NCBI GenBank assembly: GCA_964640295.1 | Contig: CAZXFX010000005.1 | Location: forward strand, 21,497-85,496 | DNA from: an uncultured Dehalococcoidia bacterium | GTDB lineage: Bacteria > Chloroflexota > Dehalococcoidia > Lucifugimonadales > UBA1123 | Length of the DNA: 64,000 nucleotides | Reading direction: 5' to 3' | Part shown: one piece after another, positions 1-64,000 of the stretch | Layout of the letters: each line of letters starts with the position of its first letter | How positions within the stretch are numbered: the first letter of the stretch is position 1 | Made by a program: the position numbers and the translations under genes | The notes under the pieces: generated by a model | Seen by the model: the letters and a program-made list of their open reading frames with translations, nothing else | What the model was told of the DNA's origin: nothing | Databases searched by the model: none

Positions 1-1
1 G

Positions 2-772
2 AAGACGTTCCTGGGGCACACAGGCAATTTCAATGGCGAGGACATCGTTGACATCATAGTGCAGCAGCCCGCCACCGCGCGGTTCATATCCCGTCATCTC
101 TACAACTTCTTCGTCGAGGACGAAGTGCAGGTGCCGTCCTGGAATACAGAGCCGCCAAAGGACGAAGCCGCCATTCAGCAACTGGCGGATGCGTTCATGA
201 GGACAGGCGGACAGATTCGTCCGGTTCTGAGGGAACTGTTCAACTCCGACTTCTTTAAGAACGCCACAGGCTTCAAGAAGGTGAAGAGCCCGACCGAACT
301 GATCGCGGGCGTGCTGAAGCAGACGGGCGAGTTCAGCGAGCCATCGCCAGGAATTCACCAGTTCGCCATTACTACGCTCAACGGCTCGCTCATCGAAGGC
401 CCCATGTCCATAATGGGACAGCGGCTGATGAATCCGCCCACAGTCGAGGGCTGGCACACCGGTCATGAGTGGATAGACTCTGGCACTCTCAGCGAGCGCA
501 TCGGCTTCGTGGAGAGCCAGTTCCAGGATATTTCCAAGCCGGGCGTCAGCGATATGGTGGAGCGAGTTGGAAGCCTGGACGATGACCCGTCCCAGATAGT
601 CAATCGCTGCCTGGATATTCTGGGAGGCATAACTGTCAGCGAAAGCACTTACGCTTCCTTGGTCGCCTACGCCGAAGAATTGAACTCGTTGGGCGGAGAT
701 GAAGACGACGCGGTTGGCGTCCACAATCTTCTTCAGATGACAGCCTCCACCGTTGACTATCAATTCGAGTAA
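2..772 (+). CDS. DUF1800 family protein, C-terminal part (5' end lies upstream of the window)
   Basis: The frame is open from nt 2. KTFLGHTGNFNGEDIVDIIVQQPATARFISRHLYNFF... parallels the two complete DUF1800 paralogs in this window (19071-20501, 23509-24906). A DUF1501 gene, the usual partner, follows 33 nt later. Confidence 0.85.
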   Translation, partial: KTFLGHTGNFNGEDIVDIIVQQPATARFISRHLYNFFVEDEVQVPSWNTEPPKDEAAIQQLADAFMRTGGQIRPVLRELFNSDFFKNATGFKKVKSPTELIAGVLKQTGEFSEPSPGIHQFAITTLNGSLIEGPMSIMGQRLMNPPTVEGWHTGHEWIDSGTLSERIGFVESQFQDISKPGVSDMVERVGSLDDDPSQIVNRCLDILGGITVSESTYASLVAYAEELNSLGGDEDDAVGVHNLLQMTASTVDYQFE

Positions 773-805
773 CCTGACTGAATTACCACGCATACGGGGG
801 AAAAT

Positions 806-1942
806 ATGACCACCAAGAGCAAGGAAAAGACGCTGGTAGTCGTGCAGCTTACCGGCGGCAATGACTTCATGAACACCATAGTGCCATATACCAATGAGCA
901 TTACTACGACGCGCGCAAGAAGGTGGTGATGAGCCAGGAGGACGTCCTCCCCATCAATGACGAGCTTGCGATAAACGCCAACGCAGCGCCTTTCAAGCGT
1001 CTCTACGACGAGGGGAAGATGGCGATCGTGCAGGGCATAGGCTATCCGAACTCCAACCGCTCTCACTTTCGCGGCATGGATATTTGGCATACCGCCGAGC
1101 CGGACCGGGTGGGCAACGAGGGCTGGCTCGGACAAGCCATCAGGGAACTGGACCCGAACGCCGAAAACGTGCTGACCGGGGTGAACGTCGGAATGGGACT
1201 GCCCCGCGCCATGTCGGTTACGGGCGTTCCGGTTACGTCGGTCGGCGACCTCGAAGGCTACGGCGTAATGAACAGCATCGAGCAGCGGCGGCTACGCGAA
1301 AGCGCGCTTGAGACGTTCAAGGGGATATACGGCCAGGCTATCGGCGCCGGCCCTGTCGCCGAGTATATCGGACAGACTGGACTGGACGTGATCAAGGGAG
1401 CGGATCTGCTGGCGGACGTAGCCGACCGCTACGAGTCGGAAATCGAGTACGCGGACAACACAATCGCCAAGAATATGCGCGACATCGCCAGAATCCATCT
1501 GGCCGATCTTGGAACCCGCATCTTCTACACCGCTCACGGCGGGTATGATACCCACGCCAATGAAATGCCCTCGCACCCCAAGCTGATGAATGAACTGTCT
1601 GGCGCTATCTCTGACTTCCTCGACGATTTGAACGCGCATGACGCGGCTGACGACGTAACCGTCTTCGTGTTCACGGAGTTCGGTCGGCGTATGCGAGACA
1701 ATGGCAGCGGAACCGACCACGGATCCGGCGGCGGCGCGTACATCTTCGGGAATGACGTGATTGGAGGCCTGTACAGCGAGTATCCGTCGCTGCATCCCTC
1801 AGACTGGGAACACGGCGAAGACCTGAAGCACACCATAGACTTCAGGGGCATCTACGCGACGCTTCTCGAACAGATTCTGGAAGTGGAGGCCAGGCCAATC
1901 GTAAAGGGCGAGTACGAGCAGATTTCTCCGTTCGCCAATTAG
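806..1942 (+). CDS. DUF1501 (sulfatase-like) family protein
   Basis: 378-aa ORF with family-typical motifs VVVQLTGGNDFMNT, HGGYDTHANE and TEFGRRMRDNGSGTDHGSGG. Lies directly after a DUF1800 gene. Confidence 0.9.
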   Translation: MTTKSKEKTLVVVQLTGGNDFMNTIVPYTNEHYYDARKKVVMSQEDVLPINDELAINANAAPFKRLYDEGKMAIVQGIGYPNSNRSHFRGMDIWHTAEPDRVGNEGWLGQAIRELDPNAENVLTGVNVGMGLPRAMSVTGVPVTSVGDLEGYGVMNSIEQRRLRESALETFKGIYGQAIGAGPVAEYIGQTGLDVIKGADLLADVADRYESEIEYADNTIAKNMRDIARIHLADLGTRIFYTAHGGYDTHANEMPSHPKLMNELSGAISDFLDDLNAHDAADDVTVFVFTEFGRRMRDNGSGTDHGSGGGAYIFGNDVIGGLYSEYPSLHPSDWEHGEDLKHTIDFRGIYATLLEQILEVEARPIVKGEYEQISPFAN

Positions 1943-1969
1943 ACGCAGACAGGATTCAGGAGAAATACG

Positions 1970-3001
1970 ATGAGCAGACCTTACGGATTGCTGAGAGCCG
2001 GCTACCCGTATCTGAAGACGCTGGGAATGAGAAGGGTGATCGGATTTCCTACCGACATAGCTTTCTCGGGGGATGGCAACACCTATATTCTGATGCGCTC
2101 TGAGGGCGGAGCCAGCATAAGGGTGTGGCCTTTGGAGGATATGCCTGAGTTCACGTCTGACATGAAGGGCATCGGAGGCCCGGGAACAGGAGACGGCCAG
2201 TTCGTCTGGCCCGTTCAGATAATCACCGACGATGAAGGCTATATCTACGTTAGCGATGAAGCTACCCACAGAATAACCAAGTTCGACCCGGATGGTGAGT
2301 TCGTCTTGAAGTGGGGCGTTCACGGCAGCGGCGAAGGCGAATTCGACAGGCCCAACGGGATAGGATTCGACCCTGACGGCAACATGGTGGTGGTTGACTC
2401 GGAGAATAGCCGCGTCCAGCGATATACGGCGGATGGCCAGTACCTGGGTGGCTTTGGAGGCGTTCAGGGCGACGCGCCCGGCGAGTTCAACCTGCCCTGG
2501 GGCGTCCACGTGGACGAGTTCGGCGATATATATGTCGCCGACTGGGGCAATGACAGGGTGCAGGCGTTCGACTCCGGCGGCGAACTCAAGATGGTGATTG
2601 GCAAGAAAGGGTCGGGCGACGGCGAATTCGACCGACCAACCGGCGTCGCCGTTGACGCACACGGCGACATATATGTCTCGGACTGGGGCAACAATAGGGC
2701 GCTGATGTTCAACGCGGAAGGCAAGTATGTCTGGAGCTTTGCCGGCGACGCCTCCCTTTCCAGGGTGGCGCGCAGCTATATGATGACCAACGCGATGTCC
2801 AACCGCCTGAGAGAGATGGGGCGCCTGGAAGATGAGAAATACCTGCGCCGTCCCAGGTCGGTCAGGATAGACGACGAGTTCCGCCTGTTCATCCCAGACT
2901 ACGAATCCTATCGCATACAGATATATCAGAAGGACGCGATAGAGCTGGACCGCACTCAGTTCTCCGCGCCGCTCAGGAACGTGACGCTGGAAGTCACATA
3001 G
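1970..3001 (+). CDS. NHL-repeat beta-propeller protein
   Basis: 343 aa with about six repeats of the pattern GxGxGEFxxPxGvavDxxGxiYVaDxxNxRvq. No N-terminal signal peptide is visible. Confidence 0.9.
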   Translation: MSRPYGLLRAGYPYLKTLGMRRVIGFPTDIAFSGDGNTYILMRSEGGASIRVWPLEDMPEFTSDMKGIGGPGTGDGQFVWPVQIITDDEGYIYVSDEATHRITKFDPDGEFVLKWGVHGSGEGEFDRPNGIGFDPDGNMVVVDSENSRVQRYTADGQYLGGFGGVQGDAPGEFNLPWGVHVDEFGDIYVADWGNDRVQAFDSGGELKMVIGKKGSGDGEFDRPTGVAVDAHGDIYVSDWGNNRALMFNAEGKYVWSFAGDASLSRVARSYMMTNAMSNRLREMGRLEDEKYLRRPRSVRIDDEFRLFIPDYESYRIQIYQKDAIELDRTQFSAPLRNVTLEVT

Positions 3002-3035
3002 CCCGAAACCGGACCCAAATCCATCGCTTCTTCAC

Positions 3036-3080
3036 CTGTGGCAGGCGGTCAGCATTGATTCGCCTGCCACAGCTTTCTTT
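3036..3080 (+). terminator. Rho-independent terminator after the NHL gene
   Basis: Perfect 12-bp stem ctgtggcaggcg (3036-3047) / cgcctgccacag (3061-3072) with a 13-nt loop, followed by ctttctttg. Confidence 0.75.
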
Positions 3081-3118
3081 GAGAATGCCAATATCCGGTT
3101 GAACCCAGGAGATTCAAA

Positions 3119-4207
3119 ATGTTCGAGAGTCTGCGGATACGAAACTACCGCGCTTTCAGCGACCTCGAAATAAGCGATCTGGCGCGGATAAACCTGATTG
3201 GCGGCAAGAACAACTCTGGCAAGACGAGCTTGCTGGAGGCGATATTTCTGCTTGCCAGCGGTGGAAACGCGAATGCGCTGATGAATGTGAACGTGATTCG
3301 TGAACTTGTCGCTGAGCCTGCGTCCACTCGGCAAGCGGCGGACGTACTTTGGAAGCCGATTTTTCACAATATGGATATGGGCGTTCCCATAAAAATCGAA
3401 GGACGCCATTCTGAACGCGGTTCGCTTTCTCTAAAGATTTCTGCGGAGCGAGCGTTGACCGCCTCGTTTCCCATTGAAAAATCGGCCATCAAGGGGCAGG
3501 ATGTGGCTTCTATGGATGATGTGGCCAGCGAGCGCGCTCTCAAAGTTCTATATTCCAACAACGGAGAAACGCGAGGTGGGGGGCATATAGTCCTGAAGGG
3601 ACGTGAGTACGAAGTAAAGCAAGACGATCTTGACGTTCCCTTGGCCCTGACTATTCTCAAGCCGAGAAGCGGATATCTGGAAGATGACGCTATACGATTG
3701 GGGAGATTGCGACAGCAGAAGCGTGGCGACCTTCTTCTGAACGCGCTTCGCATAATAGAGCCACGCTTGCAAAGTGTCGAGGATAATTCTGCGAGCGGCG
3801 CGCCTATGATATGGGGAGACGTTGGCCTGTCCGAGTTAGTTCCCCTGGCGGTCATGGGAGAGGGCATGACTAAACTGACGCGCCTAATTCTCGCCATAGC
3901 CAATTCGCCCGGAGGAGCGACGCTTGTGGATGAAGTGGAAAACGGGATTCACCACTCGGTCATGTCCAAAGTGTGGAAGGCGATAGCCGCCGCCGCCAAG
4001 CGGTTCGATACCCAGATATTCGCCACTACGCACAGCTATGAGTGTATTGAGAAGGCGCATGAGGGGCTTGGATCAGAGGGGTTCCTATTCCACAGGGTGA
4101 CGACTAGGAGCGTAGCCGATCATACGCCAATTACACCGGTCCGGTTCACTACTTATACACCTGATATGATCGAAACGGCTATGCGTCATTATATGGAGAT
4201 TCGTTAA
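3119..4207 (+). CDS. ABC/SMC-type AAA ATPase (AAA_15/AAA_21-like, OLD-family ATPase module)
   Basis: Walker A GGKNNSGKTS near the N-terminus, signature-like MGEGMTKLTRL, Walker B ATLVDEVENGIH and H-loop FATTHS. AGGAG RBS 7 nt upstream. Confidence 0.85.
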   Translation: MFESLRIRNYRAFSDLEISDLARINLIGGKNNSGKTSLLEAIFLLASGGNANALMNVNVIRELVAEPASTRQAADVLWKPIFHNMDMGVPIKIEGRHSERGSLSLKISAERALTASFPIEKSAIKGQDVASMDDVASERALKVLYSNNGETRGGGHIVLKGREYEVKQDDLDVPLALTILKPRSGYLEDDAIRLGRLRQQKRGDLLLNALRIIEPRLQSVEDNSASGAPMIWGDVGLSELVPLAVMGEGMTKLTRLILAIANSPGGATLVDEVENGIHHSVMSKVWKAIAAAAKRFDTQIFATTHSYECIEKAHEGLGSEGFLFHRVTTRSVADHTPITPVRFTTYTPDMIETAMRHYMEIR

Positions 4208-4209
4208 GA

Positions 4210-4821
4210 ATGCCTGTCCCCGCTCCAATCGTGTCAAATGTGCAGTTGCTAGTAGAAGGGAATGACCAGAGGAACTTCTTTGGAGCTCTTGCAAGGCACA
4301 TATCAATCGAAAGCATACAAATTCAGAATTTTGGAGGCGTAGATGAACTTAGAGGCTTTCTGGAAACACTGGCGGCCTCTGACGAGTTCAAGGATGGGGT
4401 ACAGAGCCTTGGCATTGTTCGAGACGCGGAAGAATCCGCTCGCTCGGCGTTCCAGAGCGTTCAGTCTTCGCTCAGAAATGCAGGATTGTTCGTTCCAGGG
4501 CGCCCCAGAGAGCGGGCGGGCGACTCGCCTGCGGTGAATGTACTGATATTGCCGGACGATGACAGGCAGGGAATGTTGGAAACACTATTGTGTGAAACTT
4601 TAGCGAACACCCCGATAAACGACTGCATTGACGACTTTCTCGATTGCGCCCGCGCGCTGCCGAACGCAGATATTCAACGACCGGATAAGTCGCGCGCCCA
4701 TGCCTATATCGCAACTCGGCCTGAACCGCAGTTCTCGGTCGGTTACGCGGCAATGAGGGATTACTGGGACCTTGACCATGACGCCCTGAGGAACGCCAGA
4801 CGCTTTCTTCTATCTCTGTGA
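4210..4821 (+). CDS. Toprim-like (DUF4435/DUF3226/DUF4276-like) small protein, partner of the ATPase
   Basis: Starts 2 nt after the ATPase stop. N-terminal LLVEGNDQRNFF (the VEG..D motif typical of OLD/AriB/RloB-type Toprim), then IVRDAEE and ILPDDDRQG acidic clusters. Domain call is from motif recall only. Confidence 0.6.
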   Translation: MPVPAPIVSNVQLLVEGNDQRNFFGALARHISIESIQIQNFGGVDELRGFLETLAASDEFKDGVQSLGIVRDAEESARSAFQSVQSSLRNAGLFVPGRPRERAGDSPAVNVLILPDDDRQGMLETLLCETLANTPINDCIDDFLDCARALPNADIQRPDKSRAHAYIATRPEPQFSVGYAAMRDYWDLDHDALRNARRFLLSL

Positions 4822-4833
4822 AAGAACGGGGAG

Positions 4834-6099
4834 ATGTTTACCATGACTTTGACCGACGCGCGATGTCCAGCGCTGTCCAAGATACGCATTTGCGACTTCA
4901 CAGGCCAACTCGCGGGGGCGGGCGCAACGAAGATGTTGGCCATGTTCGGAGCGCAGGTCATTCGAGTCGAGGACAGACTTAGACAGGGGCAGTGGGACAT
5001 CTTCCGCGGCAATGGTCCCTGGCCTGATGAGCGCAGAGGCATAAACTTGGGAGGAACTTTCAACAACCACAACGTCGAGAAGATGGGCGTCACTCTGGAT
5101 ATGCGAAAGCCTGAAGCGAGCGATATTCTGCGCGAACTCATCTCGGTGAGCGACGTCGTGACCGAAAACTTCAGCAAGGGCGTGCTGGACAGATGGGGCT
5201 TCTCTTACAACGAAATGGTCAAGATAAAGCCAGACATCATATACGTCTCCAATAGCGGGTTCGGTCATTCGGGCCCTTACTCCGAATACAAGACCTGGGG
5301 GCCAATCGTGCAGGCCGTCTCCGGGCTGACGTTCCAGTCGGGGCTGGCCGGAATGCCTCCCGCCGGCTGGGGTTATTCTTACATGGATCACACCGGCGGC
5401 TACCAAATGGCGATAGCCATTCTGATGGCGGTTTATCACCGCTATCGCACAGGCGTCGGTCAGTGGGTGGATATGTCCTGCTCGGACGGCGCGGCGGCGC
5501 TCAACGGCCCAGCCATTCTCGACTATACAGTGAACGGCGTTCCCGCGCGCCGGCCAGGCAACCCGGACAGCAACCGAAGCGCCTATCCCAAAATGGCGCC
5601 GCACGGCATATACAGGTGCGCGGGCGACGACCAGTGGGCGGCTGTCGCCGTCAGAGACCGCGACGACTGGACAGCGATGCGCGAGGTCATGGGCTTTTCC
5701 GACCTTGCCGCAGACGCATCTCTCGATTCGGTTGAGGGCCGGATGAAGCGACACGACGAACTCGATGAGAGAATCACGGCGTGGACAGCCTCTCGAACGC
5801 CAATGGAAGTGATGAAGTCGCTCCAGAACAGGGGCGTTCCCGCAGCAGCCGTTCAGCGTCCAGAAGACCGAATCGAGCATGACCCGAACACCGCCGCATG
5901 GGGGCTTTTCCCGACCGTCGAACACAAGGCGATAGGCAGGATCCGAGTGGACGGCACGGCGGTCAAAATGTCGGAGACGCCGGCGGTCATCGAAAGGGGC
6001 GCGCCGACTCTTGGACAGCACAACGAAGAGGTGTTCGGCGACATACTGGGAATGCATCCCGATAGCGTTCGCGCTCTGTCAGAATCGGGGGTGATCTGA
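4834..6099 (+). CDS. Class III CoA-transferase (CaiB/BaiF family)
   Basis: 421 aa. N-terminal IRICDFTGQLAGAGATKMLAMFGAQVIRVE and overall length are typical of the family. Confidence 0.9.
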   Translation: MFTMTLTDARCPALSKIRICDFTGQLAGAGATKMLAMFGAQVIRVEDRLRQGQWDIFRGNGPWPDERRGINLGGTFNNHNVEKMGVTLDMRKPEASDILRELISVSDVVTENFSKGVLDRWGFSYNEMVKIKPDIIYVSNSGFGHSGPYSEYKTWGPIVQAVSGLTFQSGLAGMPPAGWGYSYMDHTGGYQMAIAILMAVYHRYRTGVGQWVDMSCSDGAAALNGPAILDYTVNGVPARRPGNPDSNRSAYPKMAPHGIYRCAGDDQWAAVAVRDRDDWTAMREVMGFSDLAADASLDSVEGRMKRHDELDERITAWTASRTPMEVMKSLQNRGVPAAAVQRPEDRIEHDPNTAAWGLFPTVEHKAIGRIRVDGTAVKMSETPAVIERGAPTLGQHNEEVFGDILGMHPDSVRALSESGVI

Positions 6100-6100
6100 A

Positions 6101-7375
6101 ATGAAAGGCGAAAAAGACTTGGGAAACAGCGCTCTCGAAGATGTTCGCGTACTGGAAGTGGGCGGCGAATTGGGCGCGTGGTGCGGCAAACTGCTCGCCG
6201 ATATGGGAGCCGACGTGATCAAGGTGGAACCGCCCGGCGGCGACCCGACTCGCGGCTACGAACCGTTCTACCAAAACGAACGGGGCGCTGATAGAAGTCT
6301 CTTCTTCTGGCACTACAATACCAGCAAGCGCGGCGTAACTCTCGACATAGACAAGGAGAGCGGGCGGCGTGTATTCCAGGATATGGCCGCCCGCGCCGAC
6401 GTTGTAGTGGACAGCCATCCTCCGGGGCGCCTATCCTCGCTCGGCTTGGGATACGACAATCTAAGCCGCGCCAACTCCGCCCTCGTCATGGCCTCCATCA
6501 CCCCATTCGGACAGGATGGCCCGTACAGCGACTACGCGAGTACGGACCTCACCGCCCTGGCGTTCGGGGGGCCTGCATGGAGTTGCGGCTACGACGACCA
6601 CGACATACCGCCTGTGCGCGGCGGAGGCAATCAGTCGCATCACACTGTCGGACATTATGCGGTCATGGGAATCATGACCGCTCTGGTGCATCGTCAGTTC
6701 ACCGGCGTGGGCCAGTATATTGACGTCAATATGCACGCCGCGCTGAACATCACGACCGAGGCCGCCACGTATAGCTGGCTGGTCGCGGGAGACACTGTGC
6801 AGAGACAAACGGGACGGCACGCCTCCGTCATACCCACTCCACAGGCACAGGTTCTTTGCAAGGACGGACGCTACGTGAACGTGGGCATTGGAGCTCGAAC
6901 TGAGGAGCAGTGGTTCCATCTGCTGGCGTGGATGGAAGAAGAGGGACTCATCGAGAATCTGGGCGACTACCTGAGCTACCCAAGCCGCGAGGCAATGAGG
7001 CGAGGCGACCCAGACGCCATGGCGCAGCAGCGTCGTGTAGCCGATACGCTCCGCCAGATGGCGGCGAAGACCGACTCCTACGATCTGTTCACGCGGGCGC
7101 AGAAACTGGGATTTCAATGGGGCATCATAAATTCGCCTGAGGATGTTCTGAACGACCCGCACTTCAAGGCGCGCGGATTTCCGGTCGAGGTCGAGCATCC
7201 CGAACTTGGGAAAAGCTTTGTATATCCCGGCGCGCCCTACAAGTTCTCGGAATCCCCTTGGCGCGTCTCGTCAAGAGCGCCAAGGCTCGGTGAACACAAC
7301 GAAGATGTGTATATCGAAGAACTGGGCATGACCGGCGACCAGTTAAACGCGCTCAGGAACGAAGGCGCAATCTAG
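6101..7375 (+). CDS. Class III CoA-transferase (CaiB/BaiF family), paralog
   Basis: 424 aa with VRVLEVGGELGAWCGKLLADMGADVIKVEPPGGD. Starts 1 nt after the previous stop. Confidence 0.9.
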   Translation: MKGEKDLGNSALEDVRVLEVGGELGAWCGKLLADMGADVIKVEPPGGDPTRGYEPFYQNERGADRSLFFWHYNTSKRGVTLDIDKESGRRVFQDMAARADVVVDSHPPGRLSSLGLGYDNLSRANSALVMASITPFGQDGPYSDYASTDLTALAFGGPAWSCGYDDHDIPPVRGGGNQSHHTVGHYAVMGIMTALVHRQFTGVGQYIDVNMHAALNITTEAATYSWLVAGDTVQRQTGRHASVIPTPQAQVLCKDGRYVNVGIGARTEEQWFHLLAWMEEEGLIENLGDYLSYPSREAMRRGDPDAMAQQRRVADTLRQMAAKTDSYDLFTRAQKLGFQWGIINSPEDVLNDPHFKARGFPVEVEHPELGKSFVYPGAPYKFSESPWRVSSRAPRLGEHNEDVYIEELGMTGDQLNALRNEGAI

Positions 7376-7422
7376 CTCTCTCGAATCCATATAGACACTC
7401 GGCGACAGCGCCGCGCTTGGGG

Positions 7423-9510
7423 TCACAGAACCTCGGACAGTTGCAGACTTTCAAGTTCCTCTACTGGAATATGGCAGTTGATCGAGTGACTTTCGCCGCC
7501 CGGACCCTGCTGCTGGGGAGGCGGTTCGGTATCGCAGATGTCGCCTATCTTTCGCGGGCATCTGCCGGCGAAGAAGCATCCTTTGAAGGCCGACCGCAGC
7601 GTCGGCACGGACCCTTCCAGCCGTATGTGAGTAGGTTCGGCGTCGGGGTCTGGAACGGGCGCCGCTGATAGAAGCGCTTCCGTGTACGGATGCGACGGGG
7701 ACGACAGCACCGCTTTGGACGGTCCGTATTCGGCTACGTGCCCCGCGTACAGCACCAGAATATCGTCCGATACATAGCGAACTACGCCCAGATCGTGAGT
7801 TATGAAGACGTATGCGTTGCCCGTTTCGCGCTGACGCTGTTCCAGCAGATTCAGTACCTGCGCCTGAACCGAGACATCCAGAGCGGATACCGCCTCGTCC
7901 GCCACCACCAGGTCCGGGTTTGCCGCGAACGCGCTGGCGAGCGCGACTCTCTGCTGCTGTCCGCCGCTCAGCTCGGAGGGCAGCCTGTCGAGATACATAG
8001 GGTCTAGCCCAACGGCGGTCATCAACTCCTCAGAGCGTTCTCGGATGTCTCTCTGTCTAACGCCCGCGAATTTTCTGAGCGCGCGATTTATGGCGTGCTT
8101 GATGGGCAGTTTGGGATTCAGAGACGCGGTCGGGTTCTGGAACACCATTCGCATAGCCGAACGCTGCTCCTCCGTGCGGTCTTCCACATCGCCTTCCAGT
8201 TGCTGACCGCGCAGTTGCAGGACGCCTCGATCCTTGGATTCGAGTCCCACAATCGCGCGAGCGGCGGTGCTCTTGCCCGAACCGCTCTCCCCAACTATGC
8301 CCAGCGTGCGCCCTCCGTCAACGCTCATATCCACGTCCACAAGCGCTCGAACCGGGGGTCTGACAGGCGGACCGAACAGAATATACTTCTTGCGACCGCC
8401 CCCGTAGAATTTGCGCAGGTCTTTGGCGAAGAGGGCGGGGGTGGCTGTTTCCGATTGGGACTTGGCGACACGTTCATGCAGATCGCCCCAGATGCTGTCA
8501 TCAACTTCATCGTGATAGAAGCATCGCGCTATATGTCCGTTGGAGCCTATGCTTGTCAAAGACGGGGAAGAGCCAACGCACGTTTCATTGGATATGGGAC
8601 AGCGCGGAGCGAACAGGCACGAATTTGTCTGTTCCATCTGCGCGTCGAAGACCGAACCGGGTATGTTTCGGAGCTGACGCTCTACGCCATCGTCGTCCGG
8701 AGGCTGCGGCACGCATGACAGCAAGCCGGCGGTATATGGATGGCTCGGGTTCTTGAAGAGATCGTGCGCGGGCGCCTCTTCCACTATCTCGCCCGCGTAC
8801 ATCACCGCCACCCTGTCCGCCACCCTGGCGATGACCCCCAGATTGTGGCTCACGAACAGGATTCCCGCGTTCACCCTGTCCTTGAGCTCTACTATCAAGT
8901 CCAGAATAGTCGCTTCAGTGGTAACGTCCAAGCCAGTCGTAGGCTCGTCCATGATTAGCAGGTGAGGGTCGCAGGCGAGCGCCATCGCTATCACGACGCG
9001 CTGCTGCATTCCTCCGCTTAGCTGGTGAGGGTAGCGTCGGCCTATCCGTTCGGGATCCGCCAGCCCCACGTTCTCGAAGAGTTCCACGACGCGGCGCTGG
9101 GCTGCCTCTACGTCCATGTCCATGTGCAGTTTCAGCGCTTCTTCTATCTGTGGACCGACTCTCATAGAGGGATTGAGCGAGGTCAGCGGGTCTTGATAGA
9201 CCATGGCTATTCGGTTGCCTCTTAGTTCGCGCAGGTCAGAGTCGCTGAAATCGGATATGTCCGTTCCTTCAAATCGAATCGAGCCCTCCACCTGAGCGGA
9301 GTCGGGAAGATACTTCATCATTGCGAAAGCGACTGTGGACTTGCCGCAGCCGGATTCGCCTACCAGCCCCAGCGTTTCGCCGCGAGCGATTTCCAGCGAC
9401 GCGTCTCGCACCGCGCGGAAAGCGCCTCTGGGCGTATGAAACGTGACCGCCAGGTTTTCGAGTTGAATAAGAGGCGCGTCCGGGTTGTGTCCGTTGTTCA
9501 TCATCGTCAC
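7423..9510 (-). CDS. Fused double ATP-binding subunit of a peptide/nickel-type ABC importer (DppD-DppF fusion)
   Basis: 695 aa with two full NBDs: GESGCGKST ... LSGGMQQR ... LIMDEPTTGLD, and GESGSGKST ... LSGGQQQR ... VVADEAVSALD. Both have the oligopeptide C-terminal extension. Confidence 0.92.
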   Translation of the reverse strand: MTMMNNGHNPDAPLIQLENLAVTFHTPRGAFRAVRDASLEIARGETLGLVGESGCGKSTVAFAMMKYLPDSAQVEGSIRFEGTDISDFSDSDLRELRGNRIAMVYQDPLTSLNPSMRVGPQIEEALKLHMDMDVEAAQRRVVELFENVGLADPERIGRRYPHQLSGGMQQRVVIAMALACDPHLLIMDEPTTGLDVTTEATILDLIVELKDRVNAGILFVSHNLGVIARVADRVAVMYAGEIVEEAPAHDLFKNPSHPYTAGLLSCVPQPPDDDGVERQLRNIPGSVFDAQMEQTNSCLFAPRCPISNETCVGSSPSLTSIGSNGHIARCFYHDEVDDSIWGDLHERVAKSQSETATPALFAKDLRKFYGGGRKKYILFGPPVRPPVRALVDVDMSVDGGRTLGIVGESGSGKSTAARAIVGLESKDRGVLQLRGQQLEGDVEDRTEEQRSAMRMVFQNPTASLNPKLPIKHAINRALRKFAGVRQRDIRERSEELMTAVGLDPMYLDRLPSELSGGQQQRVALASAFAANPDLVVADEAVSALDVSVQAQVLNLLEQRQRETGNAYVFITHDLGVVRYVSDDILVLYAGHVAEYGPSKAVLSSPSHPYTEALLSAAPVPDPDAEPTHIRLEGSVPTLRSAFKGCFFAGRCPRKIGDICDTEPPPQQQGPGGESHSINCHIPVEELESLQLSEVL

Positions 9511-10439
9511 TCTCCGGTCTCAGGCAGGTTCTGCGCCTGTCGTATGCCATCGGCGAGCAGGTTTATGCCGACCACGAGCGACGCCATGGCGAAGCCGGGC
9601 GCGAGCGCGGCGGCCGGAACGATTCCGATGTGGCGGAAGTTCTCGCTGACCATCAGTCCCCAGTCAGGCGTGGGCGGCTGAACCCCCAGACCCAGGAAGC
9701 CGAGCGCCGCCGTAAGCAGCAGGGCGAAACTGAGGCGAATGGCGGCCTCCACTGCGACCACGGGAAGCACGTTCGGGAGTATCTCTCTGAACAGGATGTA
9801 GATGGTGGGTTCGCCTCTGAGACGCGCGCTCTGCACGAATTCGAGCGGCTTGATGGCGAGCGCCGCGCTGCGTATGACGCGGCTGTTGTTGGGCATGAAC
9901 GATATGCCGATGGTGAGTATTACGAGCCAGGATTCGTCTATGCCGCTGAATCTTTGCCTGCTCATGTTTATTATCAGTATGGCGAGCAGCAGCGAGGGTA
10001 TAGCCAGGAACCAGTCCACGAAACGCATGATTATCTGGTCAACCTTGCCTCCAAAGTAGCCGCTTGTAACGCCCACCATCGTCCCAAGCGACACGCCTAA
10101 GATAGTGCCGATAGTGGCTATCCACACAATCGAGCGCGACCCAGCCAGCACTCGGCTAAGCACGTCTCGCCCCTTGTCGTCCGTTCCGAGCAAATACCCG
10201 GAAGATAGAGACGGAGAACTGAATCGGTCCGGCAGGTGGTACTCGGTGGGCGGATACGGGGTTATCCAGGGCCCTATTACGGCTATTACGACGTGAACGA
10301 GGACTATGGCGAACGCGATCCTTCCAGTCCAGGTGCGGAGTATGAGGGAGAGCGCGCTCGACGCGGCGCGCGTGAGTCTTGACAGGGTAGTTGGCCGTCT
10401 GGCGCCTTCGGTCTGGATCGCGGGATTTGTGACAGCCAT
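9507..10439 (-). CDS. ABC peptide-type permease (DppC/OppC-like)
   Basis: The real start is MAVTNPAIQ... at ATG 10439. It overlaps the upstream permease stop by 1 nt (TGATG) and its own stop overlaps the ATPase start. The 557-aa version in the ORF track is an Arg-rich out-of-context extension overlapping the next gene. Confidence 0.88.
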   Translation of the reverse strand: MAVTNPAIQTEGARRPTTLSRLTRAASSALSLILRTWTGRIAFAIVLVHVVIAVIGPWITPYPPTEYHLPDRFSSPSLSSGYLLGTDDKGRDVLSRVLAGSRSIVWIATIGTILGVSLGTMVGVTSGYFGGKVDQIIMRFVDWFLAIPSLLLAILIINMSRQRFSGIDESWLVILTIGISFMPNNSRVIRSAALAIKPLEFVQSARLRGEPTIYILFREILPNVLPVVAVEAAIRLSFALLLTAALGFLGLGVQPPTPDWGLMVSENFRHIGIVPAAALAPGFAMASLVVGINLLADGIRQAQNLPETGE

Positions 10440-11380
10440 CAGGACAGCCTCACTCTGGGATTGAGAGCGCCGTAAGCAAGGTCGGCGGCAAGATTGCTGA
10501 AGGCGTAAACCGCGGCGATGATCATGGCGGTGGTCTGCAAGAGCCTTATGTCTCGCGCGTTGATCGCGGATATGAGCAGGCCGCCCATACCCGGATAGGC
10601 GAACAGGTTCTCGATGATTATGAGTCCGCCGAATAGCCAGCCCACGTTGTTGGCAATGACGGTAATAGTCGGCAGCAGCGCGTTTGGAAGGACGTGTCGC
10701 ACAACGACCGTTCGCATCGGCAAGCCCTTCAGTATTGCCGTGCGGACATAGTTGCTTCCCATTACGTCTATGACGTTGGCGCGCGCCATCCTGAATATGT
10801 ATGCGAACAGCGCGCCCGTGACTGTCAATATGGGCATTATGAGCACTTGCGGATTGCCGAGTATGGTCTCGCCGGGCATCATTATGCTGGACGAGGGCAG
10901 CCATCCGAGCGTGGTCGAGAGTACCAATACCAGCACCGCGCCGGTGACGAATTCTGGCAGGGAGATGGTCAACAGCCCTCCAAGCGTGAAGATTCGGTCC
11001 AGCGGCGTGTTTGAATTGGCGCCCACTATGACGCCCATTACAAGTCCCAGCGGAACAGCTATGAGAAATGCGCCGACGGCTAACAGAGCCGAATTGAACA
11101 GGCGTCCTCCGACGATGCCAGAGATAGGGGCCCCGTTCGCGGTTATGCCCAAGTCGCCTCGCGCCACGCCGCCAATCCATTCCAGATATCGGACGTGTGG
11201 CGGTTTGTCCAGTCCCAGTCGTTCGCGCAGCGCCTTGAGATTGTCCGGGGTGGCGCCTTGCCCCAGTATGATGGCGGCGGCGTCGCCCGGCACGAATTCG
11301 ACCAATGAGAATATGGCAATCGAGACCGCGAGCAGGGTCACTACTATGAGGGATAATCTGACTATGAGGAATCTTGCCAT
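10439..11380 (-). CDS. ABC peptide-type permease (DppB/OppB-like)
   Basis: 313 aa, multi-TM, beginning MARFLIVRLSLIVVTLLAVSIAIF, with a BPD-transport style core. Confidence 0.9.
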   Translation of the reverse strand: MARFLIVRLSLIVVTLLAVSIAIFSLVEFVPGDAAAIILGQGATPDNLKALRERLGLDKPPHVRYLEWIGGVARGDLGITANGAPISGIVGGRLFNSALLAVGAFLIAVPLGLVMGVIVGANSNTPLDRIFTLGGLLTISLPEFVTGAVLVLVLSTTLGWLPSSSIMMPGETILGNPQVLIMPILTVTGALFAYIFRMARANVIDVMGSNYVRTAILKGLPMRTVVVRHVLPNALLPTITVIANNVGWLFGGLIIIENLFAYPGMGGLLISAINARDIRLLQTTAMIIAAVYAFSNLAADLAYGALNPRVRLS

Positions 11381-11434
11381 ATTGTCTTAAGCGCTTTCGT
11401 CTCCAACGCCGAGTTTAGTCTGTCTGATACCGGA

Positions 11435-11476
11435 AAAAGAAGCGGCGAGAACGATTCATCCATCGCCGCTTCTTTT
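11435..11476 (-). terminator. Intercistronic hairpin/terminator between the binding-protein and permease genes
   Basis: 14-nt arms aaaagaagcggcga (11435-11448) / tcgccgcttctttt (11463-11476). On the minus strand the stem is followed by a T-run. Confidence 0.55.
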
Positions 11477-11488
11477 ACTTCGGAAGCC

Positions 11489-13240
11489 TTAGTTCTTGAC
11501 CCACATCTCTTCCATCAGGAAATGAGCGAGCGCGGAGTGCGCCTGAACGCCGCCGATATTCTCCCTGTGGGCGATTATGACCGGCGAGTAGGCCAGATAG
11601 AGAACGGGAACGTCCTCTATGAGGATCTCCTGCATTTCGCGGAAGTACTCTTTGCGTTCCTCGAAATCGGCTGAAGACGCGGCGAGGTCCAGCAACTCAT
11701 CCAGGCGTGGGTTGTTGTAGAACGATTCGTTCCAGACGGTTCCGCCTCTTAGCTGCACGTCAATAGCTGCGTTGGCGGGCCTGCCGCCCCAGTTGCTGGT
11801 CACGAACGGGCAGCACGGATCCATCCATTGCGCTTCCCAGTAAGGGCCTGCGTCGTGGGTCTCGACCTGCACGTTGATGCCGGCTTCGGCTACTGACTGC
11901 TGGAAGGCAAGCGCGGCTTCCTGCTGGAATCCGATGTCGGCCGTGTTCAGCACAATATCAATGCCGTCTGGGTATCCGGCGTCGGCGAGATACTGCTTGG
12001 CCTTGGCTATATCCTGCTCGATGATGGGCTGTTCGTCCCAGTAGTACTGGTCGTTGATGCCGACAGGGTGGTCGTTGGCGGGCGAGCCGCGCCCGAACTG
12101 AGCGGCTTGCACGATGAAGTCGCGGTCAACCGCGTATTGCATCGCCTTGCGCAGATTCTTGTCGGAGAATATCGGGTCGGGGAGTCCCTGGAACTTGGCC
12201 CAGTCATCTTCATTGCCCTGGAGGTGTGAATATGCGGTGTGCATATCTATTACCACAACGCCGGCGGAGGGAGTCTCTGCGATCCGAATGTCTGGATTGC
12301 CGGCGAGGGAACCCAGGAATGCGAGAGGCGGCGTGTAGGCCACATCTATCGCTCCTGTCTTGAGCGCCTCGATTCGCGTTAGCTGTTCAGGTATGTAGAA
12401 GAAGATGATCTGGTCCGAATAGGGTCTGCCCTCTCGCCAGTAGTCGGAATACTTGTGGAAGACTGTGCGCTCAGTGGGATTGTGTTCTCCAAGCGTGTAT
12501 GGGCCGGATCCGTGTTCTTCGTTGGTGAGAGCCTCGCCTTTGACGCCTTCGGGAACTATGCGCGCGTGATAGTCGGTCATGTCTCCGATTAAGAAGGCGT
12601 TAGGATTGCCCAGATTGAGGACGACAGTGTTGGCGTCCGGAGTGTCAATCGTGTCTATATACGAAATCTGGCCTTTGAGCGGCGAAGCGGAATCTTCGTC
12701 CCTGATGCGGTCCAGCGTGTACTTGACGTCCGCGGATGTAAGGGTATCGCCATTGTGGAATTTGATCCCCTCACGCACGTTAAAAGTGTACTGGGACAGG
12801 TCGTCAGTGGAAGACCATGACTCTACCGCCCACGGGGATACGTCCCCATTCCACCAGTACATCACGACGTTGTCGTAGGTAAGTTCGCCGTAGGGCGCCT
12901 GTCCTTGGGACAGTCCCGCCAGCATGGGGTCAAGGGTCCCCTGGTCTATTACGCCCAGTCTGATCGTTCCGCCGTAGGCGGGTTCGTCGCTTGGCATCGA
13001 AGGAACGGCGGTCACCATTACTTCAACTTCTTTTACAACTTCGACTTCTTTTTCGACCTCTTTGACTACCTCAACCTCTTTGACTACCTCTTTTTCGACT
13101 TCGACTTCTTTGACTACCTCGACCTCTTTAATTACCTCGACCACTTCGGGGTCTGAAGCGCAACCAATCGCCGCGACTGCAACCAATGACAGAATCGCGG
13201 CGATCAGGACAGACAATTTTATCTTCTCGCTAAATAGCAT
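11489..13240 (-). CDS. ABC substrate-binding lipoprotein, family 5 (peptide/nickel type) with repetitive linker
   Basis: Start chosen at ATG 13240 (MLFSEKIKLSVLIAAILSLVAVAAIGC, lipobox-like, GAGGAG RBS). The ORF-track start at 13333 adds 31 unlikely residues. The mature N-terminus is an EVVKEVEV repeat tract, followed by an SBP_bac_5-type body. Confidence 0.88.
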   Translation of the reverse strand: MLFSEKIKLSVLIAAILSLVAVAAIGCASDPEVVEVIKEVEVVKEVEVEKEVVKEVEVVKEVEKEVEVVKEVEVMVTAVPSMPSDEPAYGGTIRLGVIDQGTLDPMLAGLSQGQAPYGELTYDNVVMYWWNGDVSPWAVESWSSTDDLSQYTFNVREGIKFHNGDTLTSADVKYTLDRIRDEDSASPLKGQISYIDTIDTPDANTVVLNLGNPNAFLIGDMTDYHARIVPEGVKGEALTNEEHGSGPYTLGEHNPTERTVFHKYSDYWREGRPYSDQIIFFYIPEQLTRIEALKTGAIDVAYTPPLAFLGSLAGNPDIRIAETPSAGVVVIDMHTAYSHLQGNEDDWAKFQGLPDPIFSDKNLRKAMQYAVDRDFIVQAAQFGRGSPANDHPVGINDQYYWDEQPIIEQDIAKAKQYLADAGYPDGIDIVLNTADIGFQQEAALAFQQSVAEAGINVQVETHDAGPYWEAQWMDPCCPFVTSNWGGRPANAAIDVQLRGGTVWNESFYNNPRLDELLDLAASSADFEERKEYFREMQEILIEDVPVLYLAYSPVIIAHRENIGGVQAHSALAHFLMEEMWVKN

Positions 13241-13324
13241 ACCCACTCCTCTCGGATGTATAAATTGTTTTGATTGTTTTTTGAAAAAACGTTCAATAAG
13301 TAAGTGAACGCTCGCATTCAAGAT

Positions 13325-13352
13325 AATATACAAACTGATATGTCAAAGTCAA
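13325..13352 (-). promoter_or_regulatory. Candidate sigma70-type promoter of the peptide ABC operon
   Basis: On the minus strand: TTGACT (13352-13347), 16-nt spacer, TATATT (13330-13325), about 85 nt upstream of the ATG. A 15-nt palindrome gttttttgaaaaaac lies in the leader (13276-13290). Confidence 0.4.
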
Positions 13353-13373
13353 ATTTAGGCGCGCCAAGTCAAT

Positions 13374-13483
13374 CTGTAACGATTTAGTCGGCGCTCCATC
13401 TCGCGCAAAAGTCCCTTCCACCTTGATGGGGGAAGGCTTTTATGGGGGTGATCCAATCCTCCGACCAAACTGATACAGGCTCC
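13374..13483. mobile_element. 110-nt structured intergenic repeat, copy 1 (MITE-like)
   Basis: About 91% identical (hand alignment, ~10 differences) to 28295-28404. Imperfect terminal inverted repeats ctgtaacgatttagtcgg / ccgaccaaactgatacag. Internal hairpin ccttcc...ggaagg. Flanked by a copy-specific direct repeat cgcgcYaagtcaatctg (13360-13376 and 13483-13499). Confidence 0.7.
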
Positions 13484-13597
13484 GCGCTAAGTCAATCTGA
13501 CAGTATTCAATACGCGCGCCTCATATATTATGATTTATGGGGGTCTGATACGCGCCGATGATTAGCTGGATAGAAGCGAAGAGGAAGACGCCAATCC

Positions 13598-13641
13598 CAG
13601 AAAAGCCAGGAGGCGGACTCACGATGGAGTCCGCCTCCTGG
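13598..13641 (-). terminator. Rho-independent terminator of the betaine transporter operon
   Basis: Perfect 15-bp stem ccaggaggcggactc (13606-13620) / gagtccgcctcctgg (13627-13641) with a 6-nt loop. On the minus strand it is followed by cttttctggg. Confidence 0.7.
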
Positions 13642-13681
13642 GATTAAGGTATTCTAAGCGGAAATTACGCGCCGTTCGCCT

Positions 13682-14935
13682 CTAGCTTTCAGGCCAGCCG
13701 TCGGGGATTTCGCCAGCGGCGAGAGCGTCGTCTATCGCCGACTTGGCGTCGTCCGAGACCCACCCGCCCCAGAGGTCTGGGCTGTTGTTCAGCCACCAGA
13801 GAGCGGCGTCCTCGCTGGTCGCGCCTTCATTTTCGGAAAGCCACGCGGCGACGGACTTATATACGCCGATATTGAAGTCCCACGCTCTTAGCATTTGGAC
13901 GACGTCCGGGGCATCGGTCATGACCTCGGGATGCACCGCTATGAGTATAGTCGCGTCTTCGTAGGCGCATGCCTTGGTCGTGAACCAGCACTCATCGCTG
14001 TACGCCGGCTCATCCAGGCGAACCAGGTCCAGAACGAGAGCGGGGTCGTTGGTTCCCCACTGGTATCCGAGCCATGGCTCCTGGTTCTGATACGCCCCAT
14101 ACAGGTCTGCGTTGGCGGCGGCGCCGTCTCCTGGGTTGACCACGTGAACGTGTTCGGCCAGTCCGTAACCTTCAATCTGGGCGGCGTTCACGGTTTCGCA
14201 CGCCCAACCGATTACGCACGAGACCAGTCTCGCCTTCCCTCCGGTTTCCGCCGTCTCGAACAGCATCTTGTATTGATCGTCTTTCAGATCGTCTATGCTG
14301 TCCAGATCAGGATACTGTTCCTGCAGATAGGCGGGAATTACGAATGCGGACTGCCAGTCCTTTCCGAGGCTCTCGCCGACTGAGATCACTTCACCCATGG
14401 ACTGCGCTTCCGCCCACGCTTCGTCCTGGTTGGGCAGCCAGATTTCCATGGTTACGTGAGAGTCGCCGCGCCGCAGTCCTTGGAACAGGGGCAGAGTGGC
14501 GCCGAACACGACATCCGTCGGATAGCCGTAGCCCTCTTCGACGATGTACTGCGCGATGCGGTTCTGCACCTGCGCGCTCGTCCAGTTGAGGTCGCTGAAC
14601 ACGATGGTCTCTTTCGGCCCTTCCGGCGCCATTACTTCCACGACCTTCTCGATGACGACGGTCTCGCCGGGAACTTCCACTTCCTTGACGACCTGCTTCT
14701 CGACGATGACGGTTTCGCCGGGAACTTCCACTTCTTTAATGACTTCTTTTTCGACTACTACTTCTTTAACGATCTCGACAGGCTTTTCGACTTCCTGGAT
14801 CACCACCACTTCTTTTTCGATGATCTCCGGCTCCGAGGAGCAGGCGACGACGGCTGCCATCGCCAAAATTAGCGCCCCGAATAAGAGCATTGATTTCTTT
14901 GCGCTGAATCTCAGCATATTTCTATTTCCTTTCAT
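13682..14935 (-). CDS. proX: Glycine betaine/proline betaine-type ABC substrate-binding lipoprotein (OpuAC/ProX-like) with repetitive linker
   Basis: Signal peptide plus Cys (LILAMAAVVAC), then EKEVV/VPGETV repeats, then an OpuAC-like body (FSDLNWTSAQVQNRIAQYIVEEGYGYP). An alternative start at ATG 14917 has the better RBS (AAGGAA). Confidence 0.85.
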   Translation of the reverse strand: MKGNRNMLRFSAKKSMLLFGALILAMAAVVACSSEPEIIEKEVVVIQEVEKPVEIVKEVVVEKEVIKEVEVPGETVIVEKQVVKEVEVPGETVVIEKVVEVMAPEGPKETIVFSDLNWTSAQVQNRIAQYIVEEGYGYPTDVVFGATLPLFQGLRRGDSHVTMEIWLPNQDEAWAEAQSMGEVISVGESLGKDWQSAFVIPAYLQEQYPDLDSIDDLKDDQYKMLFETAETGGKARLVSCVIGWACETVNAAQIEGYGLAEHVHVVNPGDGAAANADLYGAYQNQEPWLGYQWGTNDPALVLDLVRLDEPAYSDECWFTTKACAYEDATILIAVHPEVMTDAPDVVQMLRAWDFNIGVYKSVAAWLSENEGATSEDAALWWLNNSPDLWGGWVSDDAKSAIDDALAAGEIPDGWPES

Positions 14936-15005
14936 CTAGCGTCTCTGATACTGCGTCTATTGTCCATTATTTAAGCTTCGATATTTTTATTGATCACGAT
15001 TGAGT

Positions 15006-16073
15006 TTAGCCTGCGCTTCTGAGCGATTCCTGGCGACCCCGCGCGACCGACTGAGTCAGCCGGTCTATGACTATGGCCAGAACGACTATGGCCAGGCCCG
15101 CTATCGCGCCGTTGCCCGGCTGGTTCTTTTGCAGGGCGCGCAGCACGTTGTCGCCGAGTCCGCCGGCCGCCACCATGCTGGCAATCGTCACCATCGCAAG
15201 CGCCATCATCGTGGTCTGGTTGATTCCCGCCATGATAGTCGGCATCGCCATGGGTATCTGCACCTTGGTGAGAAGCTGATATGGCGTCGTCCCGAACGAG
15301 CGAGCCGCTTCCACCGCTTCCGCCGAGACCTGCCTGATGCCCAGATTGGTCAGGCGTATGACGGGCGGAACGGCGTAGATTATGGTGGCGAATATCCCCG
15401 CCGGCTTGCCGAGTCCAAAGAACAGTATGCCCGGCAGAAGATATACGAAACTGGGCATAGTCTGCATGGCGTCCAGTATCGGGCGCATCAGATTGTCCAC
15501 TATGCGGCTTCGAGCTCCGATGACGCCCAGGGGAAGTCCCACCGCGACAGAAATCGCTACTGCCACCACCATGAGGGCTATCGTGTCTATCGTGTTTTCC
15601 CAGAGGTCCATGAACCCGACGTACAGAAGCGCGGCGACGGTGAACGCGAGCAACTGCCATCGTCCGACCGCGAACGCGAGTAGCGCGAGCGCGACGATTA
15701 CGGCGGGCCAAGGCAGCCATTTGAGAATGTTCTCTATCCAGACCAGCGCGTGAGTGACTGCGGCGCTGAGACCGTCGAACAGCCAACTGCCCTTGCGGGT
15801 AACCCAGTTGACGGCGTCGTCAATCGAATCGCCGGTTACTTCCCGCACCGTCCTGTCCAGCGTGACCACATTGCCGCTGGAAGTCTGGATTTCCGATGTG
15901 GACACGGTTGTGGGGAAGTCCATATTCGGACCCCACAGCGCCAGGCTTGCCGCCAGAACGACGATAAAGGCTCCCGCGCCCAGAAACCAGAAGTGGCGCG
16001 GCGAGATATTCAATCGCAATATGGCCTCTGCCGGAGATTCCGCCTTCTGCCGCGATTCTTCCAATCTGGCCAT
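15006..16073 (-). CDS. proW: Betaine-type ABC permease (ProW/OpuAB-like)
   Basis: 355 aa, multi-TM, with the typical EAARSFGTTPYQLLTKVQIPMAMPTIMAGINQ motif. Confidence 0.9.
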   Translation of the reverse strand: MARLEESRQKAESPAEAILRLNISPRHFWFLGAGAFIVVLAASLALWGPNMDFPTTVSTSEIQTSSGNVVTLDRTVREVTGDSIDDAVNWVTRKGSWLFDGLSAAVTHALVWIENILKWLPWPAVIVALALLAFAVGRWQLLAFTVAALLYVGFMDLWENTIDTIALMVVAVAISVAVGLPLGVIGARSRIVDNLMRPILDAMQTMPSFVYLLPGILFFGLGKPAGIFATIIYAVPPVIRLTNLGIRQVSAEAVEAARSFGTTPYQLLTKVQIPMAMPTIMAGINQTTMMALAMVTIASMVAAGGLGDNVLRALQKNQPGNGAIAGLAIVVLAIVIDRLTQSVARGRQESLRSAG

Positions 16074-16074
16074 G

Positions 16075-17118
16075 TCACGCCTCCTCGGATTCCGCGGATA
16101 TGCCTGCCAGGAGCGCGCCCCTCGCTACTTCGCCCTTCAGTTTGCCGTCGTCGTCCACAACCGCGATTGGCTGCTCTGATCGAGACGCCAGAGGGACTAT
16201 CTCTTCCAGGTAGGCGTCTATTCCAACGCTGGGGGTAGGCTGCGGGTTGGCGCCGATCATGTCCGGCTCTCCGTCGCTCGCCATCGCCGCGACCACTCTC
16301 CTGGACAGAGCGCCCATCAGCGCTCCTCCCTCATTGACCGCGAAAGCGCGCGCCACCTCCGCGTTCTCCATGGCGTCCAGCGCTTCGCGCGGGCTTTGAG
16401 AGAGGCGGATGGCGCAGACGACTTCGCGCATGATGGATTCGGCCCTGATTACCTTGGACCTGGAGACGTCCTTGACGAACTCGGACACGTATTCGTCCGC
16501 CGGGTTGGACACTATTTCCTGCGGCGAACCCTTCTGCGCTATTTCGCCGTCTCGCAGCACTACTACCGTATCGCCCAGCTTGAGGGCTTCGTCAAGATCG
16601 TGCGTTATGAACACTATCGTCTTGTGAAGTTCGGTTTGCAGGGTGATCAACTCGTCCTGCATTTCGCGCCGAATCAGCGGGTCCAGTCCGCTGAAGGGTT
16701 CGTCCATGAGAAGTACGGGGGAATCCACCGCGAGCGCGCGAGCGAGTCCGACGCGCTGCTGCATTCCGCCGCTCATCTCTTGGGGGAAATAGTCTTCCCA
16801 ACCGCTGAGACCGACAGTCTCGACGGCGATGGAAGCGCGCCTGTAACGTTCAGGTTTATCCATTCCGCGGATTTCCAGCCCGAACGCTACGTTGTCCATG
16901 ACTGTTCGGTGGGGCAGCAGGCCATAGTTCTGGAAGACCATGGACACCTTGTCGCGTCGAAACTCAGTAAGCCGCTCCTGGGTGTATTCCAGAATGTTTT
17001 CGCCATCGAATAAGATGCTGCCCTGGGTAGCTTCGATAAGCCGTGTCAGGCAGCGCACCAAAGTTGACTTTCCACTGCCGGAAAGTCCCATTATCACAAA
17101 GGTTTCGCCCGCTTCCAC
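16075..17118 (-). CDS. proV: Betaine-type ABC ATPase with C-terminal CBS domains (ProV/OpuAA-like); annotated start is probably too short
   Basis: GLSGSGKST, LSGGMQQR and LLMDEPFSGLD motifs plus a CBS-like tail. GTG 17118 is the first ATG/GTG/TTG in the frame. ProV-like sequence (IEVSGLWKVFGDKPERALEP...GLRDISFNV) continues upstream to about 17260 with no canonical start. Confidence 0.85.
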   Translation of the reverse strand: MEAGETFVIMGLSGSGKSTLVRCLTRLIEATQGSILFDGENILEYTQERLTEFRRDKVSMVFQNYGLLPHRTVMDNVAFGLEIRGMDKPERYRRASIAVETVGLSGWEDYFPQEMSGGMQQRVGLARALAVDSPVLLMDEPFSGLDPLIRREMQDELITLQTELHKTIVFITHDLDEALKLGDTVVVLRDGEIAQKGSPQEIVSNPADEYVSEFVKDVSRSKVIRAESIMREVVCAIRLSQSPREALDAMENAEVARAFAVNEGGALMGALSRRVVAAMASDGEPDMIGANPQPTPSVGIDAYLEEIVPLASRSEQPIAVVDDDGKLKGEVARGALLAGISAESEEA

Positions 17119-17291
17119 ATTGAAGGAGATGTCGCGAAGACCGACGACGAGTCCAAGCTCTTCCTGGATTTGCGACCGTGTATGGGAAGAGAACGCAGGT
17201 TCAAGCGCGCGTTCCGGCTTGTCGCCGAATACTTTCCACAGTCCTGAGACTTCTATCTGGCATTCGGGGGAATCGGGGATTTGTAAATCTC

Positions 17292-17897
17292 CTAGGTCGT
17301 CGGGACTCCGGAAACGCCGCTATTATACGTTTGCCACAATTTATGGCTGTCTCCTATCGGATATTCTGCGCTGCCGAAGTGATTGAGGGTATTGACCGCC
17401 TGTATGAGTCCATAGAATTGCAGAGCGGCCGCCCTGATGTCAACCCCAGACCTAACCTCGCCCTTCTGCACGCCAACGGTGAGTTGAGCCTCTATCATCG
17501 CCAGATGCTTATCTATCGAAGCCTGCATGAGGCGCCGCAATTCATCGTCGCCGTTCATCAGAACTTCGGCGATTACCAGGAAAGACACCCCCGTAAGAGT
17601 GGACGGGGCTACATTGTCATGCAGCACTTTTTCGAGTCTTCTAAGACCTGAATCGGGGTCGCCCTCTATCAGGTCAATGCGACGGGTGAGCCTGTAATCT
17701 ATATCCTCTATGACGCCTGCCAGTATCTGCCTCTTGCCGCGAAAGTGTCGGTAGATGGCGCCCTCGCTTACGCCCACGGCGCGCGCGAGGCTTCCAATCG
17801 TCAAAGACTGTATTCCATGCTCGGTAATCACAAGTCGAGCCGCGTCAATGATCTCGCGCTTCCTTACGTTGGTGGGGCGGCGCACCCTGTTTACCAT
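17292..17897 (-). CDS. TetR/AcrR family transcriptional regulator (BetI-like position upstream of the betaine importer)
   Basis: HTH region RKREIIDAARLVITEHGIQSLTIGSLARAVGVSEGAIYRHF. Start set at ATG 17897 (GGGGAG RBS) rather than TTG 17966. Confidence 0.85.
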   Translation of the reverse strand: MVNRVRRPTNVRKREIIDAARLVITEHGIQSLTIGSLARAVGVSEGAIYRHFRGKRQILAGVIEDIDYRLTRRIDLIEGDPDSGLRRLEKVLHDNVAPSTLTGVSFLVIAEVLMNGDDELRRLMQASIDKHLAMIEAQLTVGVQKGEVRSGVDIRAAALQFYGLIQAVNTLNHFGSAEYPIGDSHKLWQTYNSGVSGVPTT

Positions 17898-18049
17898 ATT
17901 CTCCCCATTATCGTCATAATTATTAAAATTTGGAGTCAAAAGCGAATATACGTCAAGTGATTGCAAAGGTCAATTGTGCGAAAATCCTCCGATGAGTGGT
18001 ATCATCAGAGAGACAATGCGACTTTTCAGATTGCAGAAAGGGGGCTACC

Positions 18050-19057
18050 ATGCCTACGAATGTGCCTCCGCAGTATAGAGAAGCGGAGGATAGATTCAGA
18101 AACGCTTCCACCATACAGGCGAAGGTGGCGTCGCTTCAAGAGATGCTTGCCATAATGCCCAAGCATAAAGGCACCGATCATCTCAAGGCGCAGCTTAGAT
18201 CCAGGCTCTCCAAGCTCATGGCCGATCTGGAGCAGAGCTCCGCCAAAGGCAAGGGAAGCGGCAGAATCGAACCCTTCTCCATGCCCAAAGAGGGGGGCGG
18301 ACGCGCCACCCTGATTGGCCCTTCCAATGTCGGCAAATCTTTGCTGCTCAACAACTCGACAGGCGCGAAGAGCAGGGTAGGGGCTTACGAACTCAGCACC
18401 ATGGAGCCTGTCCCCGGAATGCTCATCTACGAAGATGTGCCGATTCAGCTTGTGGACACTCCGCCCATTTCCAACCCTTCGACCCAAGGGCGTCTGTACG
18501 GCCTTCTCAGAAACACGGACGTGTTCATCGTCGTTCTGGACCTGTCAATGGACGCGGAAGCGCAGGTCGAGGAGACGTTCTCGGCGCTGGAAGAGTGGGG
18601 ATTCCGCATGCTTCGGAAAGGGGAGAGTCCGTCGGGGGATAGCCACTGGCTGAACAAGCCGACCATCGTGGTAGGCAATAAGGCGGATATTCCGGGCGCG
18701 CTCGACCAGTACGTCGCCATCGAGGAGAAACTGGGCGAGCGCTATCCGGTCATCATGGCGAGCGCGGAGGAGGGCGTCGGCTTCGAGGAGATCGCGGTCG
18801 AGGCGTTCGAGGCGCTGAAGGTGATTCGCGTATATACGAAGTCGCCGCGCATTAAAGTGGAGGACTATGTGCCGACCGAGCCTCTCGTGCTTCCGGCGGG
18901 CGCGACCGTAATAGAGGCGGCGCGCGGCGTCCATAAAGAGATAGGGCAGGGGCTCAAGTACGCCATTCTCTGGGGAGAGTCCAGCAAGTTCGACGGCCAG
19001 CATGTTGGGCGGACGCACCAACTCAGCGACAAGGACATCATCGAACTGCACACGTGA
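18050..19057 (+). CDS. DRG/Rbg-like GTPase with C-terminal TGS domain
   Basis: N-terminal helical KHKGTDHLKAQLRSRLSKL region. G1 GPSNVGKS, G3 DTPP (not DTPG), G4 NKAD. C-terminal TGS-like VIRVYTKSP...LPAGATVIEAARGVHKEIGQGLKYAILWG. Start at ATG 18050 with a GGGGG RBS. Confidence 0.8.
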   Translation: MPTNVPPQYREAEDRFRNASTIQAKVASLQEMLAIMPKHKGTDHLKAQLRSRLSKLMADLEQSSAKGKGSGRIEPFSMPKEGGGRATLIGPSNVGKSLLLNNSTGAKSRVGAYELSTMEPVPGMLIYEDVPIQLVDTPPISNPSTQGRLYGLLRNTDVFIVVLDLSMDAEAQVEETFSALEEWGFRMLRKGESPSGDSHWLNKPTIVVGNKADIPGALDQYVAIEEKLGERYPVIMASAEEGVGFEEIAVEAFEALKVIRVYTKSPRIKVEDYVPTEPLVLPAGATVIEAARGVHKEIGQGLKYAILWGESSKFDGQHVGRTHQLSDKDIIELHT

Positions 19058-19070
19058 GGCGGGGAGCGAC

Positions 19071-20501
19071 TCAGCAGAGCTGGTACTCGCGGCTTGACGC
19101 TATCATCTTGAATAGCGACAGTATGAGTTCCTGGGACGCTTCTCTGTCCGGCTCCGCCTCAATGCCGCGAGCCGCGAACTCGACCAGCATGGCGAGCGTG
19201 TCTTCCGCGACCTCCATGGGACCGATGACGTCCAGGCAGGCGGACACCAACTCTTCAGGGTCAGACGAGTCGCTCGCGTCGCCTACGCGGGCGACCATGC
19301 TTTTCACGCCCGGCTTGCTCGCGTCGCCCACCCGTTGCGCCACGAAGTTGACTCTGTCCACCAGCGAGCCGCTCGTGATCCACTCCTCGCCCGTGTGCCA
19401 TCCTTCGACCGAAGGCGGGTCGAGCAGCTTTTGGCCCATGAACCCCGCCTCTTCCATTATCATGAAGACACCGTTGTCTCCGCCGTCGGGAACGGCATAT
19501 TCTCCCGTCTTCCTCAGCGCGCCGATTATCACCTCTGTCGGGCTCTTCACCCTGCGGAATCGCGCTTCCTTGAAGAAGTCGGAATTGAACAGAACCCTGA
19601 GTGTGGAGCGAATATCGTGGTCGTATTCGCGGTAGGCTTCCGCGAGCGTGTCTATCGCTTGCGGATCCAGCGGAGGCGTGTCCGACCACTGAGGAACGGG
19701 AACTTCGTCCGCCACGAAGAAGTTGTATAGATGCCTGGCCACGAATCGCGCGGTGGCCGTCTGTTCACAGATTATCCTGACGACGTCTTCCCCGTTGAAA
19801 TCGCCCTGTTCGCCCAGGAACGTCTTCTCTCCGTCATCGTGGTCGTAGTCGCGGTACTCGTGATGCCAAAGTATCCTGCCATAAGGCCAGATGGAGTCTT
19901 TCTGAGCCATCATCGCCATGTATTCGCCATTCTTGACAGTCCAGCCCGTGAACGCGCGGGAGGCGCTCTTGATGTCGTCCTCGCCGTAATTGCCGACGCC
20001 CATGGAGAAGAGTTCGAGTATCTCGCGCCCGTAGTTTTCGTTTATGGAATCTTTGTGATTCGTGTGATTGTCCAGCCAGATTATCATGGCGGGGTCTTTG
20101 GACAGTTCGACCAGCAGATTGTCGAAGCGGCCCAAACCGTGCCTTCTGAATGTCTCTATCTGATTGGTGAGAGAGCCGAGGTTGTTGAGCTTGCCTTCGC
20201 CCGTGGCGAAGACGCCGTGCCAGAAGAGAGCTATCTTCTCTTCGAGAGGATTTTGCGTGGAAAGCAGCCTGTACGCCCAGTACGCCGCGTTGTGTCCCTG
20301 CATCGCGTGGAGGTCGGCGTGTCGCCTGAAGATGAGGTCGTCCGGGATGTGGCGCGAGTCGTCGGGGCTGAGAAATCGCTCCACAAGAGCCTCGTAGCCG
20401 ATATCCTCGTAGCCGTCCAGCTCTTCCGGCGTCGCTCCGAAACCCGCTCGCCTGGCGAGGTGCGCTATCAGATTTCTTTCGTGGGAACCCATCTCTTCCA
20501 T
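19071..20501 (-). CDS. DUF1800 family protein
   Basis: Conserved LIAHLARRAGFGATPEEL N-terminus and the FNSDFF / PPSVEGWHTGEEWI C-terminal motifs. Start placed at the ATG cluster 20501/20492. The ORF-track start 20603 would overlap the DUF502 gene. Confidence 0.85.
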   Translation of the reverse strand: MEEMGSHERNLIAHLARRAGFGATPEELDGYEDIGYEALVERFLSPDDSRHIPDDLIFRRHADLHAMQGHNAAYWAYRLLSTQNPLEEKIALFWHGVFATGEGKLNNLGSLTNQIETFRRHGLGRFDNLLVELSKDPAMIIWLDNHTNHKDSINENYGREILELFSMGVGNYGEDDIKSASRAFTGWTVKNGEYMAMMAQKDSIWPYGRILWHHEYRDYDHDDGEKTFLGEQGDFNGEDVVRIICEQTATARFVARHLYNFFVADEVPVPQWSDTPPLDPQAIDTLAEAYREYDHDIRSTLRVLFNSDFFKEARFRRVKSPTEVIIGALRKTGEYAVPDGGDNGVFMIMEEAGFMGQKLLDPPSVEGWHTGEEWITSGSLVDRVNFVAQRVGDASKPGVKSMVARVGDASDSSDPEELVSACLDVIGPMEVAEDTLAMLVEFAARGIEAEPDREASQELILSLFKMIASSREYQLC

Positions 20502-20553
20502 TTCCTCCAAAACCCTAATGTATCCGGTCAGTAAATCACACAAAGCCCATTGT

Positions 20554-21270
20554 CTATGTTCTCGCGTCCTCTTCCGGTTCCGCCTGGCGTGAAGTTTCCA
20601 CACTGTACCCGCCGTAGGCGTCGAACGTATCGGTATCTTCCTCTACCGGCACTCGCGCCAGCGCGAAATTCTGAGGAAGGGATATGCCGCCCGAGAAGAC
20701 GAGTTTCATCGCGTCTTCGACCGACATGTCGGTTTCTATGATGTGGTCTTCCAGCACCAGCGCCATGTTGCCGCTGGTGGGATTTGGCACGGTTGGAACG
20801 TAAACGACGGCCAGCGTTTCCCCCGTCTTATCTGAATACGCGCGCCCGGTAACGAATCCCATCGCTACCATGTTCTCGCGGGGCCACTCGATGAACACCA
20901 CGCGCGAGAAGTTGTACTGAGCGGACATCGAGGTCATTATCTGGCGAGATACGCCAAAAACGGATTTGACGAATGGAATGCGGAGCATGAGCGTGTCAAT
21001 TCCCCTCATGCCCTTCGCGCCCACCCGCGATGATATACACAGACCAATGACGTATGACACGACGACCAGTATGATCACCCCGACGCCCGGAAAGTCCCAA
21101 AGTCGGCCTTGAATGAAAGGCAGCGGCCTTATAAAAGAGTCGGCGTATCCTATGAGAACTATGACGACGATGATCGTAATAAGCGTCGGCGCTATTTCAA
21201 CCATACCGTCCACGGTCTTGGACTGAAAGTGATTCTTTATTCTATAAAGAAATCCTCGATTTTGTCTCAT
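20554..21270 (-). CDS. DUF502 family membrane protein
   Basis: 238 aa, two N-terminal TM helices, and a conserved RIPFVKSVFGVSRQI...FIEWPRENMVAMGFVTG core. Confidence 0.8.
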   Translation of the reverse strand: MRQNRGFLYRIKNHFQSKTVDGMVEIAPTLITIIVVIVLIGYADSFIRPLPFIQGRLWDFPGVGVIILVVVSYVIGLCISSRVGAKGMRGIDTLMLRIPFVKSVFGVSRQIMTSMSAQYNFSRVVFIEWPRENMVAMGFVTGRAYSDKTGETLAVVYVPTVPNPTSGNMALVLEDHIIETDMSVEDAMKLVFSGGISLPQNFALARVPVEEDTDTFDAYGGYSVETSRQAEPEEDART

Positions 21271-21435
21271 GTGAGAAAATCATTCCCGCCATGGCCTGGA
21301 GTTGCCAAATATCTACCCCTATTATTTGCATATTGCATATATTGTCAAGGCGTGTTGCGCGGCGACGGCTTTCGCGCTGCGAGAGTTCGCGCGGGGTTGC
21401 GCTAACGCCACCGGAATTTCCCGCAAAGCGGCGCT

Positions 21436-22434
21436 CTACTGCTCATATATCTGAATCCTGTGCCTGCTGTGTTCTGTGACATACAGGCGGTCTTCCGAGT
21501 CCAGCTTTACCGACACCGGTCCCCAGAATAGCGGCTCGGTCTGAGACGCGACGTGATAAGGAGTTCGCAGATGGTCGGGCAACTCTTCCACCAGCAGCCG
21601 AGACGCCTTTCGCGCGTCATACTCGTCCAGATTCACTTCCAGCCACTCCTCCGCCCACTTCGACAGCGTGGCTTCTCCGCGCAGAATCTGATGAAACGAG
21701 CCGTCCCGGTTCAGAACCTGGACTCGCTCGTTGCCCCAGTCCGCCACGTGCATCTTTCCATCGCCGTCAACCGCGACTGAGCTTGGGCGATGGAATTGCC
21801 CTTCGCCGTCGCCCGATTCGCCATAGGCGGCGATGAATTCGCCGTCCGGCGTAAACTTCTGTATTCGGTCATTTCGCCAGTCGGCCACATAGACATCGCC
21901 ATGGCGGTCAACTGTCACGCCCCATGGCAGGTCGAACTGCCCCGGTCCGTCTCCCCGTTCGCCCCAGGACAAGACGCGGTCTCCATCGGCAGTCAGCTTA
22001 TGCACCCGCGCCGCGTATTGTTCGACCACATATACGGAGCCGTCTTCGCCATGCGCCACGCCGGCGGGCCCGTCCAGGGATCCCGCTCCGTTCGCGTCCT
22101 TGCCCCATTTCCTCAAGAAATTGCCCCGGCTGTCGAATACCTTCACCTCGTTCAGCGACTCGTCGGTTACGTACAGGTTGTCTTGTCCGTCGAACGCCAT
22201 GCACACCGGAACCCTGAACTGGTCGTCTCCGTCGCCCGGGCCTGTGCTGAACTCGCCAAGCCAGTCCTCGTCGAACGTGCAAATCTGGATGCGTATGCCG
22301 AGCGGGTTCAGTCCGCCCATTCTGTTCAGGACGAATATGCGCCCGTCGCGGCTGAAGGCGATGTCATACGGGTAGTTGAAGCCGCGCCCTATGGGCTGGT
22401 TGGAGTTGAAGCCAATCGTCTTGAGATATTTCAT
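21436..22434 (-). CDS. NHL-repeat beta-propeller protein
   Basis: 332 aa with repeated GxGxGQFxxPxGVxVDxxGxvYVADxxNxRIQ blades. No signal peptide. Confidence 0.9.
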   Translation of the reverse strand: MKYLKTIGFNSNQPIGRGFNYPYDIAFSRDGRIFVLNRMGGLNPLGIRIQICTFDEDWLGEFSTGPGDGDDQFRVPVCMAFDGQDNLYVTDESLNEVKVFDSRGNFLRKWGKDANGAGSLDGPAGVAHGEDGSVYVVEQYAARVHKLTADGDRVLSWGERGDGPGQFDLPWGVTVDRHGDVYVADWRNDRIQKFTPDGEFIAAYGESGDGEGQFHRPSSVAVDGDGKMHVADWGNERVQVLNRDGSFHQILRGEATLSKWAEEWLEVNLDEYDARKASRLLVEELPDHLRTPYHVASQTEPLFWGPVSVKLDSEDRLYVTEHSRHRIQIYEQ

Positions 22435-22447
22435 CGCGGGCGCGCCC

Positions 22448-23452
22448 CTAGATGTTGAATTGCGGATCGCTGTAGTCCATTAGCTTGTTGTATATCTGAA
22501 TGCGCCATCGCTGAGTGTCGGCGACCATGAGCCGCGAGTTGGCCGGATCGAACGCCACCGCGCTGGGCAGCGCGAACCGCCATTCTGGCTCTAGCGAATA
22601 GACTCGTCTGCGCGCCTTGTAAACGTCCGGGTTGCTATTGACGTACTCTAGCTGCCACTTGGAGAGTTCCTGCGCGTCGCCTATGAACGTGGTGAGGTAT
22701 TTTCCTGCCGAGTCGTATGCCTGAACGCGGTGATTCGCCCAGTCGCATACGTAGATGTCGCCATCCGGGTCAACCGCGACATCCGACGGGTGGTCGAACT
22801 CGTAATCGCCGCTGCCGCGGCTGCCGAGCGCGAATACGAAATCGCCGTCCGAATCAAACTTCTGTATGCGGTGGTTCTTATGGTCGGCGACGTATATGAA
22901 GCCGTCCGAGTCTGTGGTTATACCCCAAGGCGAGTCGAAATCGCCCTCTCCCGAGCCTCTCTTCCCCCACTCCGACACATATTGACCGCTTGCAGTGAGT
23001 TTCTGCACACGGTGATTGTGCGTATCCACTACCAGCAGATTCCCTTCCGCGTCTGTGGCTATGCCGGCCGGCCTGCTGAACTGGCCTTGCCCGTAACCGC
23101 TCTCGCCAAACATTCCCAGAAATTCTCCGTCGCGATCGAACTTAGAGACGCGATTCGTCCATGCGTCCGTCACGAAGAAGTTCGAGTCGCCGTCGAGCGC
23201 GATTCCTGACGGCCACATAAACTGTCCAGGCTCTTCGCCTTTGCCGCCCATGAGCTTGATGACTTCCTCTTCGCCCGCTCTGTCGCCCACGTGAAACCGG
23301 GTCACGTTGCATGTCCCCTCTATTCGCGTAATGACCGCGAACATATCGCCATCCAATCCGGGAGTCAGCGCCACCGGTCCCATAACTTCATTTCTTCCTC
23401 CAACCACGTGGCTGAAGTCATAAACGCGATCCCCTACGATTTTCGTTAGCAT
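22448..23452 (-). CDS. NHL-repeat beta-propeller protein
   Basis: 334 aa, same blade pattern. Paralog of 21436-22434 and 1970-3001. All three end ...RIQIY(Q/E/N)(K/Q). Confidence 0.9.
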   Translation of the reverse strand: MLTKIVGDRVYDFSHVVGGRNEVMGPVALTPGLDGDMFAVITRIEGTCNVTRFHVGDRAGEEEVIKLMGGKGEEPGQFMWPSGIALDGDSNFFVTDAWTNRVSKFDRDGEFLGMFGESGYGQGQFSRPAGIATDAEGNLLVVDTHNHRVQKLTASGQYVSEWGKRGSGEGDFDSPWGITTDSDGFIYVADHKNHRIQKFDSDGDFVFALGSRGSGDYEFDHPSDVAVDPDGDIYVCDWANHRVQAYDSAGKYLTTFIGDAQELSKWQLEYVNSNPDVYKARRRVYSLEPEWRFALPSAVAFDPANSRLMVADTQRWRIQIYNKLMDYSDPQFNI

Positions 23453-23508
23453 CTAACACGAATCCTTACGCTCTTGTCCCGCTTTCTCTTTCGATGAATG
23501 TCGCCGCG

Positions 23509-24906
23509 CTACGCGAACTGGTATTCGCGGGTCGCCACTATCAGTTGAAGTATCTCAGACACTCGCTGGGCGGATTCCGCTTCGTTAGCTTCATCCCAAA
23601 CCAGGTCTCCTTTGAGCGAAGCGTGTCCCACCAGTTCCGACAGTGTTTCGTCGGTGACTTCCACTCCCCCCAATCGCTCCAGGCACTCGCTCACCACCGA
23701 TTCCGGCGACGCGCATTTGGCTCTCACCCCGTCCACGATGCTCCGCACGCCGGGCCGTTCGACGTCGCTCATCATGTCCGATACGAAGTTGGCCCGCTTC
23801 ATCAGAGAGCCGCTGTTTATCCATTCGACGCCCGAATGCCAGCCCTCGACGCTGGGCGGGTTCAGCAGTTCCTGTCCCATGAAGGTTATCTGGTTCGCCC
23901 ACTCGAACACGTCTGGGCCCGCCAGTTCCACTCCGCCCGCCATTCTGACCGTTCCGACCACGACTTCCGTGGGGTTCTTTATCTTGGCGAAGCGCGCCTC
24001 TTTGAAGAAATCCGAATTGAACAGTACCCTGAGCGCGTGGCTGATGTCGAAGCCGGACTCTGCCAGCGCGCCGGCGATGGTCTCCACTGCTTCAGGGTCT
24101 CGCGGAGGCGTTACCGACCACGCCGGCACCTGCACCTCGTCCGCCACGAAGATGTTGTAATGGTGGCGAGCGTTTAAACGCGCTGTGGCGGGCTGCGCCA
24201 GCACAATGTCAATTATCTGCTCGCCGTCGAACTCTCCCTTATATCCAAGGAACGTCTTCTCGCCGTAATCGTGGTCGTCGTCTCGGAACTCGAAATGCCA
24301 GTCCCACCTGCCCATGTGGAAGCGCGGCAGCTTGGGAGTCATAGTCCAGCCGGTGAAAGCCCGCGAACACTCATACACGTCTTCCTCCGTGTAATTGCCG
24401 ACGCCCATCGTGAAAAGTTCCAGCAGTTCGCGCCCCCAGTTCTCATTGACGGCGGTCGCGTGATTTTCGTGGTTGTCCAGCCAGAACAGCATCGCCGGAT
24501 TTCTGGACACTTCCAGCAGCAGCTCTCGATACTTGCCCAGTCCCTTCTCGCGGAACAGGTCTATCATGTCCGTAATCTCGTCGTAGTGGTCAACCTTCGA
24601 GACGCCCGTAGCGAAAAGCTGATGCCAGAACAGGCACATCTTCTCTTGAAGCGGCGCGTTGGTGTTCACCATTCTCCAGACCCAGCCGGTCTGTCCGCGC
24701 CCGCCCGCCGTTCCCGGCTTCCACTGGAAGTGGTAGTATCTCAGGAACTCGTAGATGTCCACCGGTTCCTGTTCGTCGGGTCGCAGAAGCTCTTCCACAG
24801 TAGCTTCGTACCCATTGGAAAGCCGCTCATCCAACTCTTCGCGGGTCGCGCCGAATCCAGCTCTCCGCATCAGATGCGCCATTAGCGCAAGGTCGTCGTT
24901 TGCCAT
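23509..24906 (-). CDS. DUF1800 family protein
   Basis: 465 aa with LMAHLMRRAGFGATREEL, NHENHATAVNENWGRELLELFTMG and PPSVEGWHSGVEWI. Confidence 0.88.
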   Translation of the reverse strand: MANDDLALMAHLMRRAGFGATREELDERLSNGYEATVEELLRPDEQEPVDIYEFLRYYHFQWKPGTAGGRGQTGWVWRMVNTNAPLQEKMCLFWHQLFATGVSKVDHYDEITDMIDLFREKGLGKYRELLLEVSRNPAMLFWLDNHENHATAVNENWGRELLELFTMGVGNYTEEDVYECSRAFTGWTMTPKLPRFHMGRWDWHFEFRDDDHDYGEKTFLGYKGEFDGEQIIDIVLAQPATARLNARHHYNIFVADEVQVPAWSVTPPRDPEAVETIAGALAESGFDISHALRVLFNSDFFKEARFAKIKNPTEVVVGTVRMAGGVELAGPDVFEWANQITFMGQELLNPPSVEGWHSGVEWINSGSLMKRANFVSDMMSDVERPGVRSIVDGVRAKCASPESVVSECLERLGGVEVTDETLSELVGHASLKGDLVWDEANEAESAQRVSEILQLIVATREYQFA

Positions 24907-25142
24907 TGGCGATGTCTCCTGGCGCGGTCACTCTATCGGGCGCGTATATCCCGAAATGCCGCAGTCCGTTTTCAAATGCCGATAAAATACCGTATGTCGC
25001 CAGAATTATATTATTGACTGACTCAGTAGGCAAATCCAATTCGGATACGGCTTCTTCGCGGTCTCATAACTTTTCGCGCCCAAAAACTCAAAGACAAGCG
25101 CGCGCGCCCCCAAAATCGCCAGTCCCGCGCTCGAGTTTTGTA

Positions 25143-25171
25143 TTGACACTCCAACCGCTCAATCCTATACT
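25143..25171 (+). promoter_or_regulatory. Near-consensus sigma70-type promoter upstream of pyrG
   Basis: TTGACA (25143-25148), exactly 17-nt spacer, TATACT (25166-25171). Predicts a leader of about 230 nt before ATG 25407. Confidence 0.6.
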
Positions 25172-25406
25172 CTTGCCAGCGTTCATTTATCGAGAGGACG
25201 GTCTTGCAGTGGCGCTCAGAGACTCCACAGCCGCCGGTTACGAGAATGTCTAGCGCGCGTCCTTCGACGCACAGCACGCCTTCGCTCCTCTCTCTCGAAC
25301 TGTCCCTAACCGACCCGTTTTCGGCTGTTTCGCATGAGTTGGACGCCCTGCGTCCAAGCGGCGGCCGATTGTGTGGGTTCTCATTGTTCAGGCATCCGGT
25401 GACCAC

Positions 25407-27044
25407 ATGACAAAGATCATTTTCGTTACGGGCGGAGTCGTAAGTTCCATCGGCAAGGGAGTCAGCGTCGCTTCGATTGGGCGCGTCCTGAAGAGCCGCG
25501 GCGTTTCCGTTTCCCTGATGAAACTCGACCCATATCTCAATGTGGACCCCGGCACGATGTCTCCATATCAGCACGGCGAAGTGTTCGTAACGCAGGACGG
25601 CTCCGAGACGGATCTGGACCTAGGCCACTACGAACGTTTCGTGGACATGAATCTGTCCAAGCTCTCCAACATTACCGCCGGCCAGATATATAGGGAAGTG
25701 ATAGCGCGCGAAAGACGGGGCGAGTTTCTGGGAGGCACTATACAGGCGATTCCTCATGTAACGGACGCCATCAAACGGCGAATTCTGAAACTGGCTGAGG
25801 ACTCTCAGGCCGACGTCGTGGTAGTCGAAGTCGGAGGCACGGTCGGCGACATAGAGGGCCTGCCATTCCTCGAGGCTATACGGCAGATGCGAAACGAAGT
25901 GGGACGCGATAACGTATTCTACGCCCATCTCACGTTCCTGCCTTATATATCGTCCGCCGGCGAACTCAAGACCAAGCCGACCCAGCACAGCGTCCGGGAA
26001 CTGCGCGGCATCGGAATCCAGCCCGACGCGATAGTGTGCCGTTCAGACCACGAAGTGGATGACGACATCAAGAAGAAGATTTCGATTCACTGCGACGTGC
26101 CGAACGAAGCGGTGATTACCCTGCCGACAGTGTCCAGCATCTACCAGGTGCCGCTGATACTTCAGGATGAAGGTCTGTGCGATCTGATAATAGACAAGCT
26201 CGAATTGAGGGGATACGAACAAGACCTGTCGGGCTGGCGCGAAATGGTAGGGGCTATTCACGCACCCAAGCGCGCGCTGCCAATCGCTATCGTCGGAAAG
26301 TATGTTGACTTGCAAGACTCATACATCTCCGTCAAGGAAGCGCTGCTTCACGCCGGTCTGTATTTCGGCCTCGATGTGGACGTCCAGTGGATCAATTCAG
26401 AAAGCATCGAGGAAGAAGGCGCGGACGAACTGCTGGCTTCTGCGGTTGGCATAGTAGTGCCTGGCGGTTTCGGACACAGGGGCGTGGAAGGCATGATAAC
26501 GACGGCCGCCTACGCTCGCATTCACGACGTTCCGTATCTGGGACTCTGCCTCGGTTTGCAGGTAATGGTGATAGACGTCGCCCGCAACGTCATGGGACTC
26601 GAAGGCGCCAACTCGACCGAGATGGACCCCTCCACTCCATATCCGGTAATTGACCTCATGGACAGCCAGCGCGACGTTACGGATATGGGGGGAACTATGC
26701 GACTGGGCGCGTATCCGTGCAAGACCATACCGGACACGCTCGCCGCCAACGCCTACGGAAAGGATGTCGTCCAGGAACGTCATCGCCATCGCTGGGAGTT
26801 CAACAACGACTATCTGGAACGATTCGAGGCGGTGAACCTGCAGCCCACGGGAATATCGCCGGACGGGAGCCTCGTGGAAATCATGGAATATGAGCCCGCC
26901 AGATTCATGCTCGGCACTCAGTTCCACCCTGAATTTCTGTCCAGACCTAACAGACCTCATCCACTCTTTCGAGAGTTCATGGGAGCCGCTCAGGAAATCG
27001 TCCGCGAGGGCGGACAGCCGCCACTCCCGCTGTCTCAGAGCTGA
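25407..27044 (+). CDS. pyrG: CTP synthase
   Basis: MTKIIFVTGGVVSSIGKG N-terminus, GTVGDIE, and a C-terminal GATase with GLCLGLQ. Start at ATG 25407, not the upstream alternative start 25371. Confidence 0.95.
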   Translation: MTKIIFVTGGVVSSIGKGVSVASIGRVLKSRGVSVSLMKLDPYLNVDPGTMSPYQHGEVFVTQDGSETDLDLGHYERFVDMNLSKLSNITAGQIYREVIARERRGEFLGGTIQAIPHVTDAIKRRILKLAEDSQADVVVVEVGGTVGDIEGLPFLEAIRQMRNEVGRDNVFYAHLTFLPYISSAGELKTKPTQHSVRELRGIGIQPDAIVCRSDHEVDDDIKKKISIHCDVPNEAVITLPTVSSIYQVPLILQDEGLCDLIIDKLELRGYEQDLSGWREMVGAIHAPKRALPIAIVGKYVDLQDSYISVKEALLHAGLYFGLDVDVQWINSESIEEEGADELLASAVGIVVPGGFGHRGVEGMITTAAYARIHDVPYLGLCLGLQVMVIDVARNVMGLEGANSTEMDPSTPYPVIDLMDSQRDVTDMGGTMRLGAYPCKTIPDTLAANAYGKDVVQERHRHRWEFNNDYLERFEAVNLQPTGISPDGSLVEIMEYEPARFMLGTQFHPEFLSRPNRPHPLFREFMGAAQEIVREGGQPPLPLSQS

Positions 27045-27063
27045 GATCGAGGCTGGCCTAGAC

Positions 27064-28272
27064 ATGAGAGATGGAAATCGAGACGCGGGGGCGGGCGTAG
27101 ATCGAACGCCGAGCGTCTATGGCGACGACGGAGTTACCATCATCGGCATGATTGGGGTGATTCGGGAGAGTTCCGACAGGCGGGGCGCTACCCTGAGCGT
27201 GTTTGGAGGAGGCATCAACCCTGGTTCCGAAGCGCCGTCCGGAGTTGACCCTGAATATATTCTGGATTTCGCTCGCGCTCACGAAGACGCGGGGTTCGAC
27301 ATGGTTCTCACCGGCTACTCATCTTCCACCCCGGACGGGTTCGAGGTGGCGGGTTACGCCGCGGCGCATACTGAGCGGCTGGGCTACCTGATAGCTCACC
27401 GTCCCGGATTCGTAGCTCCCACTCTTGCCGCTCGCAAAGCCGCCACGCTGGATCAACTTACGGGCGGACGCATCGCGCTTCACATAATCACAGGGGGCAG
27501 CGACGTAGAGCAGCGGCAGGATGGGGACTGGCTGGACCACGACGCGCGCTACCGGCGCACCGACGAATATATGGACATAATGCGTCGGGTCTGGACCGCC
27601 GCAGAGCCGTTCGACCACCAAGGCGAGTTCTATCGTTTAGAGGGCGCGTACAGCCAGGCGCGCTGTCGCCAGCGGCCCCACCTGCCGCTCTTCTTCGGGG
27701 GAGCTTCCGACATTGCGCTGGACGTAGCCAGCCGCCGCGCCGACCTGCTGGCGTTGTGGGGAGAGCCGCGAGCCGCGATTTCCGAGCGCATCGCCGACGC
27801 GCGCCGACGGGTGGCCGTCGCCGGACGCGACCCGGAACAGATGCGTTTCAGCCTGTCCGCGCGACCTATTTTGGCCGACACGGAAGAGAAAGCGTGGGAA
27901 AAAGCCGAGAGAATTCTCGCGCGCGTTAAACAGTCAACCTCCGGCCGCGTCGCTCAGGGCGTCCCCACGCGGCTTCAGTCAGAAGGAGCGTGGCGACTGA
28001 TGCGCTTCGCCGCCGAAGGGGATGTCCACGACGAACGGCTGTGGATGCCCATAGCCGCCGCAAGCGGAGCGTCGGGAAGCACCACCTGCCTGGTCGGAAC
28101 GCCCCGTCAGGTGGCCGATTCGCTTTTAGCGTACTACGACCTGGGATGCGGCGCTTTCATAATACGCGGCTTCGACCCACTGGCCGACGCCATTGACTAC
28201 GGACGCGAGCTCATACCCCTGCTCCGCGAAGGCGTAGCTATGCGGCGTAAAGAAGATCCGCGCAAGCGTTGA
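27064..28272 (+). CDS. LLM-class (luciferase-like) flavin-dependent oxidoreductase
   Basis: LSVFGGG...DFARAHEDAGFDMVLTGY...GGRIALHIITG pattern. The ORF-track start 26890 overlaps pyrG. ATG 27064 or ATG 27148 are plausible starts. Confidence 0.82.
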   Translation: MRDGNRDAGAGVDRTPSVYGDDGVTIIGMIGVIRESSDRRGATLSVFGGGINPGSEAPSGVDPEYILDFARAHEDAGFDMVLTGYSSSTPDGFEVAGYAAAHTERLGYLIAHRPGFVAPTLAARKAATLDQLTGGRIALHIITGGSDVEQRQDGDWLDHDARYRRTDEYMDIMRRVWTAAEPFDHQGEFYRLEGAYSQARCRQRPHLPLFFGGASDIALDVASRRADLLALWGEPRAAISERIADARRRVAVAGRDPEQMRFSLSARPILADTEEKAWEKAERILARVKQSTSGRVAQGVPTRLQSEGAWRLMRFAAEGDVHDERLWMPIAAASGASGSTTCLVGTPRQVADSLLAYYDLGCGAFIIRGFDPLADAIDYGRELIPLLREGVAMRRKEDPRKR

Positions 28273-28294
28273 TACAGTTTCCACACTCACGAAC

Positions 28295-28404
28295 CTGTAA
28301 CGATTTAGTCGGTGGCCCACTTCGGGCAAAAGTCCCTTCCACCTTGATGGGGAAAGGCTAGGATGGGGGTGATCCAATCCTCCGACCAAACTGATACAGG
28401 CTCC
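28295..28404. mobile_element. 110-nt structured intergenic repeat, copy 2 (MITE-like)
   Basis: Same element as 13374-13483. Flanked by its own direct repeat tccacaYtcacg (28280-28291 and 28402-28413). Confidence 0.7.
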
Positions 28405-28471
28405 ACATTCACGCGAGACTGGAAATTTACGCGGATAGGGATTACATTTATATACAGGAGGTATAAGGCTT

Positions 28472-29146
28472 ATGACCAGCATTCAGACAAAGGAGGATTT
28501 CCTCCGCGCGCTCGCCGATGACCCGGCGTTCAAGACAGCGGTGCGGGATGCGCTGATGTCTGAAGTCTTGGCGGACATCCTCGATGAATTGCGAGAGAGC
28601 CGGAAGATACAGGAGTTGATGCTGGCTTCAATAGGAAGGATGTCTGGGGACATCAACAGCATGTCTGGTAGAATCGACAGCATGGCAACCGACATAGGAC
28701 ACTTGATTGGCGACAACCTCGAGAGGAAGATGGGATACGCTCTGCCATCCGAGCTACGCACTGGCTACGGCGTTCGGGAGATGAGTGTGCTGGTCTATCC
28801 CGCAAGAGAAGATGTGGTCACGCCGGAATTCCTGAATGACCTTGACGCCGCGCGGGCGTCAGGGACTATCACAGAAGATGAGCGAGCGCGAGTCCTCAAT
28901 ACCGACATGATCATCTCCGAACTTGGCGACGACGGCCAACGAACCAGATTCTTCGCGGCGGAGGCGTCCAACTCCATCAACAATGATGATATTGACCGCG
29001 CCGTCCGGACAGCGGAGATAATGGAGAAAATTCACGGGCTTCCCGTTGTTCCTATCGCCTTCGGACACCAGGTAGGCGATGCTGTAAGGAGGTATAACAA
29101 TCGGGAAGGAAGGAGAAGGGTTCGAATCATAACATTGAACAGATAG
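28472..29146 (+). CDS. Hypothetical protein: coiled-coil N-terminus plus possible PD-(D/E)XK-like C-terminus
   Basis: 224 aa. N-terminal heptad-like region (GRMSGDINSMSGRIDSMATDIGHL). C-terminal DMIISE...FFAAEASNSINNDDIDRAVRTAEIM...PVVPIAFG resembles a multi-copy family seen in Thermus, Chloroflexi and cyanobacteria. Function not established. Confidence 0.55.
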   Translation: MTSIQTKEDFLRALADDPAFKTAVRDALMSEVLADILDELRESRKIQELMLASIGRMSGDINSMSGRIDSMATDIGHLIGDNLERKMGYALPSELRTGYGVREMSVLVYPAREDVVTPEFLNDLDAARASGTITEDERARVLNTDMIISELGDDGQRTRFFAAEASNSINNDDIDRAVRTAEIMEKIHGLPVVPIAFGHQVGDAVRRYNNREGRRRVRIITLNR

Positions 29147-29273
29147 GGGGTCGCAATTCATCGGCCGTTCGCGCGCCCATTCACGCCACGTCATTCCACG
29201 TATGCGTAAATCGCTATACCCACCCAAGTTCCGGCAACATCCTCGGTATATCTCGCTCCGGTAGTCGTCAGTT

Positions 29274-30653
29274 TTATACCCCCGCTCTCACCCCCATCCC
29301 GGGCGCAATCCCCTCTGCGACCTCGCCTCGCTCCACCACCGGCGTTCCGCCCACCACGACGAACTCGATGCCTGTCGGGGGAAGACTCGGCTCCTCATAG
29401 GTGGAGTTATCAACCACCGTATCCGCATTGAAGATTACGATGTCCGCGTCCATACCCTGTCCTATTCTTCCCTTCCGAGCGAAGGCGGGCGCCCTGTCCT
29501 GAAGCCTGCGAGCGGGCATGAGCGAACACTTGGACAGCGCGTCCGACAGCGACAGCAGCCTGCGCTCGCGCACATATCTTCCGAGTATCAGCGAGTACGT
29601 CCCCGCCGTCCGGGGATGCCCTTTGCCCTTGCGCAGAAAGCCGTCCGTCGCTATAGCGCAGAGCGGACTGGTGACAGCGGTGTCAACAGCGTCCTGCGGC
29701 GTAGAGTGAACGATTACCATGCCGCCCGTCTCTCGGTATTCCGCAAACGTGGACGAGGTGAGCCGCTCTCCCGTCTCCGCCCACTGGAGGCTGTCGTAGC
29801 TAATCCCATACTTCTGCTGCCAGCCCTCGCTGAACAGCGCTGAATCTATCGCCGTCATTCCCGCAGAATACGGATAGCACTCGGTTGTCACATCCAGACC
29901 GCGTTCCCGCGCCCCCTGAATCATGGCGAGCGTATTTCCCGTAGCGTGCATACCAGTGCTTTGGACGTGGACGATGTGCAGCGGGGCGCCCGTCACCGCC
30001 GAGGCCGCTATCACCTCGCCGGCCGCTTCTATGCTGCTCATCGGGTCCTGATGTCCCTTGCCGCGAAGGTGAACATGACACGGCGCGCCATACCTGGCCG
30101 CTATCCTGAATACCTCGATTACCTCCCACTTGGAGCAGCCGCGCGTGTAGTCAAGCCCAAACCCGACCGCCAGCGCGCCGCGCCGCAGTCCATGCTCGAC
30201 GCCTTCTTTGATGCGCCCAAGCTCCTCCGCCGTCGCTTCGCGGTACGCCGCGTCCGCCACAGGCAGGAAATCGCCCGGGTCGTCCATGACCTGGATGCGA
30301 ACCGGGATATGCCCCACGCTCGCGCCATAATTGACCAGCGAATAGCCTCGCCGCCGTTCATACCATGAATCAACGTCTCCCACTCCCACCTCAAGCTCCA
30401 GCGCGGTGGTAACGCCGTCCCGCGCCTGAACCTCGTAGTTCTCGGCGTCCTGTCCGTGCGAGTGCAGATCAATGAATCCGGGCGCGACTACCAGGCCGCT
30501 CGCGTCTATCGCCATGTCGCCCGCGATTTTAGCGTCCGTCAGCGTCTCTATCCGCCCTCCATTCACCCCGATGTTCCGAATGGCGTCAAGGCCGGACTCC
30601 GGGTCTATGACTCTGCCGCCGATGATTGCCAGATCGTAGGTCATGTATTTCAC
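29274..30653 (-). CDS. D-aminoacylase-type amidohydrolase (N-acyl-D-amino-acid deacylase family)
   Basis: YDLAIIGGRVIDPESG...GGRIETL...ASGLVVAPGFIDLHSHGQD N-terminus and 459-aa length are typical of the family. Confidence 0.88.
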   Translation of the reverse strand: MKYMTYDLAIIGGRVIDPESGLDAIRNIGVNGGRIETLTDAKIAGDMAIDASGLVVAPGFIDLHSHGQDAENYEVQARDGVTTALELEVGVGDVDSWYERRRGYSLVNYGASVGHIPVRIQVMDDPGDFLPVADAAYREATAEELGRIKEGVEHGLRRGALAVGFGLDYTRGCSKWEVIEVFRIAARYGAPCHVHLRGKGHQDPMSSIEAAGEVIAASAVTGAPLHIVHVQSTGMHATGNTLAMIQGARERGLDVTTECYPYSAGMTAIDSALFSEGWQQKYGISYDSLQWAETGERLTSSTFAEYRETGGMVIVHSTPQDAVDTAVTSPLCAIATDGFLRKGKGHPRTAGTYSLILGRYVRERRLLSLSDALSKCSLMPARRLQDRAPAFARKGRIGQGMDADIVIFNADTVVDNSTYEEPSLPPTGIEFVVVGGTPVVERGEVAEGIAPGMGVRAGV

Positions 30654-31411
30654 CTCTGGTACAAATTCGATACAGGCAGAAACTCATCCGCCGACTCGAC
30701 GCGCCTCTCCACCACTTCTCCCCTTTGGACATACAGCGTATAAACGCCCGCGTCCGGCGCCGCGGGCAGAACTTTATAGCCATTGTCAACGACCGCCAGT
30801 GCGCAGTCGTTGTCTATAGCTATGCCGACGCCCCCCTTCCTCTTCACCATGTCGTGAAAGCTCTGCCGCCTTGGGACGCCGTCCGTCTCCCCGTTGTAGT
30901 GCGGACATGCCAGTCCCCTGACCAACCCCATTCCGGTAACCGCGATATAGTCCCAGCCTTCAGGACGATAGAAGGACATCGAGTCGCTGTGTCCGCTGTC
31001 GAACCAGCATATCGCGCCCGCGCTCACGCCGCACAGTACCGCGCCGCGCGCGTGAGCGTCCCGCAGAAGCGCGTCAACGCCGAGCCTGCGCCAGCGACGC
31101 ATCATCTTCAGCGTGTTGCCGCCTCCTACGTAGATTATGTCTGCCCACACTATCTTTCGGGCGACTTCCGACGGCTCCGGATCCTTCCCCAGCAGATACA
31201 GAACGTCGGTATCGCATCCATAGGCGACGCGATAAGCGCCGTCGAACGACTCCCAATACTCAATCGAATCACTGCTAGCGGTCGGTATGAACAGCGCGTT
31301 CAACCTATCCGAGCCGGCTCGCTTGGGCGCCATCTCCATGATCGCCCTATCTATCGGCTCAGTAGCCAGGGCGCCCAGGTCTCCCCCTCCGATAGCCACA
31401 ATCTTTCCCAT
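30650..31411 (-). CDS. Peptidase S51 family (dipeptidase E / cyanophycinase-like)
   Basis: VAIGGGDL..., IYVGGGNTLKMM and GVSAGAICWF (nucleophile Ser context). 4-nt overlap with the downstream gene. Confidence 0.85.
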   Translation of the reverse strand: MGKIVAIGGGDLGALATEPIDRAIMEMAPKRAGSDRLNALFIPTASSDSIEYWESFDGAYRVAYGCDTDVLYLLGKDPEPSEVARKIVWADIIYVGGGNTLKMMRRWRRLGVDALLRDAHARGAVLCGVSAGAICWFDSGHSDSMSFYRPEGWDYIAVTGMGLVRGLACPHYNGETDGVPRRQSFHDMVKRKGGVGIAIDNDCALAVVDNGYKVLPAAPDAGVYTLYVQRGEVVERRVESADEFLPVSNLYQR

Positions 31412-31424
31412 CTGAAACCTCCGC

Positions 31425-32825
31425 TTATATCAGGTTAGCGGGATGTCGCGTGTGCCAGTCCGTCACGGACTGGTAGCGTCTTCCAATCGCCAAGCACACG
31501 TTCTCATCATACGCTCTCGACATGAACTGTATCCCTGTCGGCATGCCGTCTGCGTCGAAACCGCTCGGAACCGAAATGGACGGCAGCCCGCAGCCGTTGC
31601 CGACAGCCCCCATCACGTCGCCCGGGCCCCTAATCGTCCGCCTGAACTGTTCGTCAATCGGAGTGGCAGTCGTGAGCGACGTCGGCGCGGCTATGGCGTC
31701 ATAGCCAGACATGACCGCGTCAACCTCCCGCGCCATCAACCCGCGCAGCCGCAGCGCCTTTATATAGTCGCTGGCCAGAATCGCGGTTCTCGCGTATGGG
31801 CCATAGTGGTCTTCCGGCGCAGTCAAGCCCGCCGGGCCGCCTTCGGCGATGAAGTCCTCGAACGCGCTCGCCGACTCCACCATCAGAATCGTCCTCGTGA
31901 CCTGCGCGTAGGGCAGGTCTGGGAACTCCATCTCCTCCACGTCCACGAAATCGGCCAGCGCGCCAAGCGCCGCCTCGAAGTTGGTTTTCACTTCATCCTG
32001 CGCGCCCTCCGTCACGTCCTTGAGGACCCCTAGCTTGAATTTTCGACCGGGATCGTACTCGGCGTCGTACTCGAACGGCTGGGAGTAGGTCGTGGGGTCG
32101 TTCGGGTCTGGACCCGCTATTGCCTCGAGGACTATGCCGCAATCGTCAGCCGTCAGGCACAGCGGCCCAAGCTTGTCCAGCGTCCAGCACAGCGCCATCG
32201 CGCCATGTCGGCTGACTCGCCCATAAGTAGGCCGCAGACCCGAAAGGCCGCAGTTGTTCGACGGCGACAGTATGGACCCCCACGTTTCCGAGCCTATTGC
32301 AAATGGAACGAGCCCAGCGGCGACCGCCGCGCCCGACCCGCTTGACGACCCGCCCGTCCAGCGCTCCCTGTTCCATGGATTCCGAGGCGGTCCCGTAAAC
32401 GACGCGTTCGGCTGGTTGTATCCCATCCCGCCCGCAAGCTCGATCATGGCGAGCTTGGCTGCCAGAGGCGCGCCCGCGCTTTCCAGTCTGCTTATCACGG
32501 TCGCGTCTCGGTCGAATTTCTGCTCGCTGAACGGCGCGGCTCCCCATGACGTCGGTATGCCGCCTGACGTGGCGAGCAGATCCTTCGCTCCCCAGGGTAT
32601 GCCCGCCAGCGCGCCGAGCTCGCGACCGGCGGCAATATCCGATTCGATTCGACGCGCCGTTTCCAGCGCGCGCTCTGACGTGAGAGTCACCAGCGCGTTG
32701 TGCGAAGGACCGAACTCGCCCAGGCGAGCCAGGCACGTTTCAGTTAGCTCAACCGGCGATACTGAGCCGTCTCGTATCAGCCTCGCCAACTCTCTAACAG
32801 GCGTGAATACCAGTTGATCAGCCAT
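31425..32825 (-). CDS. Amidase-signature family amidase (GatA/AtzE-like)
   Basis: GGSSSGSGAAVAAG signature. Start set at ATG 32825 (MADQLVFTPVRELARLIRDG), which overlaps the stop of the upstream small ORF (ATGGCTGA). Confidence 0.9.
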   Translation of the reverse strand: MADQLVFTPVRELARLIRDGSVSPVELTETCLARLGEFGPSHNALVTLTSERALETARRIESDIAAGRELGALAGIPWGAKDLLATSGGIPTSWGAAPFSEQKFDRDATVISRLESAGAPLAAKLAMIELAGGMGYNQPNASFTGPPRNPWNRERWTGGSSSGSGAAVAAGLVPFAIGSETWGSILSPSNNCGLSGLRPTYGRVSRHGAMALCWTLDKLGPLCLTADDCGIVLEAIAGPDPNDPTTYSQPFEYDAEYDPGRKFKLGVLKDVTEGAQDEVKTNFEAALGALADFVDVEEMEFPDLPYAQVTRTILMVESASAFEDFIAEGGPAGLTAPEDHYGPYARTAILASDYIKALRLRGLMAREVDAVMSGYDAIAAPTSLTTATPIDEQFRRTIRGPGDVMGAVGNGCGLPSISVPSGFDADGMPTGIQFMSRAYDENVCLAIGRRYQSVTDWHTRHPANLI

Positions 32826-33036
32826 TGTCGTCGCTCCTATAAGGCTTGAAGATGGAAAAGGGCTCGACATCATTCGTCAATCGTATGTTTCGCATTGGCT
32901 TGAAGAGTTCGGACAGCCCGATCACCGTATTCCGCGCCTCAGCCAACTGCTCGTCGTTCAGCAGATGTCCGTACTTCTCCTTGACCACCGCGTACATAAG
33001 GTCCTGCTCCAGCGACTTTCTGGTCGTGTCGTCCAT
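32818..33036 (-). CDS. Small GatC/AtzG-like (DUF4089-like) protein translationally coupled to the amidase
   Basis: 72 aa from ATG 33036 (GGGAGGAAG RBS). Size, helical character and position immediately upstream of an amidase-signature enzyme match the AtzG/GatC arrangement. The sequence-level assignment is unverified. Confidence 0.5.
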   Translation of the reverse strand: MDDTTRKSLEQDLMYAVVKEKYGHLLNDEQLAEARNTVIGLSELFKPMRNIRLTNDVEPFSIFKPYRSDDNG

Positions 33037-33173
33037 AAAATTCTTCCTCCCGATTATCAATCAGAAACCCAAGCGCCTATATATTATCATGCCAGTTTAG
33101 TGTATTTTGTTATCATGCCCCTATTGGCCACAATGGTTCTGCGGGCGTTGAGCGGTTCAGCAACAGGAGGAAG

Positions 33174-33437
33174 ATGATGGGCAAGTATTCTCCGTTAAAA
33201 GAACGTTTGATCAGCGACGAACGGAAGGGAAAGATCGAAGTTCCTATGTCTTTCGGCGAAATAGAAGCGATTATAGATGACGAATTACCCATCTCGGCAT
33301 ACAGCTACAGGCCCTGGTGGACTAACTCCAGGAACACAGAGATATCCGGCGCAAAGAACGGGTGGATAGCGGCCAACTGGCAAGTAAAATCTGTTGATCT
33401 GACACAGAAAACGGTCGTTTTTCGCCGAGCGACTTAA
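33174..33437 (+). CDS. Small conserved hypothetical protein
   Basis: 87 aa with an AGGAGG RBS. The pattern MSFGEIEAIIDDELPISAYSYRPWWTN...GWIAANWQVKSVDL..KTVVFRR recalls a widespread small domain of unknown function. Confidence 0.6.
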   Translation: MMGKYSPLKERLISDERKGKIEVPMSFGEIEAIIDDELPISAYSYRPWWTNSRNTEISGAKNGWIAANWQVKSVDLTQKTVVFRRAT

Positions 33438-33467
33438 TTCTGACGCTAAAATAGTTGATATACTGCA

Positions 33468-34316
33468 ATGACGCGTTTAGCGGGCATATTCGGATATCCA
33501 ATCCGACACTCTATCTCTCCCGCCATGCACAACGCCGCGTTCGAGCGCGCCGGCATTGACGCGGTGTACGAGCCTTGGGAGACGCGACCTGGCGATCTTG
33601 CCGACGGCGTGGCTTCTCTTAGAAGCGAACGCTATCTGGGCGCCAACGTAACTGTGCCGCACAAGCAGGCTGTAATGCCGCATCTTGACCACATTGACGA
33701 CCTGGCGACTAGAATCGGCGCCGTAAACACCATCTCCAACCAAAATGGCCTACTTACAGGCTCCAACACTGACGCGCTCGGGTTCATCGAGTCGCTGCGA
33801 GTCGAGGCCGGAGCGACCGTTACAGGCTTCAATATCGCGCTTATAGGCGCGGGCGGGGCGGCGCGCGCCGCCGCATACGCGCTTGCGGACGCGGGCGTGG
33901 GCGCGCTCGCGATTGCCAACCGCACGGTCGAACGCGCCGAGTCTCTCGCAGACGAGATACGCGGGACAGGAACCGGCGCGTCTGCGTATAGCGTTGCGGA
34001 CAGCGATTTTCGCGCATTCTGCGAGCGCGCCGACCTGATAGTCAACTCCACGTCGGTCGGCATGCTGCACGGCCCCGCGGAAGGCGAGTCTCCGATTCCC
34101 GCGGATGTCATCTCCCCCGGCTGCATAGTCTATGACATGGTATATAACCCTCCATTGACGCCGCTTCTCATGGACGCAGAGAAAGTGGGCGCGCGAATCG
34201 TCGGCGGTCTGCCCATGCTGGTTTACCAAGGAGCCGCCGCCTGGTCTCTCTGGACGGGACGGGACGCGCCGGTCGAAGTGATGTTCACCGCGGCCCAGGA
34301 AGCGCTCGGATTGTAA
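33468..34316 (+). CDS. aroE: Shikimate dehydrogenase
   Basis: GIFGYPIRHSISPAMHNAAF, NVTVPHK, NTD and GAGGAARA motifs. Confidence 0.92.
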   Translation: MTRLAGIFGYPIRHSISPAMHNAAFERAGIDAVYEPWETRPGDLADGVASLRSERYLGANVTVPHKQAVMPHLDHIDDLATRIGAVNTISNQNGLLTGSNTDALGFIESLRVEAGATVTGFNIALIGAGGAARAAAYALADAGVGALAIANRTVERAESLADEIRGTGTGASAYSVADSDFRAFCERADLIVNSTSVGMLHGPAEGESPIPADVISPGCIVYDMVYNPPLTPLLMDAEKVGARIVGGLPMLVYQGAAAWSLWTGRDAPVEVMFTAAQEALGL

Positions 34317-34405
34317 TAGCGACTCAGTGAACTCGATAACGCTAGACGCCTCCTTGCGCTGTTTCTAAAATTTATTCAAGAAACAGTCAAAAAGAGGCGC
34401 TCCCC

Positions 34406-35206
34406 ATGAAATACAGTTCAGCCCCCAATGTCTATCTGGTCAGCAGACCGTCCGTTGACTGGGATCAGATCGCCGCGTTCCTATCCGACGAGGACCTGCC
34501 GCCCATTCCGAGCAGCATACGCGCGGGCGCGGACGACGCCAACGCGATCATCGAGACATCTGCCAGGCTGTGCTACATGAGCTTTGGACGTGGTCGAAGC
34601 GACATCGAAGACTTCATCTACAACCTTCTCGGCATGAAAGACGGCTCGGTATTCGAACACGTAAACTACGGATTTGTCGTTACCGGCGTCTCGCGCAGCC
34701 TGACGCACGAACTTGTGCGACACAGGGCCGGGTTCGCTTACAGCCAGCGCTCGCAGAGATACGTTGACGAGACTGAGGGGTCATTTGTCATGCCGCCCGC
34801 GCTGGTCATGGAAAACGGCGCGGCGGACGACGCCCGCGCGGTCTTCGAAAACGCGCTTGAGTCCGCCGCCGACAGCTACGTAAAACTCGTCGAAGAGCTG
34901 GAGGAGGTTCTTCCCAAAGAGCGATTCCCGCGCAACACGGACAGACGCAAGGCAATAAGGCAGGCCGCCCGTTCCGTTCTGCCGAACGCCACCGAAACCA
35001 AGATATTCGTGACCGGCAATGTTCGCGCCTGGCGACACTTCATCGAGATGCGCGCCGCGCCTTTCGCCGACTGGGAAATTCGCTCGCTCGCCCTGCGGAT
35101 TCTCGAACTGCTGCGGAAAGAGGCGCCCCTGATGTTCGGCGACTTCGAGGTGTCGGACCTGACCGATGGCACACAGGTCGCCAAGCCGCGATACTCAAAG
35201 GTCTGA
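34406..35206 (+). CDS. thyX: FAD-dependent thymidylate synthase
   Basis: ThyX signature RHRAGFAYSQRSQRY. Confidence 0.92.
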   Translation: MKYSSAPNVYLVSRPSVDWDQIAAFLSDEDLPPIPSSIRAGADDANAIIETSARLCYMSFGRGRSDIEDFIYNLLGMKDGSVFEHVNYGFVVTGVSRSLTHELVRHRAGFAYSQRSQRYVDETEGSFVMPPALVMENGAADDARAVFENALESAADSYVKLVEELEEVLPKERFPRNTDRRKAIRQAARSVLPNATETKIFVTGNVRAWRHFIEMRAAPFADWEIRSLALRILELLRKEAPLMFGDFEVSDLTDGTQVAKPRYSKV

Positions 35207-35330
35207 ATTAGCCTGAATTAGCGCTCTTGCAGGATATGCTCTCAGGTATATTTACTCGCGCGTCGTCAATGCTACATCGCCAATGTCTGCGCGTTTTGCT
35301 GTGACCATATTGCAGCCAGAAGCGAGCGGG

Positions 35331-35606
35331 TTAGGCGTCGTATTCGACCAGGTGCGACTTTTCGGCGTCTTCCAGCGCCGCCTCTATCGCGCGCACCAAC
35401 TCACGCGCAGACTTCGCGGAAAGTTCCACAGGCACGCGGGCGTCCAGCCCCAGGCTCTCATTGACGAAATCTATGTTCAGCGTATGGTCGCCTTGCGAAT
35501 GAAATGGATGATCGTAGTAAACTCGCGCGCCGGTCAGCTTGAACCATCCCTTATGTCCTCGTCCGCTCCCATCTATCTCCGCGTGTTCGGTAACGTATGT
35601 GCACAT
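35331..35606 (-). CDS. Small conserved hypothetical protein (DUF6295-like by recollection)
   Basis: MCTYVTEHAEIDGSGRGHKGWFKLTGARVYYDHPFH...HTLNIDF. Start at the second ATG (35606) fits the GGAG RBS spacing. The overlapping plus-strand ORF 35283-35690 was rejected. Confidence 0.5.
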   Translation of the reverse strand: MCTYVTEHAEIDGSGRGHKGWFKLTGARVYYDHPFHSQGDHTLNIDFVNESLGLDARVPVELSAKSARELVRAIEAALEDAEKSHLVEYDA

Positions 35607-35676
35607 GGACATATCTCCGCGTATCTCGGCCCCGCGGGGCCAGCGTCTATTTCAGCGTTATCATGGGGGAAGCGTA

Positions 35677-36378
35677 CTATTCGCAGTTAGTGGTGTCAAC
35701 GAACCGCTCAGACGCAATTTTACTCGTCTTGAATCCGAATACATCCCCGAACTTTTTCACCAATATCGGAGCTACTTTAGCCACCGACGCATTCTGACCA
35801 ATCTCGAGGTTTAACGATGTTGCGCGGCTTTCTGGCATTCCGCACGGGACTATGTGATCGAAATACGACAGGTCAGGGGATACGTTTAGCGCAAAGCCAT
35901 GTGTGGTCGCGCGTCGACTCACTTTCACTCCGATGGCCGCTATCTTGCGGTCTTCCACCCACACTCCGGTTGGACGCCCTTCGCTCTCGGCGCAGACGCC
36001 GAACTCCGCCAGCGTCTCTATCAGCGTCCTCTCCAACGCGCGCACGTATTTCAGCGGCCCTCCGCCCCAGCGACGCAGATTGATGATCGGATATCCAACA
36101 AGCTGACCGGGTCCATGGTACGTGACCTCGCCGCCTCTGTCGGTGTGATGGACTTCGATTCCCAGCCTTTCGAGCGAGTCCGCGCCAAGCAGTATGTCCG
36201 CTTCCTGTCCGCGACGCCCAAGCGTATAGACGTGAGGATGCTCCAATAGAAGCAGCGTATCCGGACTGTCGCCTTCCGCAACCTCTCCGTGAATGCGCGA
36301 CTGAATATCCCGCGCCTCTCCGTATGGGACGAGTCCAAGCCATGTCGCGACAATTTGATTCTTAATGTCTGTCGCCAT
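35677..36378 (-). CDS. lipB: Lipoyl(octanoyl) transferase
   Basis: LLLLEHPHVYTLGRRG, TDRGGEVTYHGPGQLVGYPI and KIAAIGVKV motifs. Confidence 0.92.
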   Translation of the reverse strand: MATDIKNQIVATWLGLVPYGEARDIQSRIHGEVAEGDSPDTLLLLEHPHVYTLGRRGQEADILLGADSLERLGIEVHHTDRGGEVTYHGPGQLVGYPIINLRRWGGGPLKYVRALERTLIETLAEFGVCAESEGRPTGVWVEDRKIAAIGVKVSRRATTHGFALNVSPDLSYFDHIVPCGMPESRATSLNLEIGQNASVAKVAPILVKKFGDVFGFKTSKIASERFVDTTNCE

Positions 36379-36457
36379 CTGTGATAGGCTTTTGTAGAGT
36401 CAAATACAGCATGAATCCAAATTCGCAATTCTGAATTCACCATTCCAAATCACGCGC

Positions 36458-36600
36458 AATATCAGAGAAGCGGTCGGCGACAAAGTTGATCTGCTGATAG
36501 GCACGCACGACCAGATGACTACGTCCAGCGCCATACGACTCGCCAAGCGGCTCAAACCGCAGGACCCGCTCTGGTTTGAAGAACCCGTGCCGCCCTATTC
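36458..36600 (+). pseudogene. Remnant of an enolase-superfamily (mandelate racemase/muconate lactonizing enzyme type) gene
   Basis: No start codon. The in-frame translation NIREAVGDKVDLLIGTHDQMTTSSAIRLAKRLKPQDPLWFEEPVPP parallels VRDAVGPNVEILVEVHAKFSVYTAIHLGQRLEKYRPFWFEEPTSQ of the intact paralog at 54111-55250. Both the N- and C-terminal parts are missing. Confidence 0.6.
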
Positions 36601-36662
36601 ACTGTTTCCGCCAATCATATGTTGGGTATATCGTCCTAAGTTCTCGCAGCCACAGTTCCTGA

Positions 36663-36905
36663 TTAGCGAACCGCTGGAGAAACCCTGAGTGGTGTACGTC
36701 CTGAGAACGGCTTATCTGGCTCTCGACCTCTCTCGGCGCACACGGCTAGATAGTCGTCTATGGAAAACCGAAACTCTTCCTGAAGCTGTTCGACAGACGT
36801 TCCCTCAAAGACTATTACGTCCTTGGTATGTACCACCTCGCCATGAAACACACCCGCGTCCGAATCGAAAGTCACTGAGGCCCAATAGCCCTTATATTCT
36901 ATCAT
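36663..36905 (-). CDS. hicB: HicB-family antitoxin, apparently lacking the C-terminal DNA-binding domain
   Basis: MIEYKGYWASVTFDSDAGVFHGEV...DDYLAVCAERGREPDKPFSG is the HicB N-domain. The ORF stops at ...RVSPAVR, where homologs continue into an RHH domain. Confidence 0.8.
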   Translation of the reverse strand: MIEYKGYWASVTFDSDAGVFHGEVVHTKDVIVFEGTSVEQLQEEFRFSIDDYLAVCAERGREPDKPFSGRTPLRVSPAVR

Positions 36906-37156
36906 GGTTCTATCCCCGTCTTTCGCAAGAATTTTCTCAGGGATTCTACTGCGCCTTTTCTGGTCTCTCTTTCAGGATGTGGTCTATGAAAGTGAGCTCC
37001 AACATCGTTCAATTCTATATACACCCTGGCTCCCGTCCTTTCTTCAATGTACGCTCCGCAGGCCAATAGCATTGATTCAATTTCGTCCCATCGAAGACCT
37101 GCTTGTGTGGGTCTCCGGAAGATCGCTTCCAATGTCCTGCGATGCTTTCTTCTCAT
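36902..37156 (-). CDS. hicA: HicA-family mRNA interferase toxin
   Basis: 84 aa with KHRRTLEAIFRRP...LRWDEIESMLLACGAYIEERTGARV...HFHRPHP. 4-nt overlap with hicB. Confidence 0.85.
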   Translation of the reverse strand: MRRKHRRTLEAIFRRPTQAGLRWDEIESMLLACGAYIEERTGARVYIELNDVGAHFHRPHPERETRKGAVESLRKFLRKTGIEP

Positions 37157-37220
37157 AAGTGGACTATATCATATAATTGCGTCACACTAAGAACTAAAAA
37201 CTAACGACTAAAAACTGAAC

Positions 37221-38216
37221 ATGACCAAATTCCTTACATTCGGAGAAACCCTCGTACAGCGCAACGCCGACTACATCGGTCCCTACGACCCGGACGGCCC
37301 CTACACCTGGCACGTCGCGGGCGCGGAGTCTAATGTCGCCCTCGACCTGCGAAGGCTGACGCCGGACATAGAGGCCATCTGGGTGAGCCGGCTCGGTCGG
37401 GACGAGGACGGCGACATGATACTCGGCCAATTGCGAGACAGGATAACCGTCCGCGCCGCCCAGTTCGACGATGAGCGAACTGGTATCCAGCTACTCAATC
37501 ATCTGGGCGGCGGCGAGGTTCTGCGCCGATACAGGCGAGCGGGAAGCGCGGCAAGCCGTCTGACCGCCGCCGAAGTCCTGCCCCATCTGGACGGCAGCGA
37601 CCTCGTTCATGTTACAGGCATAACGCCTGCGCTGAGCGACATCTGTCGCCGGACGGTCATGGATGTAATGCAAGCCGCCGCCGAACGCCGAATCCCCGTC
37701 AGCATGGATGTCAACTACCGCGACGCTCTCTGGACGCCGCTAGAAGCGAGGGCGGTCTGCGACGAGATGCGCCAATTCGCTACCTTGTTCAAGGTAGGCC
37801 ACGACGAGGCCGAAACCATTTGGGGGCGTGGTTATTCGGCGGAAGAATACGCGCAATACTTCTTCAGCGGCAATACGCGCCTCACGCTAATTACCACCGG
37901 CGATAGCGGCGCGGTCGCCTGCGATGGCGATCAGGTCGTTGCCCATCCCGGATTCACAGTAGAAATGGTGGACCCCGTTGGAGCGGGCGACGCATTCGTA
38001 GCCGGGTTCCTGGCAGGCATATTCCAGCGATGCGAGTTGCCTGCGCTTCTCGATATGGGCACGGACGCCCGCGCCGACATACTCTACCACGCTCTTGCGA
38101 TAGCCAACGCCTGCGGCGCGCTCGTCTGCACCCAACATGGCGACACCGAACCCATGCCGGATATGCGCCAGGCGGAGGAGTTCATCGCGCGCAATAGAAC
38201 GAAAGCGGATGACTAA
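37221..38216 (+). CDS. PfkB-family sugar kinase (2-dehydro-3-deoxygluconokinase-like)
   Basis: 331 aa with the C-terminal DPVGAGDAFVAGF motif and overall PfkB layout. The last 65+ nt are duplicated at 38951-39015. Confidence 0.88.
   Translation: MTKFLTFGETLVQRNADYIGPYDPDGPYTWHVAGAESNVALDLRRLTPDIEAIWVSRLGRDEDGDMILGQLRDRITVRAAQFDDERTGIQLLNHLGGGEVLRRYRRAGSAASRLTAAEVLPHLDGSDLVHVTGITPALSDICRRTVMDVMQAAAERRIPVSMDVNYRDALWTPLEARAVCDEMRQFATLFKVGHDEAETIWGRGYSAEEYAQYFFSGNTRLTLITTGDSGAVACDGDQVVAHPGFTVEMVDPVGAGDAFVAGFLAGIFQRCELPALLDMGTDARADILYHALAIANACGALVCTQHGDTEPMPDMRQAEEFIARNRTKADD
38127..38191. repeat. 65-nt direct repeat, copy A (inside the kinase 3' end)
   Basis: Identical at all 65 positions to 38951-39015: tgcacccaacatggcgacaccgaacccatgccggatatgcgccaggcggaggagttcatcgcgcg. 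Confidence 0.95.
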
Positions 38217-38288
38217 GGAAAATTATATTCCAAAATAAAATACCGTTCTACTCTCGGAAGCGGTACTTTAGGTTGCACTTTCAGCATA

Positions 38289-38564
38289 CTAATTGCTGAG
38301 TGCGAAGAATTCCTCTACTTGTCTTTCGGGAACGTTTTCCGAGCGCATAGCGATCAATGCTTGGCACGCTGTCTCTATTCCACGTTCCAAATCGTATGTC
38401 CAAATCCCTACGTCGTCGGCGTTGCTTCTAACAATAAAAAATCTGCGCCGTCCAGATTGGTCAATCGTTATTGAAACAAAGTCGCTACCATCCCTGACCA
38501 ATATATTGCCCTCTTTGGTTTGCTCAACGGTGAACTGTTCTCCTGAGTACTCATATGTCCGCAT
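38289..38564 (-). CDS. Hypothetical small protein (cassette ORF B)
   Basis: 91 aa, ATG preceded by AAGGAAGGAGAA. No recognisable motif. More AT-rich than its surroundings. Confidence 0.55.
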   Translation of the reverse strand: MRTYEYSGEQFTVEQTKEGNILVRDGSDFVSITIDQSGRRRFFIVRSNADDVGIWTYDLERGIETACQALIAMRSENVPERQVEEFFALSN

Positions 38565-38799
38565 TGTTTTCTCCTTCCTTCTGCCGTCTTGGGAATATCG
38601 TGTTAGAAATCAGGGTTATTGGAAATTGGACACGCTGTCCGCTAGCATCGCGAAACCAGTATTGCATTGTGGGCATAAATCCGTCTTCGACACCTACAAT
38701 TAGTTCAGTGACCGAGTCGGAAACAATTTGAGGGTTACGACCTGTCAATTCCATGACCAACTCTTCAGGACGATTCCATGCATTCAGGATTTCTTCCAA
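38551..38799 (-). CDS. Hypothetical small protein (cassette ORF A)
   Basis: 82 aa from TTG 38799 (AAGAGG upstream), or shorter from ATG 38754. Its 3' end contains the RBS and start of ORF B (14-nt overlap). No recognisable motif. Confidence 0.4.
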   Translation of the reverse strand: MEEILNAWNRPEELVMELTGRNPQIVSDSVTELIVGVEDGFMPTMQYWFRDASGQRVQFPITLISNTIFPRRQKEGENNADI

Positions 38800-38950
38800 T
38801 GTGCCCTTAGCCTCTTTTCTTCCCTAGCTGCGCGGTTGCTGATACCGCCATTGGCCCTTTGGGCGGGCAGTCGAAGTTCAGAATCATTCTCGTTACATTC
38901 TACAAACTATCCATACAGTCTAGTCAGCCCTTGGCTAATTGGTCAACCAT

Positions 38951-39034
38951 TGCACCCAACATGGCGACACCGAACCCATGCCGGATATGCGCCAGGCGGA
39001 GGAGTTCATCGCGCGTTCACAGAACCGCAGTTGA
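38951..39034 (+). pseudogene. Orphan 3' end of the PfkB kinase gene (65-nt repeat copy B plus its own tail and stop)
   Basis: Reads (C)TQHGDTEPMPDMRQAEEFIARSQNRS-stop in the kinase frame. Sits 30 nt from the convergent glnS stop, as expected for the ancestral gene end. Confidence 0.8.
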
Positions 39035-39063
39035 ACCACGCGGCTGAATAGAAGCGGACCGTT

Positions 39064-40755
39064 TTACCGCCCTCCCTGACGCTGTATCCGCGCCCACGTG
39101 TCTCTCAGAGACACCGCCCTGTTGAACACGGGCGTGTCCGTCGTCGAATCCCTGTCCTTGGCAAAGTATCCGATGCGCTCGAACTGGTACGTCTCGCCGA
39201 CATTCGCCTCGGATAGCGATGGCTCTGTCTTGCATCCTGTCAGGACACTCAGCGAGTCCGGATTGATGAACTCCGTCCATTCCCTGCCGTCCGGCGCATC
39301 GTTCGGGTTCGGAATGGTGAACAGGTTGTCATACAGCCTCACCTCCGCGTCCACAGCGTGTTCGGCGGACACCCAGTGCAGAGTGGCGCGCACTCGCCTG
39401 CCGTCCGGCGCGGAGCCGCCGCGCGTCTCCGGGTCATACGCGCATCGAAGCTCGATCACATTGCCGTCTGCGTCCTTGACGGCTTCCTCGCACTTGATGA
39501 AGTACCCGTATCTGAGCCGAACTTCGCGGCCCGGCGCTAGACGATAGAACCTGCGCGGCGGGTCTTCCATGAAATCGTCCCGCTCTATGTACATCTCCCG
39601 CGTAAACGGAACGCGCCGCGTTCCCGCGCTTTCGTCTTCCGGGTTATTTATAGCGTCCAGATAGTCCGTCTCGCCCTCAGGAAAGTTCTCTATGACGACT
39701 TTCAGCGGATTCAGAACCGCCATGCGCCGCTCCGCGCGCCTGTTCAGATCGTTGCGCAGATTGTGTTCCAGCAGCGCCATCTCGGTTAGCGATTCCGTTT
39801 TGTTTATGCCCACTTCCGCGCAGAAGTCACGCAGCGCTTCAGGCGTATATCCACGCCGTCTCATCCCTGCCAGCGTCGGCATACGCGGATCGTCCCAGCC
39901 GTCAACATAGCCGTCCTCCACCAGCCTTATAAGACGCCGTTTGCTCAGGACTGTATGTGAGATATTGAATCGTGCGAACTCTATCTGCTGGGGACGGTAC
40001 AGCCCAAGTTCTTCGAGGAACCAGTCGTACAGCGGACGATGGTCCTCGTACTCCATACTGCACAGCGAGTGCGTAATACCCTCTATCGAATCCGAAATCG
40101 GGTGCGCGTAGTCATACATCGGGTAGATATGCCACTTGTCTCCGGTCTGATGGTGCGGAACATTGCGTATCCGATAGATGGTCGGGTCGCGCATATTCAT
40201 GTTGGGCGAAGCCATATCTATCTTTGCGCGCAGCACGTGGGCGCCGTCCTCGAATTCGCCGTCCCGCATTCGGCGCAGCAGATCCAGATTCTCTTGCGCC
40301 GACCTCTCTCTATACGGGCTGTTCCTACCCGGTTCGGTAAGAGCGCCCCTGTACTCGCGTATCTCCTCCGCGCTCAGACTGTCAACATACGCCTTGCCGT
40401 CCATCACAAGTTGTTCGGCGAGTTCGTACAGCCGCTCGAAGTAGCCGGAGGCGAAGAACTCGCGGTCACCCCATTCGAAACCCAGCCACCTCGTATCTTC
40501 TTTTTGCGACTCGACGTACTCCATCTCTTCGGCGAGAGGGTTCGTGTCGTCGAATCGGAAGTTGCACAGCCCCTCGAAATCCGCAGCTATCCCAAAGTTG
40601 AGGCAGATAGCGGTAGCGTGTCCCAGATGCAGATACCCGTTCGGCTCCGGCGGCCAGCGAGTGTGCACCCTGCCGCCAAACCTGCCAGTTTCGTTGTCTT
40701 CGACGATACGCGCCCTTATGAAGTCCTTTGACGCGAGCGTGGATTTGTCCGACAT
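39064..40755 (-). CDS. glnS: Glutamine--tRNA ligase
   Basis: [28 protein letters not shown]...[10 protein letters not shown]...[17 protein letters not shown] is near-collinear with canonical bacterial GlnRS. Confidence 0.95.
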
Positions 40756-40877
40756 GCTAAAGCCTCTCCATTGTTTCGGGAAATTACCTCAAAGTATATG
40801 CAACTCTCAGTTCGCTTACAATTCTCCGAGCGCTTCTGGCGCTTCATGGACTTACGTTGACCTATTCCGCCAGCGCT

Positions 40878-41609
40878 CTAACCTTCTATGCGGCGCAGTC
40901 GCTCTTCCAGTTCCCGAATGCGCTTCTCGGCGTCCAGGCGCAGCCTTCGCTCTTCCTCTTTTAACCGACTCTCGGATTCCAGGCTGGGGATGTAGTCTTC
41001 TGTGAGTTGGTTGTACCAGTCCAGACTTCCCCGTCGCCAGCATAGATACAGAGCTAACTCCTCGCTGTATCCCCTGATCTCGCCATCAGGAAGTTCATCT
41101 ATGGTGATTGGCTCATACCGACCGTTCACCAGACGGCCCCCGGCCAGATGGGCGCCGTGAAACTCGCCCGTCTCGTCGAAGCGCCAGTACTCCCGCACTC
41201 CCAGGTCCGCGTAGAAATCCACCTTCGCGCCAACGTCTATGTGGCCTGTGTGTCGGGAGGCGATTTCCAACACGAAATCCGGCGGCTTGCCCTGCAATGA
41301 CACGACATAGCCGTTGTTGGCTTCGTACAAGTCAGGGTCGGCCTCAAAAGCCACCAGCAGGTCGGGGTAGCGCTTCGGCGCGCCCGGGGCGGAGCAGACG
41401 TAGCGCTCGCCGGATAGGATGGTGGCTTCAGGATAGCCCAGATGTCGCTTGACGCGCCCTGCGTTGCCGGTCTCGGCCAAGTGTTTGAAGCTAGTCATGT
41501 CGTCGGGGTGCTTCTCCGGGATGTCGGGCAGGCGGTATGCCCTAGGGTCGAGCGTCGCCGCCTGCGTGGAGTGAATGTCTGCCATGAGAGTTCCTCCTTC
41601 GTCAGTCAT
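40878..41609 (-). CDS. Uma2-family (DUF820) restriction-endonuclease-like protein with coiled-coil tail
   Basis: PDLLVAFE...PPDFVLEIAS...K..FYADLGVREYWRFD core, plus a C-terminal EEERRLRLDAEKRIRELEERLRRIEG. Confidence 0.85.
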   Translation of the reverse strand: MTDEGGTLMADIHSTQAATLDPRAYRLPDIPEKHPDDMTSFKHLAETGNAGRVKRHLGYPEATILSGERYVCSAPGAPKRYPDLLVAFEADPDLYEANNGYVVSLQGKPPDFVLEIASRHTGHIDVGAKVDFYADLGVREYWRFDETGEFHGAHLAGGRLVNGRYEPITIDELPDGEIRGYSEELALYLCWRRGSLDWYNQLTEDYIPSLESESRLKEEERRLRLDAEKRIRELEERLRRIEG

Positions 41610-41732
41610 TTCCCGCTCTCAGCCGATTTTGTGTCTCCGCGCACGATACGCCGGGGTCCCTATGATAACCGATATTCGCTCCACCATGTCCAAGGCTGGT
41701 TGCCTCACGGAATGTTGAACTCCGCTCGCGTA

Positions 41733-43295
41733 TCACCAACTCTGAACCGTTGCCATCGCTTCCCCCAAGGTCAGCCGCGCCGTCCTCCGTCCCGCTTCTT
41801 TCAGTACCCGAAAGTCCGACAGCGCCTGGGCGTCCGTGAACATTCCGAATGTAAAGTTCTCTCCCGGGACCGCAATGTCTCGCTCGCGCGAAGACGTGAT
41901 CATCATCGCTGCCAAGTTATTCGGGCCGCCCTTGTGAAGTTGGCCTGTCGAATGCAGGTAGCGCGGTCCGTAGCCCAGCGTCGTCGCAATACGGAACTTT
42001 CTCAGAAGCGCCAGCCTCAGCCGCGACAGCGCATCGTCGTTCTCCGCCGTCTGGGGTATATAAGCCAGAATCGCCAGGTAGTCGCCCTGCTTCATGCTTG
42101 AAAGAAGCTCGGCAAGCGAACCCTCTGAACTCGATTGCAAACCGGTTTCACCCGATTTTGAAGCCTCAAGCGCTTCCCGCGTGAGACGTTTGGCGCGCTC
42201 GACGTCGGGCTGGTTGAATGGATGCACTCCCATCAGCGCTCCCGCCGTCGCCGTGGCGAATTGCCATCGAAAGAACTCTCCGCCCAACTCGCTCGCCGTC
42301 TCGATCTCATATCGAATTACAGGGTGTCCCGCAAGCGACAGCTCTTCGCACAGGCTGTCGGCCTCAGAATCTTCTCCGCACATCTTCAAATAGACGAACT
42401 GCCTGTCTCGCCTGTAGTGGCGCGCTTCTGCAAGAGGCTCCAATGTCACCGGCGCCATGCCTTTGCCGTCTTTTCCGAGGCTCTCCGCGATAAGCTGCTC
42501 GATCCATAGCGCGAACGACGCGAGGGACGGAGAAGTGAGAATAGTCAACTTGTCGCGGCCCGCTTCCAGATTGGAGACGAGTTCGACTCCCAGCCACGCG
42601 CCCGGGTTCTCTTGTATCGGAACTTCCGCGGAACTCTGCGAGCGCATCGCGGCGGCGCTTTCCAGTATGCTGGCGATGTCATATCCGGCCAGCGCGGCTG
42701 GCGCGAGACCGAAGCGGCTCAGTACAGAATAGCGTCCGCAAATATCGGGCGGATTCAGGAAAATTTCTCTGAACCCGTCGCGTCTCGCAAGCAGTTCGAG
42801 CGGAGATCCCGGGTCCGTAATGGCTGTGAATCGTTCGCCGCCAAGCCCCAGTTCTTCCATCCTGTGTCTGAACAGCCTGTACAACAACATCGGCTCGATG
42901 GTTGATCCCGATTTGGACGATACGATCACCAGCGAGCGTTCCAGATCAATAGAGTTCATCGTCAACTCAATCTGGGCGGGTAGGGCGGAATCGAGAACCG
43001 CAAGCCGCGGCCAACCCTCGGTATGACCCAGGCTTCGCCTGAGAGTCTCCGCGCCCAGGCTGCTTCCGCCCATGCCTATCAGGATGACGTGCCTGACGCC
43101 CTCGTCTCGCGCTCGCTGCGCGAATCCCGTCAGCGCATCCACTTCGCGCCGCATCGAATCGGCGACGTCCAGCCAGCCCAGCCTGTCGGTGATTTCAGTC
43201 GGATAGTCGGACCAAAGTGTATAGTCTCTGGCCCAAATGCGATTGACTACACTCTTGATATCCAGAGCCTCCGTCGGGCGCGCGACGGTCGTCAT
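41733..43295 (-). CDS. pgi: Glucose-6-phosphate isomerase
   Basis: VILIGMGGSSLG and VSSKSGSTIEP SIS motifs, 520 aa. Start overlaps the tal stop (ATGA). Confidence 0.9.
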   Translation of the reverse strand: MTTVARPTEALDIKSVVNRIWARDYTLWSDYPTEITDRLGWLDVADSMRREVDALTGFAQRARDEGVRHVILIGMGGSSLGAETLRRSLGHTEGWPRLAVLDSALPAQIELTMNSIDLERSLVIVSSKSGSTIEPMLLYRLFRHRMEELGLGGERFTAITDPGSPLELLARRDGFREIFLNPPDICGRYSVLSRFGLAPAALAGYDIASILESAAAMRSQSSAEVPIQENPGAWLGVELVSNLEAGRDKLTILTSPSLASFALWIEQLIAESLGKDGKGMAPVTLEPLAEARHYRRDRQFVYLKMCGEDSEADSLCEELSLAGHPVIRYEIETASELGGEFFRWQFATATAGALMGVHPFNQPDVERAKRLTREALEASKSGETGLQSSSEGSLAELLSSMKQGDYLAILAYIPQTAENDDALSRLRLALLRKFRIATTLGYGPRYLHSTGQLHKGGPNNLAAMMITSSRERDIAVPGENFTFGMFTDAQALSDFRVLKEAGRRTARLTLGEAMATVQSW

Positions 43296-44428
43296 GACCC
43301 GCCTGCCGCGCTCGACGCGCCCCGCGTCAGGCTCATTCTTTTGGCTTCGATGTCATCCAGCAGCAACTCGAAGGAGTCCGCGAACGCTTTTACTCCGTCG
43401 CGCGTCAGGTCGGCGGTCACCGCCTCCATGCTGATGCCGCCCTCTTCCAGCTTGCTCAGCGCTTCACGCGACTCGTCCGCGCCCAGTTCGATGGTGTCGC
43501 TTACCTTGCCATGATCCAGGAACGCCGCGAGCGTCGCGTCCGGCATCGTGTTCACAGTGTCTTTGCCAATGAGCGTCTCCACGTACAGCGTGTCGCTGTA
43601 AAGCGGATTCTTCGTGCTGGTGGACGCCCACAGCGGCCTCTGGACACGCGCGCCTTTGCGCGCGAAACGCTGGAATCGTCCTGTGCTGAAGGTTCGCTTG
43701 AAATCCTGGTAAGCGACCTTGGCGTTGGCGATTGCCGCCTTGCCCTTCAGGTGTTCCAGCGCGCCGCCGCGCCGCTCGATAATATCGTCCACCGACGTAT
43801 CAACCCTGCTCACGAAGAACGACGCCACCGACGCCACCGCGCCCAGGTCGCCGCCCGCCTCGTCCAGGAGCTTCAGCCCCGCGATGTACGCCTCCCGCAC
43901 TCTCATGTACATATCCAGCGAAAATATGAGCGTAACATTGACGTTGACGCCCCGCCCAATCAGGTCGCGTATCGCAGGTATTCCCGCGGAAGTCGCCGGC
44001 ACTTTTATCATCGCGTTCGGTCTGTCCAGCGCGTCGAACAGTCTGAGAGCCGCCTCTACCGTGCCGTCCGTGTCATGCGCCAGACGCGGACTGACCTCCA
44101 GAGACGCGAACCCGTCCGCTCCTCCGCTGCGTTCATACACGGGCCTCAGAACGTCCGCCGCCGCCCGTATATCCTCGATCGCCAGCGCCTCGAATAATCG
44201 CTCTCCCGCGAGTCCGGCGGAAGCGTATTCTATGATCGAAGAGTCATAATCGTCGCCGGACGCTATCGCCTTCTGGAATATCGTCGGGTTGGAGGTGAGT
44301 CCGGTTACCCCCATCGCCACAAGACGCTCCAATTCACCTGTTTCTATCAGCGCTCGATACATGTTGTCGTACCAGACGCTCTGACCGAGTCTGCCCAGTT
44401 GCTGCAATGCGTTTATCGTTTCAGACAT
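43292..44428 (-). CDS. tal: Transaldolase
   Basis: LGQSVWYDNMYR..., VTGLTSNPTIFQKAI, MIKVPAT and NVTLIFS motifs. Confidence 0.92.
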   Translation of the reverse strand: MSETINALQQLGRLGQSVWYDNMYRALIETGELERLVAMGVTGLTSNPTIFQKAIASGDDYDSSIIEYASAGLAGERLFEALAIEDIRAAADVLRPVYERSGGADGFASLEVSPRLAHDTDGTVEAALRLFDALDRPNAMIKVPATSAGIPAIRDLIGRGVNVNVTLIFSLDMYMRVREAYIAGLKLLDEAGGDLGAVASVASFFVSRVDTSVDDIIERRGGALEHLKGKAAIANAKVAYQDFKRTFSTGRFQRFARKGARVQRPLWASTSTKNPLYSDTLYVETLIGKDTVNTMPDATLAAFLDHGKVSDTIELGADESREALSKLEEGGISMEAVTADLTRDGVKAFADSFELLLDDIEAKRMSLTRGASSAAGGS

Positions 44429-44604
44429 GGTATAGCTCCGCTGATTTCGAGTAAGTCCAGTTGTCGTAAGTCGGGCATTCTCGGCGCCCTCTGATCCATG
44501 AAGGTTTTAATGCCCATCTATGTCAAGAATGCCGTAAGATCGTAATATGAATCGCGCTGTCCGGCTTAGACGCGAATCCGTCGCATTTCCATGAATGCCG
44601 CCAA

Positions 44605-45807
44605 TCACACGATTATTAGCGGTATCAGCATCTCGTCCGGGGTCAGGCCTGAGTGATGCCCGTTCAGCTTCAACATCCTCCCCGAGCCGCGCGAGGCGTT
44701 GTACTCCAGTATATCCGCCCCCGACGACACTACCACGAGATCTCCCAGCCTCTCTCTCGCCTCTTGGGTCGGCTCTGTCGGCCCAAACAGTTGCAGTTTG
44801 ATGGCGTCTTCCATATCCACCACCATGAATACCTGCCCGAACCGCTGCTCAAAGTAGCGTCGCACACGTTCCCTCGCCCACTCCAGCGTATATAGGTACA
44901 TTACTCTGGCGTCGCCCGACGGCATGAGCCTGAACATTGGCTGGAGCTGGCGATTCACTCTCAGTGTGTGCCGCTTGGGCGGCGGAGCGTCCAGAAAGCC
45001 GTGATCAGCCGTTATGACTATTCGCGCTTTGTCTCCCATCAAATTGGCGAATCGTTCGATCTCTCTTGCGACTTCTCTCAGCGCGTGGCTAACCTCGGGA
45101 CGCGACATTCCGTACAGATGCGCCTGGCTGTCCACGCGCGATGAATATAGATACGTGAAGGTCTTGCCCTCCGCTTCCGTAATGTGTTTTACCGCCGAGT
45201 CCACGCCGTTCGCAAGCGATTCGTAGCCGATGGTCTTGCGTCCCCCCGTGAAATAGGTGGAATAGACCGAACCGGCTATGGCCTTTGGAACCACCGCCAG
45301 CACGTCTCTGGGCATGGACTTCCACGCGGACTGCACAGGGAACGTATCCTCCGGCTGTATGCCGCTTTTGAGCAGACTCTGATTGTTCCCGCGCGCGGTG
45401 TAGCCCAGTATCATCGCGGAAGAACCCAGCGCCGGCAGGTGCGTCCACCAGCCGGTTACGGCGTGGTCCTGCGGCCACTCGCCCGTCGTCAGGGACGTTA
45501 GCGCCACGGCGGTGGTGGACGGAAACACCGTCTGCATCTGTTCCCATATATGCCGACGCAGGAACGAATCCGCCGGAAGCGATTCCAACAGGTTCATCCC
45601 CAGACCGTCAATGAGAACCAGCGCTATATGCTCCGCTTCTCCGATAGACTTGGCGATATCCTTCGCGTTCTCGGACAGTTCAAATCTGTTTACTCCGCAG
45701 AGATGGGCGACCGCCCTGGACATATCAACCAGGTTTCGTACTTCCGGACGCGGACGCAGCAAGTCGCCTTCCGCGAACGCCTCCACAAGGTATGCTACTC
45801 CCGACAT
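44605..45807 (-). CDS. Alkaline-phosphatase-superfamily protein (nucleotide pyrophosphatase/phosphodiesterase-like)
   Basis: LVLIDGLGMNLL, VFPSTTAVALTSLTTGEWPQDHAVTGW and VITADHGF. Start set at ATG 45807. Confidence 0.8.
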   Translation of the reverse strand: MSGVAYLVEAFAEGDLLRPRPEVRNLVDMSRAVAHLCGVNRFELSENAKDIAKSIGEAEHIALVLIDGLGMNLLESLPADSFLRRHIWEQMQTVFPSTTAVALTSLTTGEWPQDHAVTGWWTHLPALGSSAMILGYTARGNNQSLLKSGIQPEDTFPVQSAWKSMPRDVLAVVPKAIAGSVYSTYFTGGRKTIGYESLANGVDSAVKHITEAEGKTFTYLYSSRVDSQAHLYGMSRPEVSHALREVAREIERFANLMGDKARIVITADHGFLDAPPPKRHTLRVNRQLQPMFRLMPSGDARVMYLYTLEWARERVRRYFEQRFGQVFMVVDMEDAIKLQLFGPTEPTQEARERLGDLVVVSSGADILEYNASRGSGRMLKLNGHHSGLTPDEMLIPLIIV

Positions 45808-45916
45808 CGAATATCGCGCTCCACGCAATCTCGTTCAATTCGTGCTAACATTATAAACGATTGAAGTGATAGTAGCGCCAATGCAGCATTAGAGCGAATA
45901 CTCCGGGTTTTGGACT

Positions 45917-48115
45917 GTGAAATCGCCAACTAAATCCGATACCCTCAACACGATCTCCTCCCAGTGGAATGGCGCGTTGTCCGAACTCGATTCGTCCGCC
46001 ATCGCCATGATAGAGTGTATGGTGGAAGGGCAAGCCGCCTATGGCGAAGTGCGGATGCGCGTCGAGGAATCCGTGGCAGGCTGGCGGGTCGGAGTATCCA
46101 CTGACGCCAGATCCAATTCCTTGCCGCTGGTGGCCGGCCTGCTCACTTCCAACGGGCTCGATATCCGACAGGCCGACATCTTCACGCTCAGAACTGCCCC
46201 CCGTCCGACTCGCCAACTGCGTCGCCGTCCCACGTCTTCGCGCTACCGGTCGCGCAGGCTCCGAAAGGGAGCGTCAGGCCATATCACGCGAGGCGCGCAT
46301 CGTCGTATCGTCATGATGTTCGAGCTAACTGAGCGCGCCGCCATTCCGAGTTGGGACAAGATTGAAAGCGACATCAGAACGGTCGCCAAACAGGCTCTCT
46401 CGGGCCGCATAGAGTCTGCGATGTCCGATGTGATAGACCGCTTCGCCCAAGCCATGAGAGACGCGGGACAGGGCGGCGACGACCAGCTTCCTCTGGATAT
46501 TCACACCGACGTCGCCTCTTCGGAACGCCATACTCTTATAACCATCAGTTCGCTTGACACGCCCGGATTCCTGTTTTCATTCACCAACGCTCTCTCCAGC
46601 ATACACGTCAACATAGCTCGCGCCACCATACGAACCCATGGCGATGTTGTCGAGGACACCTTCTGGCTTACCGACTCGTCCGGCAACAAGATCGAAGACG
46701 ACCACAGGCTAACTCAACTGTGGGTGGCCGCCGCGCTCATCAAGCAGTTCACCTACCATCTCCCAGTCGCCCCCGACCCCGCCCTGGCGCTGCGTCAGTT
46801 CAATTCTCTGACTTCTCAACTGCTCTCGATGCGCGACTGGACTTCCAAACTGCGCGATCTGGGTTCGCCCGATGTCATGCAGACGCTCGCCATGATGATG
46901 GGGGCGAGTCGCTTTCTGTGGGAAGACTTCCTCAGGATGCAGCACGACAACCTGTTCCCGGTTCTGCTCGACGCCGAATCGCTGGATGAGTCAATGTCGC
47001 TCCGCCAATTGGAACTGTCTGTCGCTTCAGAACTCGAATCTTGCGAATCGCTGGATGAGCGCGCGCGCGTCCTGAACGATTTCAAGGACCGACAGATGTT
47101 CAGGGTTGACCTGCGCTATATCACGGACAGGGTTGACCTCAAGCAATTCTCGCGCGAACTCACCAGCGTTGCCGACGCCCTCGTCAGAAAGGCGTTCGCG
47201 ATTAGCTATGACGCGGTCTCCGAACGGCGCGGCGTTCCGCGCTTAGGCGACGGCTCCGCCTGCGGGTGTGGCATATTCGCGCTGGGCAAGTTCGGCGGGC
47301 GAGACATGGGTTTCGGCTCGGATATCGAGTTGCTATTCGTCTATGAATCCGAAGGCATGAGCGACGGACAAGATTCCGTTCGCAATTCCACATTCTTCGA
47401 GGAAGTCGCAAGAGAGTTCCTGGGCGTTCTCGAGATACGACCGCAGGGAACCTTCGAGATTGATATGCGTCTGCGCCCTTATGGGAGCAAAGGTCCGCTG
47501 ATGTCCTCGCTTGCCGCTTTCCAGAATTATTATTCGCCGGATGGCGGCGCTCGCCAATTCGAGCGTCTCGCGTTGGCGCGGATGCGTCCCGTATCCGGAG
47601 ACGAGGAGCTGATTCGAGCCGTCATGTCGGCGCGCGATGAATTCGTCTATTCAGAGGAGCCGCTGGACGTGGACGACATCCTGCATCTTCGCCGCAGGCA
47701 GGCCAGCGAACTGGTGAAGAGGGGGGACGTGAACGCCAAGCTGAGCCCGGGCGGCGTCGTGGACATAGAGTATTATGTACAGGCGTGGCAGATAGCGCGG
47801 GGCAGGGAAGACCGACGCCTGCGCCTCACCAACACCTTGGAAGCCGTCGAGGCGCTGCGCTCCAAGGGACATCTGAGCGACACGCTCGCCGGTGGCCTGA
47901 GCGAGTCCTACACGCTTCTTCGCAAGCTCATAGACGGGTTGCGAGTCGTGCGCGGAAACGCCAAAGACCTGAACATACCGGCGCGCGACTCCAATGAGTT
48001 CCAGCGACTGGCGCATCGCATATCAGAGATCGGCTCAGATCACCTCAGCGCCCATGTCGCAGACCACATGGGCTTCGCCAGGCGCGTCTGGGAAGACTAC
48101 CCGCCGCCGCGCTAG
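45917..48115 (+). CDS. GlnE-like nucleotidyltransferase with N-terminal ACT-like domains
   Basis: The C-terminal half has FALGKFGGRDMGFGSDIELLFVYE and FEIDMRLRPYG (glutamine-synthetase adenylyltransferase-type NTase). The N-terminal half has two ACT-like units (WRVGVSTDARSNSLPLVAGLLTSNGLDIRQADIFT; HTLITISSLDTPGFLFSFTNALSSIHVNIARATIRTHGDVVEDTFWL). GTG start. Confidence 0.8.
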   Translation: MKSPTKSDTLNTISSQWNGALSELDSSAIAMIECMVEGQAAYGEVRMRVEESVAGWRVGVSTDARSNSLPLVAGLLTSNGLDIRQADIFTLRTAPRPTRQLRRRPTSSRYRSRRLRKGASGHITRGAHRRIVMMFELTERAAIPSWDKIESDIRTVAKQALSGRIESAMSDVIDRFAQAMRDAGQGGDDQLPLDIHTDVASSERHTLITISSLDTPGFLFSFTNALSSIHVNIARATIRTHGDVVEDTFWLTDSSGNKIEDDHRLTQLWVAAALIKQFTYHLPVAPDPALALRQFNSLTSQLLSMRDWTSKLRDLGSPDVMQTLAMMMGASRFLWEDFLRMQHDNLFPVLLDAESLDESMSLRQLELSVASELESCESLDERARVLNDFKDRQMFRVDLRYITDRVDLKQFSRELTSVADALVRKAFAISYDAVSERRGVPRLGDGSACGCGIFALGKFGGRDMGFGSDIELLFVYESEGMSDGQDSVRNSTFFEEVAREFLGVLEIRPQGTFEIDMRLRPYGSKGPLMSSLAAFQNYYSPDGGARQFERLALARMRPVSGDEELIRAVMSARDEFVYSEEPLDVDDILHLRRRQASELVKRGDVNAKLSPGGVVDIEYYVQAWQIARGREDRRLRLTNTLEAVEALRSKGHLSDTLAGGLSESYTLLRKLIDGLRVVRGNAKDLNIPARDSNEFQRLAHRISEIGSDHLSAHVADHMGFARRVWEDYPPPR

Positions 48116-48124
48116 GCCCGCACA

Positions 48125-48613
48125 TTATTCGGCATCGTCTAAAATGCGTTCTATGTTCACGTTGGACGGCATTTGAAACAGGAAGCGCGTTTGGCGGCCA
48201 ACATTGGTAATGACAAAGTCGCCCATAGTAATGATGTCCATTCCAATCAATACCTCTACGCCGCCTGACAGTCTGCACTCGGCAACTGTTATGTCTCTGA
48301 TAGTTACGCCATTCGGCAATCCGATGTCCACCATGAACATTCTCACCTCGATTTGCCCATCTACATGAAAGAGTATATCCCGGCCAATTGGGCGTAGGCT
48401 GCATGACCGGACTACTTCCGGGGATATAACGCTGCTTGTGGCGCCTGTATCCCAGATGGCGTGAAAGCGATTCTCCTTAGGTGGTTCGCGACGCGACTCA
48501 GTATATTCAAGTGGCCTCGCGCCCCGCGAGATAATGCATTCGCTTGCCACTTCCCTCTGAAGGCCGCCATATTCAATAGTGAAGGTATTAAACGGCGATG
48601 TTTCTCTATTCAA
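48125..48613 (-). CDS. Retropepsin-like (clan AA) aspartic protease
   Basis: HAIWDTGATSSVIS active-site motif and a downstream LIGMDII motif. 162 aa. Confidence 0.8.
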   Translation of the reverse strand: MNRETSPFNTFTIEYGGLQREVASECIISRGARPLEYTESRREPPKENRFHAIWDTGATSSVISPEVVRSCSLRPIGRDILFHVDGQIEVRMFMVDIGLPNGVTIRDITVAECRLSGGVEVLIGMDIITMGDFVITNVGRQTRFLFQMPSNVNIERILDDAE

Positions 48614-48858
48614 GGCAGCCTAATCCGAGAGTGGAGTGTGAGTGTGTATGCTTCGTTCCCTTCGCTTACCCTCTGGATAAGGAACGTTCCCAACTCAAAC
48701 TTCTTCTGCATCTCCCTCACAGCTTCCGCCTCGTTCTCAAAGACTCCGATAACGTTCTCATCTACGATGGCGATCACCATTCCGTCATGTTGCGCTACGA
48801 GTTCGTCTTGATGTTCTAGATAGTAGTGGAATTCCTTTTTCAAGTCGTCAGTAGTCAT
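48610..48858 (-). CDS. Small hypothetical protein coupled to the aspartic protease
   Basis: 82 aa from ATG 48858 (MTTDDLKKEFHYYLEHQDELVAQHDGMVIAIVDENVIGVFENEAEAVRE...). Its stop overlaps the protease start by 4 nt. The ORF-track N-terminal extension is unlikely. Confidence 0.6.
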   Translation of the reverse strand: MTTDDLKKEFHYYLEHQDELVAQHDGMVIAIVDENVIGVFENEAEAVREMQKKFELGTFLIQRVSEGNEAYTLTLHSRIRLP

Positions 48859-48986
48859 CACAATGCACCCCCACATAGTAAACCATGCAACGAGCCAACA
48901 TATTCGCGCGTCAACCGGGACGTAAGGAATTCGAGTCCCGGACACATCCGATTATCGCATCTTTACAACATTCGTCGCTAGACACT

Positions 48987-49418
48987 TCAAAATCGCCTGC
49001 GTCGCGCCGCCGCAACCAGGTCGAACGCTATCGGGACGGCGTTGCCGCCAATCAGCGCTCCCCATACCAGGTTTCCCAACTCCGGTATGCCCGGCATACC
49101 CGCCATGATGTAAACGCCCCTGCCGTACTCCAGTCCCGCCCACGCGCCCAACACTCCCGCGACGACTCCAACACCCATCCTGACCGTCAACTGTCTTCGC
49201 GTAAGCTCCAGCATCCACGAACTGGACGACGCTCCAATGGCTACCCCTATGCCAATCGCCAGGACGTTCATTACTTCGTCGAACAGCGGAGTGACCAGAA
49301 AGAACGAGTGCATGATGAAGCGCGCCATCACCCAACTCACGAAACCCGTTATGCACGAGAAGAATACGCCGGCGCAGGTACGGAACAGAAACCAGGCTAG
49401 TCCAACAGAAGGCAACAT
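48987..49418 (-). CDS. Hypothetical integral membrane protein
   Basis: 143 aa, about 4 hydrophobic helices, AGGAGG RBS directly upstream of ATG 49418. Confidence 0.6.
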   Translation of the reverse strand: MLPSVGLAWFLFRTCAGVFFSCITGFVSWVMARFIMHSFFLVTPLFDEVMNVLAIGIGVAIGASSSSWMLELTRRQLTVRMGVGVVAGVLGAWAGLEYGRGVYIMAGMPGIPELGNLVWGALIGGNAVPIAFDLVAAARRRRF

Positions 49419-49466
49419 ATTCCTCCTGAGAACTCAAGGAGAGCGAGTCGCTCCATTCCGCGTCGG

Positions 49467-50393
49467 CTATGTCTGGCGCAGGCGCGGATCGAGATGGTCG
49501 CGCAGCCAGTCCCCCGTAAAGTTGAGCGACATCACCGTCAGGAATATGGCGAGGCCGGGCCAGAACGAAATCCACCACGCTATCCGCAGGTCGTTTTGCC
49601 CTTCACCCACCATCAGTCCCCACGCGGCGACATTGGACGGGAGGCCTGCTCCGAGGAATGTGAGCGTTGCTTCAGCCAGAATCAGGCCGCCCACATTCAA
49701 TGTCGCGATCACCACGATTGTATTCACTACGCCCGGCAGAATGTGCTTGTACATGATATAGAAGGGAGACGCTCCAGCTACTCTGGCGAGCGCCACGTAG
49801 TCGCGTTCCTTCAGCGACAGCACTTCAGCGCGCACATTGCGAACGAACGGACTCCACGCAGTCAGCGCGAGAACCAGCATCATAACCGTAAGCGTCTGAC
49901 CAAGAACTATTACTACCACAAGCGCTACCAGCAGGAAGGGCAGAGCGTACCAGATATCTACTATCCGGGCGATGATCTCATCAATTATCCCGCCATACCA
50001 GCCGCCAATAAGACCTAAGGTAGAACCAACCAGAATCCCGCTCACCAAAGACACGGTCGCTACCATCAATGATATGCGAGCGCCATAGATGATGCGACTT
50101 AATATATCGCGACCTAAGTTATCTGCGCCGAGTATGTACTCCGTATTGCTCTCTACTCGCTTTTCCACTCTCTCTTCAGTAGCCCAAATCGGAGGTACGT
50201 ACTGGTGCCTCAGGGACTGTTTTAGCGGCTCCTTTGGCGCCAGCCACGGCGCGAATACAGCGAAAATCGCCATAACTGTAAGAATGAACATCGGAATAAT
50301 TGGCCATCTGCGGAACACAAGCCAAGCGCGCCACAAGCGGTTGCGCTGCCGTTGCTCGAGCTGAGCTTCGAATGCTATGCCTTCGTTTATCAT
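49467..50393 (-). CDS. ABC peptide-type permease (DppC/OppC-like)
   Basis: 308 aa, with the N-terminal OppC-type extension and a BPD-transport core (ERDYVALARVAGASPFYIMYKHILP). Confidence 0.9.
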   Translation of the reverse strand: MINEGIAFEAQLEQRQRNRLWRAWLVFRRWPIIPMFILTVMAIFAVFAPWLAPKEPLKQSLRHQYVPPIWATEERVEKRVESNTEYILGADNLGRDILSRIIYGARISLMVATVSLVSGILVGSTLGLIGGWYGGIIDEIIARIVDIWYALPFLLVALVVVIVLGQTLTVMMLVLALTAWSPFVRNVRAEVLSLKERDYVALARVAGASPFYIMYKHILPGVVNTIVVIATLNVGGLILAEATLTFLGAGLPSNVAAWGLMVGEGQNDLRIAWWISFWPGLAIFLTVMSLNFTGDWLRDHLDPRLRQT

Positions 50394-50433
50394 GGACGGC
50401 CTCTTTGGTTATCTAGGGTTGAATGATTCTCTT

Positions 50434-51384
50434 TTACGAGTATCGTATCCTCGGGTCGGCCCATGCGTAGAGCATATCCGCCACGAAGTTCATGATGAGA
50501 TAGATTATGGTGAAAATGAAGATAGCGCCTGTAAGAAGCGGAAAGTCGTTATTGCCGACCGCTTCCACTAGCGCCACACGACCAAGTCCTGGCCACGCGA
50601 ACACTACCTCAGCAACCACCGCGCCGTTCATAAGTCCTGCCAGCAGCAGCGCGGACAGCGTTAGCGGCGGTATCAGCGCGTTCTTGAAAGCGTGCTTCCA
50701 GACTACCGCGCTGGTGCTTGCCCCTTTCGCCCGCGCCAACTTTACGAACTCAGAGTCCAATACCTCCAGCATCGCCGACCGAGTTATTCGCAGGTATCCG
50801 GCCGCCGCGCCCCAGCCTATGGTAATAGTTGGCAGTATGAAATGCTGTATGTGGAACCCGTTTGGATCATCTGACGGAGCCTTGAACGCGGCAGGCAACA
50901 GCTCCCATGTCACTGAAAATAGCAGCACAAGCATTACGCCGACCCAAAAGGCCGGCAGCGCTTGACCAAACAGCGCCACGCTCCTGCCTAAATAGTCCCA
51001 TACGGTGCCGCGCTTCACCGCGGACAGCACCCCTAGCGGAACGCCTATTATCGTAGCGAACAGCCAGCCTGCAAACGCCAACTGGAATGTGTTCCATATC
51101 TTTTCTTGTATTACTTCGATTACAGGACGCTCAGCAAGCAGCGTACGCCCCAAATCGCCTTGAGCTAACTGCCAAACCCACCTTAGATACTGTATTACCA
51201 ATGGCCTGTCAGTTCCGAGTTTCTTGCGAAGGTTATCCAGATAGTCTTCAGAGCCGTATCCCGCCGGCTTGGCGTATAGCAACACTGGGTCTCCCGCCAT
51301 CCTGGACAAGGCGAATACGAACGCAGTCGCTCCGATGAGCGATATGAACACGAAGGCAATTCTGCGAATCAGGAAAGAGGACAT
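50434..51384 (-). CDS. ABC peptide-type permease (DppB/OppB-like)
   Basis: 316 aa with MSSFLIRRIAFVFISLIGATAFVF and SEFVKLARAKGASTSAVVWKHAFKNA. Confidence 0.9.
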   Translation of the reverse strand: MSSFLIRRIAFVFISLIGATAFVFALSRMAGDPVLLYAKPAGYGSEDYLDNLRKKLGTDRPLVIQYLRWVWQLAQGDLGRTLLAERPVIEVIQEKIWNTFQLAFAGWLFATIIGVPLGVLSAVKRGTVWDYLGRSVALFGQALPAFWVGVMLVLLFSVTWELLPAAFKAPSDDPNGFHIQHFILPTITIGWGAAAGYLRITRSAMLEVLDSEFVKLARAKGASTSAVVWKHAFKNALIPPLTLSALLLAGLMNGAVVAEVVFAWPGLGRVALVEAVGNNDFPLLTGAIFIFTIIYLIMNFVADMLYAWADPRIRYS

Positions 51385-51480
51385 ATCTGGACTTTCTTTC
51401 TCTTAGAATTTCAACAGGGGTTACAAGATAGCTTTGATAATAGGTTTGTGGATACCCGCTAAATCAACCTTGTATCAATC

Positions 51481-51514
51481 AATAAAACAGGGCGGCGACT
51501 TTGCCGCCGCCCTG
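51481..51514 (-). terminator. Rho-independent terminator/attenuator after the binding-protein gene
   Basis: 10-bp GC stem cagggcggcg (51488-51497) / cgccgccctg (51505-51514). On the minus strand it is followed by TTTTATT. Confidence 0.7.
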
Positions 51515-51539
51515 CGTTAATCAGCTAACTACTAGCTGT

Positions 51540-53639
51540 CTATCTGCCAACGGGCACGATATCCTCAGGGTTGTTCCAAGTAGAGAACAACGCGGGATCC
51601 ATAGGCCACTCCGAGATTTTCTTCGGGTTGTATGCGATGGGAGACGGAACTCCAACCACGCCGAAGCTGACAGCGTGATCGAACAAGTACTGCGCCAAGG
51701 CGTTGTTCATCTCGATTTGCTTCGCCGGGTCAGGCTCGCCCGCGACTGCCAGCCAGGTGTCCGCCGCTTGCTTTATCTCCAGACCGCAACCGAAGCCGCC
51801 GCGCGTCAGCGAAGTGTGGTCCTGGGACTTCGGCCATTCCCAAGGCCATGTGCTCTTGCCGTCGTCGCAAGCGGTTATCCACGGCAATGTCGTAGCGCGA
51901 GCCACGATTGTGGGGCGATACACCGAGTATGCATACTTCTGAACTGCGGTTACTGCGCCAATCTCGTCCCAGAATCCTGAAACTGCGTCAGCAATATCTA
52001 CGAAGGCGCCATTGCTGTCGGTGTACAGAGGTATATCGAATCGCTTGCCATTCCTCTCAGGGTATCCAGCCTGGTCAAGAAGACGGCCAGCCTCGTCCGG
52101 ATCGTATGGATACTCCCATGCAGAGTTCCAGTTCGGGTTGTTTGGATTGAACTGGTTGAGGTAGATTGGCTGACCCAATCCGTTCAGAATCACTTCATTG
52201 ATCAAGTCGCGGTCAATCGCTCTCGCCAGAGCGTTTCGAACCAGGACGCCTTCCTCAAAGTCGGAACATCCATCCGGGCACTTTCCGCCATCATCTGGGC
52301 TGGGATTTCCAATCCATGGCAGGTCTCTCATATAGACTGCGGCGGTATCCAGCGAGTCGCCGGTTACTACGTGGTTGCTTTCCCACAGGTTGCCAGAGAA
52401 TACGACAGAGGCATGATTCGCAAGCCCTGTGTCAGCAGTCTTGAAACCACCTTCCAACATGCGCGGCAAATGCCTGAGCTGAATCGGAGCGGCGTCAATT
52501 TCGCCCGTCTCCATCAGCGCGATCTGCGTGTTCTGCTCACCCACTTCTCTGAAGACTATCCTGTCCACCTTCGAGTTGGCGTTCCAGTGGTCATAAGGGA
52601 CGGCTTCCAGGATCGCGGTATCATCCTGAACCCATTCCAGTATGTGCAGCGGGCCGGTGCCAATGAAGTTGGTGTCCTGCATCTCGGTCTTGCCGACTTC
52701 CTCAAAGCGGTGCAGGCTCTGTACGCTGAACGCCTGCGCCGCGTCGTTCATCAGGTTCGCATTCCAGCGCGGGTCGTATAGCGGATCGCCATTCTGCGTC
52801 GTGTTGAACGTAAGGCTTACCGTTGTGTCATCAACGGCGAGAGCCTCGTTGCTGCCGAACATCGCCGCGAAATCCCCCGCCTGCCAGTGAATGCTGTTCG
52901 GGTTGACTGCGTTGTTGCCGTCGTTGATGGTGAACGCGATGTCGTGCGCCGTCATCGGCCCCCAGCTTCCGCCTTCGTGGCTGCGGTCGCCAAGACCCTC
53001 GCCGTGGAATATCACGTCGTCGCGAATCGTGAGCGTCGCGCCTTCAGGCTGACCCGCGTCGTTGAATCTTAGCTCCCAGGCGCTTGCCAACATGGGAGCG
53101 ACAACACCGGGCGCCACGAACTTCATCGTGACTTCACCAACGCCCCAGTAGTGCATGGAGTCCGTCAACTGAGTGGACCCTAGTCCAACTCCGGGAGGAA
53201 CATCTGTGATGGCGATATTGATGGTGCCTGCGTCACCCCTTGGATCCGGCGCCGGCACTGCCGACACTATTTCCACGACAGGAGTCGGTGTAACGACGAG
53301 CTCGACCTCTTTGACGACCTCAACCTCGACAACCTTCTCAACCTCGACCTCTCTCACGACTTCCTTCTCGACCACGACGGTCTCGCCAGGAACGTTGACC
53401 TCTCTCACGACTTCCTTCTCGACCACCACGGTCTCGCCAGGAACCGTGACCTCTTTCACGACTTCCTTCTCGACCACCACGGTCTCGCCAGGAACCTCGA
53501 CTTCTTTAATCACTTCCTGCGTTACAATCTTCTCTACTTCGATTATCTCCGGGTCGCTCTGACACGCAACCGCGAACGCCAATGCGAACACAGCTATGAT
53601 CGGTATCAGTATCCCCGCCTTTCTCAGTCTTCCAAACAT
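51540..53639 (-). CDS. ABC substrate-binding lipoprotein, family 5, with repetitive linker
   Basis: 699 aa with signal plus Cys (FALAFAVAC), then three tandem 16-aa units VPGETVVVEKEVV(K/R)EV, then a large SBP_bac_5-type body. Confidence 0.88.
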   Translation of the reverse strand: MFGRLRKAGILIPIIAVFALAFAVACQSDPEIIEVEKIVTQEVIKEVEVPGETVVVEKEVVKEVTVPGETVVVEKEVVREVNVPGETVVVEKEVVREVEVEKVVEVEVVKEVELVVTPTPVVEIVSAVPAPDPRGDAGTINIAITDVPPGVGLGSTQLTDSMHYWGVGEVTMKFVAPGVVAPMLASAWELRFNDAGQPEGATLTIRDDVIFHGEGLGDRSHEGGSWGPMTAHDIAFTINDGNNAVNPNSIHWQAGDFAAMFGSNEALAVDDTTVSLTFNTTQNGDPLYDPRWNANLMNDAAQAFSVQSLHRFEEVGKTEMQDTNFIGTGPLHILEWVQDDTAILEAVPYDHWNANSKVDRIVFREVGEQNTQIALMETGEIDAAPIQLRHLPRMLEGGFKTADTGLANHASVVFSGNLWESNHVVTGDSLDTAAVYMRDLPWIGNPSPDDGGKCPDGCSDFEEGVLVRNALARAIDRDLINEVILNGLGQPIYLNQFNPNNPNWNSAWEYPYDPDEAGRLLDQAGYPERNGKRFDIPLYTDSNGAFVDIADAVSGFWDEIGAVTAVQKYAYSVYRPTIVARATTLPWITACDDGKSTWPWEWPKSQDHTSLTRGGFGCGLEIKQAADTWLAVAGEPDPAKQIEMNNALAQYLFDHAVSFGVVGVPSPIAYNPKKISEWPMDPALFSTWNNPEDIVPVGR

Positions 53640-54110
53640 ATACTACCTCCTGAGAGTTACCCTGCTATCCTCTGGCGCGGGCGGAACCATACGCTCCCCC
53701 GCCATTACAAATAGGCTGCTCAACGCCCCATTCAAGGCGCCTCGCAGACCTATGCCTCCATTCGCTTAACCAATATGGTAAGCGAATGGGATGCTACCAA
53801 ACCAATTATTATGTGTCAAACGAATACGCATCATGCTGGAATCTAATACATAGCCCCAGCAACGTGAAATATCTCACAAATTGCGGACTCAGGTCAAGTC
53901 TGCTTGGAATCTCGGAGCCCCTGTCAGTCAAGCCCGCGCTACACCTAAGTCTAAAGCCGCATCCCCTTCGATGGGTTCACAGGGTAGGCAAGCCAAGCCA
54001 GCCAGCCAATTCTAAATTGACCATTCCCTATTCACTATTCATCTCCCTTGCCCGCAGCGCCCGCTATTTGTAAACTCTCAATATCCTGATCCTGAAACTT
54101 GGATAGTCCC

Positions 54111-55250
54111 ATGAAGATAACCGGCATAAAGACCAACATTTTTTCATCCCAACACAAGAACGCTAAGAGAAACTGGCTAATTCTTCGTCTGCAAACCGAC
54201 GAAGGCATGGAGGGCATCGGCGAAGCCTCCATGCTCTCCTACGATCCTTTGGTCGCCAGCCTTCTGGAACAGTGGACCGAGTCATACCTCGTCGGCAAAG
54301 ACCCCATGGCGCACGAACTCCACTGGATGCGCATGCACCAGGACAACGCCGACCGCGGCGGCCGACTCTTCTCCACGGCGCTCTCCGGCATAGACATCGC
54401 GCTCTGGGACCTCAAAGGCAAAGCGCTCGGCGTTCCCATCTACCAACTGCTCGGCGGCCCCATCCGCGACCGAATACGAGTCTATGCCAACGGCTGGTAC
54501 ACCAACCCAGGCTCCCCCCAGCAGAACGCCGAGGAAGCGCTGCGGGTCGCCGAGATGGGCTACACCGCCATGAAGTTCGACCCCTTCGGCCAGCATAATT
54601 ACTACACCATTTCCCCGGAGGAAGCGCAACTCGCCGAGGACCGGGTGGCCGCCGTCAGAGACGCGGTCGGTCCCAACGTCGAGATACTCGTCGAGGTTCA
54701 CGCCAAGTTCAGCGTTTACACTGCTATCCATCTTGGACAAAGACTGGAAAAGTACAGGCCGTTCTGGTTTGAAGAGCCGACCTCTCAGGAGAATGTTGGC
54801 GAGATGGCGCAGGTGCGCCAAAATGTCAATATACCGATAGCCACCGGCGAGCGCCTCTACCTCAAGTTCCCGTTCTATGATCTCGTAAAGGCGGACGCCG
54901 TGGACATTCTTCAACCAGATATGTGCAACGCCGGCGGAATAACCGAACTCAAGAAGATCGCCGCCATCGCCGAGCCCAGACACGTTCTCATGGCCCCGCA
55001 CAACACCAACTCGGCTGTCGGAACGGTCGCCAGTTTCCATCTCGACGCCGCCACCCCCAATTTCCTGATCCAGGAATACCACGCCGAATTCTACGAGCCG
55101 CACTACTTCGATGTTTTCGACGGCCTTCCGCGTCAACGGGACGGATATGTCGAGTTGCCCACCGGACCCGGACTCGGTTTGACCTTCAACGAAGAAGTGG
55201 CGAACGCGCATCCCTACCTGCCGCTCACCCCCAGCGAGCGCGGCATATAG
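54111..55250 (+). CDS. Enolase-superfamily enzyme (mandelate racemase/muconate lactonizing family, sugar-acid dehydratase-like)
   Basis: MKITGIKTNIF..., GIGEAS, DIALWDLKGK, FWFEEP, IATGER and DILQPD motifs. ATG 54111 preferred over TTG 54099. Confidence 0.9.
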   Translation: MKITGIKTNIFSSQHKNAKRNWLILRLQTDEGMEGIGEASMLSYDPLVASLLEQWTESYLVGKDPMAHELHWMRMHQDNADRGGRLFSTALSGIDIALWDLKGKALGVPIYQLLGGPIRDRIRVYANGWYTNPGSPQQNAEEALRVAEMGYTAMKFDPFGQHNYYTISPEEAQLAEDRVAAVRDAVGPNVEILVEVHAKFSVYTAIHLGQRLEKYRPFWFEEPTSQENVGEMAQVRQNVNIPIATGERLYLKFPFYDLVKADAVDILQPDMCNAGGITELKKIAAIAEPRHVLMAPHNTNSAVGTVASFHLDAATPNFLIQEYHAEFYEPHYFDVFDGLPRQRDGYVELPTGPGLGLTFNEEVANAHPYLPLTPSERGI

Positions 55251-55286
55251 CGAGCGCGCTGAACGAATCCCGCGGGAGAGCTTGTC

Positions 55287-55592
55287 ATGACGACTACGAA
55301 TGAACAGCCCGGGCGTCCAGTCTGGAAAGACAGGATCGTTAAGAATCCACAGATACTGGCGGGCAAACCCACCGTGAAAGGCACCAGAATCTCGGTCGAA
55401 CTGATAACCGACCTTCTGAAGGGCGGACACTCAGAGGCCGAGATAATTGAGAATTATCCTCATATTACGCAGGAGGACATAGAAGCCTGCGTCCAGTATA
55501 AAGCTACCGGAGCCAAGCTATCCTATGTTACTTGGGCGGACATTGACGCCATCATGGATGGAACATATAAACCCAGCCCCGGGTCTCTATGA
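55287..55592 (+). CDS. DUF433 domain protein
   Basis: ILAGKPTVKGTRISVELITDLLKGGHSEAEIIENYPHITQEDIEACVQY is the DUF433 core. No PIN/DUF5615 partner lies adjacent. Confidence 0.75.
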   Translation: MTTTNEQPGRPVWKDRIVKNPQILAGKPTVKGTRISVELITDLLKGGHSEAEIIENYPHITQEDIEACVQYKATGAKLSYVTWADIDAIMDGTYKPSPGSL

Positions 55593-55664
55593 AAATACTC
55601 GCTGACCGGAATATAGCGCTATACTGTCTCTACATCTAACTTCTGCCTGTCCAAGGAGAAAGCA

Positions 55665-55841
55665 ATGGCAACAGGTACTGCCAGCGTCGAAGAACGTGTC
55701 AGCAAACTGGAAGGCGCATACGACCACTTAGCCACCAAGGCGGACTTGGCTCAACTGGAATCTCGCCTTATATGGAAGGTCGCAGGATTGCAGATTGCGT
55801 CCATGGTAGCCATAGCCGCCATCTTGAGATTTCTGGCATAG
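55665..55841 (+). CDS. Unlisted 58-aa ORF: coiled-coil plus C-terminal TM anchor
   Basis: AAGGAGAAAGCA-ATG. Translation MATGTASVEERVSKLEGAYDHLATKADLAQLESRLIWKVAGLQIASMVAIAAILRFLA. Below the ORF-track length cutoff. Confidence 0.45.
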   Translation: MATGTASVEERVSKLEGAYDHLATKADLAQLESRLIWKVAGLQIASMVAIAAILRFLA

Positions 55842-55859
55842 CAACAAAACAAGAGGTCA

Positions 55860-56902
55860 ATGGGGAACCACAAGTGAAAATACTCGGAATAGAAACATCC
55901 TGCGACGAAACCGCCGCCGCCGTCATAGAAGACGGACGCCATATCATCTCCAACGTAGTCGCCACACAGGTCGAGATGCACGCTCGATACGGCGGCATCG
56001 TACCCGAAATAGCCTCGCGCGAGCACATGCGCGCGCTCATCCCCGTAGTAGACAGCGCGCTCGAACAGGCCGGCATGGAACTCCCCCAACTCGACGGCGT
56101 GGCGGTCACGCACGGACCCGGACTCGCCGGCGCGCTGCTCGTCGGCGTCAACACCGCCAAGGGACTGGCGCTGTCTCACAACCTGCCTTTTATCGGCGTG
56201 AACCACCTCGAAGGCCACATCTACGCCGCCTGGCTGGAAGAGGGCGTTGACCCCGAAGCGCGCCCCGGATTCCCCCTCATGTGCCTGATAACATCCGGCG
56301 GACACACAGACCTCATCCTCATGGAAGGACACGGAATCTACACCCTGCTGGCCAGAACCAGGGACGACGCGGCCGGCGAAGCGTTCGACAAAGCCGCGCG
56401 CGTTCTAGGACTTGGCTTCCCTGGCGGCCCCGAAATCCAGAGAGTCGCCGAAAGCGCCGCCGGCGTCGAGCCGGATCTGCCGCGCCCGCGCATCAGAAAT
56501 TCGCTCGACTTCAGCTTCAGCGGACTCAAGACAGCCGTCCTGCGCCGAGCCGAACTCAAGGGTATGTATCCGCCCCCCGACGACGGCGACCTCGACCAGT
56601 CCGAAGTGTCCGAAGTCGCGCACGCATTCCAGGAGGCAATCGTTGACTCCATGGTCCGCCGAACCATGGACGCCGTGAAGAAACATCGCGTCAACGGCAT
56701 AATCCTCGGCGGCGGAGTCGCCGCCAATTCACGCCTGAGACAGAAGATGGCGGAGCAGTCGCCCGTCGAAGTGATAGTTCCGCGACCGGGGCTATGCACC
56801 GACAACGGCGCCATGATTGGCGCGGCCGCCGGATTCGCGTTCGACAGAGGTCCCGACTTCCAGTGGGACCTGGACGTAATCCCCAGCCTAAGGCTGGGCT
56901 AA
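55860..56902 (+). CDS. tsaD: tRNA N6-adenosine threonylcarbamoyltransferase
   Basis: KILGIETSCDETAAAV, YGGIVPEIASREH, GPGLAGALLVG and GGGVAAN motifs. Start at ATG 55860 (AAGAGG RBS) or GTG 55874. Confidence 0.92.
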
Positions 56903-56930
56903 CCCCAATCAGCCGTCAGATAATTCCAAA

Positions 56931-56953
56931 TTCACCATTCAAATAATGGTGAA
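56931..56953. terminator. Hairpin between convergent genes
   Basis: Perfect 9-bp stem ttcaccatt / aatggtgaa with a 5-nt loop. A T-rich tract is present only on the minus-strand side. Confidence 0.45.
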
Positions 56954-56964
56954 GGCTCAGCGCT

Positions 56965-57543
56965 CTAACGCAGCGACAGCCACTCGTCCAGGTTGTACTG
57001 AGACTCTCTCTTCGCCCGATACAGAGCGTTGATGAAACCATACACCTCTTTCGACTCAGATCCCCCATCGAATGGCCACTCTATTTCCGCGTCTCGCGCC
57101 TTGAAGAAGGCCGAGGGCCGTCCCTTTTCGGTGAGGCGGTCCACTATCAGATACACGCCCATCGCCAGAACGACCAGCGGAATGGCGATCCTCATCAGAT
57201 CATGCCCTATATATGAATACAGTATGAGGCTCATTATCGCGGACAGAGCGGCCCACAGATACGGACCCACGCCTTCGGAGAAGATGAGCCTGACGGTGAC
57301 CGACTCCACGTCCTGAACGGAGAGCATCGTCGTCTGACGCCTGCCGCCTTCGCCAGAAACGTGAATTAGCCGGCTGCTCGTGAGCAGCAGCGCGTCCGAC
57401 TCCCCGGAGAGTCGCTTTCCGCCTCGCTCGATCGCGCTCAGTCTCTCGATGATCCGTTCGCCGTCGAGCAGTTCCAACTCGCCCGCGCCAAACTCCTCTA
57501 AACTCAAACGCGCCCTCCCCAAATCTTGCTGTCCTCTGATCAT
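56965..57543 (-). CDS. Hypothetical membrane protein (bacterial PH-like N-domain plus 2 TM helices)
   Basis: 192 aa. Soluble N-terminal region, then LWAALSAIMSLILYSYIG and IAIPLVVLAMGVYLIV helices. No catalytic motif. Confidence 0.55.
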   Translation of the reverse strand: MIRGQQDLGRARLSLEEFGAGELELLDGERIIERLSAIERGGKRLSGESDALLLTSSRLIHVSGEGGRRQTTMLSVQDVESVTVRLIFSEGVGPYLWAALSAIMSLILYSYIGHDLMRIAIPLVVLAMGVYLIVDRLTEKGRPSAFFKARDAEIEWPFDGGSESKEVYGFINALYRAKRESQYNLDEWLSLR

Positions 57544-57549
57544 AGCAAA

Positions 57550-58785
57550 CTAGCCCTTGCCGATTCGGTCCGCCACGATCCGCCCGCCCTGTACCACGAG
57601 CCTGACCGACTTGCCCCACTCCAGGCTTGCGACGTTCGAGATCGGGTCCTCGTCCACCAGTATCAGATCCGCCGCCTTGCCGCGCTCCACAGTCCCCACC
57701 CGCGAATCCAGCCCCAGGCACTCCGCAGCGCGGCTCGTGGCCGCCGTTAGCGCCGACTCGGGCGACAGTCCCGCCTCCGCCAGACACCGTATCTCTTCCG
57801 CGTTATTGCCGTGCACCCATCCTCCCGCGTCCGTGCCCGCCACAATCTTCACGCCTTCTCTTTCCGCCAACTCCAGGCTGCGAATATGATGCTCACGCAG
57901 CCTCGCCGACCGCTCTCTGCCGTGCGGCGTCCCCTGTTCACGATGATATACATACACGCTGAAAGTGGGTATGTAGAAGATGTTCTTGTCCGCCATCATC
58001 TTGGCCAGGTCCGGGTCTTCATCCAGATTCGTCCCATGCTCTATCGAATCCACCCCCGCCTCTATCGCCATACGCAGACCGGGCCCGCCCAGCGCGTGGC
58101 ACATCACGTTCCGCCCATGCTCATGCGCCTCGTCCACCAATGCCTCCATCTCTTCTCTGTTCATAAGATGATCCGACGGACCGAAATCGGGCCGCGAACT
58201 CGCCCCGCCCGTCGTCGCCGTCTTTATCGCGTCCGCTCCCGCCCTCACCATCTCGCGCACCTTGCCGCGCATCCCGTCCGGTCCGTTCGCCACCCCGTCC
58301 GGCAGCGCCGGATCCGGCGGCCCCGGCGGATGGTGCCCGGACGGACTGCGATGCTCGCCCAGCCCGCCCGGCGGAGTTATGGGCAGCAGCACGACCTGGA
58401 GGCGCGGCCCCGGCACGATTCCTTGTTCCACCGCCATCCTGAATCCCGCGTCCAGTCCGCCCGCGTCCCTCACCGTCGTATAGCCCGACTCCAGCGTCTG
58501 CTTCAGGGTCGCCGCCACCCTCATGTGCCTGGTCGAAGTCGGCTCGGTCAGCGCCCACTTGTCCGCGAGCCCGTACCCAAACGAATTCAGATGATCGTGG
58601 CAGTCTATCAGCCCCGGCGTCAGCGTCATCCCGCCGCCGTCAATCACCCGCGCCCCTTCCGGCGTCGCCGCCTCCGAGTCGCGCCCCGCCCACGCGATGT
58701 CGCTCCCCTCTATCGCCACCGCCATTCCTTCCCGTGTCGGCGCGCCCGTTCCGTCCCAGAGCCTCACATTTCTGATAACCAACAT
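57550..58785 (-). CDS. Metal-dependent amidohydrolase (imidazolonepropionase / Xaa-Pro dipeptidase-related family)
   Basis: LTPGLIDCHDHL, MCHALG and GTDAGG motifs. The start is uncertain among GTG 58800, ATG 58785 and TTG 58782. Confidence 0.85.
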   Translation of the reverse strand: MLVIRNVRLWDGTGAPTREGMAVAIEGSDIAWAGRDSEAATPEGARVIDGGGMTLTPGLIDCHDHLNSFGYGLADKWALTEPTSTRHMRVAATLKQTLESGYTTVRDAGGLDAGFRMAVEQGIVPGPRLQVVLLPITPPGGLGEHRSPSGHHPPGPPDPALPDGVANGPDGMRGKVREMVRAGADAIKTATTGGASSRPDFGPSDHLMNREEMEALVDEAHEHGRNVMCHALGGPGLRMAIEAGVDSIEHGTNLDEDPDLAKMMADKNIFYIPTFSVYVYHREQGTPHGRERSARLREHHIRSLELAEREGVKIVAGTDAGGWVHGNNAEEIRCLAEAGLSPESALTAATSRAAECLGLDSRVGTVERGKAADLILVDEDPISNVASLEWGKSVRLVVQGGRIVADRIGKG

Positions 58786-58916
58786 CTCCTGGCACCTCAC
58801 TGTCGGACTGGTAAATTCCCGCCTCTTATGTTATGACAGTTTACGCACTGCATGATAGACCTCTAATGCCCAACAGCGAGGCGACATAGATCGCCCACAA
58901 CCGACCGGAGATTGCC

Positions 58917-59960
58917 ATGGAACGCCCCATTATGAAACCGATAGGAACGCCCGTCCAGGAACTCGACACGCCCGCGCTCGTCGTTGACCTGGACATACTC
59001 GAAACCAACATCGCCGACTGCCACGCTCACTTCCAGCTCTCAGATACCAAGATCCGCCCCCACATCCAGGCGCACCTCTCGCCCGCCATAGCCCACATGC
59101 AGATCCACGCCCAGGGAACGATGGGCGGCATAGCCGTCTCCACGCTTGGCCAGGCCGAGATATTCGCCCAGCGCGGCTTCCACGACATTCTCATCACCAA
59201 CCTCGCCGTCACTGCCCCCAAGATAGCCCGGGTCGCCGCGCTCTCAAAGAGAACAAACCTCACAGTCTGCGCCGACGACCCCGGAAGCGCTCTCCTCCTT
59301 GCCCATGACGTCGCGCTGGCCCTCTCTACCGTATCCGTCATGGTCGTCGCGCGCGACCAGGACGAATCAATCGGCGTAACCCCGCAGAACGTCGCCGACA
59401 CGGTCTCCATGATAAAAAGCGCGGTCCCCCTCAGATTCGCCGGATTCATCTCTTCCAGCGCCAGCGTTCTGCTGGAGGCGGCTTCCAACTACCCGAACGA
59501 CGAAATCGAAACCGTTCTCGCGCTGCCTGAAGGCGAGGGAATGCCCGACTCCACGTCCGGAATAACCCAGATAGTTACCGGCTCATACGCGCTCATGGAC
59601 GCCGCCAACCAGTCCGCGCTGCCCGATATGCGGCCCGCCGCCAACATACTCGCCACCGTAATGACACACCAGGAAGAAGGACTCGTCTGGCTCGACGCCG
59701 GCCAGAAAGCCACCAGCATAGACACCGGCCTCCCCCTCGTGGACGGCATCCCGGGCGCCTCCGTCAGCCGCATGAGCGCCGAACACGGCGGCATGGTCCT
59801 CGACGAGGGCGCGACTTGGGACGTGGACATCGGTACCAAAGTGCGGCTCATTCCTCACAACATCGCCAACACCGTCAACGTTTACGACTTCATACACGCC
59901 GTCCGCGACGGCAAACTGGAAGCCGTCTGGGAAGTCGCCGCCCGAGGTCGCTACGACTAG
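58917..59960 (+). CDS. D-Ser dehydratase / D-Thr aldolase-like (alanine-racemase-fold) protein lacking the PLP lysine
   Basis: LDTPALVVDLDILETNI... then IRPHIQAHLSPAIA, where family members have RPHxKxHK. Both lysines are replaced (Q, L). Confidence 0.8.
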   Translation: MERPIMKPIGTPVQELDTPALVVDLDILETNIADCHAHFQLSDTKIRPHIQAHLSPAIAHMQIHAQGTMGGIAVSTLGQAEIFAQRGFHDILITNLAVTAPKIARVAALSKRTNLTVCADDPGSALLLAHDVALALSTVSVMVVARDQDESIGVTPQNVADTVSMIKSAVPLRFAGFISSSASVLLEAASNYPNDEIETVLALPEGEGMPDSTSGITQIVTGSYALMDAANQSALPDMRPAANILATVMTHQEEGLVWLDAGQKATSIDTGLPLVDGIPGASVSRMSAEHGGMVLDEGATWDVDIGTKVRLIPHNIANTVNVYDFIHAVRDGKLEAVWEVAARGRYD

Positions 59961-60013
59961 CGCGCGCCGACCTCTCCACACACCCTGATCCAGACATGCA
60001 AGAGGTGATTCAC

Positions 60014-61114
60014 ATGACCGCCCCCAATCCAGCCATCGGAACCCCCATTTCCCAGCTCGACACCCCCGCGCTGCTCGTCGAACTCGACGCGCTCGAAAGC
60101 AACTTCGCCCACGTAGCCGCGCTCTACTCCGACTCCGTCTGCAAAATGCGCGAACACGCCAAGAACATCAAGACGCCCGCCATACTGCACAAGCAGATAG
60201 AGGCCGGCGGCACCGTCGGCGGAGTGTGCGCCGCCAAAGTGGCCGAAGCCGAAGTCATGGTCGAAGGCGGCATCAAGGACATCCTCATCACCAGCCAGGT
60301 CGTCACCCCCGACAAGATAGCGCGCGTCTGCTCGCTCTCCCGCGAGGCCGACACCAAAGTCGCCATAGACGACGAACGCAACCTACGCCTCATCTCCTCC
60401 ATATCCCAGACCGCCGACACCCAGGTTGGCGTCGTCATCGAAGTCAACACCTCCATGGACCGCGCCGGCATACGCCGAACCGAGCAGGGCATCAGCCTCG
60501 CCCGACTCGCCACCGAACTGCCCGGCGTAGATTTCCGAGGCGTGATGAGCCACCAGTCCATAAGCGGAGACCCCGACCGCGAAACCCGCTTCGCCGAGGG
60601 CCGACGCTGGATGCAGATGTGCGTTGACGTCGCCAACGCCATCCAGGACGCCGGCATCCCCGTCGAAATAGTCTCCACCGGCGAAACCTTCACCATAGAC
60701 GTAGCGCCCGAAATGCCCGAGGTAACCGAAGTGCAGGGCGGCACCTACGCCCTCATGAACACCACCAGCGCCTACATGGAAGACTTCCAGTTCGCCGCCA
60801 AGATACTCGCCACCGTCATCAGCCGCCCTTCCGACAACATCGCCATAGGCGACGTCGGCTACCGCGCGCTCGCAGCCCCCAACGGAGTCCTTCCCTCAGT
60901 CGAGGGCCACGACGACATCCGGGTGGACTCCCTCGCGCCCGACCACATCGTCCTCAAATCCCAAGGCCCCATGCCCCTCGACGTGCGCGACCAGTTCCTG
61001 CTCCTCAGCGCCCAGCAAGACATCCTCGTCAACCGCTGGGACCGCTTCATAGCCGTCCGAAACGCCCAAGTCGAAGCCGTCTGGCCCATACTGGCAAGAG
61101 GCTGCCACCACTGA
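60014..61114 (+). CDS. D-Ser dehydratase / D-Thr aldolase-like PLP enzyme
   Basis: LDTPALLVELDALESNF... then MREHAKNIKTPAIL (lysines retained). Start at ATG 60014 (AGAGGTGA RBS). The ORF-track start 59816 overlaps the previous gene. Confidence 0.85.
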   Translation: MTAPNPAIGTPISQLDTPALLVELDALESNFAHVAALYSDSVCKMREHAKNIKTPAILHKQIEAGGTVGGVCAAKVAEAEVMVEGGIKDILITSQVVTPDKIARVCSLSREADTKVAIDDERNLRLISSISQTADTQVGVVIEVNTSMDRAGIRRTEQGISLARLATELPGVDFRGVMSHQSISGDPDRETRFAEGRRWMQMCVDVANAIQDAGIPVEIVSTGETFTIDVAPEMPEVTEVQGGTYALMNTTSAYMEDFQFAAKILATVISRPSDNIAIGDVGYRALAAPNGVLPSVEGHDDIRVDSLAPDHIVLKSQGPMPLDVRDQFLLLSAQQDILVNRWDRFIAVRNAQVEAVWPILARGCHH

Positions 61115-61116
61115 CT
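61056..61116. repeat. Direct repeat copy 1 (3' end of the 60014-61114 gene including its stop)
   Basis: 60 of 61 positions identical to 62030-62090. Continues for 9 more nt (acgatagcc) at 61254-61262 after the inserted 129-nt element. Confidence 0.9.
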
Positions 61117-61245
61117 CAGGGACTTTCGATTATCTGAGATCCGTTCGTCCTGAGTTTGTCGAAGGACGCCTGCTGAATGGCGCCTGTTGAATGGCGCTGT
61201 CAGTCAGTTCGTAGGCATATTGTAGAATAACCGAAAGACCCTGAT
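61117..61245. mobile_element. 129-nt MITE-like insertion
   Basis: Terminal inverted repeats CAGGGACTTTCGATTAT (61117-) versus the reverse complement of ataaccgaaagaccctg (-61243), 15/17 matching. Flanked by 8-nt direct repeat cactgact (61109-61116 and 61246-61253). Interior has cgtcc..ggacg and a tandem tgaatggcgc x2. Confidence 0.65.
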
Positions 61246-61316
61246 CACTGACTACGATAGCCCATGCTAAAATATCCAGATAAAACTACCCAACAAAACC
61301 GATAGAGAGTCGCGCA

Positions 61317-61562
61317 ATGGTCAGCGTCACCATAAACGATCTGGACGAATCCTTAGAACAACGCCTTCGCATGAGGGCGGCGCAGAAAGGCGTCTCCGTC
61401 GAGCAAGAAGCGAGGAACATCCTGGCCGCCGCCCTGCGCGACCAACCCCCGCCCCATGCAGACCTCGCAAGCTCTATCCGCTCCAAATTCGCCCCCTTCG
61501 GCGGCGTCGAACTGGAGTTGCCCGCTCGAGACGCTATTCGTCCCACGCCTCACTTTGACTGA
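61317..61562 (+). CDS. vapB: RHH-type antitoxin (VapB/FitA-like)
   Basis: MVSVTINDLDESLEQRLRMRAAQKGVSVEQEARNILAAAL is a ribbon-helix-helix N-terminus. Immediately upstream of a PIN gene. Confidence 0.8.
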   Translation: MVSVTINDLDESLEQRLRMRAAQKGVSVEQEARNILAAALRDQPPPHADLASSIRSKFAPFGGVELELPARDAIRPTPHFD

Positions 61563-61572
61563 GACGCAAGAT

Positions 61573-62013
61573 ATGATAATACTTGACACGAACGTCGTCT
61601 CCGAACTGATGCTTCCCATTTCTGATCAGAACGTGGTTGAATGGGTTATCAGCCAAGACCCCATGACTCTCTATCTTTCAGTCATAACTGAGGCTGAATT
61701 GCGTTATGGCATTGAGATAATGCCTCCAGGACAACGACGCGAGGGACTCCACGCTGCAATGGAAGCCATGTTTCAAGAAGACTTTGCTGGACGCATTTTG
61801 CCTTTCGATAGGGCGTCCGCTCACTCCTATGCTGCGATTGCCGCGTCTCGACGATCATCAGGGCGTCCTATCAGCCACTCAGATTGTCAAATAGCCGCGA
61901 TTGCGAGTACGCACGACGCCTCAGTCGCTACCAGAGACGTAGCAGGCTTTGAAGGCTGCGAAGTCAATATCATCAACCCATGGACTGACGCAATGAAATT
62001 TCCCGAAACATAA
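61573..62013 (+). CDS. vapC: PIN-domain toxin (VapC/FitB-like)
   Basis: MIILDTNVVSEL..., SVITEAEL, and DCQIAAIA...ATRD acidic residues. The ORF-track start 61456 overlaps vapB. Confidence 0.88.
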   Translation: MIILDTNVVSELMLPISDQNVVEWVISQDPMTLYLSVITEAELRYGIEIMPPGQRREGLHAAMEAMFQEDFAGRILPFDRASAHSYAAIAASRRSSGRPISHSDCQIAAIASTHDASVATRDVAGFEGCEVNIINPWTDAMKFPET

Positions 62014-62029
62014 GTTCGCTTCACGGCAA

Positions 62030-62099
62030 TCCGAAACTCCCAAGTCGAAGCCGTCTGGCCCATACTGGCAAGAGGCTGCCACCACTGACTACGATAGCC
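62030..62099. repeat. Direct repeat copy 2 (uninterrupted 70-nt version)
   Basis: tccgaaactcccaagtcgaagccgtctggcccatactggcaagaggctgccaccactgactacgatagcc. Matches 61056-61116 plus 61254-61262. Confidence 0.9.
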
Positions 62100-62252
62100 T
62101 CGACCGCAGTGTGGGTATATTGACTGCTACTACCCGCAAATGATACAAACTCACGCAGGACTAGCGTATTCCGAAATATATGTGTAGCCAAAGCGGAACT
62201 CGTGTTGGCGAATGCAGTCTCTTTACGGTGGGCGTATTCAGGAGGATGATTC

Positions 62253-64000
62253 ATGGTATCCCAAGGTTCAGACAATATATACAGGACCATAATAGTCGGC
62301 GCGGGAAGCTCAGCCGCCAACTTCATTCCAGAGTTCTGTCGCTCTGAGTCCGAAAACGTCCGAGTCACATTCATAGACCACGATTTGGATCAAATAGATG
62401 ACCTCCGCAGGCAATTGTCAAGTGTCCTCGATGAGGACTCCCTTAATACAGTACATGTCAATAAGCCTGAAACTGCCAGGGCCAATTTCAGGTCCAAGGT
62501 TCAGGAACTTGGATTCTCATACGAAAGGATAAACTGGGATAGAGAGGTCGCCCCGGATACACCTCCTGTCATACGGATTTTGACCCACATACAGTGGGAT
62601 GAGATTAAGAGAGCTATTGACGATCATATCCAGAAAAATCTGGATGACACCCCTACTGCCGAAAATAGAATAGTCTACGTCTTTGGCGTAACAGGCATGA
62701 CCTCCAGCACCGTAGCCATGGAAGCTTCGAAATTGTACAGAAAGCGCCTGAAAGACTGGGCCAGAGAGCGCGCCTCCACCAGTAGCCAGGAAATCAGACA
62801 AATCGGACTTGCGCTTATGTCTCCCACTCCGACTCTTGGGATTAGCGCGTATAATATCGAGCAAGGCTACAAAATTTGCACGATGCTCTCTGAAACAGTC
62901 CCGGACGAATACGCAAGTCTAAAGCAAAGAGAAGCCTTCCCTTTCGACAATTTGTTCCTCATAGATGGAAGCGGATTCGGTGGTGAAGACCGGCAGGATC
63001 AGCGAGAATTCAGTAAATGGTCTGCCGAAACTCTTTCCATGTTGTTATATCCCAAAGGACAGGACAGACATGGAAGTATAGATACCAACGAAATATTGGG
63101 CGAGCTGAGAGGCTACCGTAGTATAGCTCTTGGTCGGGCAGGCTGGAACCCAGAAGAGATAATTGAGGTTCAAGACCAGGTAGTTCTTAACTCATTGGTT
63201 GAAATCGGTCTTGATTCAGGCCTTGCATCAGAAGATGTAAAAAGAGTTCTGAGACAGCTTAAGAGCGGCGATGAAGATGTTCGAAAACAACTAGAAGGAA
63301 TGATTGTTGCCCTTGATGATGAAGAGGACGCTAAAGGGGAGCTCGAAAAGTTCAATTCACGATGGTACCGTAGAGTGGGTGGGGGAAGGCTGGAGCGGGA
63401 GAATAGACTCAAAGAGGCTGTAGCTAATGCGGATAGCGTATTTGAAGGTTTGGAGAATATGGTGGAGGCTCGCGCTGATAAACTAGACAAGAAATTTAGA
63501 GGTCGCAGACTCAAGTTCCTGTGGAGTACCCCATCGCTCAGAGAGACCATTAGATTGGTGGAAAATAGAGGGCCTGGGAGTGTATTGACTAACTTTGAAT
63601 CTCTGGAGTCATCTGATCAGCAGCGTTTCAGAACGGATCGCGACAGTATGCTTATGCGTATGATAGATCCATCTACTGAACATGATACAAGAACGAAAAG
63701 CATTAAATCATGGGAAATGGGACCGTCTGATGGCAGACAGATGCTTGGATTCCCCACAGAAGATTTGCAGTATGAAATGATGGACAATAGAGATGACCCA
63801 GTAGAAGTAGCCGAATATGAACTGAGCGGGGATATGCTCTATTCATTGATGTTCTGGATTCCTGCGGATGGAAAGATTATGCCCAGATACTACCGTAACC
63901 AATCCAATCCTGAACGCAATCGCTTGCCTGAAGATAAAGACGCTTGGCCCGAATCTGTAGATTCAACCAGCGATGACGTAGATAAGATGCTGAGGCATGG
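62253..64000 (+). CDS. Large hypothetical protein, 3'-truncated by the window (at least 582 aa); possible degenerate tubulin/FtsZ-like N-domain
   Basis: Hand-translated codon by codon with no stop from ATG 62253 (AGGAGG RBS 7 nt upstream) to the window end. Absent from the ORF track, presumably because it has no stop. AT-rich. Motifs TIIVGAGSSAANF (aa 12-24), VTFIDHDLD, VYVFGVTGMTSSTV (aa 141-154) and FLIDGSGFGG (aa 235-244). Confidence 0.75.
   Translation, partial: MVSQGSDNIYRTIIVGAGSSAANFIPEFCRSESENVRVTFIDHDLDQIDDLRRQLSSVLDEDSLNTVHVNKPETARANFRSKVQELGFSYERINWDREVAPDTPPVIRILTHIQWDEIKRAIDDHIQKNLDDTPTAENRIVYVFGVTGMTSSTVAMEASKLYRKRLKDWARERASTSSQEIRQIGLALMSPTPTLGISAYNIEQGYKICTMLSETVPDEYASLKQREAFPFDNLFLIDGSGFGGEDRQDQREFSKWSAETLSMLLYPKGQDRHGSIDTNEILGELRGYRSIALGRAGWNPEEIIEVQDQVVLNSLVEIGLDSGLASEDVKRVLRQLKSGDEDVRKQLEGMIVALDDEEDAKGELEKFNSRWYRRVGGGRLERENRLKEAVANADSVFEGLENMVEARADKLDKKFRGRRLKFLWSTPSLRETIRLVENRGPGSVLTNFESLESSDQQRFRTDRDSMLMRMIDPSTEHDTRTKSIKSWEMGPSDGRQMLGFPTEDLQYEMMDNRDDPVEVAEYELSGDMLYSLMFWIPADGKIMPRYYRNQSNPERNRLPEDKDAWPESVDSTSDDVDKMLRH

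Follow-up and report, generated by a model that had tools for sequence, protein, structure and literature searches.

Two adjacent genes in the window (the whole 64,000-nucleotide stretch analyzed here) probably encode a single split nuclease of the OLD family, translationally coupled and horizontally acquired. In this arrangement, an ABC ATPase (protein A) would serve as the sensor and regulator and a Toprim-like DUF3226 protein (protein B) as the nuclease effector of a putative defence-type conflict module. The locus comprises the following features:

3036..3080, + strand: rho-independent terminator-like hairpin of the upstream DUF1800-DUF1501-NHL operon (from the sequence)
3081..3118, + strand: short leader of the ATPase gene, with a Shine-Dalgarno-like AGGAG (from the sequence)
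3119..4207, + strand: ORF A, ABC/SMC-type ATPase, 362 aa (ORF list)
4210..4821, + strand: ORF B, DUF3226 protein (PDC-M38B), 203 aa (ORF list, Pfam, PADLOC)

The gene order is that of the original prediction, a 362-residue ATPase followed after 2 nt by a 203-residue protein. The TAA of gene A (4205–4207) is separated by 'ga' from the ATG of gene B at 4210, and this 2-nt spacing is shared by the window and loci L004–L007. Gene B ends with a TGA at 4819–4821, and the expected CoA-transferase gene (CoA_transf_3) starts 12 nt further on, with an ATG at 4834; an independent gene call uses the next ATG, 4843, which widens the gap to 21 nt. Directly 5' of the pair, the predicted 12-bp terminator stem is readable in the sequence, where CTGTGGCAGGCG (3036–3047) pairs perfectly with CGCCTGCCACAG (3061–3072) across a 13-nt loop and the T-rich tail CTTTCTTT follows the stem. 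The terminator scanner overlooked this hairpin, since it accepts loops of at most 8 nt. The 12-bp hairpin also lies behind the NHL gene in the syntenic loci L043, L014, L028, L046, and L053, with a compensatory T>C/A>G change in L043. The terminator-like hairpin would shield the pair from transcription coming from upstream. The AGGAG of the leader is located 7 nt 5' of the ATPase ATG. A promoter scan of the interval between the hairpin and this ATG found no sigma-70-like promoter, and an Rfam scan for RNA elements near the pair returned only a chance miRNA match (E = 0.29). The neighbours of the pair in the window are metabolic genes (DUF1501, NHL, CoA transferases, and an ABC transporter), none of which is a defence gene.

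Protein A is an ABC/SMC-type ATPase, as originally proposed. Both Pfam models put forward for checking this assignment, AAA_21 (E = 1.2e-18) and AAA_15 (5.4e-18), match the protein, together with SMC_N (1.5e-10). The quoted motifs are located at residues 28–37 (GGKNNSGKTS), 269–278 (LVDEVENGIH), and 301–306 (FATTHS), and the conservation profile identifies the Walker A residues G29..G34-K35-T36, a signature-like M246-G-E-G249, the Walker B residues D271-E272, and the H-loop residue H305 as conserved. In PADLOC, the AbiLi model PDLC02336 covers the full length of protein A (E = 2.1e-55), and the PDC-M38A model PDLC04611 aligns its positions 1–383 of 383 with residues 1–362 (E = 1.2e-54). The AriA models match weakly (1.1e-23 and 7.8e-19), and the GajA models match the ATPase motifs alone (about 1e-13). 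The best matches of the N-terminus are RecF in NCBIfam and Rad50 among PDB sequences. A region of approximately residues 60–190 forms a variable, beta-rich insert with no long helices and no coiled coil. The AF2 model of protein A (pLDDT 82.6) retrieves PtuA, GajA, an SMC head, Ts OLD, and Rad50 in Foldseek at E values of 4e-11 to 4e-10.

Protein B matches DUF3226 (PF11536), one of the Pfam families named in the original prediction, with E = 8.6e-27 and 94.7 bits against a gathering cut-off of 27; residues 12–202 align with profile positions 3–205 of 208. The PADLOC model PDC-M38B (PDLC04624) is matched at E = 9.4e-11, with residues 8–191 on positions 11–205 of 220. The other suggested families, DUF4435 and RloB, were not recovered: Pfam and PADLOC searches at E values up to 1 gave no match to AriB/DUF4435 or AbiLii/RloB. 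Likewise, no Toprim_Old model was matched at the sequence level (Pfam, PADLOC, and profile search), no NCBIfam model including RecR was matched, and neither single-sequence nor profile searches linked protein B to a solved structure. The AlphaFold (AF2) model is confident (pLDDT 95.2, pTM 0.90). In the proposed comparison of this structure with known folds, the top five PDB matches in Foldseek (6njx, 6njw, 6njv, and 6nk8) are all C-terminal regions of OLD nucleases, comprising the Toprim and helical regions, with probabilities of 0.99–1.00 and E values of 2.4e-4 to 4.1e-3 over the full length of both proteins. The TM-scores of these matches are modest (0.41–0.48), which, together with the lack of Toprim_Old, DUF4435, and RloB matches, counts against the split OLD-family reading. 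The model divides into a Toprim core (approximately residues 10–122) and a helical domain (approximately residues 123–203), and its length of 203 aa is close to the 205 aa of the Bp OLD catalytic region. In the predicted structure, protein B looks equivalent to the entire C-terminal catalytic region of an OLD nuclease.

In the family alignment (A1), E16, G17, D19, R71-D72-A73-E74, E124, C139, C146, K160, W186, and H190 of protein B are invariant, and the intact window copy carries all of them. By order and spacing, E16, D19, D72-x-E74, E124/T125, and K160 correspond to E400, E404, D455-x-D457, E508/T506, and K562 of Bp OLD; the spacings between the metal-site residues are 56 and 52 in protein B and 55 and 53 in Bp OLD. 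The acidic set of AriB (E26, D30, D88-x-E90, and E122) shows the same E..D / DxE / E pattern, and a distant plasmid homologue has the canonical D-A-D aligned to D72-A-E74. On this residue correspondence, we infer that protein B is a putative two-metal Toprim nuclease. The acidic clusters that had been regarded as catalytic are indeed found at the quoted places (LLVEGNDQRNFF at 13–24, IVRDAEE at 69–75, and ILPDDDRQG at 113–121), and E16 and the D72/E74 pair within IVRDAEE are invariant, but D116–D118 vary across the family. These three are therefore the wrong residues for mutagenesis, and the invariant acidic positions are E16, D19, D72, E74, and E124.

The PADLOC comparison suggested at the outset found that both proteins match the models of PDC-M38, one of 145 candidate systems (Payne et al., bioRxiv 10.1101/2024.01.29.577857). 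By profile-model matches alone, the pair is assigned to PDC-M38/DUF3226, a candidate defence family. The two genes lie next to each other on one strand, in the order and with the sizes seen in the RefSeq plasmid members. PDC-M38 was defined on cassettes that lie inside BREX, DISARM, or type I R-M systems (10.1101/2024.01.29.577857), whereas the window pair sits outside any such system. In a literature search, neither PDC-M38 nor DUF3226 surfaced in the text of a paper, and the one mention of PDC-M38 is in a supplementary table of Payne et al. As PDC-M38 is a candidate system, the defence role of the pair is putative. [quoted passage not shown] The 'distinct, uncharacterised variant' of the original prediction is uncharacterised but already named, as DUF3226 and PDC-M38. 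The finding is sound, and it is not a new kind of finding because the pair falls in this catalogued family.

Comparison with characterized systems upholds the predicted architecture, an ABC ATPase with a separate small Toprim-like partner, related to PARIS and AbiL and to the fused OLD and GajA nucleases. The pair resembles the OLD family (P2 Old; Class 2 Bp and Xcc OLD, 6NK8/6NJV; Ts OLD, 6P74) in that an ABC ATPase would work with a Toprim plus helical catalytic region. It differs in that the two parts are fused in OLD classes 1–3, whereas here a stop codon divides them into two ORFs. Furthermore, protein B has DxE where OLD has DxD and does not match Toprim_Old, and the window ATPase lacks the dimerisation or coiled-coil insert. 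In Gabija, GajA is likewise a fused ATPase-Toprim protein, and no UvrD/GajB helicase gene adjoins the window pair. PARIS shares the two-gene layout of ABC ATPase and separate Toprim nuclease, the co-evolution of the two proteins, and the poor conservation of the sensor surfaces. However, its AriB is approximately 35 kDa, compared with 203 aa for protein B, which has no AriB/DUF4435 match; AriA is approximately 55 kDa with coiled-coil inserts, compared with 362 aa and no coiled-coil bundle in protein A; and the AriA models reach 1e-23 on protein A, compared with 1e-55 for AbiLi and PDC-M38A. PARIS is also often found on phages or satellites, whereas the DUF3226 family has no phage match. AbiL of Lactococcus agrees with the pair in its two-gene layout of ATPase and Toprim-like protein and in the full-length match of protein A to AbiLi, and its AbiLii also superimposes on OLD 6NJV; protein B nevertheless has no match to the AbiLii/RloB models.

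The pair is compositionally foreign to its surroundings. Its G+C content is 53.1%, compared with 57.5% for the window and 58–60% for the flanking genes, and lies within the lowest 4.5% of same-size segments. The GC3 values are 0.56–0.58 for the pair and 0.70–0.76 for the flanking genes, and the pair has a lower G+C content than its flanks in 77 of 81 loci. The contrast noted originally (about 47% against roughly 60%) is real, but smaller than stated. Pairwise identities of proteins A and B correlate (r = 0.78), and the two genes co-evolve. Protein A is less conserved than protein B in 89% of the comparisons, with its variation concentrated in the insert.

In one Dehalococcoidia clade, the pair keeps a syntenic position and descends largely vertically, yet it diverges approximately twice as fast as the flanking genes. 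Repeated insertion was tested because the syntenic ATPases of this class, at 42–51% identity, are no closer to the window ATPase than those of other phyla. In the NJ tree, the syntenic copies group together with two Caldilineaceae copies nested inside, and the topology largely follows taxonomy. Repeated independent insertion or replacement at one hotspot was rejected on this grouping, and a single old acquisition followed by fast divergence fits better. In a metagenome scan, the 34 NHL-anchored loci recovered from more distant relatives all lacked the pair; their NHL genes are 37–82% identical, and the orthologous CoA-transferase genes are not adjacent. These loci were discarded as evidence of an empty site, since they contain no clean NHL-to-CoA-transferase junction and show absence in distant relatives only. 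The original prediction named universally conserved core synteny, as opposed to patchiness, as a refuting condition, and the vertical inheritance of the syntenic pair in one clade bears on this in part. Such inheritance is more stable than is typical of defence genes, which counts against a defence reading.

The association of the two genes extends well beyond this clade, as 86 of the 88 sources searched have the ATPase gene immediately 5' of DUF3226; these sources include some duplicate records among those adjoining a methyltransferase. MAGs from at least 10 phyla contain close relatives of the pair, and many of these MAGs come from sponge symbionts. Distant relatives are the sole cargo of 123 small enterobacterial plasmids, mostly non-mobilizable and of the ColE1 type, including 4-kb examples from Klebsiella and Salmonella. 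Klebsiella p48896_6 and Salmonella pSE20-C72-2-9 are among the plasmids with the pair. The window copy shares only 22–28% identity with these plasmid members and belongs to a divergent subfamily found in MAGs. The DUF3226/PDC-M38 branch comprises 4,328 clusters at 50% identity. No significant phage relative was detected by tblastn against 50,697 phage records or by Foldseek against BFVD. Among the best 150 family representatives, all are of standalone length and none is long enough for an ATPase fusion; the longest, P0122 (443 aa), consists of two tandem DUF3226 copies. Neighbours of the pair elsewhere are mostly non-defence genes, which, like the metabolic neighbours in the window, counts against a defence role. 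In its favour, Type III methyltransferases and PDC-M03B each account for 6 of 79 downstream neighbours, and type I R-M genes lie upstream in several loci. A Type III methyltransferase directly follows the pair in Binatia, Desulfurellaceae, and one Caldilineaceae lineage; the first two of these also have genes for a TIR protein and a ResIII helicase after the methyltransferase. The idea that this larger operon is the norm arose from three context look-ups and was rejected as a sampling accident after an 80-genome census, in which a methyltransferase adjoined the pair in 11 of 88 sources (some of them duplicates), mostly Binatia.

These observations also bear on what the pair might do for its host. 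As the sole cargo of small, mostly non-mobilizable plasmids of the ColE1 type, it could be a selfish toxin-antitoxin addiction module, in which a Toprim toxin is restrained by the ATPase and loss kills the cell without any benefit against phages. The foreign composition would suit this account, Pfam describes AAA_21 as 'putative AbiEii toxin, Type IV TA system', and PARIS itself acts as a toxin-antitoxin pair. We nevertheless consider addiction unlikely. In locus L061, an IS66-like sequence stands in place of the ATPase and an apparently intact DUF3226 gene is kept, which suggests that the nuclease by itself is not overtly lethal. The rapid evolution of the ATPase insert, in turn, suggests that it recognizes an external ligand that changes. 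Addiction is also compatible with defence, as PARIS exemplifies, and the two are not mutually exclusive.

The stable syntenic slot in the Dehalococcoidia clade, the tree that largely tracks taxonomy, and the mostly non-defence neighbours would equally accommodate a housekeeping or lineage-specific pair for DNA repair and recombination, acting on the cell's own DNA in the manner of RecF-RecR or Rad50-Mre11. RecF and RecR resemble the pair in size, which speaks for this explanation, as do RecF and Rad50 as the best sequence matches of the ATPase N-terminus. The RecF match (TIGR00611), however, covers only residues 3–50 at 44.3 bits against a cut-off of 172, and protein B combines the lack of a RecR match with a complete predicted nuclease-type metal site and lysine. 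A GC3 far under that of the host genes, evolution at about twice the rate of the flanks, carriage on small plasmids, and absence from the 34 distant loci further argue against repair, which we consider very improbable. We regard as very improbable that the pair is an R-M accessory like RloA/RloB, needing an R-M or TIR/ResIII partner, with the window copy as a stranded remnant. The methyltransferases that follow the pair in the three lineages, the occasional type I R-M genes upstream, and the definition of PDC-M38 in R-M, BREX, or DISARM cassettes favour such a role, but a methyltransferase adjoins the pair in only a minority of sources and downstream neighbours, the pair stands alone in most loci and on small plasmids, and the window copy keeps every invariant residue.

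For the split OLD-family nuclease, which we regard as the probable explanation, the following mechanism can be proposed. Protein A would most likely form an ATP-sandwich dimer or a higher oligomer that acts as sensor and regulator, while protein B, predicted to be a two-metal Toprim nuclease that carries a helical domain of its own, would be the effector. On the model of PARIS, OLD, and Gabija, protein A may hold or gate the nuclease, presumably in a physical complex, until a cue arrives. This cue could be related to infection or to foreign DNA and would act on the fast-evolving insert at approximately residues 60–190. The freed nuclease might then cut DNA, as OLD and GajA do, or tRNA, as AriB does, and the cutting would stop the invader or the infected cell.

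The combination of an ABC ATPase with a Toprim protein is a major theme of bacterial immunity, seen in OLD, Gabija, PARIS, AbiL, and retron Eco8. Unless a new trigger or substrate emerges, this pair leaves the present view of defence systems as it is. The analysis provides a catalytic hypothesis for the putative nuclease B (E16, D19, D72/E74, E124, and K160), and the 4-kb Klebsiella and Salmonella plasmids with the pair as sole cargo offer a tractable model. A broader and more tentative reading, which we consider possible rather than likely, is that DUF3226 pairs constitute a minimal 'split OLD' class, with a beta-rich sensor insert, no coiled coil, and a free nuclease resembling the OLD C-terminal region, whose trigger and substrate would be unlike those known from PARIS, OLD, and Gabija. 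A subfamily of these pairs would have spread among sponge-associated bacteria of at least 10 phyla and then been kept for a long time at fixed chromosomal sites. If so, the pair would represent a habitat-linked and unusually stable immune or anti-foreign-DNA module, not a defence gene of fast turnover. A subfamily common to many sponge-symbiont lineages and unusually stable in position bears on how host-associated, hard-to-culture bacteria handle foreign DNA.

The pair comprises an ABC/SMC-type ATPase (A) and a DUF3226 (Pfam PF11536) Toprim-like protein (B), and the two ORFs and their 2-nt gap agree with the original prediction, as does the 12-bp stem of the terminator placed ahead of them.

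Features of the pair in the window
3119-4207, + strand: ORF A, ATPase, 362 aa
4210-4821, + strand: ORF B, DUF3226 protein, 203 aa
3036-3047/3061-3072: perfect 12-bp hairpin (13-nt loop, T-rich tail)

The downstream CoA-transferase family III gene begins at an ATG 12 nt past B, as claimed, or at the next ATG (21 nt) according to an independent gene call. A simple terminator scanner missed the hairpin because the 13-nt loop exceeds its 8-nt limit. Related genomes carry the same hairpin after the orthologous NHL gene, with a compensatory T>C/A>G change in the syntenic L043 copy; it is therefore taken to terminate the upstream DUF1800-DUF1501-NHL operon. The G+C content of the pair is 53.1% against 57.5% for the window, within the lowest 4.5% of same-size windows, and its GC3 is 0.56–0.58 against 0.70–0.76 in four flanking genes; the compositional anomaly is real, although milder than the original hand count suggested.

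In Pfam, protein A hits AAA_21, AAA_15 and SMC_N. Its full-length matches in PADLOC are AbiLi (E 2.1e-55) and PDC-M38A (E 1.2e-54), with much lower scores for the AriA, GajA, HEC and MADS3 models. Among 80 orthologues, Walker A (G29, G34-K35-T36), Walker B D271-E272, the H-loop H305 and a signature-like M246-G-E-G249 are invariant, whereas residues about 60–190 are poorly conserved. The AF2 model (pLDDT 82.6) exhibits an ABC head and a beta-rich insert without a coiled coil. Its PDB neighbours, PtuA, GajA, an SMC head, Ts OLD, Rad50 and the retron Eco8 ATPases, all score similarly (TM 0.43–0.51).

Protein B matches DUF3226 over its full length (E 8.6e-27) and PDC-M38B in PADLOC (E 9.4e-11), with no further match in Pfam, NCBIfam or PADLOC and none among PDB sequences. 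The AF2 model, built from a 44-sequence alignment, is very confident (pLDDT 95.2, pTM 0.90) and consists of beta-alpha repeats that lead into a C-terminal half made of helices. In line with the Toprim fold originally proposed, C-terminal regions of Class 2 OLD nucleases from Xanthomonas and Burkholderia take all five top places among its PDB matches (probability 0.99–1.00, E 2.4e-4 to 4.1e-3); the alignments run end to end in both proteins, with TM-scores of only 0.41–0.48. The invariant residues of the family follow the same order as the catalytic set of Burkholderia (Bp) OLD (Schiltz et al. 2019, PMC6755086).

Correspondence between Bp OLD and B
Toprim Glu: E400; E16
Second acidic residue: E404; D19
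DxD motif: D455-x-D457; D72-A-E74
Helical domain start: T506/E508; E124/T125
Helical-domain Lys: K562; K160
Glu to first Asp: 55 residues; 56 residues
Asp to helical Glu: 53 residues; 52 residues
Catalytic region length: 205 aa; 203 aa

E16 and D72 lie at the ends of strands 1 and 3 of the model, respectively. Judged by order, spacing and secondary-structure position, these residues are probably equivalent to the OLD catalytic set. They also mirror the acidic pattern of AriB from PARIS (E26, D30, D88, E90 and E122; PMC11464382), and a plasmid homologue 22–25% identical to B carries a canonical D-A-D aligned to D72-A-E74. The originally favoured acids D116–D118 fall within a variable stretch and are discounted.

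The profile searches thus place A in AAA_15/AAA_21, B in DUF3226 and both in PDC-M38, one of 145 'phage defence candidates' drawn from cassettes that lie within BREX, DISARM or type I R-M systems (Payne et al., bioRxiv 10.1101/2024.01.29.577857). [quoted passage not shown] DUF3226 is missing from the partners that the PARIS paper records for AAA_15/21 systems in its survey, namely Toprim_Old, DUF4435, RloB and DUF4276. Since the pair belongs to PDC-M38 and DUF3226 and falls outside PARIS, Gabija, RecFR and, by its second component, AbiL, it is a further member of an already catalogued but uncharacterised family.

The two genes are tightly linked. An exhaustive search yielded 4,328 DUF3226 clusters (E up to 0.001), and nearly all of the best 150 are standalone proteins of about 200 aa. 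One family representative, P0122 (443 aa), carries two DUF3226 copies in tandem on a single polypeptide, hinting at a dimeric mode of action for the nuclease. An A orthologue lies directly upstream of B in 86 of the 88 sources searched. One exception is a 1-kb contig (L003) starting only 52 nt ahead of the B gene. In the other, a syntenic Dehalococcoidia MAG (L061:8700-10020), an IS66-like transposase sequence (motif IEPTNNRAERALR) occupies the ATPase position and an apparently intact DUF3226 gene is left as an orphan, suggesting that the nuclease alone is tolerated. A and B show correlated pairwise identities (r = 0.78, in part from shared ancestry), and B is the better-conserved partner in 89% of comparisons, an asymmetry also described for the sensor and effector of PARIS.

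The closest relatives (50–67% identity) come only from MAGs, of Latescibacterota, Binatia, Dehalococcoidia, Caldilineaceae, Poribacteria, Entotheonella, Nitrospirales, Gemmatimonadota, Vicinamibacterales, Alpha- and Gammaproteobacteria, Nitrospinota and Pedosphaera. [quoted passage not shown] The G+C content of the pair is below that of its flanks in 77 of 81 loci (mean difference, 6.3 points). The slot DUF1800-DUF1501-NHL-[pair]-CoAT1-CoAT2 (CoAT, CoA-transferase) is common to the window and seven species-level Dehalococcoidia MAGs, whose flanking proteins are 70–91% identical to those of the window, whereas A is only 42–51% (74% in L043) and B 53–67% identical. In the ATPase tree these syntenic copies cluster, and the branching mostly agrees with taxonomy; some placements cross phyla, for example Poribacteria among Latescibacterota and Nitrospirales among Binatia. 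The pair is absent from 34 NHL-anchored loci of other metagenomes (NHL 37–82% identical). These findings indicate that the pair has a patchy distribution among bacteria and a foreign composition, yet once acquired is kept at a fixed site and diverges about twice as fast as its neighbours. The original prediction had counted universal conservation in a syntenic core against a defence role; the present pattern bears this objection out only in part. Two syntenic slots contain extra ORFs, of 477 aa between NHL and the ATPase (L025:7526-8956) and 132 aa between DUF3226 and the CoA-transferase gene (L028:10913-11308); the site is thus open to additional insertions.

The genes immediately next to the pair vary widely, with 59 Pfam families in 79 downstream genes and 99 in 78 upstream genes. 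Defence-like ones are a minority: Type III methyltransferases (6), PDC-M03B (6), type I R-M subunits, Mrr and ResIII. A methyltransferase-TIR-ResIII continuation, seen in the first three loci, was rejected as the usual context when the census showed it to be a minority, mostly Binatia. Three groups have a Type III-like methyltransferase (about 860 aa) directly after the pair: Binatia, Desulfurellaceae and a single lineage of Caldilineaceae. The loci of the first two continue with a CAP12-PCTIR TIR protein plus a ResIII helicase (about 945 aa), while L004 carries an nSTAND3/AAA protein and an S8 peptidase instead. The methyltransferase-bearing loci look like composite defence islands.

Candidate composite loci
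L005:8634-16595
L006:8648-14909
also L004, L021, L029, L037 and L085

In L008, a convergent HIRAN-domain protein matching the PADLOC candidate PDC-M03B (10676-11419, - strand, E 2.4e-77) lies immediately downstream of the pair. The arrangement recurs in five further loci of alignment A2, and at least four of these are from Latescibacterota.

Given the domain identities and the gene linkage, both directly observed, the best-supported reading is that the pair is probably a split OLD-type conflict module, in which an ATPase sensor controls a Toprim nuclease. A would sense a cue through its variable insert and control B, a predicted two-metal Toprim and helical nuclease, which would cut DNA or RNA. 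We infer the activity, the A–B complex, its trigger and substrate, and the anti-phage role. A pure addiction module is rather unlikely. A repair or recombination pair is improbable, and an accessory dependent on R-M is slightly more so.

Elsewhere in the window, a 185-aa PIN-domain protein (61456-62013, + strand; PF01850, E 2.9e-12) lies in the stretch of lowest G+C (about 61500-64000, about 47%), near three - strand ORFs of 115–126 aa with no Pfam match. These genes could form a toxin-antitoxin locus of the VapC type, or else a further acquired islet.

B has no match among phage records or BFVD structures. Relatives occur on 123 small plasmid records of 3.8–4.2 kb (Klebsiella 121, Salmonella 1, Raoultella 1), two of which were examined: L122 (NZ_CP024435.1, 4167 bp) and L123 (NZ_AP026957.1, 3793 bp). 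Both encode Rop, and the Klebsiella plasmid of the two is typed ColRNAI (ColE1-type). Besides replication and mobilisation genes, essentially their sole cargo is an ATP-binding protein (371 aa) matching AbiLi/PDC-M38A and a DUF3226 protein (210–212 aa) matching PDC-M38B, homologous to A (E 7e-40) and B (hhalign probability 98.4%), respectively. The 123 matching plasmids offer a ready experimental model for the DUF3226 pair family.

Follow-up and report, generated by a model that had tools for sequence, protein, structure and literature searches.

We analyzed a 64,000-nucleotide stretch of DNA, here called the window (positions 21497-85496 of contig C5), from an uncultured Dehalococcoidia bacterium whose assembly (GCA_964640295.1) comprises 3.28 Mb in 114 contigs with 57% G+C. 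A repeat search of the window paired positions 13371-13483 with 28292-28404, two stretches of 113 nt that are 90% identical; the 110-nt repeat reported in a preliminary description of this DNA is thus real and corresponds to a 113-bp element. The first copy lies beside two ABC binding-protein genes, both on the minus strand. One is an SBP_bac_5 gene for a peptide/oligopeptide binding protein (11489-13333; Pfam PF00496, E = 6e-75), whose listed TTG start is probably over-extended. It lies downstream of a σ70-type promoter, TTGACT-16-TATATT (13325-13352, minus strand, 10/12), and an independent scan for promoters agreed with this placement, in line with the earlier statement placing the copy immediately upstream of the promoter of a peptide ABC operon. 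The −35 box starts 17 nt from the left end of the element, leaving a 16-nt gap that includes the target-site duplication (TSD). The other is an OpuAC-type binding-protein gene located upstream (13682-14935), whose intrinsic terminator (13606-13641, minus strand) lies outside the element. The second copy is followed by the leader (28413-28471, plus strand; 93% conserved in the sister species G009) of a downstream gene encoding 224 aa (28472-29146).

The window also contains in-frame periodic repeats of 6, 12, or 18 nt at 13008-13141, 14644-14812, and 53299-53531, which read GTCGAGGTAGTCAAAGAGGTC and similar on the coding strand and encode V/E/K-rich runs. They fall in the N-terminal regions of both ABC binding-protein genes beside copy 1 and of a third gene at 53.3 kb, and they resemble low-complexity linkers in binding proteins of the lipoprotein type.

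An alignment of 47 full copies from the genome, each with 45-nt flanks, defined the element as 113 bp with the ends GAACCTGTAACGATTTAGTCGG ... CCGACCAAACTGATACAGGCTC. Conservation begins and ends sharply at these termini. The terminal inverted repeats (TIRs) are 22 bp long, match each other at 17 of 22 positions, and are conserved across the 47 copies; the 14/18 inverted repeat described earlier was confirmed by hand for the ends as they were quoted there. The element has no coding capacity, as the ORFs that overlap it are short, extend into the flanks, and are never common to different copies.

Copy 1 occupies 13369-13482 (plus strand, 114 nt), belongs to the GCGCTCCATCTCGCGC subfamily, and over positions 2-113 matches the family consensus at 96% identity. 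The consensus of its left TIR (13369-13391, plus strand) matches the right end of the insertion sequence (IS) described below at 20 of 22 positions, and the reverse complement of its right TIR (13461-13482, plus strand) matches the left end of that IS equally well (20/22). Between them lies a hairpin core (13407-13451, plus strand) consisting of AAAAGTCCCTTCCACCTTGATGGGGGAAGG and a tail that reads CTTTTATGGGGGTGA in place of CTAGGATGGGGGTGA. The copy is bracketed by 9-bp TSDs, CGCGCCAAG at 13360-13368 and CGCGCTAAG at 13483-13491, which agree at 8 of 9 positions; the register was set from the 47-copy alignment and the TSD statistics. The first 8 nt of copy 1 are aberrant: TCAATCTG stands in for the consensus GAACCTG, and the same bases occur in the host DNA just past the right TSD (13492-13499). 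A 17-nt direct repeat results, because the TSD plus these 8 nt are present on both sides. The left terminus of copy 1 is probably defective or dead, and its aberrant end could possibly have arisen by conversion between both TSD copies or by an aberrant, 5'-truncated insertion. We also considered a decayed second copy beside copy 1 as the source of the 17-nt repeat and rejected it, since its alignment was no better than that of shuffled sequences.

Copy 2 (28291-28403, plus strand, 113 nt) belongs to the GTGGCCCACTTCGGGC subfamily and has TIRs at 28291-28312 and 28382-28403, a hairpin core at 28328-28372, and 9-bp TSDs at 28282-28290 (CACACTCAC) and 28404-28412 (CACATTCAC), again matching at 8 of 9 positions. 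The two subfamilies differ chiefly in a small hairpin that follows the left TIR, GCGCTCCATCTCGCGC or GTGGCCCACTTCGGGC, and this hairpin accounts for most of the approximately 11 differences between the window copies. Details of the preliminary description were also corrected. The flanking direct repeats exist, with spacings of 123 and 122 nt, and they include TSDs as proposed, but the duplication is 9 bp rather than 17 or 12 nt; at copy 2, the 12-mer is the 9-bp TSD plus three bases of the element end that agree with the host by chance. The ccttcc/ggaagg hairpin, described as kept in both copies, is intact in copy 1 but carries one mismatch in copy 2 (GGGGAAAGG).

An initial search of the window's own assembly returned 41 full or near-full matches. 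With sensitive blastn settings, the whole genome yielded 233 HSPs, which merged into approximately 200 loci; this count includes composite forms, and 47 of the copies are full length. Copies occur in both orientations. Approximately 60 of the loci lie at contig ends, indicating that the family breaks the assembly. A 9-bp direct repeat that is flush with the element ends and matches at 8 or more of 9 positions brackets 29 of 46 copies (17 of them perfectly), compared with 0% of mismatched (shuffled) flank pairings. In two sister species, G011 and G009, 11 of 20 copies have perfect 9-bp TSDs. The preliminary description would have been refuted by a lack of additional copies across the genome or by flanking repeats that belong to a longer shared sequence; the additional copies were found, and each copy has flanking repeats of its own.

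We built 26 constructs in which the element was removed and one TSD kept, joined all of them into one query, and searched it against 30 genomes of the genus. At four loci, matches crossed the junction without a break, giving precise empty sites in sister species: window copy 2 (in G009), C32_34849 (in seven species), C25_23700 (in five species), and C6_52410 (in nine species). Base-level alignments at these sites, all of which are between species, show that the 113 bp are absent and that the 9-bp target is single in the sisters. Empty sites in relatives had been named earlier as a check on the reading of the repeat as a MITE-like element with TSDs. That reading is supported by the dispersed copies, the empty sites, the copy-specific repeats, and an autonomous partner with the same ends.

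The partner emerged from a search for either terminus of the element as inward-facing pairs across the genome. Most pairs were approximately 113 bp apart, some delimited composites of 166 to 226 bp, and one spanned 1,493 bp (C31:22099-23591). This last element is an IS with TIRs of the same family (GAGCCTGTATCAATTTAGTCGG and, reverse-complemented, GAACCTGTATCAATTTAGTCGG; 21/22), a perfect 9-bp TSD (TACAAAAGA), and a single intact ORF of 471 aa that fills it. The 471-aa protein is assigned to the ISLre2 transposases by the NCBIfam equivalog model NF033529 (score 231.4 bits, cutoff 200) and matches Pfam UPF0236 (PF06782; E = 4e-35). Each end of the MITE is 20/22 identical to an end of this IS. 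Beyond the 22-bp ends, we found no sequence common to the MITE and the IS; the MITE is not a simple deletion derivative of the IS. Between TIR pairs in this genome, we found no other element bearing these ends. A second IS copy of approximately 290 bp, in which IS positions 1-150 are joined to 1360-1451 by an internal deletion, lies at C16:420-706; it is a direct deletion derivative of an ISLre2 copy and is distinct from the 113-bp MITE.

The MITE is widespread in the genus. Matches were present in 22 of 24 sister genomes searched, with the same layout and perfect 9-bp TSDs. The ISLre2 transposase was detected in 10 of 30 genomes of the genus: intact copies were found in G015 (eight identical copies, along with degraded ones), G008 (one), and G009 (one), and G022 has three copies of the transposase. 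IS copies in sister species have TIRs of the same family, and matching 9-bp TSDs flank seven of the eight examined, with none evident at L175. In four MITE-rich genomes (G011, G013, G023, and G024), no ISLre2 transposase was detectable. The MITEs of these transposase-less sisters are either orphaned or owe their movement to an enzyme since lost; MITE-rich genomes without a transposase are the usual picture of orphaned MITEs. The closed genome of G015 has eight intact ISLre2 copies but very few matches to the 113-bp MITE. The opposite holds in G011, G013, and G024, which means that across the genus the abundance of the IS is uncoupled from that of the MITE.

ISLre2 and TnGBS together make up p-MULT 3, a group of prokaryotic Mutator-like transposases with direct repeats of 8 to 9 bp and circular intermediates (Guérillot et al. 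2014, PMC3942029, with Brochet et al. 2009 cited therein). Insertions of ISLre2 and TnGBS elements precede the −35 box of σA promoters by 15 to 17 bp, most often by 16 bp (PMC3942029). Promoter-upstream target choice is described for TnGBS/ISLre2 and some ISKra4 elements, whereas IS256 insertions are apparently random, and the authors draw a parallel with the way the yeast retrotransposon Ty3 is targeted (PMC3942029).

At every offset in both outward flanks of 42 MITE copies, we scored the sequence with a −35/spacer/−10 matrix. Matches were concentrated at −35 start offsets of +16, +17, and +18 (11, 23, and 9 matches, respectively; mode +17, equivalent to a 16-bp gap), with approximately one match per offset elsewhere. 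A promoter with its −35 start at +16 to +18 was present at 30 of the 42 copies (15 on the left only, 12 on the right only, and 3 on both sides). Counted by flank, this is 33 of 84 (39%), compared to 1.8% of 4,000 random intergenic flanks (binomial P ~1e-35). The remaining 12 copies, including window copy 2, had no strong promoter at the canonical distance; the sole promoter-like match there at copy 2, CTGGAA-17-TTACAT, is a weak candidate, and the consensus scan found no promoter. The pattern was replicated in sister species, with 17 of 20 MITE copies from G011 and G009 having a promoter at this distance and a peak at +17/+18; G011 is without the transposase. The promoter was on the right side of the MITE in 12 of these cases and on the left in 4. 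Intact IS copies from this genome and sister species had the same promoter distance in seven of eight cases, and in six of eight the promoter adjoined the end downstream of the transposase gene. For the ISLre2 family, one conserved insertion orientation is reported, with IR-right adjoining the promoter; as a counterpoint, both orientations of the MITE occur beside promoters here. Given gene calls from an ORF heuristic, the next ORF was co-directional with the promoter on 29 of 33 promoter-hit sides and on 26 of 49 other sides (Fisher P = 0.0015), which favors these matches being real promoters, and the co-directional ORFs on promoter-hit sides typically start 60 to 150 nt away.

These data bear on whether a different transposase that makes 8- to 9-bp TSDs, such as one of the IS256, IS1, IS4, or IS903 type, moves the MITE, with the likeness of its ends to ISLre2 being a coincidence. 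Such an enzyme could be suspected because this genome has a single intact ISLre2 copy, because some MITE-rich sister genomes have none, and because the homology between MITE and IS is confined to 22 bp. Yet the ends are 20/22 identical, the TSD length is equal, no other element with these ends was found between TIR pairs, and the MITE shares the unusual target, 16 bp upstream of the −35 box, that is described for TnGBS/ISLre2 and some ISKra4 elements, whereas IS256 insertions are apparently random (PMC3942029). We consider this alternative highly improbable.

The same positions raise the question of whether the insertions have been co-opted, with the MITE altering expression of the gene behind the adjoining promoter, either because it displaces upstream activator or UP-element DNA or because it introduces a bend or hairpin. 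In favor of co-option, the spacing between the MITE and the −35 box is fixed at 16 bp, within the region used by UP elements and class I activators; the next gene is mostly co-directional; and the hairpin core is conserved. Against it, the two orientations place differing sequences next to the promoter, and targeting of this kind can be read, after the Ty3 comparison in PMC3942029, as avoidance of gene damage rather than as regulation. Co-option is compatible with mobilization by the ISLre2-family transposase, and we regard it as unlikely. The insertions are probably mostly neutral for the neighboring genes.

The inner part of the MITE holds a 46-nt hairpin core, AAGTCCCTTCCCCCTTGAY GGGGGAAGGYTAGGATGGGGGTGA, which is 94 to 98% identical between species while the MITE ends drift much more. 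In a scan of the sequence collection, an exact 40-nt pattern had no match, whereas a 24-nt core pattern was found in at least 120 stretches, nearly all titled as Dehalococcoidia or Chloroflexota MAGs and many of them produced by sponge-symbiont and marine projects. The core is intergenic and, across Dehalococcoidia, stands alone in 132 of 150 occurrences, and this genome has 17 stand-alone or otherwise unclassified cores with no MITE end nearby. In some genomes, sibling hairpins such as CCCTCTCCC..GGGAGAGGGTTAGGGTGAGGGT adjoin the core. On the reverse strand of L091 (CBDCOP010000007.1, approximately 5880-7180), five tandem units of approximately 270 nt each contain one core and other hairpin modules in a satellite-like arrangement. 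The core tail GGGGGTGATCC is complementary to the conserved 3' end of 16S rRNA.

A conserved hairpin of this kind invites the reading that the repeat is a small structured RNA gene or a cis-regulatory RNA (an sRNA, a riboswitch-like leader, or a terminator) that has multiplied with its hairpins under selection; the preliminary description had offered a small-RNA element as an alternative. The predicted fold is closed by the TIRs and has three small hairpins (plus strand, z = −2.3; minus strand, z = −4.6), a short U run follows the hairpin on the minus strand, and the core is conserved between species. However, inverted ends are expected to give a folding signal anyway, and no Rfam family reached its gathering score in the 64-kb window or gave a match at E ≤ 1, apart from a chance mir-451 match (E = 0.16). 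The orientation of the core relative to flanking genes is unbiased, both within MITEs (26 vs 21) and where it stands alone (33 vs 34 and 25 vs 19), and the element is found in both orientations. TSDs, TIRs, empty sites, and a matching transposase account for its spread without an RNA function. We therefore give the RNA reading almost no weight, and the earlier suggestion of a small-RNA element is not supported. The unbiased orientation also argues against a terminator, leader, or Shine-Dalgarno (ribosome-binding) role for the hairpin core, both inside MITEs and stand-alone, and these candidates were rejected.

Partial BLAST hits revealed a second MITE family, here called family B to distinguish it from the 113-bp family A. 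Family B has 66 copies with the ends GCTCACAGGGGTAGG ... CCTACCCCTCTCAGC, size classes of approximately 55, 85, and 105 nt, and 9-bp TSDs; examples are C12:35013-35110, C22:24265-24366, and C13:36185-36288, and there is none in the window. Its insertions strongly prefer the core loop CCTYGAYGGG, both in family A and in B itself. The 105-nt class bears the same 46-nt core as family A, and the ends of the two families are unrelated. No transposase ORF was found between family B ends in this genome, a distant ISLre2/ISKra4-like IS in G010 (L183) had no inverted-repeat ends comparable with those of family B, and the promoter scan of family B showed no peak at +16 to +18. From their sequence, the composite family A copies of 166 to 226 nt may represent family B nested in the family A hairpin, followed by deletion between direct repeats. 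An 85-nt variant of family B at C20:40550-40759, C17:4796-5058, and C2:74060-74262 carries the hairpin GTTCGTCCTGAGCTTGTCGAAGGGCG, which presumably resembles a repeat that yields spurious 'FDKLRANG'-type ORFs in many bacterial genomes.

The core resembles REPs in both size and shape, and other Dehalococcoidia have it singly as well as in inverted pairs. These features might suggest that the whole element is REP/REPIN-like and that a RAYT (Y1, IS200-like) transposase, not a DDE enzyme, has spread it. The Y1_Tnp domain (PF01797) had no match in this genome and one in 21 relatives, in a search that did return matches in control genomes. The 113-bp element has 9-bp TSDs and 22-bp TIRs, and we know of no REP/IS200-type element with either. 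For the 113-bp element, this reading is close to refuted, and its probability is negligible. The core itself could be a REP-like module of Dehalococcoidia, hitherto undescribed and with its own function, given its high conservation, its presence in two MITE families with unrelated ends, its use as the preferred landing site by family B, and its mostly stand-alone occurrence in other members of the class, without a RAYT partner; we regard this as a tentative idea with a low but appreciable probability. A length of 113 bp is below the persistence length of DNA. The core may serve as an architectural site (a cruciform, or a site bound by a host protein) that helps the two ends of the 113-bp element meet for the transposase, and it may be used by the host as well.

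Taken together, the repeat in the window is a high-copy MITE of the known ISLre2 (Mutator-like) family that has kept the family's promoter-proximal target choice. We are highly confident that it is best explained as a non-autonomous 113-bp element mobilized in trans by a DDE transposase of the ISLre2 family (p-MULT 3), with targeting next to promoters. In the proposed mechanism, the transposase would recognize the ends common to the IS and the MITE and would cut the target with a 9-bp stagger, leaving a 9-bp duplication; it would pick sites from which the −35 box of a σA promoter lies 15 to 17 bp downstream, as published for the family. The 471-aa protein found here is the likely enzyme, and by analogy with the family, transposition may proceed through a circular intermediate. 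This target specificity explains why copy 1 adjoins the promoter of the peptide ABC operon, from which it is separated by the distance published for ISLre2/TnGBS. More generally, choosing sites next to promoters would cause copies to accumulate with little harm in the intergenic DNA that precedes promoters.

Our literature search, which covered open-access texts with ISfinder outside its scope, found no paper that ties a MITE to ISLre2/TnGBS. The element indicates that, on the DNA side, the 22-bp ends suffice for promoter-seeking target choice. It also widens the host range of ISLre2 to Dehalococcoidia, an uncultured and ecologically important lineage of marine, sponge, and soil habitats. Because a σA promoter lies 16 bp from each clean insertion, the approximately 200 copies per genome offer a promoter map in organisms that cannot be cultured. 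For assembly and annotation, the family accounts for many contig breaks in these MAGs, and its copies should not be taken for regulatory RNAs or CRISPR-like repeats.

Several known systems share parts of this picture. Like REP/REPIN sequences, the 46-nt core is dispersed, intergenic, and at times arranged in inverted pairs; unlike REP/REPIN-RAYT systems, there is no RAYT gene, and the 113-bp element has TIRs and TSDs. BOX elements of Streptococcus pneumoniae and BIMEs of Escherichia coli are mosaic, modular repeats. The 166- to 226-nt composite copies resemble them in having zero to several internal modules between constant ends, but the mosaics here can be read as TSD-making family B elements nested in the family A hairpin loop and then reduced by deletion. 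Classical bacterial MITEs include Correia/NEMIS in Neisseria, RUP in S. pneumoniae (with IS630-Spn1), and ERIC/IRU. They are 100 to 200 bp long, bear TIRs and a TSD, number from tens to hundreds in intergenic DNA, have a partner IS whose ends match theirs, and form hairpins in their transcripts. The element described here is like them in its size, TIRs, TSD, copy number, partner IS, and predicted hairpin-forming transcript. To our knowledge, classical MITEs have TA or other short duplications, and we know of no report of fixed-distance promoter targeting among them. The 113-bp MITE differs in its 9-bp TSD and in a target that is set by the neighboring promoter.

The closest likeness is to ISLre2/TnGBS themselves. 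Unlike those elements, the element in the window is a non-coding 113-bp sequence that has only the 22-bp ends in common with its partner IS and occurs in both orientations, and its host belongs to the Dehalococcoidia (Chloroflexota) rather than to the Firmicutes, the Fusobacterium, or the Synergistetes in which ISLre2 was recorded in the 2014 survey (PMC3942029). Like ISLre2/TnGBS, the partner passes the ISLre2 equivalog cutoff, generates a 9-bp duplication, and lies at the promoter distance of 15 to 17 bp (peak 16); in most of its full-length copies, the promoter adjoins the end that lies downstream of the transposase gene.

Follow-up and report, generated by a model that had tools for sequence, protein, structure and literature searches.

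An orphaned kinase gene end beside a two-gene cassette in an uncultured Dehalococcoidia bacterium, a probable scar of 3'-end displacement

Results

Organisation of the kinase-glnS locus

The window analysed here is a 64,000-nt stretch of DNA from an uncultured Dehalococcoidia bacterium, and all coordinates refer to it. A gene for a PfkB-family sugar kinase of 331 aa was identified on the plus strand at 37221-38216 (Pfam PF00294, E=5.6e-37); its product ends in ...EEFIARNRTKADD-stop (...IARNRTKADD-stop), and an identical kinase protein (P0015) is encoded on an 88-kb NCBI contig. The convergent gene at 39064-40755 on the minus strand is glnS, encoding glutaminyl-tRNA synthetase (Pfam tRNA-synt_1c domains on an identical product), and forms the right-hand core gene of the hot spot described below.

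A direct repeat of 65 nt was located on the plus strand at 38127-38191 (copy A) and 38951-39015 (copy B). The two copies, 824 nt apart, are identical at 65/65 positions, which rules out a chance origin. Copy A comprises the final conserved kinase codons (CTQHGDTEPMPDMRQAEEFIAR) and runs into tail A (38192-38216, plus strand), which reads NRTKADD and a stop and is the kinase end that accompanies the insert. Copy B is an orphaned 3' fragment of the kinase gene, followed on the plus strand by tail B and a spacer (39016-39063): SQNRS and its stop occupy 39016-39034, with the stop codon at 39032-39034, and the remaining 29 nt separate it from the glnS stop. Tail A is unlike tail B and could be aligned with the kinase tails of two relatives that carry the same insert (L015 and L017); tail B with its spacer is the native end of what is called below the 'SQS-type' empty allele. 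A sequence-only reading of this DNA had described a perfect duplication bracketing a two-ORF insert at the kinase 3' end, the two different tails and the closeness of copy B to the convergent glnS stop, and its sequence statements proved correct throughout. A 25-nt match of 36449-36473 to tail A (76%) was regarded as chance.

The 759 nt at 38192-38950, hereafter the cassette, are oriented to the minus strand and contain, in this order, a promoter-like site, the genes o82 and o91 and an A/T-rich tract. Their GC content was 44-47% compared with about 60% in the flanks, bearing out the earlier remark that the DNA between the copies is richer in AT.

Genes of the cassette

The two overlapping minus-strand ORFs of 82 and 91 aa that had been proposed were both confirmed. 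The first, o82 (38551-38799), encodes an 82-aa orphan protein from a TTG start, with an alternative ATG at 38754, and overlaps by 14 nt with o91 (38289-38564), which encodes a 91-aa orphan protein and has a strong RBS (GAAGGAAGGAGAA) just 5' of its ATG. A putative sigma-70-like promoter (TTGACC-18-TAGACT) was picked out by a consensus scan at 38917-38946 on the minus strand. Its hexamers are kept in the cassettes of L015, L017 and L018, and 3-4 nt separate the -35 box from the conserved cassette edge upstream.

No Pfam match was obtained for o82 or o91, and the sequence-only reading had likewise recognised no motif in either small protein. The only homologues of o91 were P0001 (91%) and P0002 (87%), and a phmmer search with o82 against 1.84 billion representatives returned only close homologues and one 70-aa protein at 42% identity. 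The dN/dS was 0.04-0.07 for o91 and 0.15-0.20 for o82; purifying selection acts on both genes. The AF2 model of o91 (pLDDT 70.5) consists of five strands and two helices, and its top Foldseek PDB match had E=0.5; the model of o82 was poor (pLDDT 52), too low for a fold search. PADLOC gave no match for the two proteins, and PHROGs gave only matches of unknown function with E>0.06. As two small overlapping genes in one apparent operon with a promoter-like site of its own, o82 and o91 would have the layout of a type II toxin-antitoxin (TA) locus. No likeness to a known toxin or antitoxin family was found by homology (Pfam, PADLOC, PHROGs) or, for o91, by fold (Foldseek).

In the orientation of the cassette no ORF exceeds 91 aa, and the longest ORF on either strand is an antisense one of 136 aa. 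Since neither strand holds an ORF of integrase size, the insert encodes no integrase, as had been claimed before. No copies of the cassette were found in plasmid, phage and viral collections.

A second site with the same architecture

The sequence-only reading had reported that the architecture recurs at 61056-62099. The recurrence is real, but its coordinates had to be corrected to 61043-62099. The host gene at 60008-61114 on the plus strand encodes an Ala_racemase_N / D-ser_dehydrat family enzyme (PF01168, E=2e-22; PF14031) ending in ...WPILARGCHH-stop. The first 74 nt of repeat copy A (61043-61116, plus strand), stop codon included, are 93% identical to 62017-62090. A MITE-like insertion of 129 nt (61117-61245) then interrupts copy A; it has 18-nt terminal inverted repeats (89%), whose motif is expected 0 times by chance and was found twice, and an 8-nt target duplication, CACTGACT. 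This 8-nt duplication is a genuine target-site duplication, and it belongs to the MITE. The last 9 nt of copy A (ACGATAGCC) follow behind the MITE and its target duplication at 61254-61262 on the plus strand, and CACTGACTACGATAGCC is present at both 61246-61262 and 62083-62099, giving a repeat of 74 nt as it stands and of 83 nt after removing the MITE. Copy B (62017-62099, plus strand) is an orphaned 83-nt host 3' end that includes the stop and 13 nt further; all five mismatches lie in its first 24 nt.

The 754 nt between these repeat copies (61263-62016, plus strand) hold a gene for a FitA-like ribbon-helix-helix antitoxin of 81 aa (61317-61562, plus strand; PF22513, E=3.5e-14) and, 10 nt behind it, one for a PIN-domain toxin of the VapC/FitB type of 146 aa (61573-62013, plus strand; PF01850, E=2.2e-12), which is the gene order of VapBC/FitAB loci. 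Judged by these domain matches, the payload of site 2 is a genuine FitA-like/PIN pair. No ORF of integrase size was present in this insert either. In metagenome contigs, site 2 was represented only by relatives at <=70% identity with plain gene ends.

Alleles of the kinase-glnS interval in relatives

In all relatives glnS is kept beside the kinase site. The check for empty sites proposed in the sequence-only reading was successful: kinase and glnS are neighbours with nothing inserted in L004, L005, L006, L014, L023, L024 and L025. In L023, L024 and L025 a kinase with an SQS-type tail is followed by a spacer and then glnS; the empty sites of L004, L005, L006 and L014 are of an overlapping type. 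Copy B with the SQNRS tail and spacer aligned with the 3' end and spacer of the complete glnS-adjacent kinases in L023-L025 (tail B and spacer with L023 and L025). Tails of the SQS type also terminate full-length kinase relatives, namely TRSQS, THSQSQV and GRSSHQN in P0022, P0032 and P0028, respectively. Both observations uphold the idea of copy B as the native end that the kinase gene once had. Among 5.8 billion clusters no kinase ending in SQNRS, as a same-species empty allele would have, was found, and the nearest other kinase was 85% identical. At least 10 alternative C-terminal tails were counted behind a conserved ...MPDMxQVxEF(I/V) in 51 kinase homologues.

Four further contigs, all diverged (L015-L018; 81-89% nucleotide identity to the window), also have the cassette behind the kinase. 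Three of them (L015, L016 and L017) carry it without a second copy of the kinase end. Homology between the window and L015-L017 runs without a break from the kinase into tail A and across the cassette; in L015/L016 its end falls exactly at 38950. In L018 the cassette is followed by a different orphan, which is 233 nt long, in frame, and has a separate tail (ICTVG and a stop). This orphan, absent from L015, sits 47 nt past the cassette edge with an ankyrin module on its other side, whereas the 65 nt of the window directly abut the edge. The right edge of the cassette is a breakpoint in three different contexts.

The kinase-glnS gap of L007-L013 holds unrelated cargo: ankyrin genes, an IS, a TPR gene and a protease gene. 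L010 has a repeat of about 70 nt (86%) around the TPR gene, and its orphan starts within 2-3 nt of the position where the repeat of the window starts. In L017 a 155-nt repeat (97%) of the end of an ECH gene (enoyl-CoA hydratase) was found. Repeat lengths over all these cases vary (65, about 70, 83, 155 and 233 nt). Inspection by eye showed no motif or core shared by the repeat edges of the four or five cases, and no attC-like or dif-like motif, of the kind an integron or dif module would have, at the cassette ends.

Age of the cassette and of the duplication

Between lineages, dS was 0.39-1.5 for the cassette compared with 0.8-1.2 for the kinase and glnS, and the repeat copies differed at 0/65 positions. 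As the dS of the cassette matches that of the core genes while the repeat is without differences, residence of the cassette at this site is old and the duplication is recent. By these substitution counts, the cassette is not a recent arrival and the duplication does not date its arrival. With a core-like dS and no plasmid, phage or viral copies, nothing pointed to recent mobility of the cassette.

Discussion

A scar of 3'-end displacement

We give a probability of about 0.6 to the reading that a 3'-end displacement has left its scar here, in a flexible hot spot flanked by the core genes kinase and glnS, through recombination between a cassette allele and an empty allele and not through an integrase-driven element. 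The sequences show the anatomy, the allele types among the relatives, the contrast in age and the variation in repeat length; the pathway and the recipient allele are inferred. Two versions of the locus would have existed in the recent population of the organism, a cassette allele (kinase, NRTKADD tail A, o82/o91) and an empty allele (kinase, SQNRS tail B, spacer, glnS). These would have been joined twice, through a homologous exchange within sequence common to both and through an illegitimate (non-homologous) joint at 38950/38951, the latter linking the promoter-side edge of the cassette to a point 65 nt upstream of the divergence of the two kinase ends. In one possible route, a linear donor was anchored by homology at one end and illegitimately joined at the other (homology-facilitated illegitimate recombination); in another, the 65 nt, tail A and the cassette formed a circle, which entered through one RecA-type crossover as in Campbell integration. 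By either route the kinase would stay intact and end in tail A, the cassette would come next, and the old tail B would remain beside glnS on an orphaned 65-nt kinase fragment.

No dedicated recombinase would be needed for such an event, and the repeat would be a by-product, not a recognition site. Its right edge would be the point at which the alleles diverge, at the end of the functionally constrained kinase sequence, and its left edge would be arbitrary. The perfect repeat would also permit precise RecA-dependent loss of the cassette, restoring the empty allele. A possible 3-4-nt T(C)TG overlap at the junction was deduced from L015/L018. The loci at site 2, in L017 and in L010 are, by their layout, scars of a like type.

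Several points count against the displacement reading. Neither parental allele of this species was recovered, the nearest other kinase being 85% identical. An arbitrary left edge does not predict that the orphan of L010 should begin so close to the start of the repeat in the window, and the recurrence of the right cassette edge in three contexts hints at the end of a discrete module. Continued gene conversion could keep an old repeat identical. In addition, homology-facilitated illegitimate recombination in experiments reportedly deletes recipient DNA as a rule and does not duplicate it (de Vries & Wackernagel 2002; Meier & Wackernagel 2003).

Alternative explanations

The displacement reading can be extended to a cassette that is mobile through homology and needs no integrase. 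Recombination between the direct repeats would release a circle of the 65-nt arm, tail A and the cassette, which would re-enter empty alleles via a RecA single crossover, so that the copy of the gene end would serve as a 'homing arm' and this would be a regular route of spread. A perfect repeat of 65 nt is long enough for RecA-dependent recombination, and integration of such a circle yields exactly the observed structure. Over about 230 kb of this clade the architecture was met 4-5 times, typically around small, addiction-like cargo (FitA/PIN, a DUF2283-like ORF, the orphan pair). No evidence of circles or of population polymorphism speaks for it, however; the Logan index lacks the exact cassette proteins, and the cassette shows an old, site-bound co-divergence with the kinase. 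Since the origin of the first arm still requires an illegitimate joint, this proposal extends the displacement reading and is not an alternative to it. We regard it as unlikely, and equally so the wider view that in sponge-associated Dehalococcoidia small cassettes (TA pairs and orphan pairs) may spread recombinase-free via 60-250-nt homing arms from core-gene 3' ends, with the orphan ends as working att-equivalents and not passive scars.

The sequence-only reading had taken the insert for an att-like, site-specifically integrated mini-element. Such a cassette would have an attP that mimics the kinase 3' end and would be moved by a tyrosine or serine recombinase encoded elsewhere, as an integrase-less CIME or satellite. 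The classic footprint of attL/attR is a direct repeat of a gene 3' end by which the gene is rebuilt; moreover, the cassette was seen only at the kinase 3' end, on five contigs, its right edge is a sharp and recurrent breakpoint, and the orphan of L010 begins at almost the same kinase position. An empty, attB-like site exists as well, a feature which does not single out site-specific integration as it is common to the recombination-scar model. This interpretation was not supported by the other observations. The insert lacks an integrase, and no cognate tyrosine or serine recombinase was found among the ORFs of both inserts or, by a crude regular expression for the tyrosine-recombinase signature, over the 64-kb window. 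L015, L016 and L017 carry the cassette without the duplication and thus without an attR-like copy. The orphan of L018 measures 233 nt and not 65 nt, at variance with the constant extent of attL and attR, and the repeats elsewhere differ in length (83 and 155 nt) and share no motif or core by eye. No copy was found in the plasmid, phage and viral-contig collections, and the cassette has a dS equal to that of the core genes, so no recent movement between lineages took place. We therefore consider a site-specific element quite improbable.

Gene conversion offers another way to a perfect repeat. The duplication would then be old, dating from insertion of the cassette in the ancestor of the clade, and would have been homogenised against the kinase end here and lost in other lineages. 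This would suit a cassette as old as the lineage split and the orphans of the same gene in L018 and L010; the mismatches of site 2, confined to the first 24 of 83 nt, are what partial conversion would give. It needs independent loss in L015, L016 and L017, however, and the orphans differ in extent (65 vs 233 nt) and in context. Moreover, conversion by the kinase cannot account for the good preservation of tail B and the spacer, which still align with the functional alleles of L023/L025. An old, homogenised duplication thus seems rather improbable to us.

Since the contig is metagenome-assembled and the clade has both allele types, an assembler might have stitched co-existing cassette and empty strain alleles together in tandem. 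Independent support for the repeat was obtained from Logan k=31 contigs and unitigs of runs from two projects, all 100% identical to the window. One unitig (L019, SRR22586461) spans 30663-38156 and ends exactly 30 nt into copy A; three others (L001-L003; SRR22586457, SRR22586461 and SRR8304784) reach exactly 30 nt into copy B from its right-hand side, to 38986. Breaks at 38156 and 38986, 30 nt inside the repeat from both sides, are what one expects if the reads continue in two ways from either edge of the 65-mer. The break of L019 at 38156 needs a second, non-kinase predecessor of the first 30-mer of the repeat in the raw reads of SRR22586461, and a plain mixture of cassette and empty alleles would not create this branch. 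On the glnS side, the unitigs pass unbranched from glnS into copy B in three runs. Like architecture was also seen in the independent assemblies L010, L017 and L018 and a second time in the window. It counts in favour of an artefact that, in the Logan records of runs holding the flanks, neither the cassette's own proteins nor a unitig of its own were found. On the k=31 break points an artefact is largely rejected, and we judge it very improbable.

Three further origins were rejected: a transposon-type target-site duplication (65-233 nt is too long and too variable, and the mismatches of site 2 cluster at one end), a tandem duplication of the segment (the tails behind the two copies differ and the cassette is single) and a duplication forced by overlap of the convergent genes, as kinase and glnS ends overlap in L004-type relatives but are separate in the allele type of the window (L023, L025), and copy B lies outside glnS.

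Relation to known systems

Displacement of 3' ends has reportedly been described at rhs-type loci (Jackson et al. 2009). For rhs, vgrG and T6SS effector genes, C-terminal displacement by paired homologous and illegitimate recombination leaves orphaned 3' ends (Kirchberger et al. 2017, PMC5361080; Steele & Moran 2021, PMC8125069). As at rhs/vgrG/T6SS/CDI loci, an intact gene with a new 3' end is followed by newly linked downstream genes (here the intact kinase with the alternative tip NRTKADD-stop and its linked cargo). The previous 3' end is likewise pushed downstream as an orphan that keeps a conserved stretch of the gene body and so forms a direct repeat; a part of the gene body with an old tip was found in copy B, in the 233 nt of L018 and in L010, and the orphaned tip is homologous to full-length gene tips elsewhere (L023 and L025; P0022, P0032 and P0028). 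Many alternative tips occur at one breakpoint of the family, as they do in the kinase, and orphans can stack, as the L018 orphan between two modules illustrates. The proposed cause, paired homologous and illegitimate recombination without an integrase, is also the same. Unlike in rhs/T6SS/CDI systems, the hosts here are not polymorphic toxin genes but those of a housekeeping sugar kinase, a D-Ser-dehydratase-like enzyme and an enoyl-CoA hydratase, and the displaced tip is only 5-20 codons long and without known function. Since neither type of cargo (an orphan pair, a TA pair) has a functional tie to its host gene, it is not obvious what would select for diverse tips.

Homology-facilitated illegitimate recombination is reported to occur in natural transformation (de Vries & Wackernagel 2002; Prudhomme et al. 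2002; Meier & Wackernagel 2003; as cited by Kirchberger et al. 2017). It resembles the present case in that a homologous anchor in a conserved gene and an illegitimate joint bring in foreign DNA with no element-encoded enzymes. Experimental events of this type are reported typically to remove recipient DNA at the illegitimate joint. Here recipient sequence was duplicated instead, as would result if the joint lay upstream of the divergence point or if a circle integrated in the Campbell manner.

Integrative elements at gene and tRNA 3' ends have integrase-less derivatives, among them CIMEs, satellites and tycheposon-type cargo arrays. Direct repeats of the target 3' end, a gene rebuilt by element-borne sequence and empty sites in relatives are shared with integrative elements and CIMEs, and additive arrays separated by partial gene ends with tycheposon-type arrays. 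In contrast to integrative elements, the locus has no integrase, no conserved att core (by eye) and no constant repeat length; its cassette is found without an attR copy in three relatives and bears no sign of recent movement.

The 'hotspot' concept of Oliveira et al. 2017 reportedly covers accessory-gene recombination hot spots between core genes. The kinase-glnS interval behaves like one, with different cargo in nearly every relative, or none, and homologous recombination in the core genes on either side presumably drives this turnover. Ordinary double-crossover replacement at hotspots produces no duplication; the orphaned gene end would mark a rarer, imprecise event.

Implications

Entry of small cassettes, especially TA pairs, into chromosomes without a transposase or integrase is poorly documented. 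Here one clade displays all intermediate states: empty alleles, cassette alleles free of scars, and cassette alleles with orphans of differing length. Imprecise, homology-driven gain at a core-gene hot spot would thus be illustrated by a concrete case from nature, and the footprint of 'C-terminal displacement', known from polymorphic-toxin loci, would be found at ordinary housekeeping genes too. Displacement would also explain the >10 C-terminal tails on a conserved kinase. For annotation, perfect repeats of gene ends should not automatically be taken as att sites, and orphaned gene ends offer a means of dating and orienting gene gains in uncultured genomes.

Duplicated kinase end and inserted cassette

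All statements of the sequence-only reading about the sequence itself were correct. The 65-nt direct repeat was perfect, with copy A (38127-38191) and copy B (38951-39015) spaced by 824 nt. Copy A formed the end of the PfkB kinase gene (331 aa, 37221-38216; Pfam PF00294, E=5.6e-37), which ran on into NRTKADD-stop (tail A). Copy B read into SQNRS-stop (tail B), and 29 nt separated this stop from that of the convergent glnS (39064-40755, minus strand). The 759 nt between the copies had a GC content of 44-47% compared to about 60% around them and contained two overlapping minus-strand ORFs as described, o82 (82 aa, 38551-38799) and o91 (91 aa, 38289-38564), the latter with the RBS-like GAAGGAAGGAGAA before its start. 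A promoter-like TTGACC-18-TAGACT was also found on the minus strand inside this insert. No Rfam family reached the gathering score over the whole 64-kb window (1-64000).

Upstream of the kinase, in a lower-GC stretch following lipB, Pfam identified a hicAB toxin-antitoxin pair (hicA, 36902-37156; hicB, 36663-36905; both minus strand) that was found in some relatives and missing from others. Among the loci of relatives, L005 and L007 carried the pair, L004 had part of it, and L006, L008, L009 and L014 lacked it. The equivalent interval of L017 and L023-L025 carried an extra MR_MLE gene, together with a longer HicB in L023-L025. With this interval, the kinase has another flexible spot, on the side away from glnS.

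Support for the repeat in raw reads

In four runs of two projects, Logan contigs (k=31) matched the window at 100% identity. One contig (L019, SRR22586461) spanned 30663-38156 and ended exactly 30 nt into copy A. Three others (L001-L003; SRR22586457, SRR22586461 and SRR8304784) reached exactly 30 nt into copy B from its right edge and broke off at 38986. With k=31, unitigs are forced to break at these points when the reads offer two neighbours both for the first 30-mer of the repeat and for the last. A plain cassette allele mixed with an empty one would produce the branch on the right but not that on the left. The breaks at 38156 and 38986 thus indicate that the duplication is backed by raw-read k-mers beyond a single assembly, and the left-hand break contradicts an assembly chimera. 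No record of the cassette's own proteins was found in the Logan index; an identical o91 (P0012) and kinase (P0015) occurred only on one 88-kb NCBI contig, presumably the source of the window.

The kinase-glnS interval in relatives

Scanning species-representative genomes with the kinase yielded eleven MAGs of Dehalococcoidia, of which several were complete chromosomes, and the state of the kinase-glnS interval differed among relatives. Complete chromosomes from Dehalococcoidia that came up in the analysis included OZ242284.1, OY762634.1, OZ253472.1, OY764155.1 and OZ220685.1. It was empty in L004, L005, L006 and L014, where the ends of the two genes overlapped, and held 0.8-4.5 kb of unrelated cargo in L007-L013, including ankyrin-repeat genes, IS630-like ORFs (DDE ORFs at 7769-8838 in L007), a TPR protein and a serine protease. 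Ankyrin-repeat genes of 250-390 aa lay directly beside glnS in L007, L009, L015, L016 and L018. Ankyrin genes are characteristic of sponge symbionts, and their presence here suggests a sponge habitat for the clade.

At least 10 distinct C-terminal tails followed the conserved ...MPDMxQVxEF(I/V) in 51 kinase homologues, indicating a recurrent breakpoint where the constrained part of the kinase ends. Tails like the orphaned SQNRS were present in three relatives, P0022 (...TRSQS), P0032 (...THSQSQV) and P0028 (...GRSSHQN). In the loci of P0022 and P0032 (L023, L024 and L025), a complete kinase was followed by a 49-56-nt spacer and then glnS, and copy B, tail B and the spacer aligned with these loci base for base. 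This alignment supports the proposal that copy B is the ancestral gene end. A matching empty site, which the sequence-only reading had proposed to look for, does exist, but it was found only in other species of this clade, and the records contain no empty allele from the same species.

Age of the cassette and of the repeat

In L015, L016, L017 and L018, the two ORFs were found at the equivalent position, following the kinase and on its glnS side. Only two cluster-level homologues of o91 were detected (91% and 87%), and o82 was equally isolated. The window and L015/L016 were homologous without a break across the kinase, tail A and the cassette, with the homology ending exactly at 38950, the last base before copy B. 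A second copy of the kinase end was absent from L015, L016 and L017. In L018, the orphan was a 233-nt in-frame kinase fragment (...GAGDAFVAG...EEFICTVG-stop) with its own tail ICTVG-stop, 47 nt past the cassette edge, within a 312-nt segment (466-777, reverse complement). This segment separated the cassette from an 82-aa ORF and an ankyrin module, and was missing at the same place in L015, indicating that orphan ends can stack between modules.

Both o82 and o91 were under purifying selection (dN/dS 0.04-0.20). Synonymous divergence of the cassette between lineages was 0.39-1.5, of the same order as that of the kinase and glnS (0.8-1.2), and carriers of the cassette were scattered among empty genomes within a star-like clade. 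The cassette has therefore been beside the kinase since about the time the lineages split. A non-coding orphan of that age should show many differences, whereas the two repeat copies showed 0 in 65. The duplication does not mark when the cassette arrived: at this site the cassette is old and the repeat young.

Function of the cassette genes

A TA-like payload had been suggested for o82 and o91. The operon layout agreed with this, but no defining TA feature was found besides the gene arrangement. The o91 model, of moderate confidence (pLDDT 70.5, pTM 0.62; five strands and two helices), had no significant match in the PDB, and o82 gave no usable model. Neither protein matched in PADLOC, and PHROGs returned only non-significant matches of unknown function.

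Similar scars at other genes

The same architecture recurred in the window, as the sequence-only reading had noted, at the second of two tandem Ala_racemase_N/D-ser_dehydrat paralogues. The last 83 nt of this gene (60008-61114), including the stop codon and 13 nt past it, were repeated at 62017-62099, and a 754-nt cassette encoding a FitA-like antitoxin and a PIN toxin lay between the copies. All five mismatches were within the first 24 nt of the repeat. Just past the stop codon, the first copy was split by a 129-nt MITE-like element (61117-61245). This element was bounded by terminal inverted repeats of 18 nt (CAGGGACTTTCGATTAT / ATAACCGAAAGACCCTG), to which L015 had one match (3453-3469), and 8 nt of the target were duplicated (CACTGACT). 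The first paralogue (58917-59960) had neither a duplicated 3' end nor a TA cassette.

In L017, a 155-nt direct repeat (97%; 14789-14943 and 15754-15908) of the 3' end of a minus-strand enoyl-CoA hydratase gene bracketed an insert of about 810 nt with a 76-aa DUF2283-like ORF, and a DUF2442 ORF ran into the distal copy. L010 contained a second kinase 3'-end copy of about 70 nt (86%; 8563-8636 and 6900-6975) downstream of a 520-aa TPR gene, with the orphan starting within 2-3 nt of the start of the window repeat. Four or five cases were counted over about 230 kb, their repeats measuring 65, about 70, 83, 155 and 233 nt. No common edge motif was seen by eye.

Other repeats were present in the window. 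A small dispersed repeat element of about 113 nt occurred at 13371-13483 and 28292-28404, the two copies being 90% identical; it contained a hairpin (CCCTTCC...GGGGGAAGG), and the sequences on either side of the copies were unrelated. Coding-looking tandem repeats rich in CTC/GAC/TTC occurred at 13008-13144, 14621-14812 and 53299-53531. Their repeat units measured 12/18 nt and 51 nt; the 51-nt family was common to two loci about 38.6 kb apart. Blocks at 19642-20047 and 24074-24452, 4.4 kb apart and 70-80% identical, are probably paralogous genes.

Probable origin of the scar

The locus is most simply explained by recombination between two alleles of the kinase-glnS region. Its left part, up to 38950, would come from an allele with the kinase, tail A and o82/o91, and its right part from an empty allele of the SQS type, beginning 65 nt ahead of the tail. 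One homologous exchange and one illegitimate joint would be required, either through integration of a linear fragment anchored at one end or through a single crossover with a circularised one. The repeat would then end on the right where the alleles diverge, and on the left wherever the illegitimate joint landed.

A regular homology-guided cycle, in which the cassette leaves as a circle and re-integrates, seems unlikely. The promoter-side edge of the cassette was a breakpoint in three contexts, and this recurrence, the orphan start in L010, the clustering of mismatches at one end of the Ala_racemase_N/D-ser_dehydrat repeat and the absence of the exact cassette proteins from the Logan index would each fit a less passive mechanism. 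None of these four oddities overturns the allelic recombinant as the main reading. Of the earlier interpretation, the displacement of a native gene end and the existence of an empty site stood, whereas the att-like mobile mini-element did not. An att/integrase element acting in trans is disfavoured, since attR was missing from three cassette carriers, orphan lengths varied, an integrase was absent from the insert, there was no sign of recent movement, and no cassette copy was found on plasmids, phages or viral contigs. If an old repeat had been kept identical by gene conversion, the good state of tail B and of the spacer would go unexplained, and several independent losses would be needed.

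A perfect 65-nt repeat would also be expected to allow precise RecA-dependent loss of the cassette. A 'C-terminal displacement' footprint has been described at rhs, vgrG and T6SS effector loci and ascribed to paired homologous and illegitimate recombination (PMC5361080; PMC8125069). The feature in the window has the same footprint. It adds a further case to a known type of recombination scar; its setting is unusual, and it recurs in this clade.
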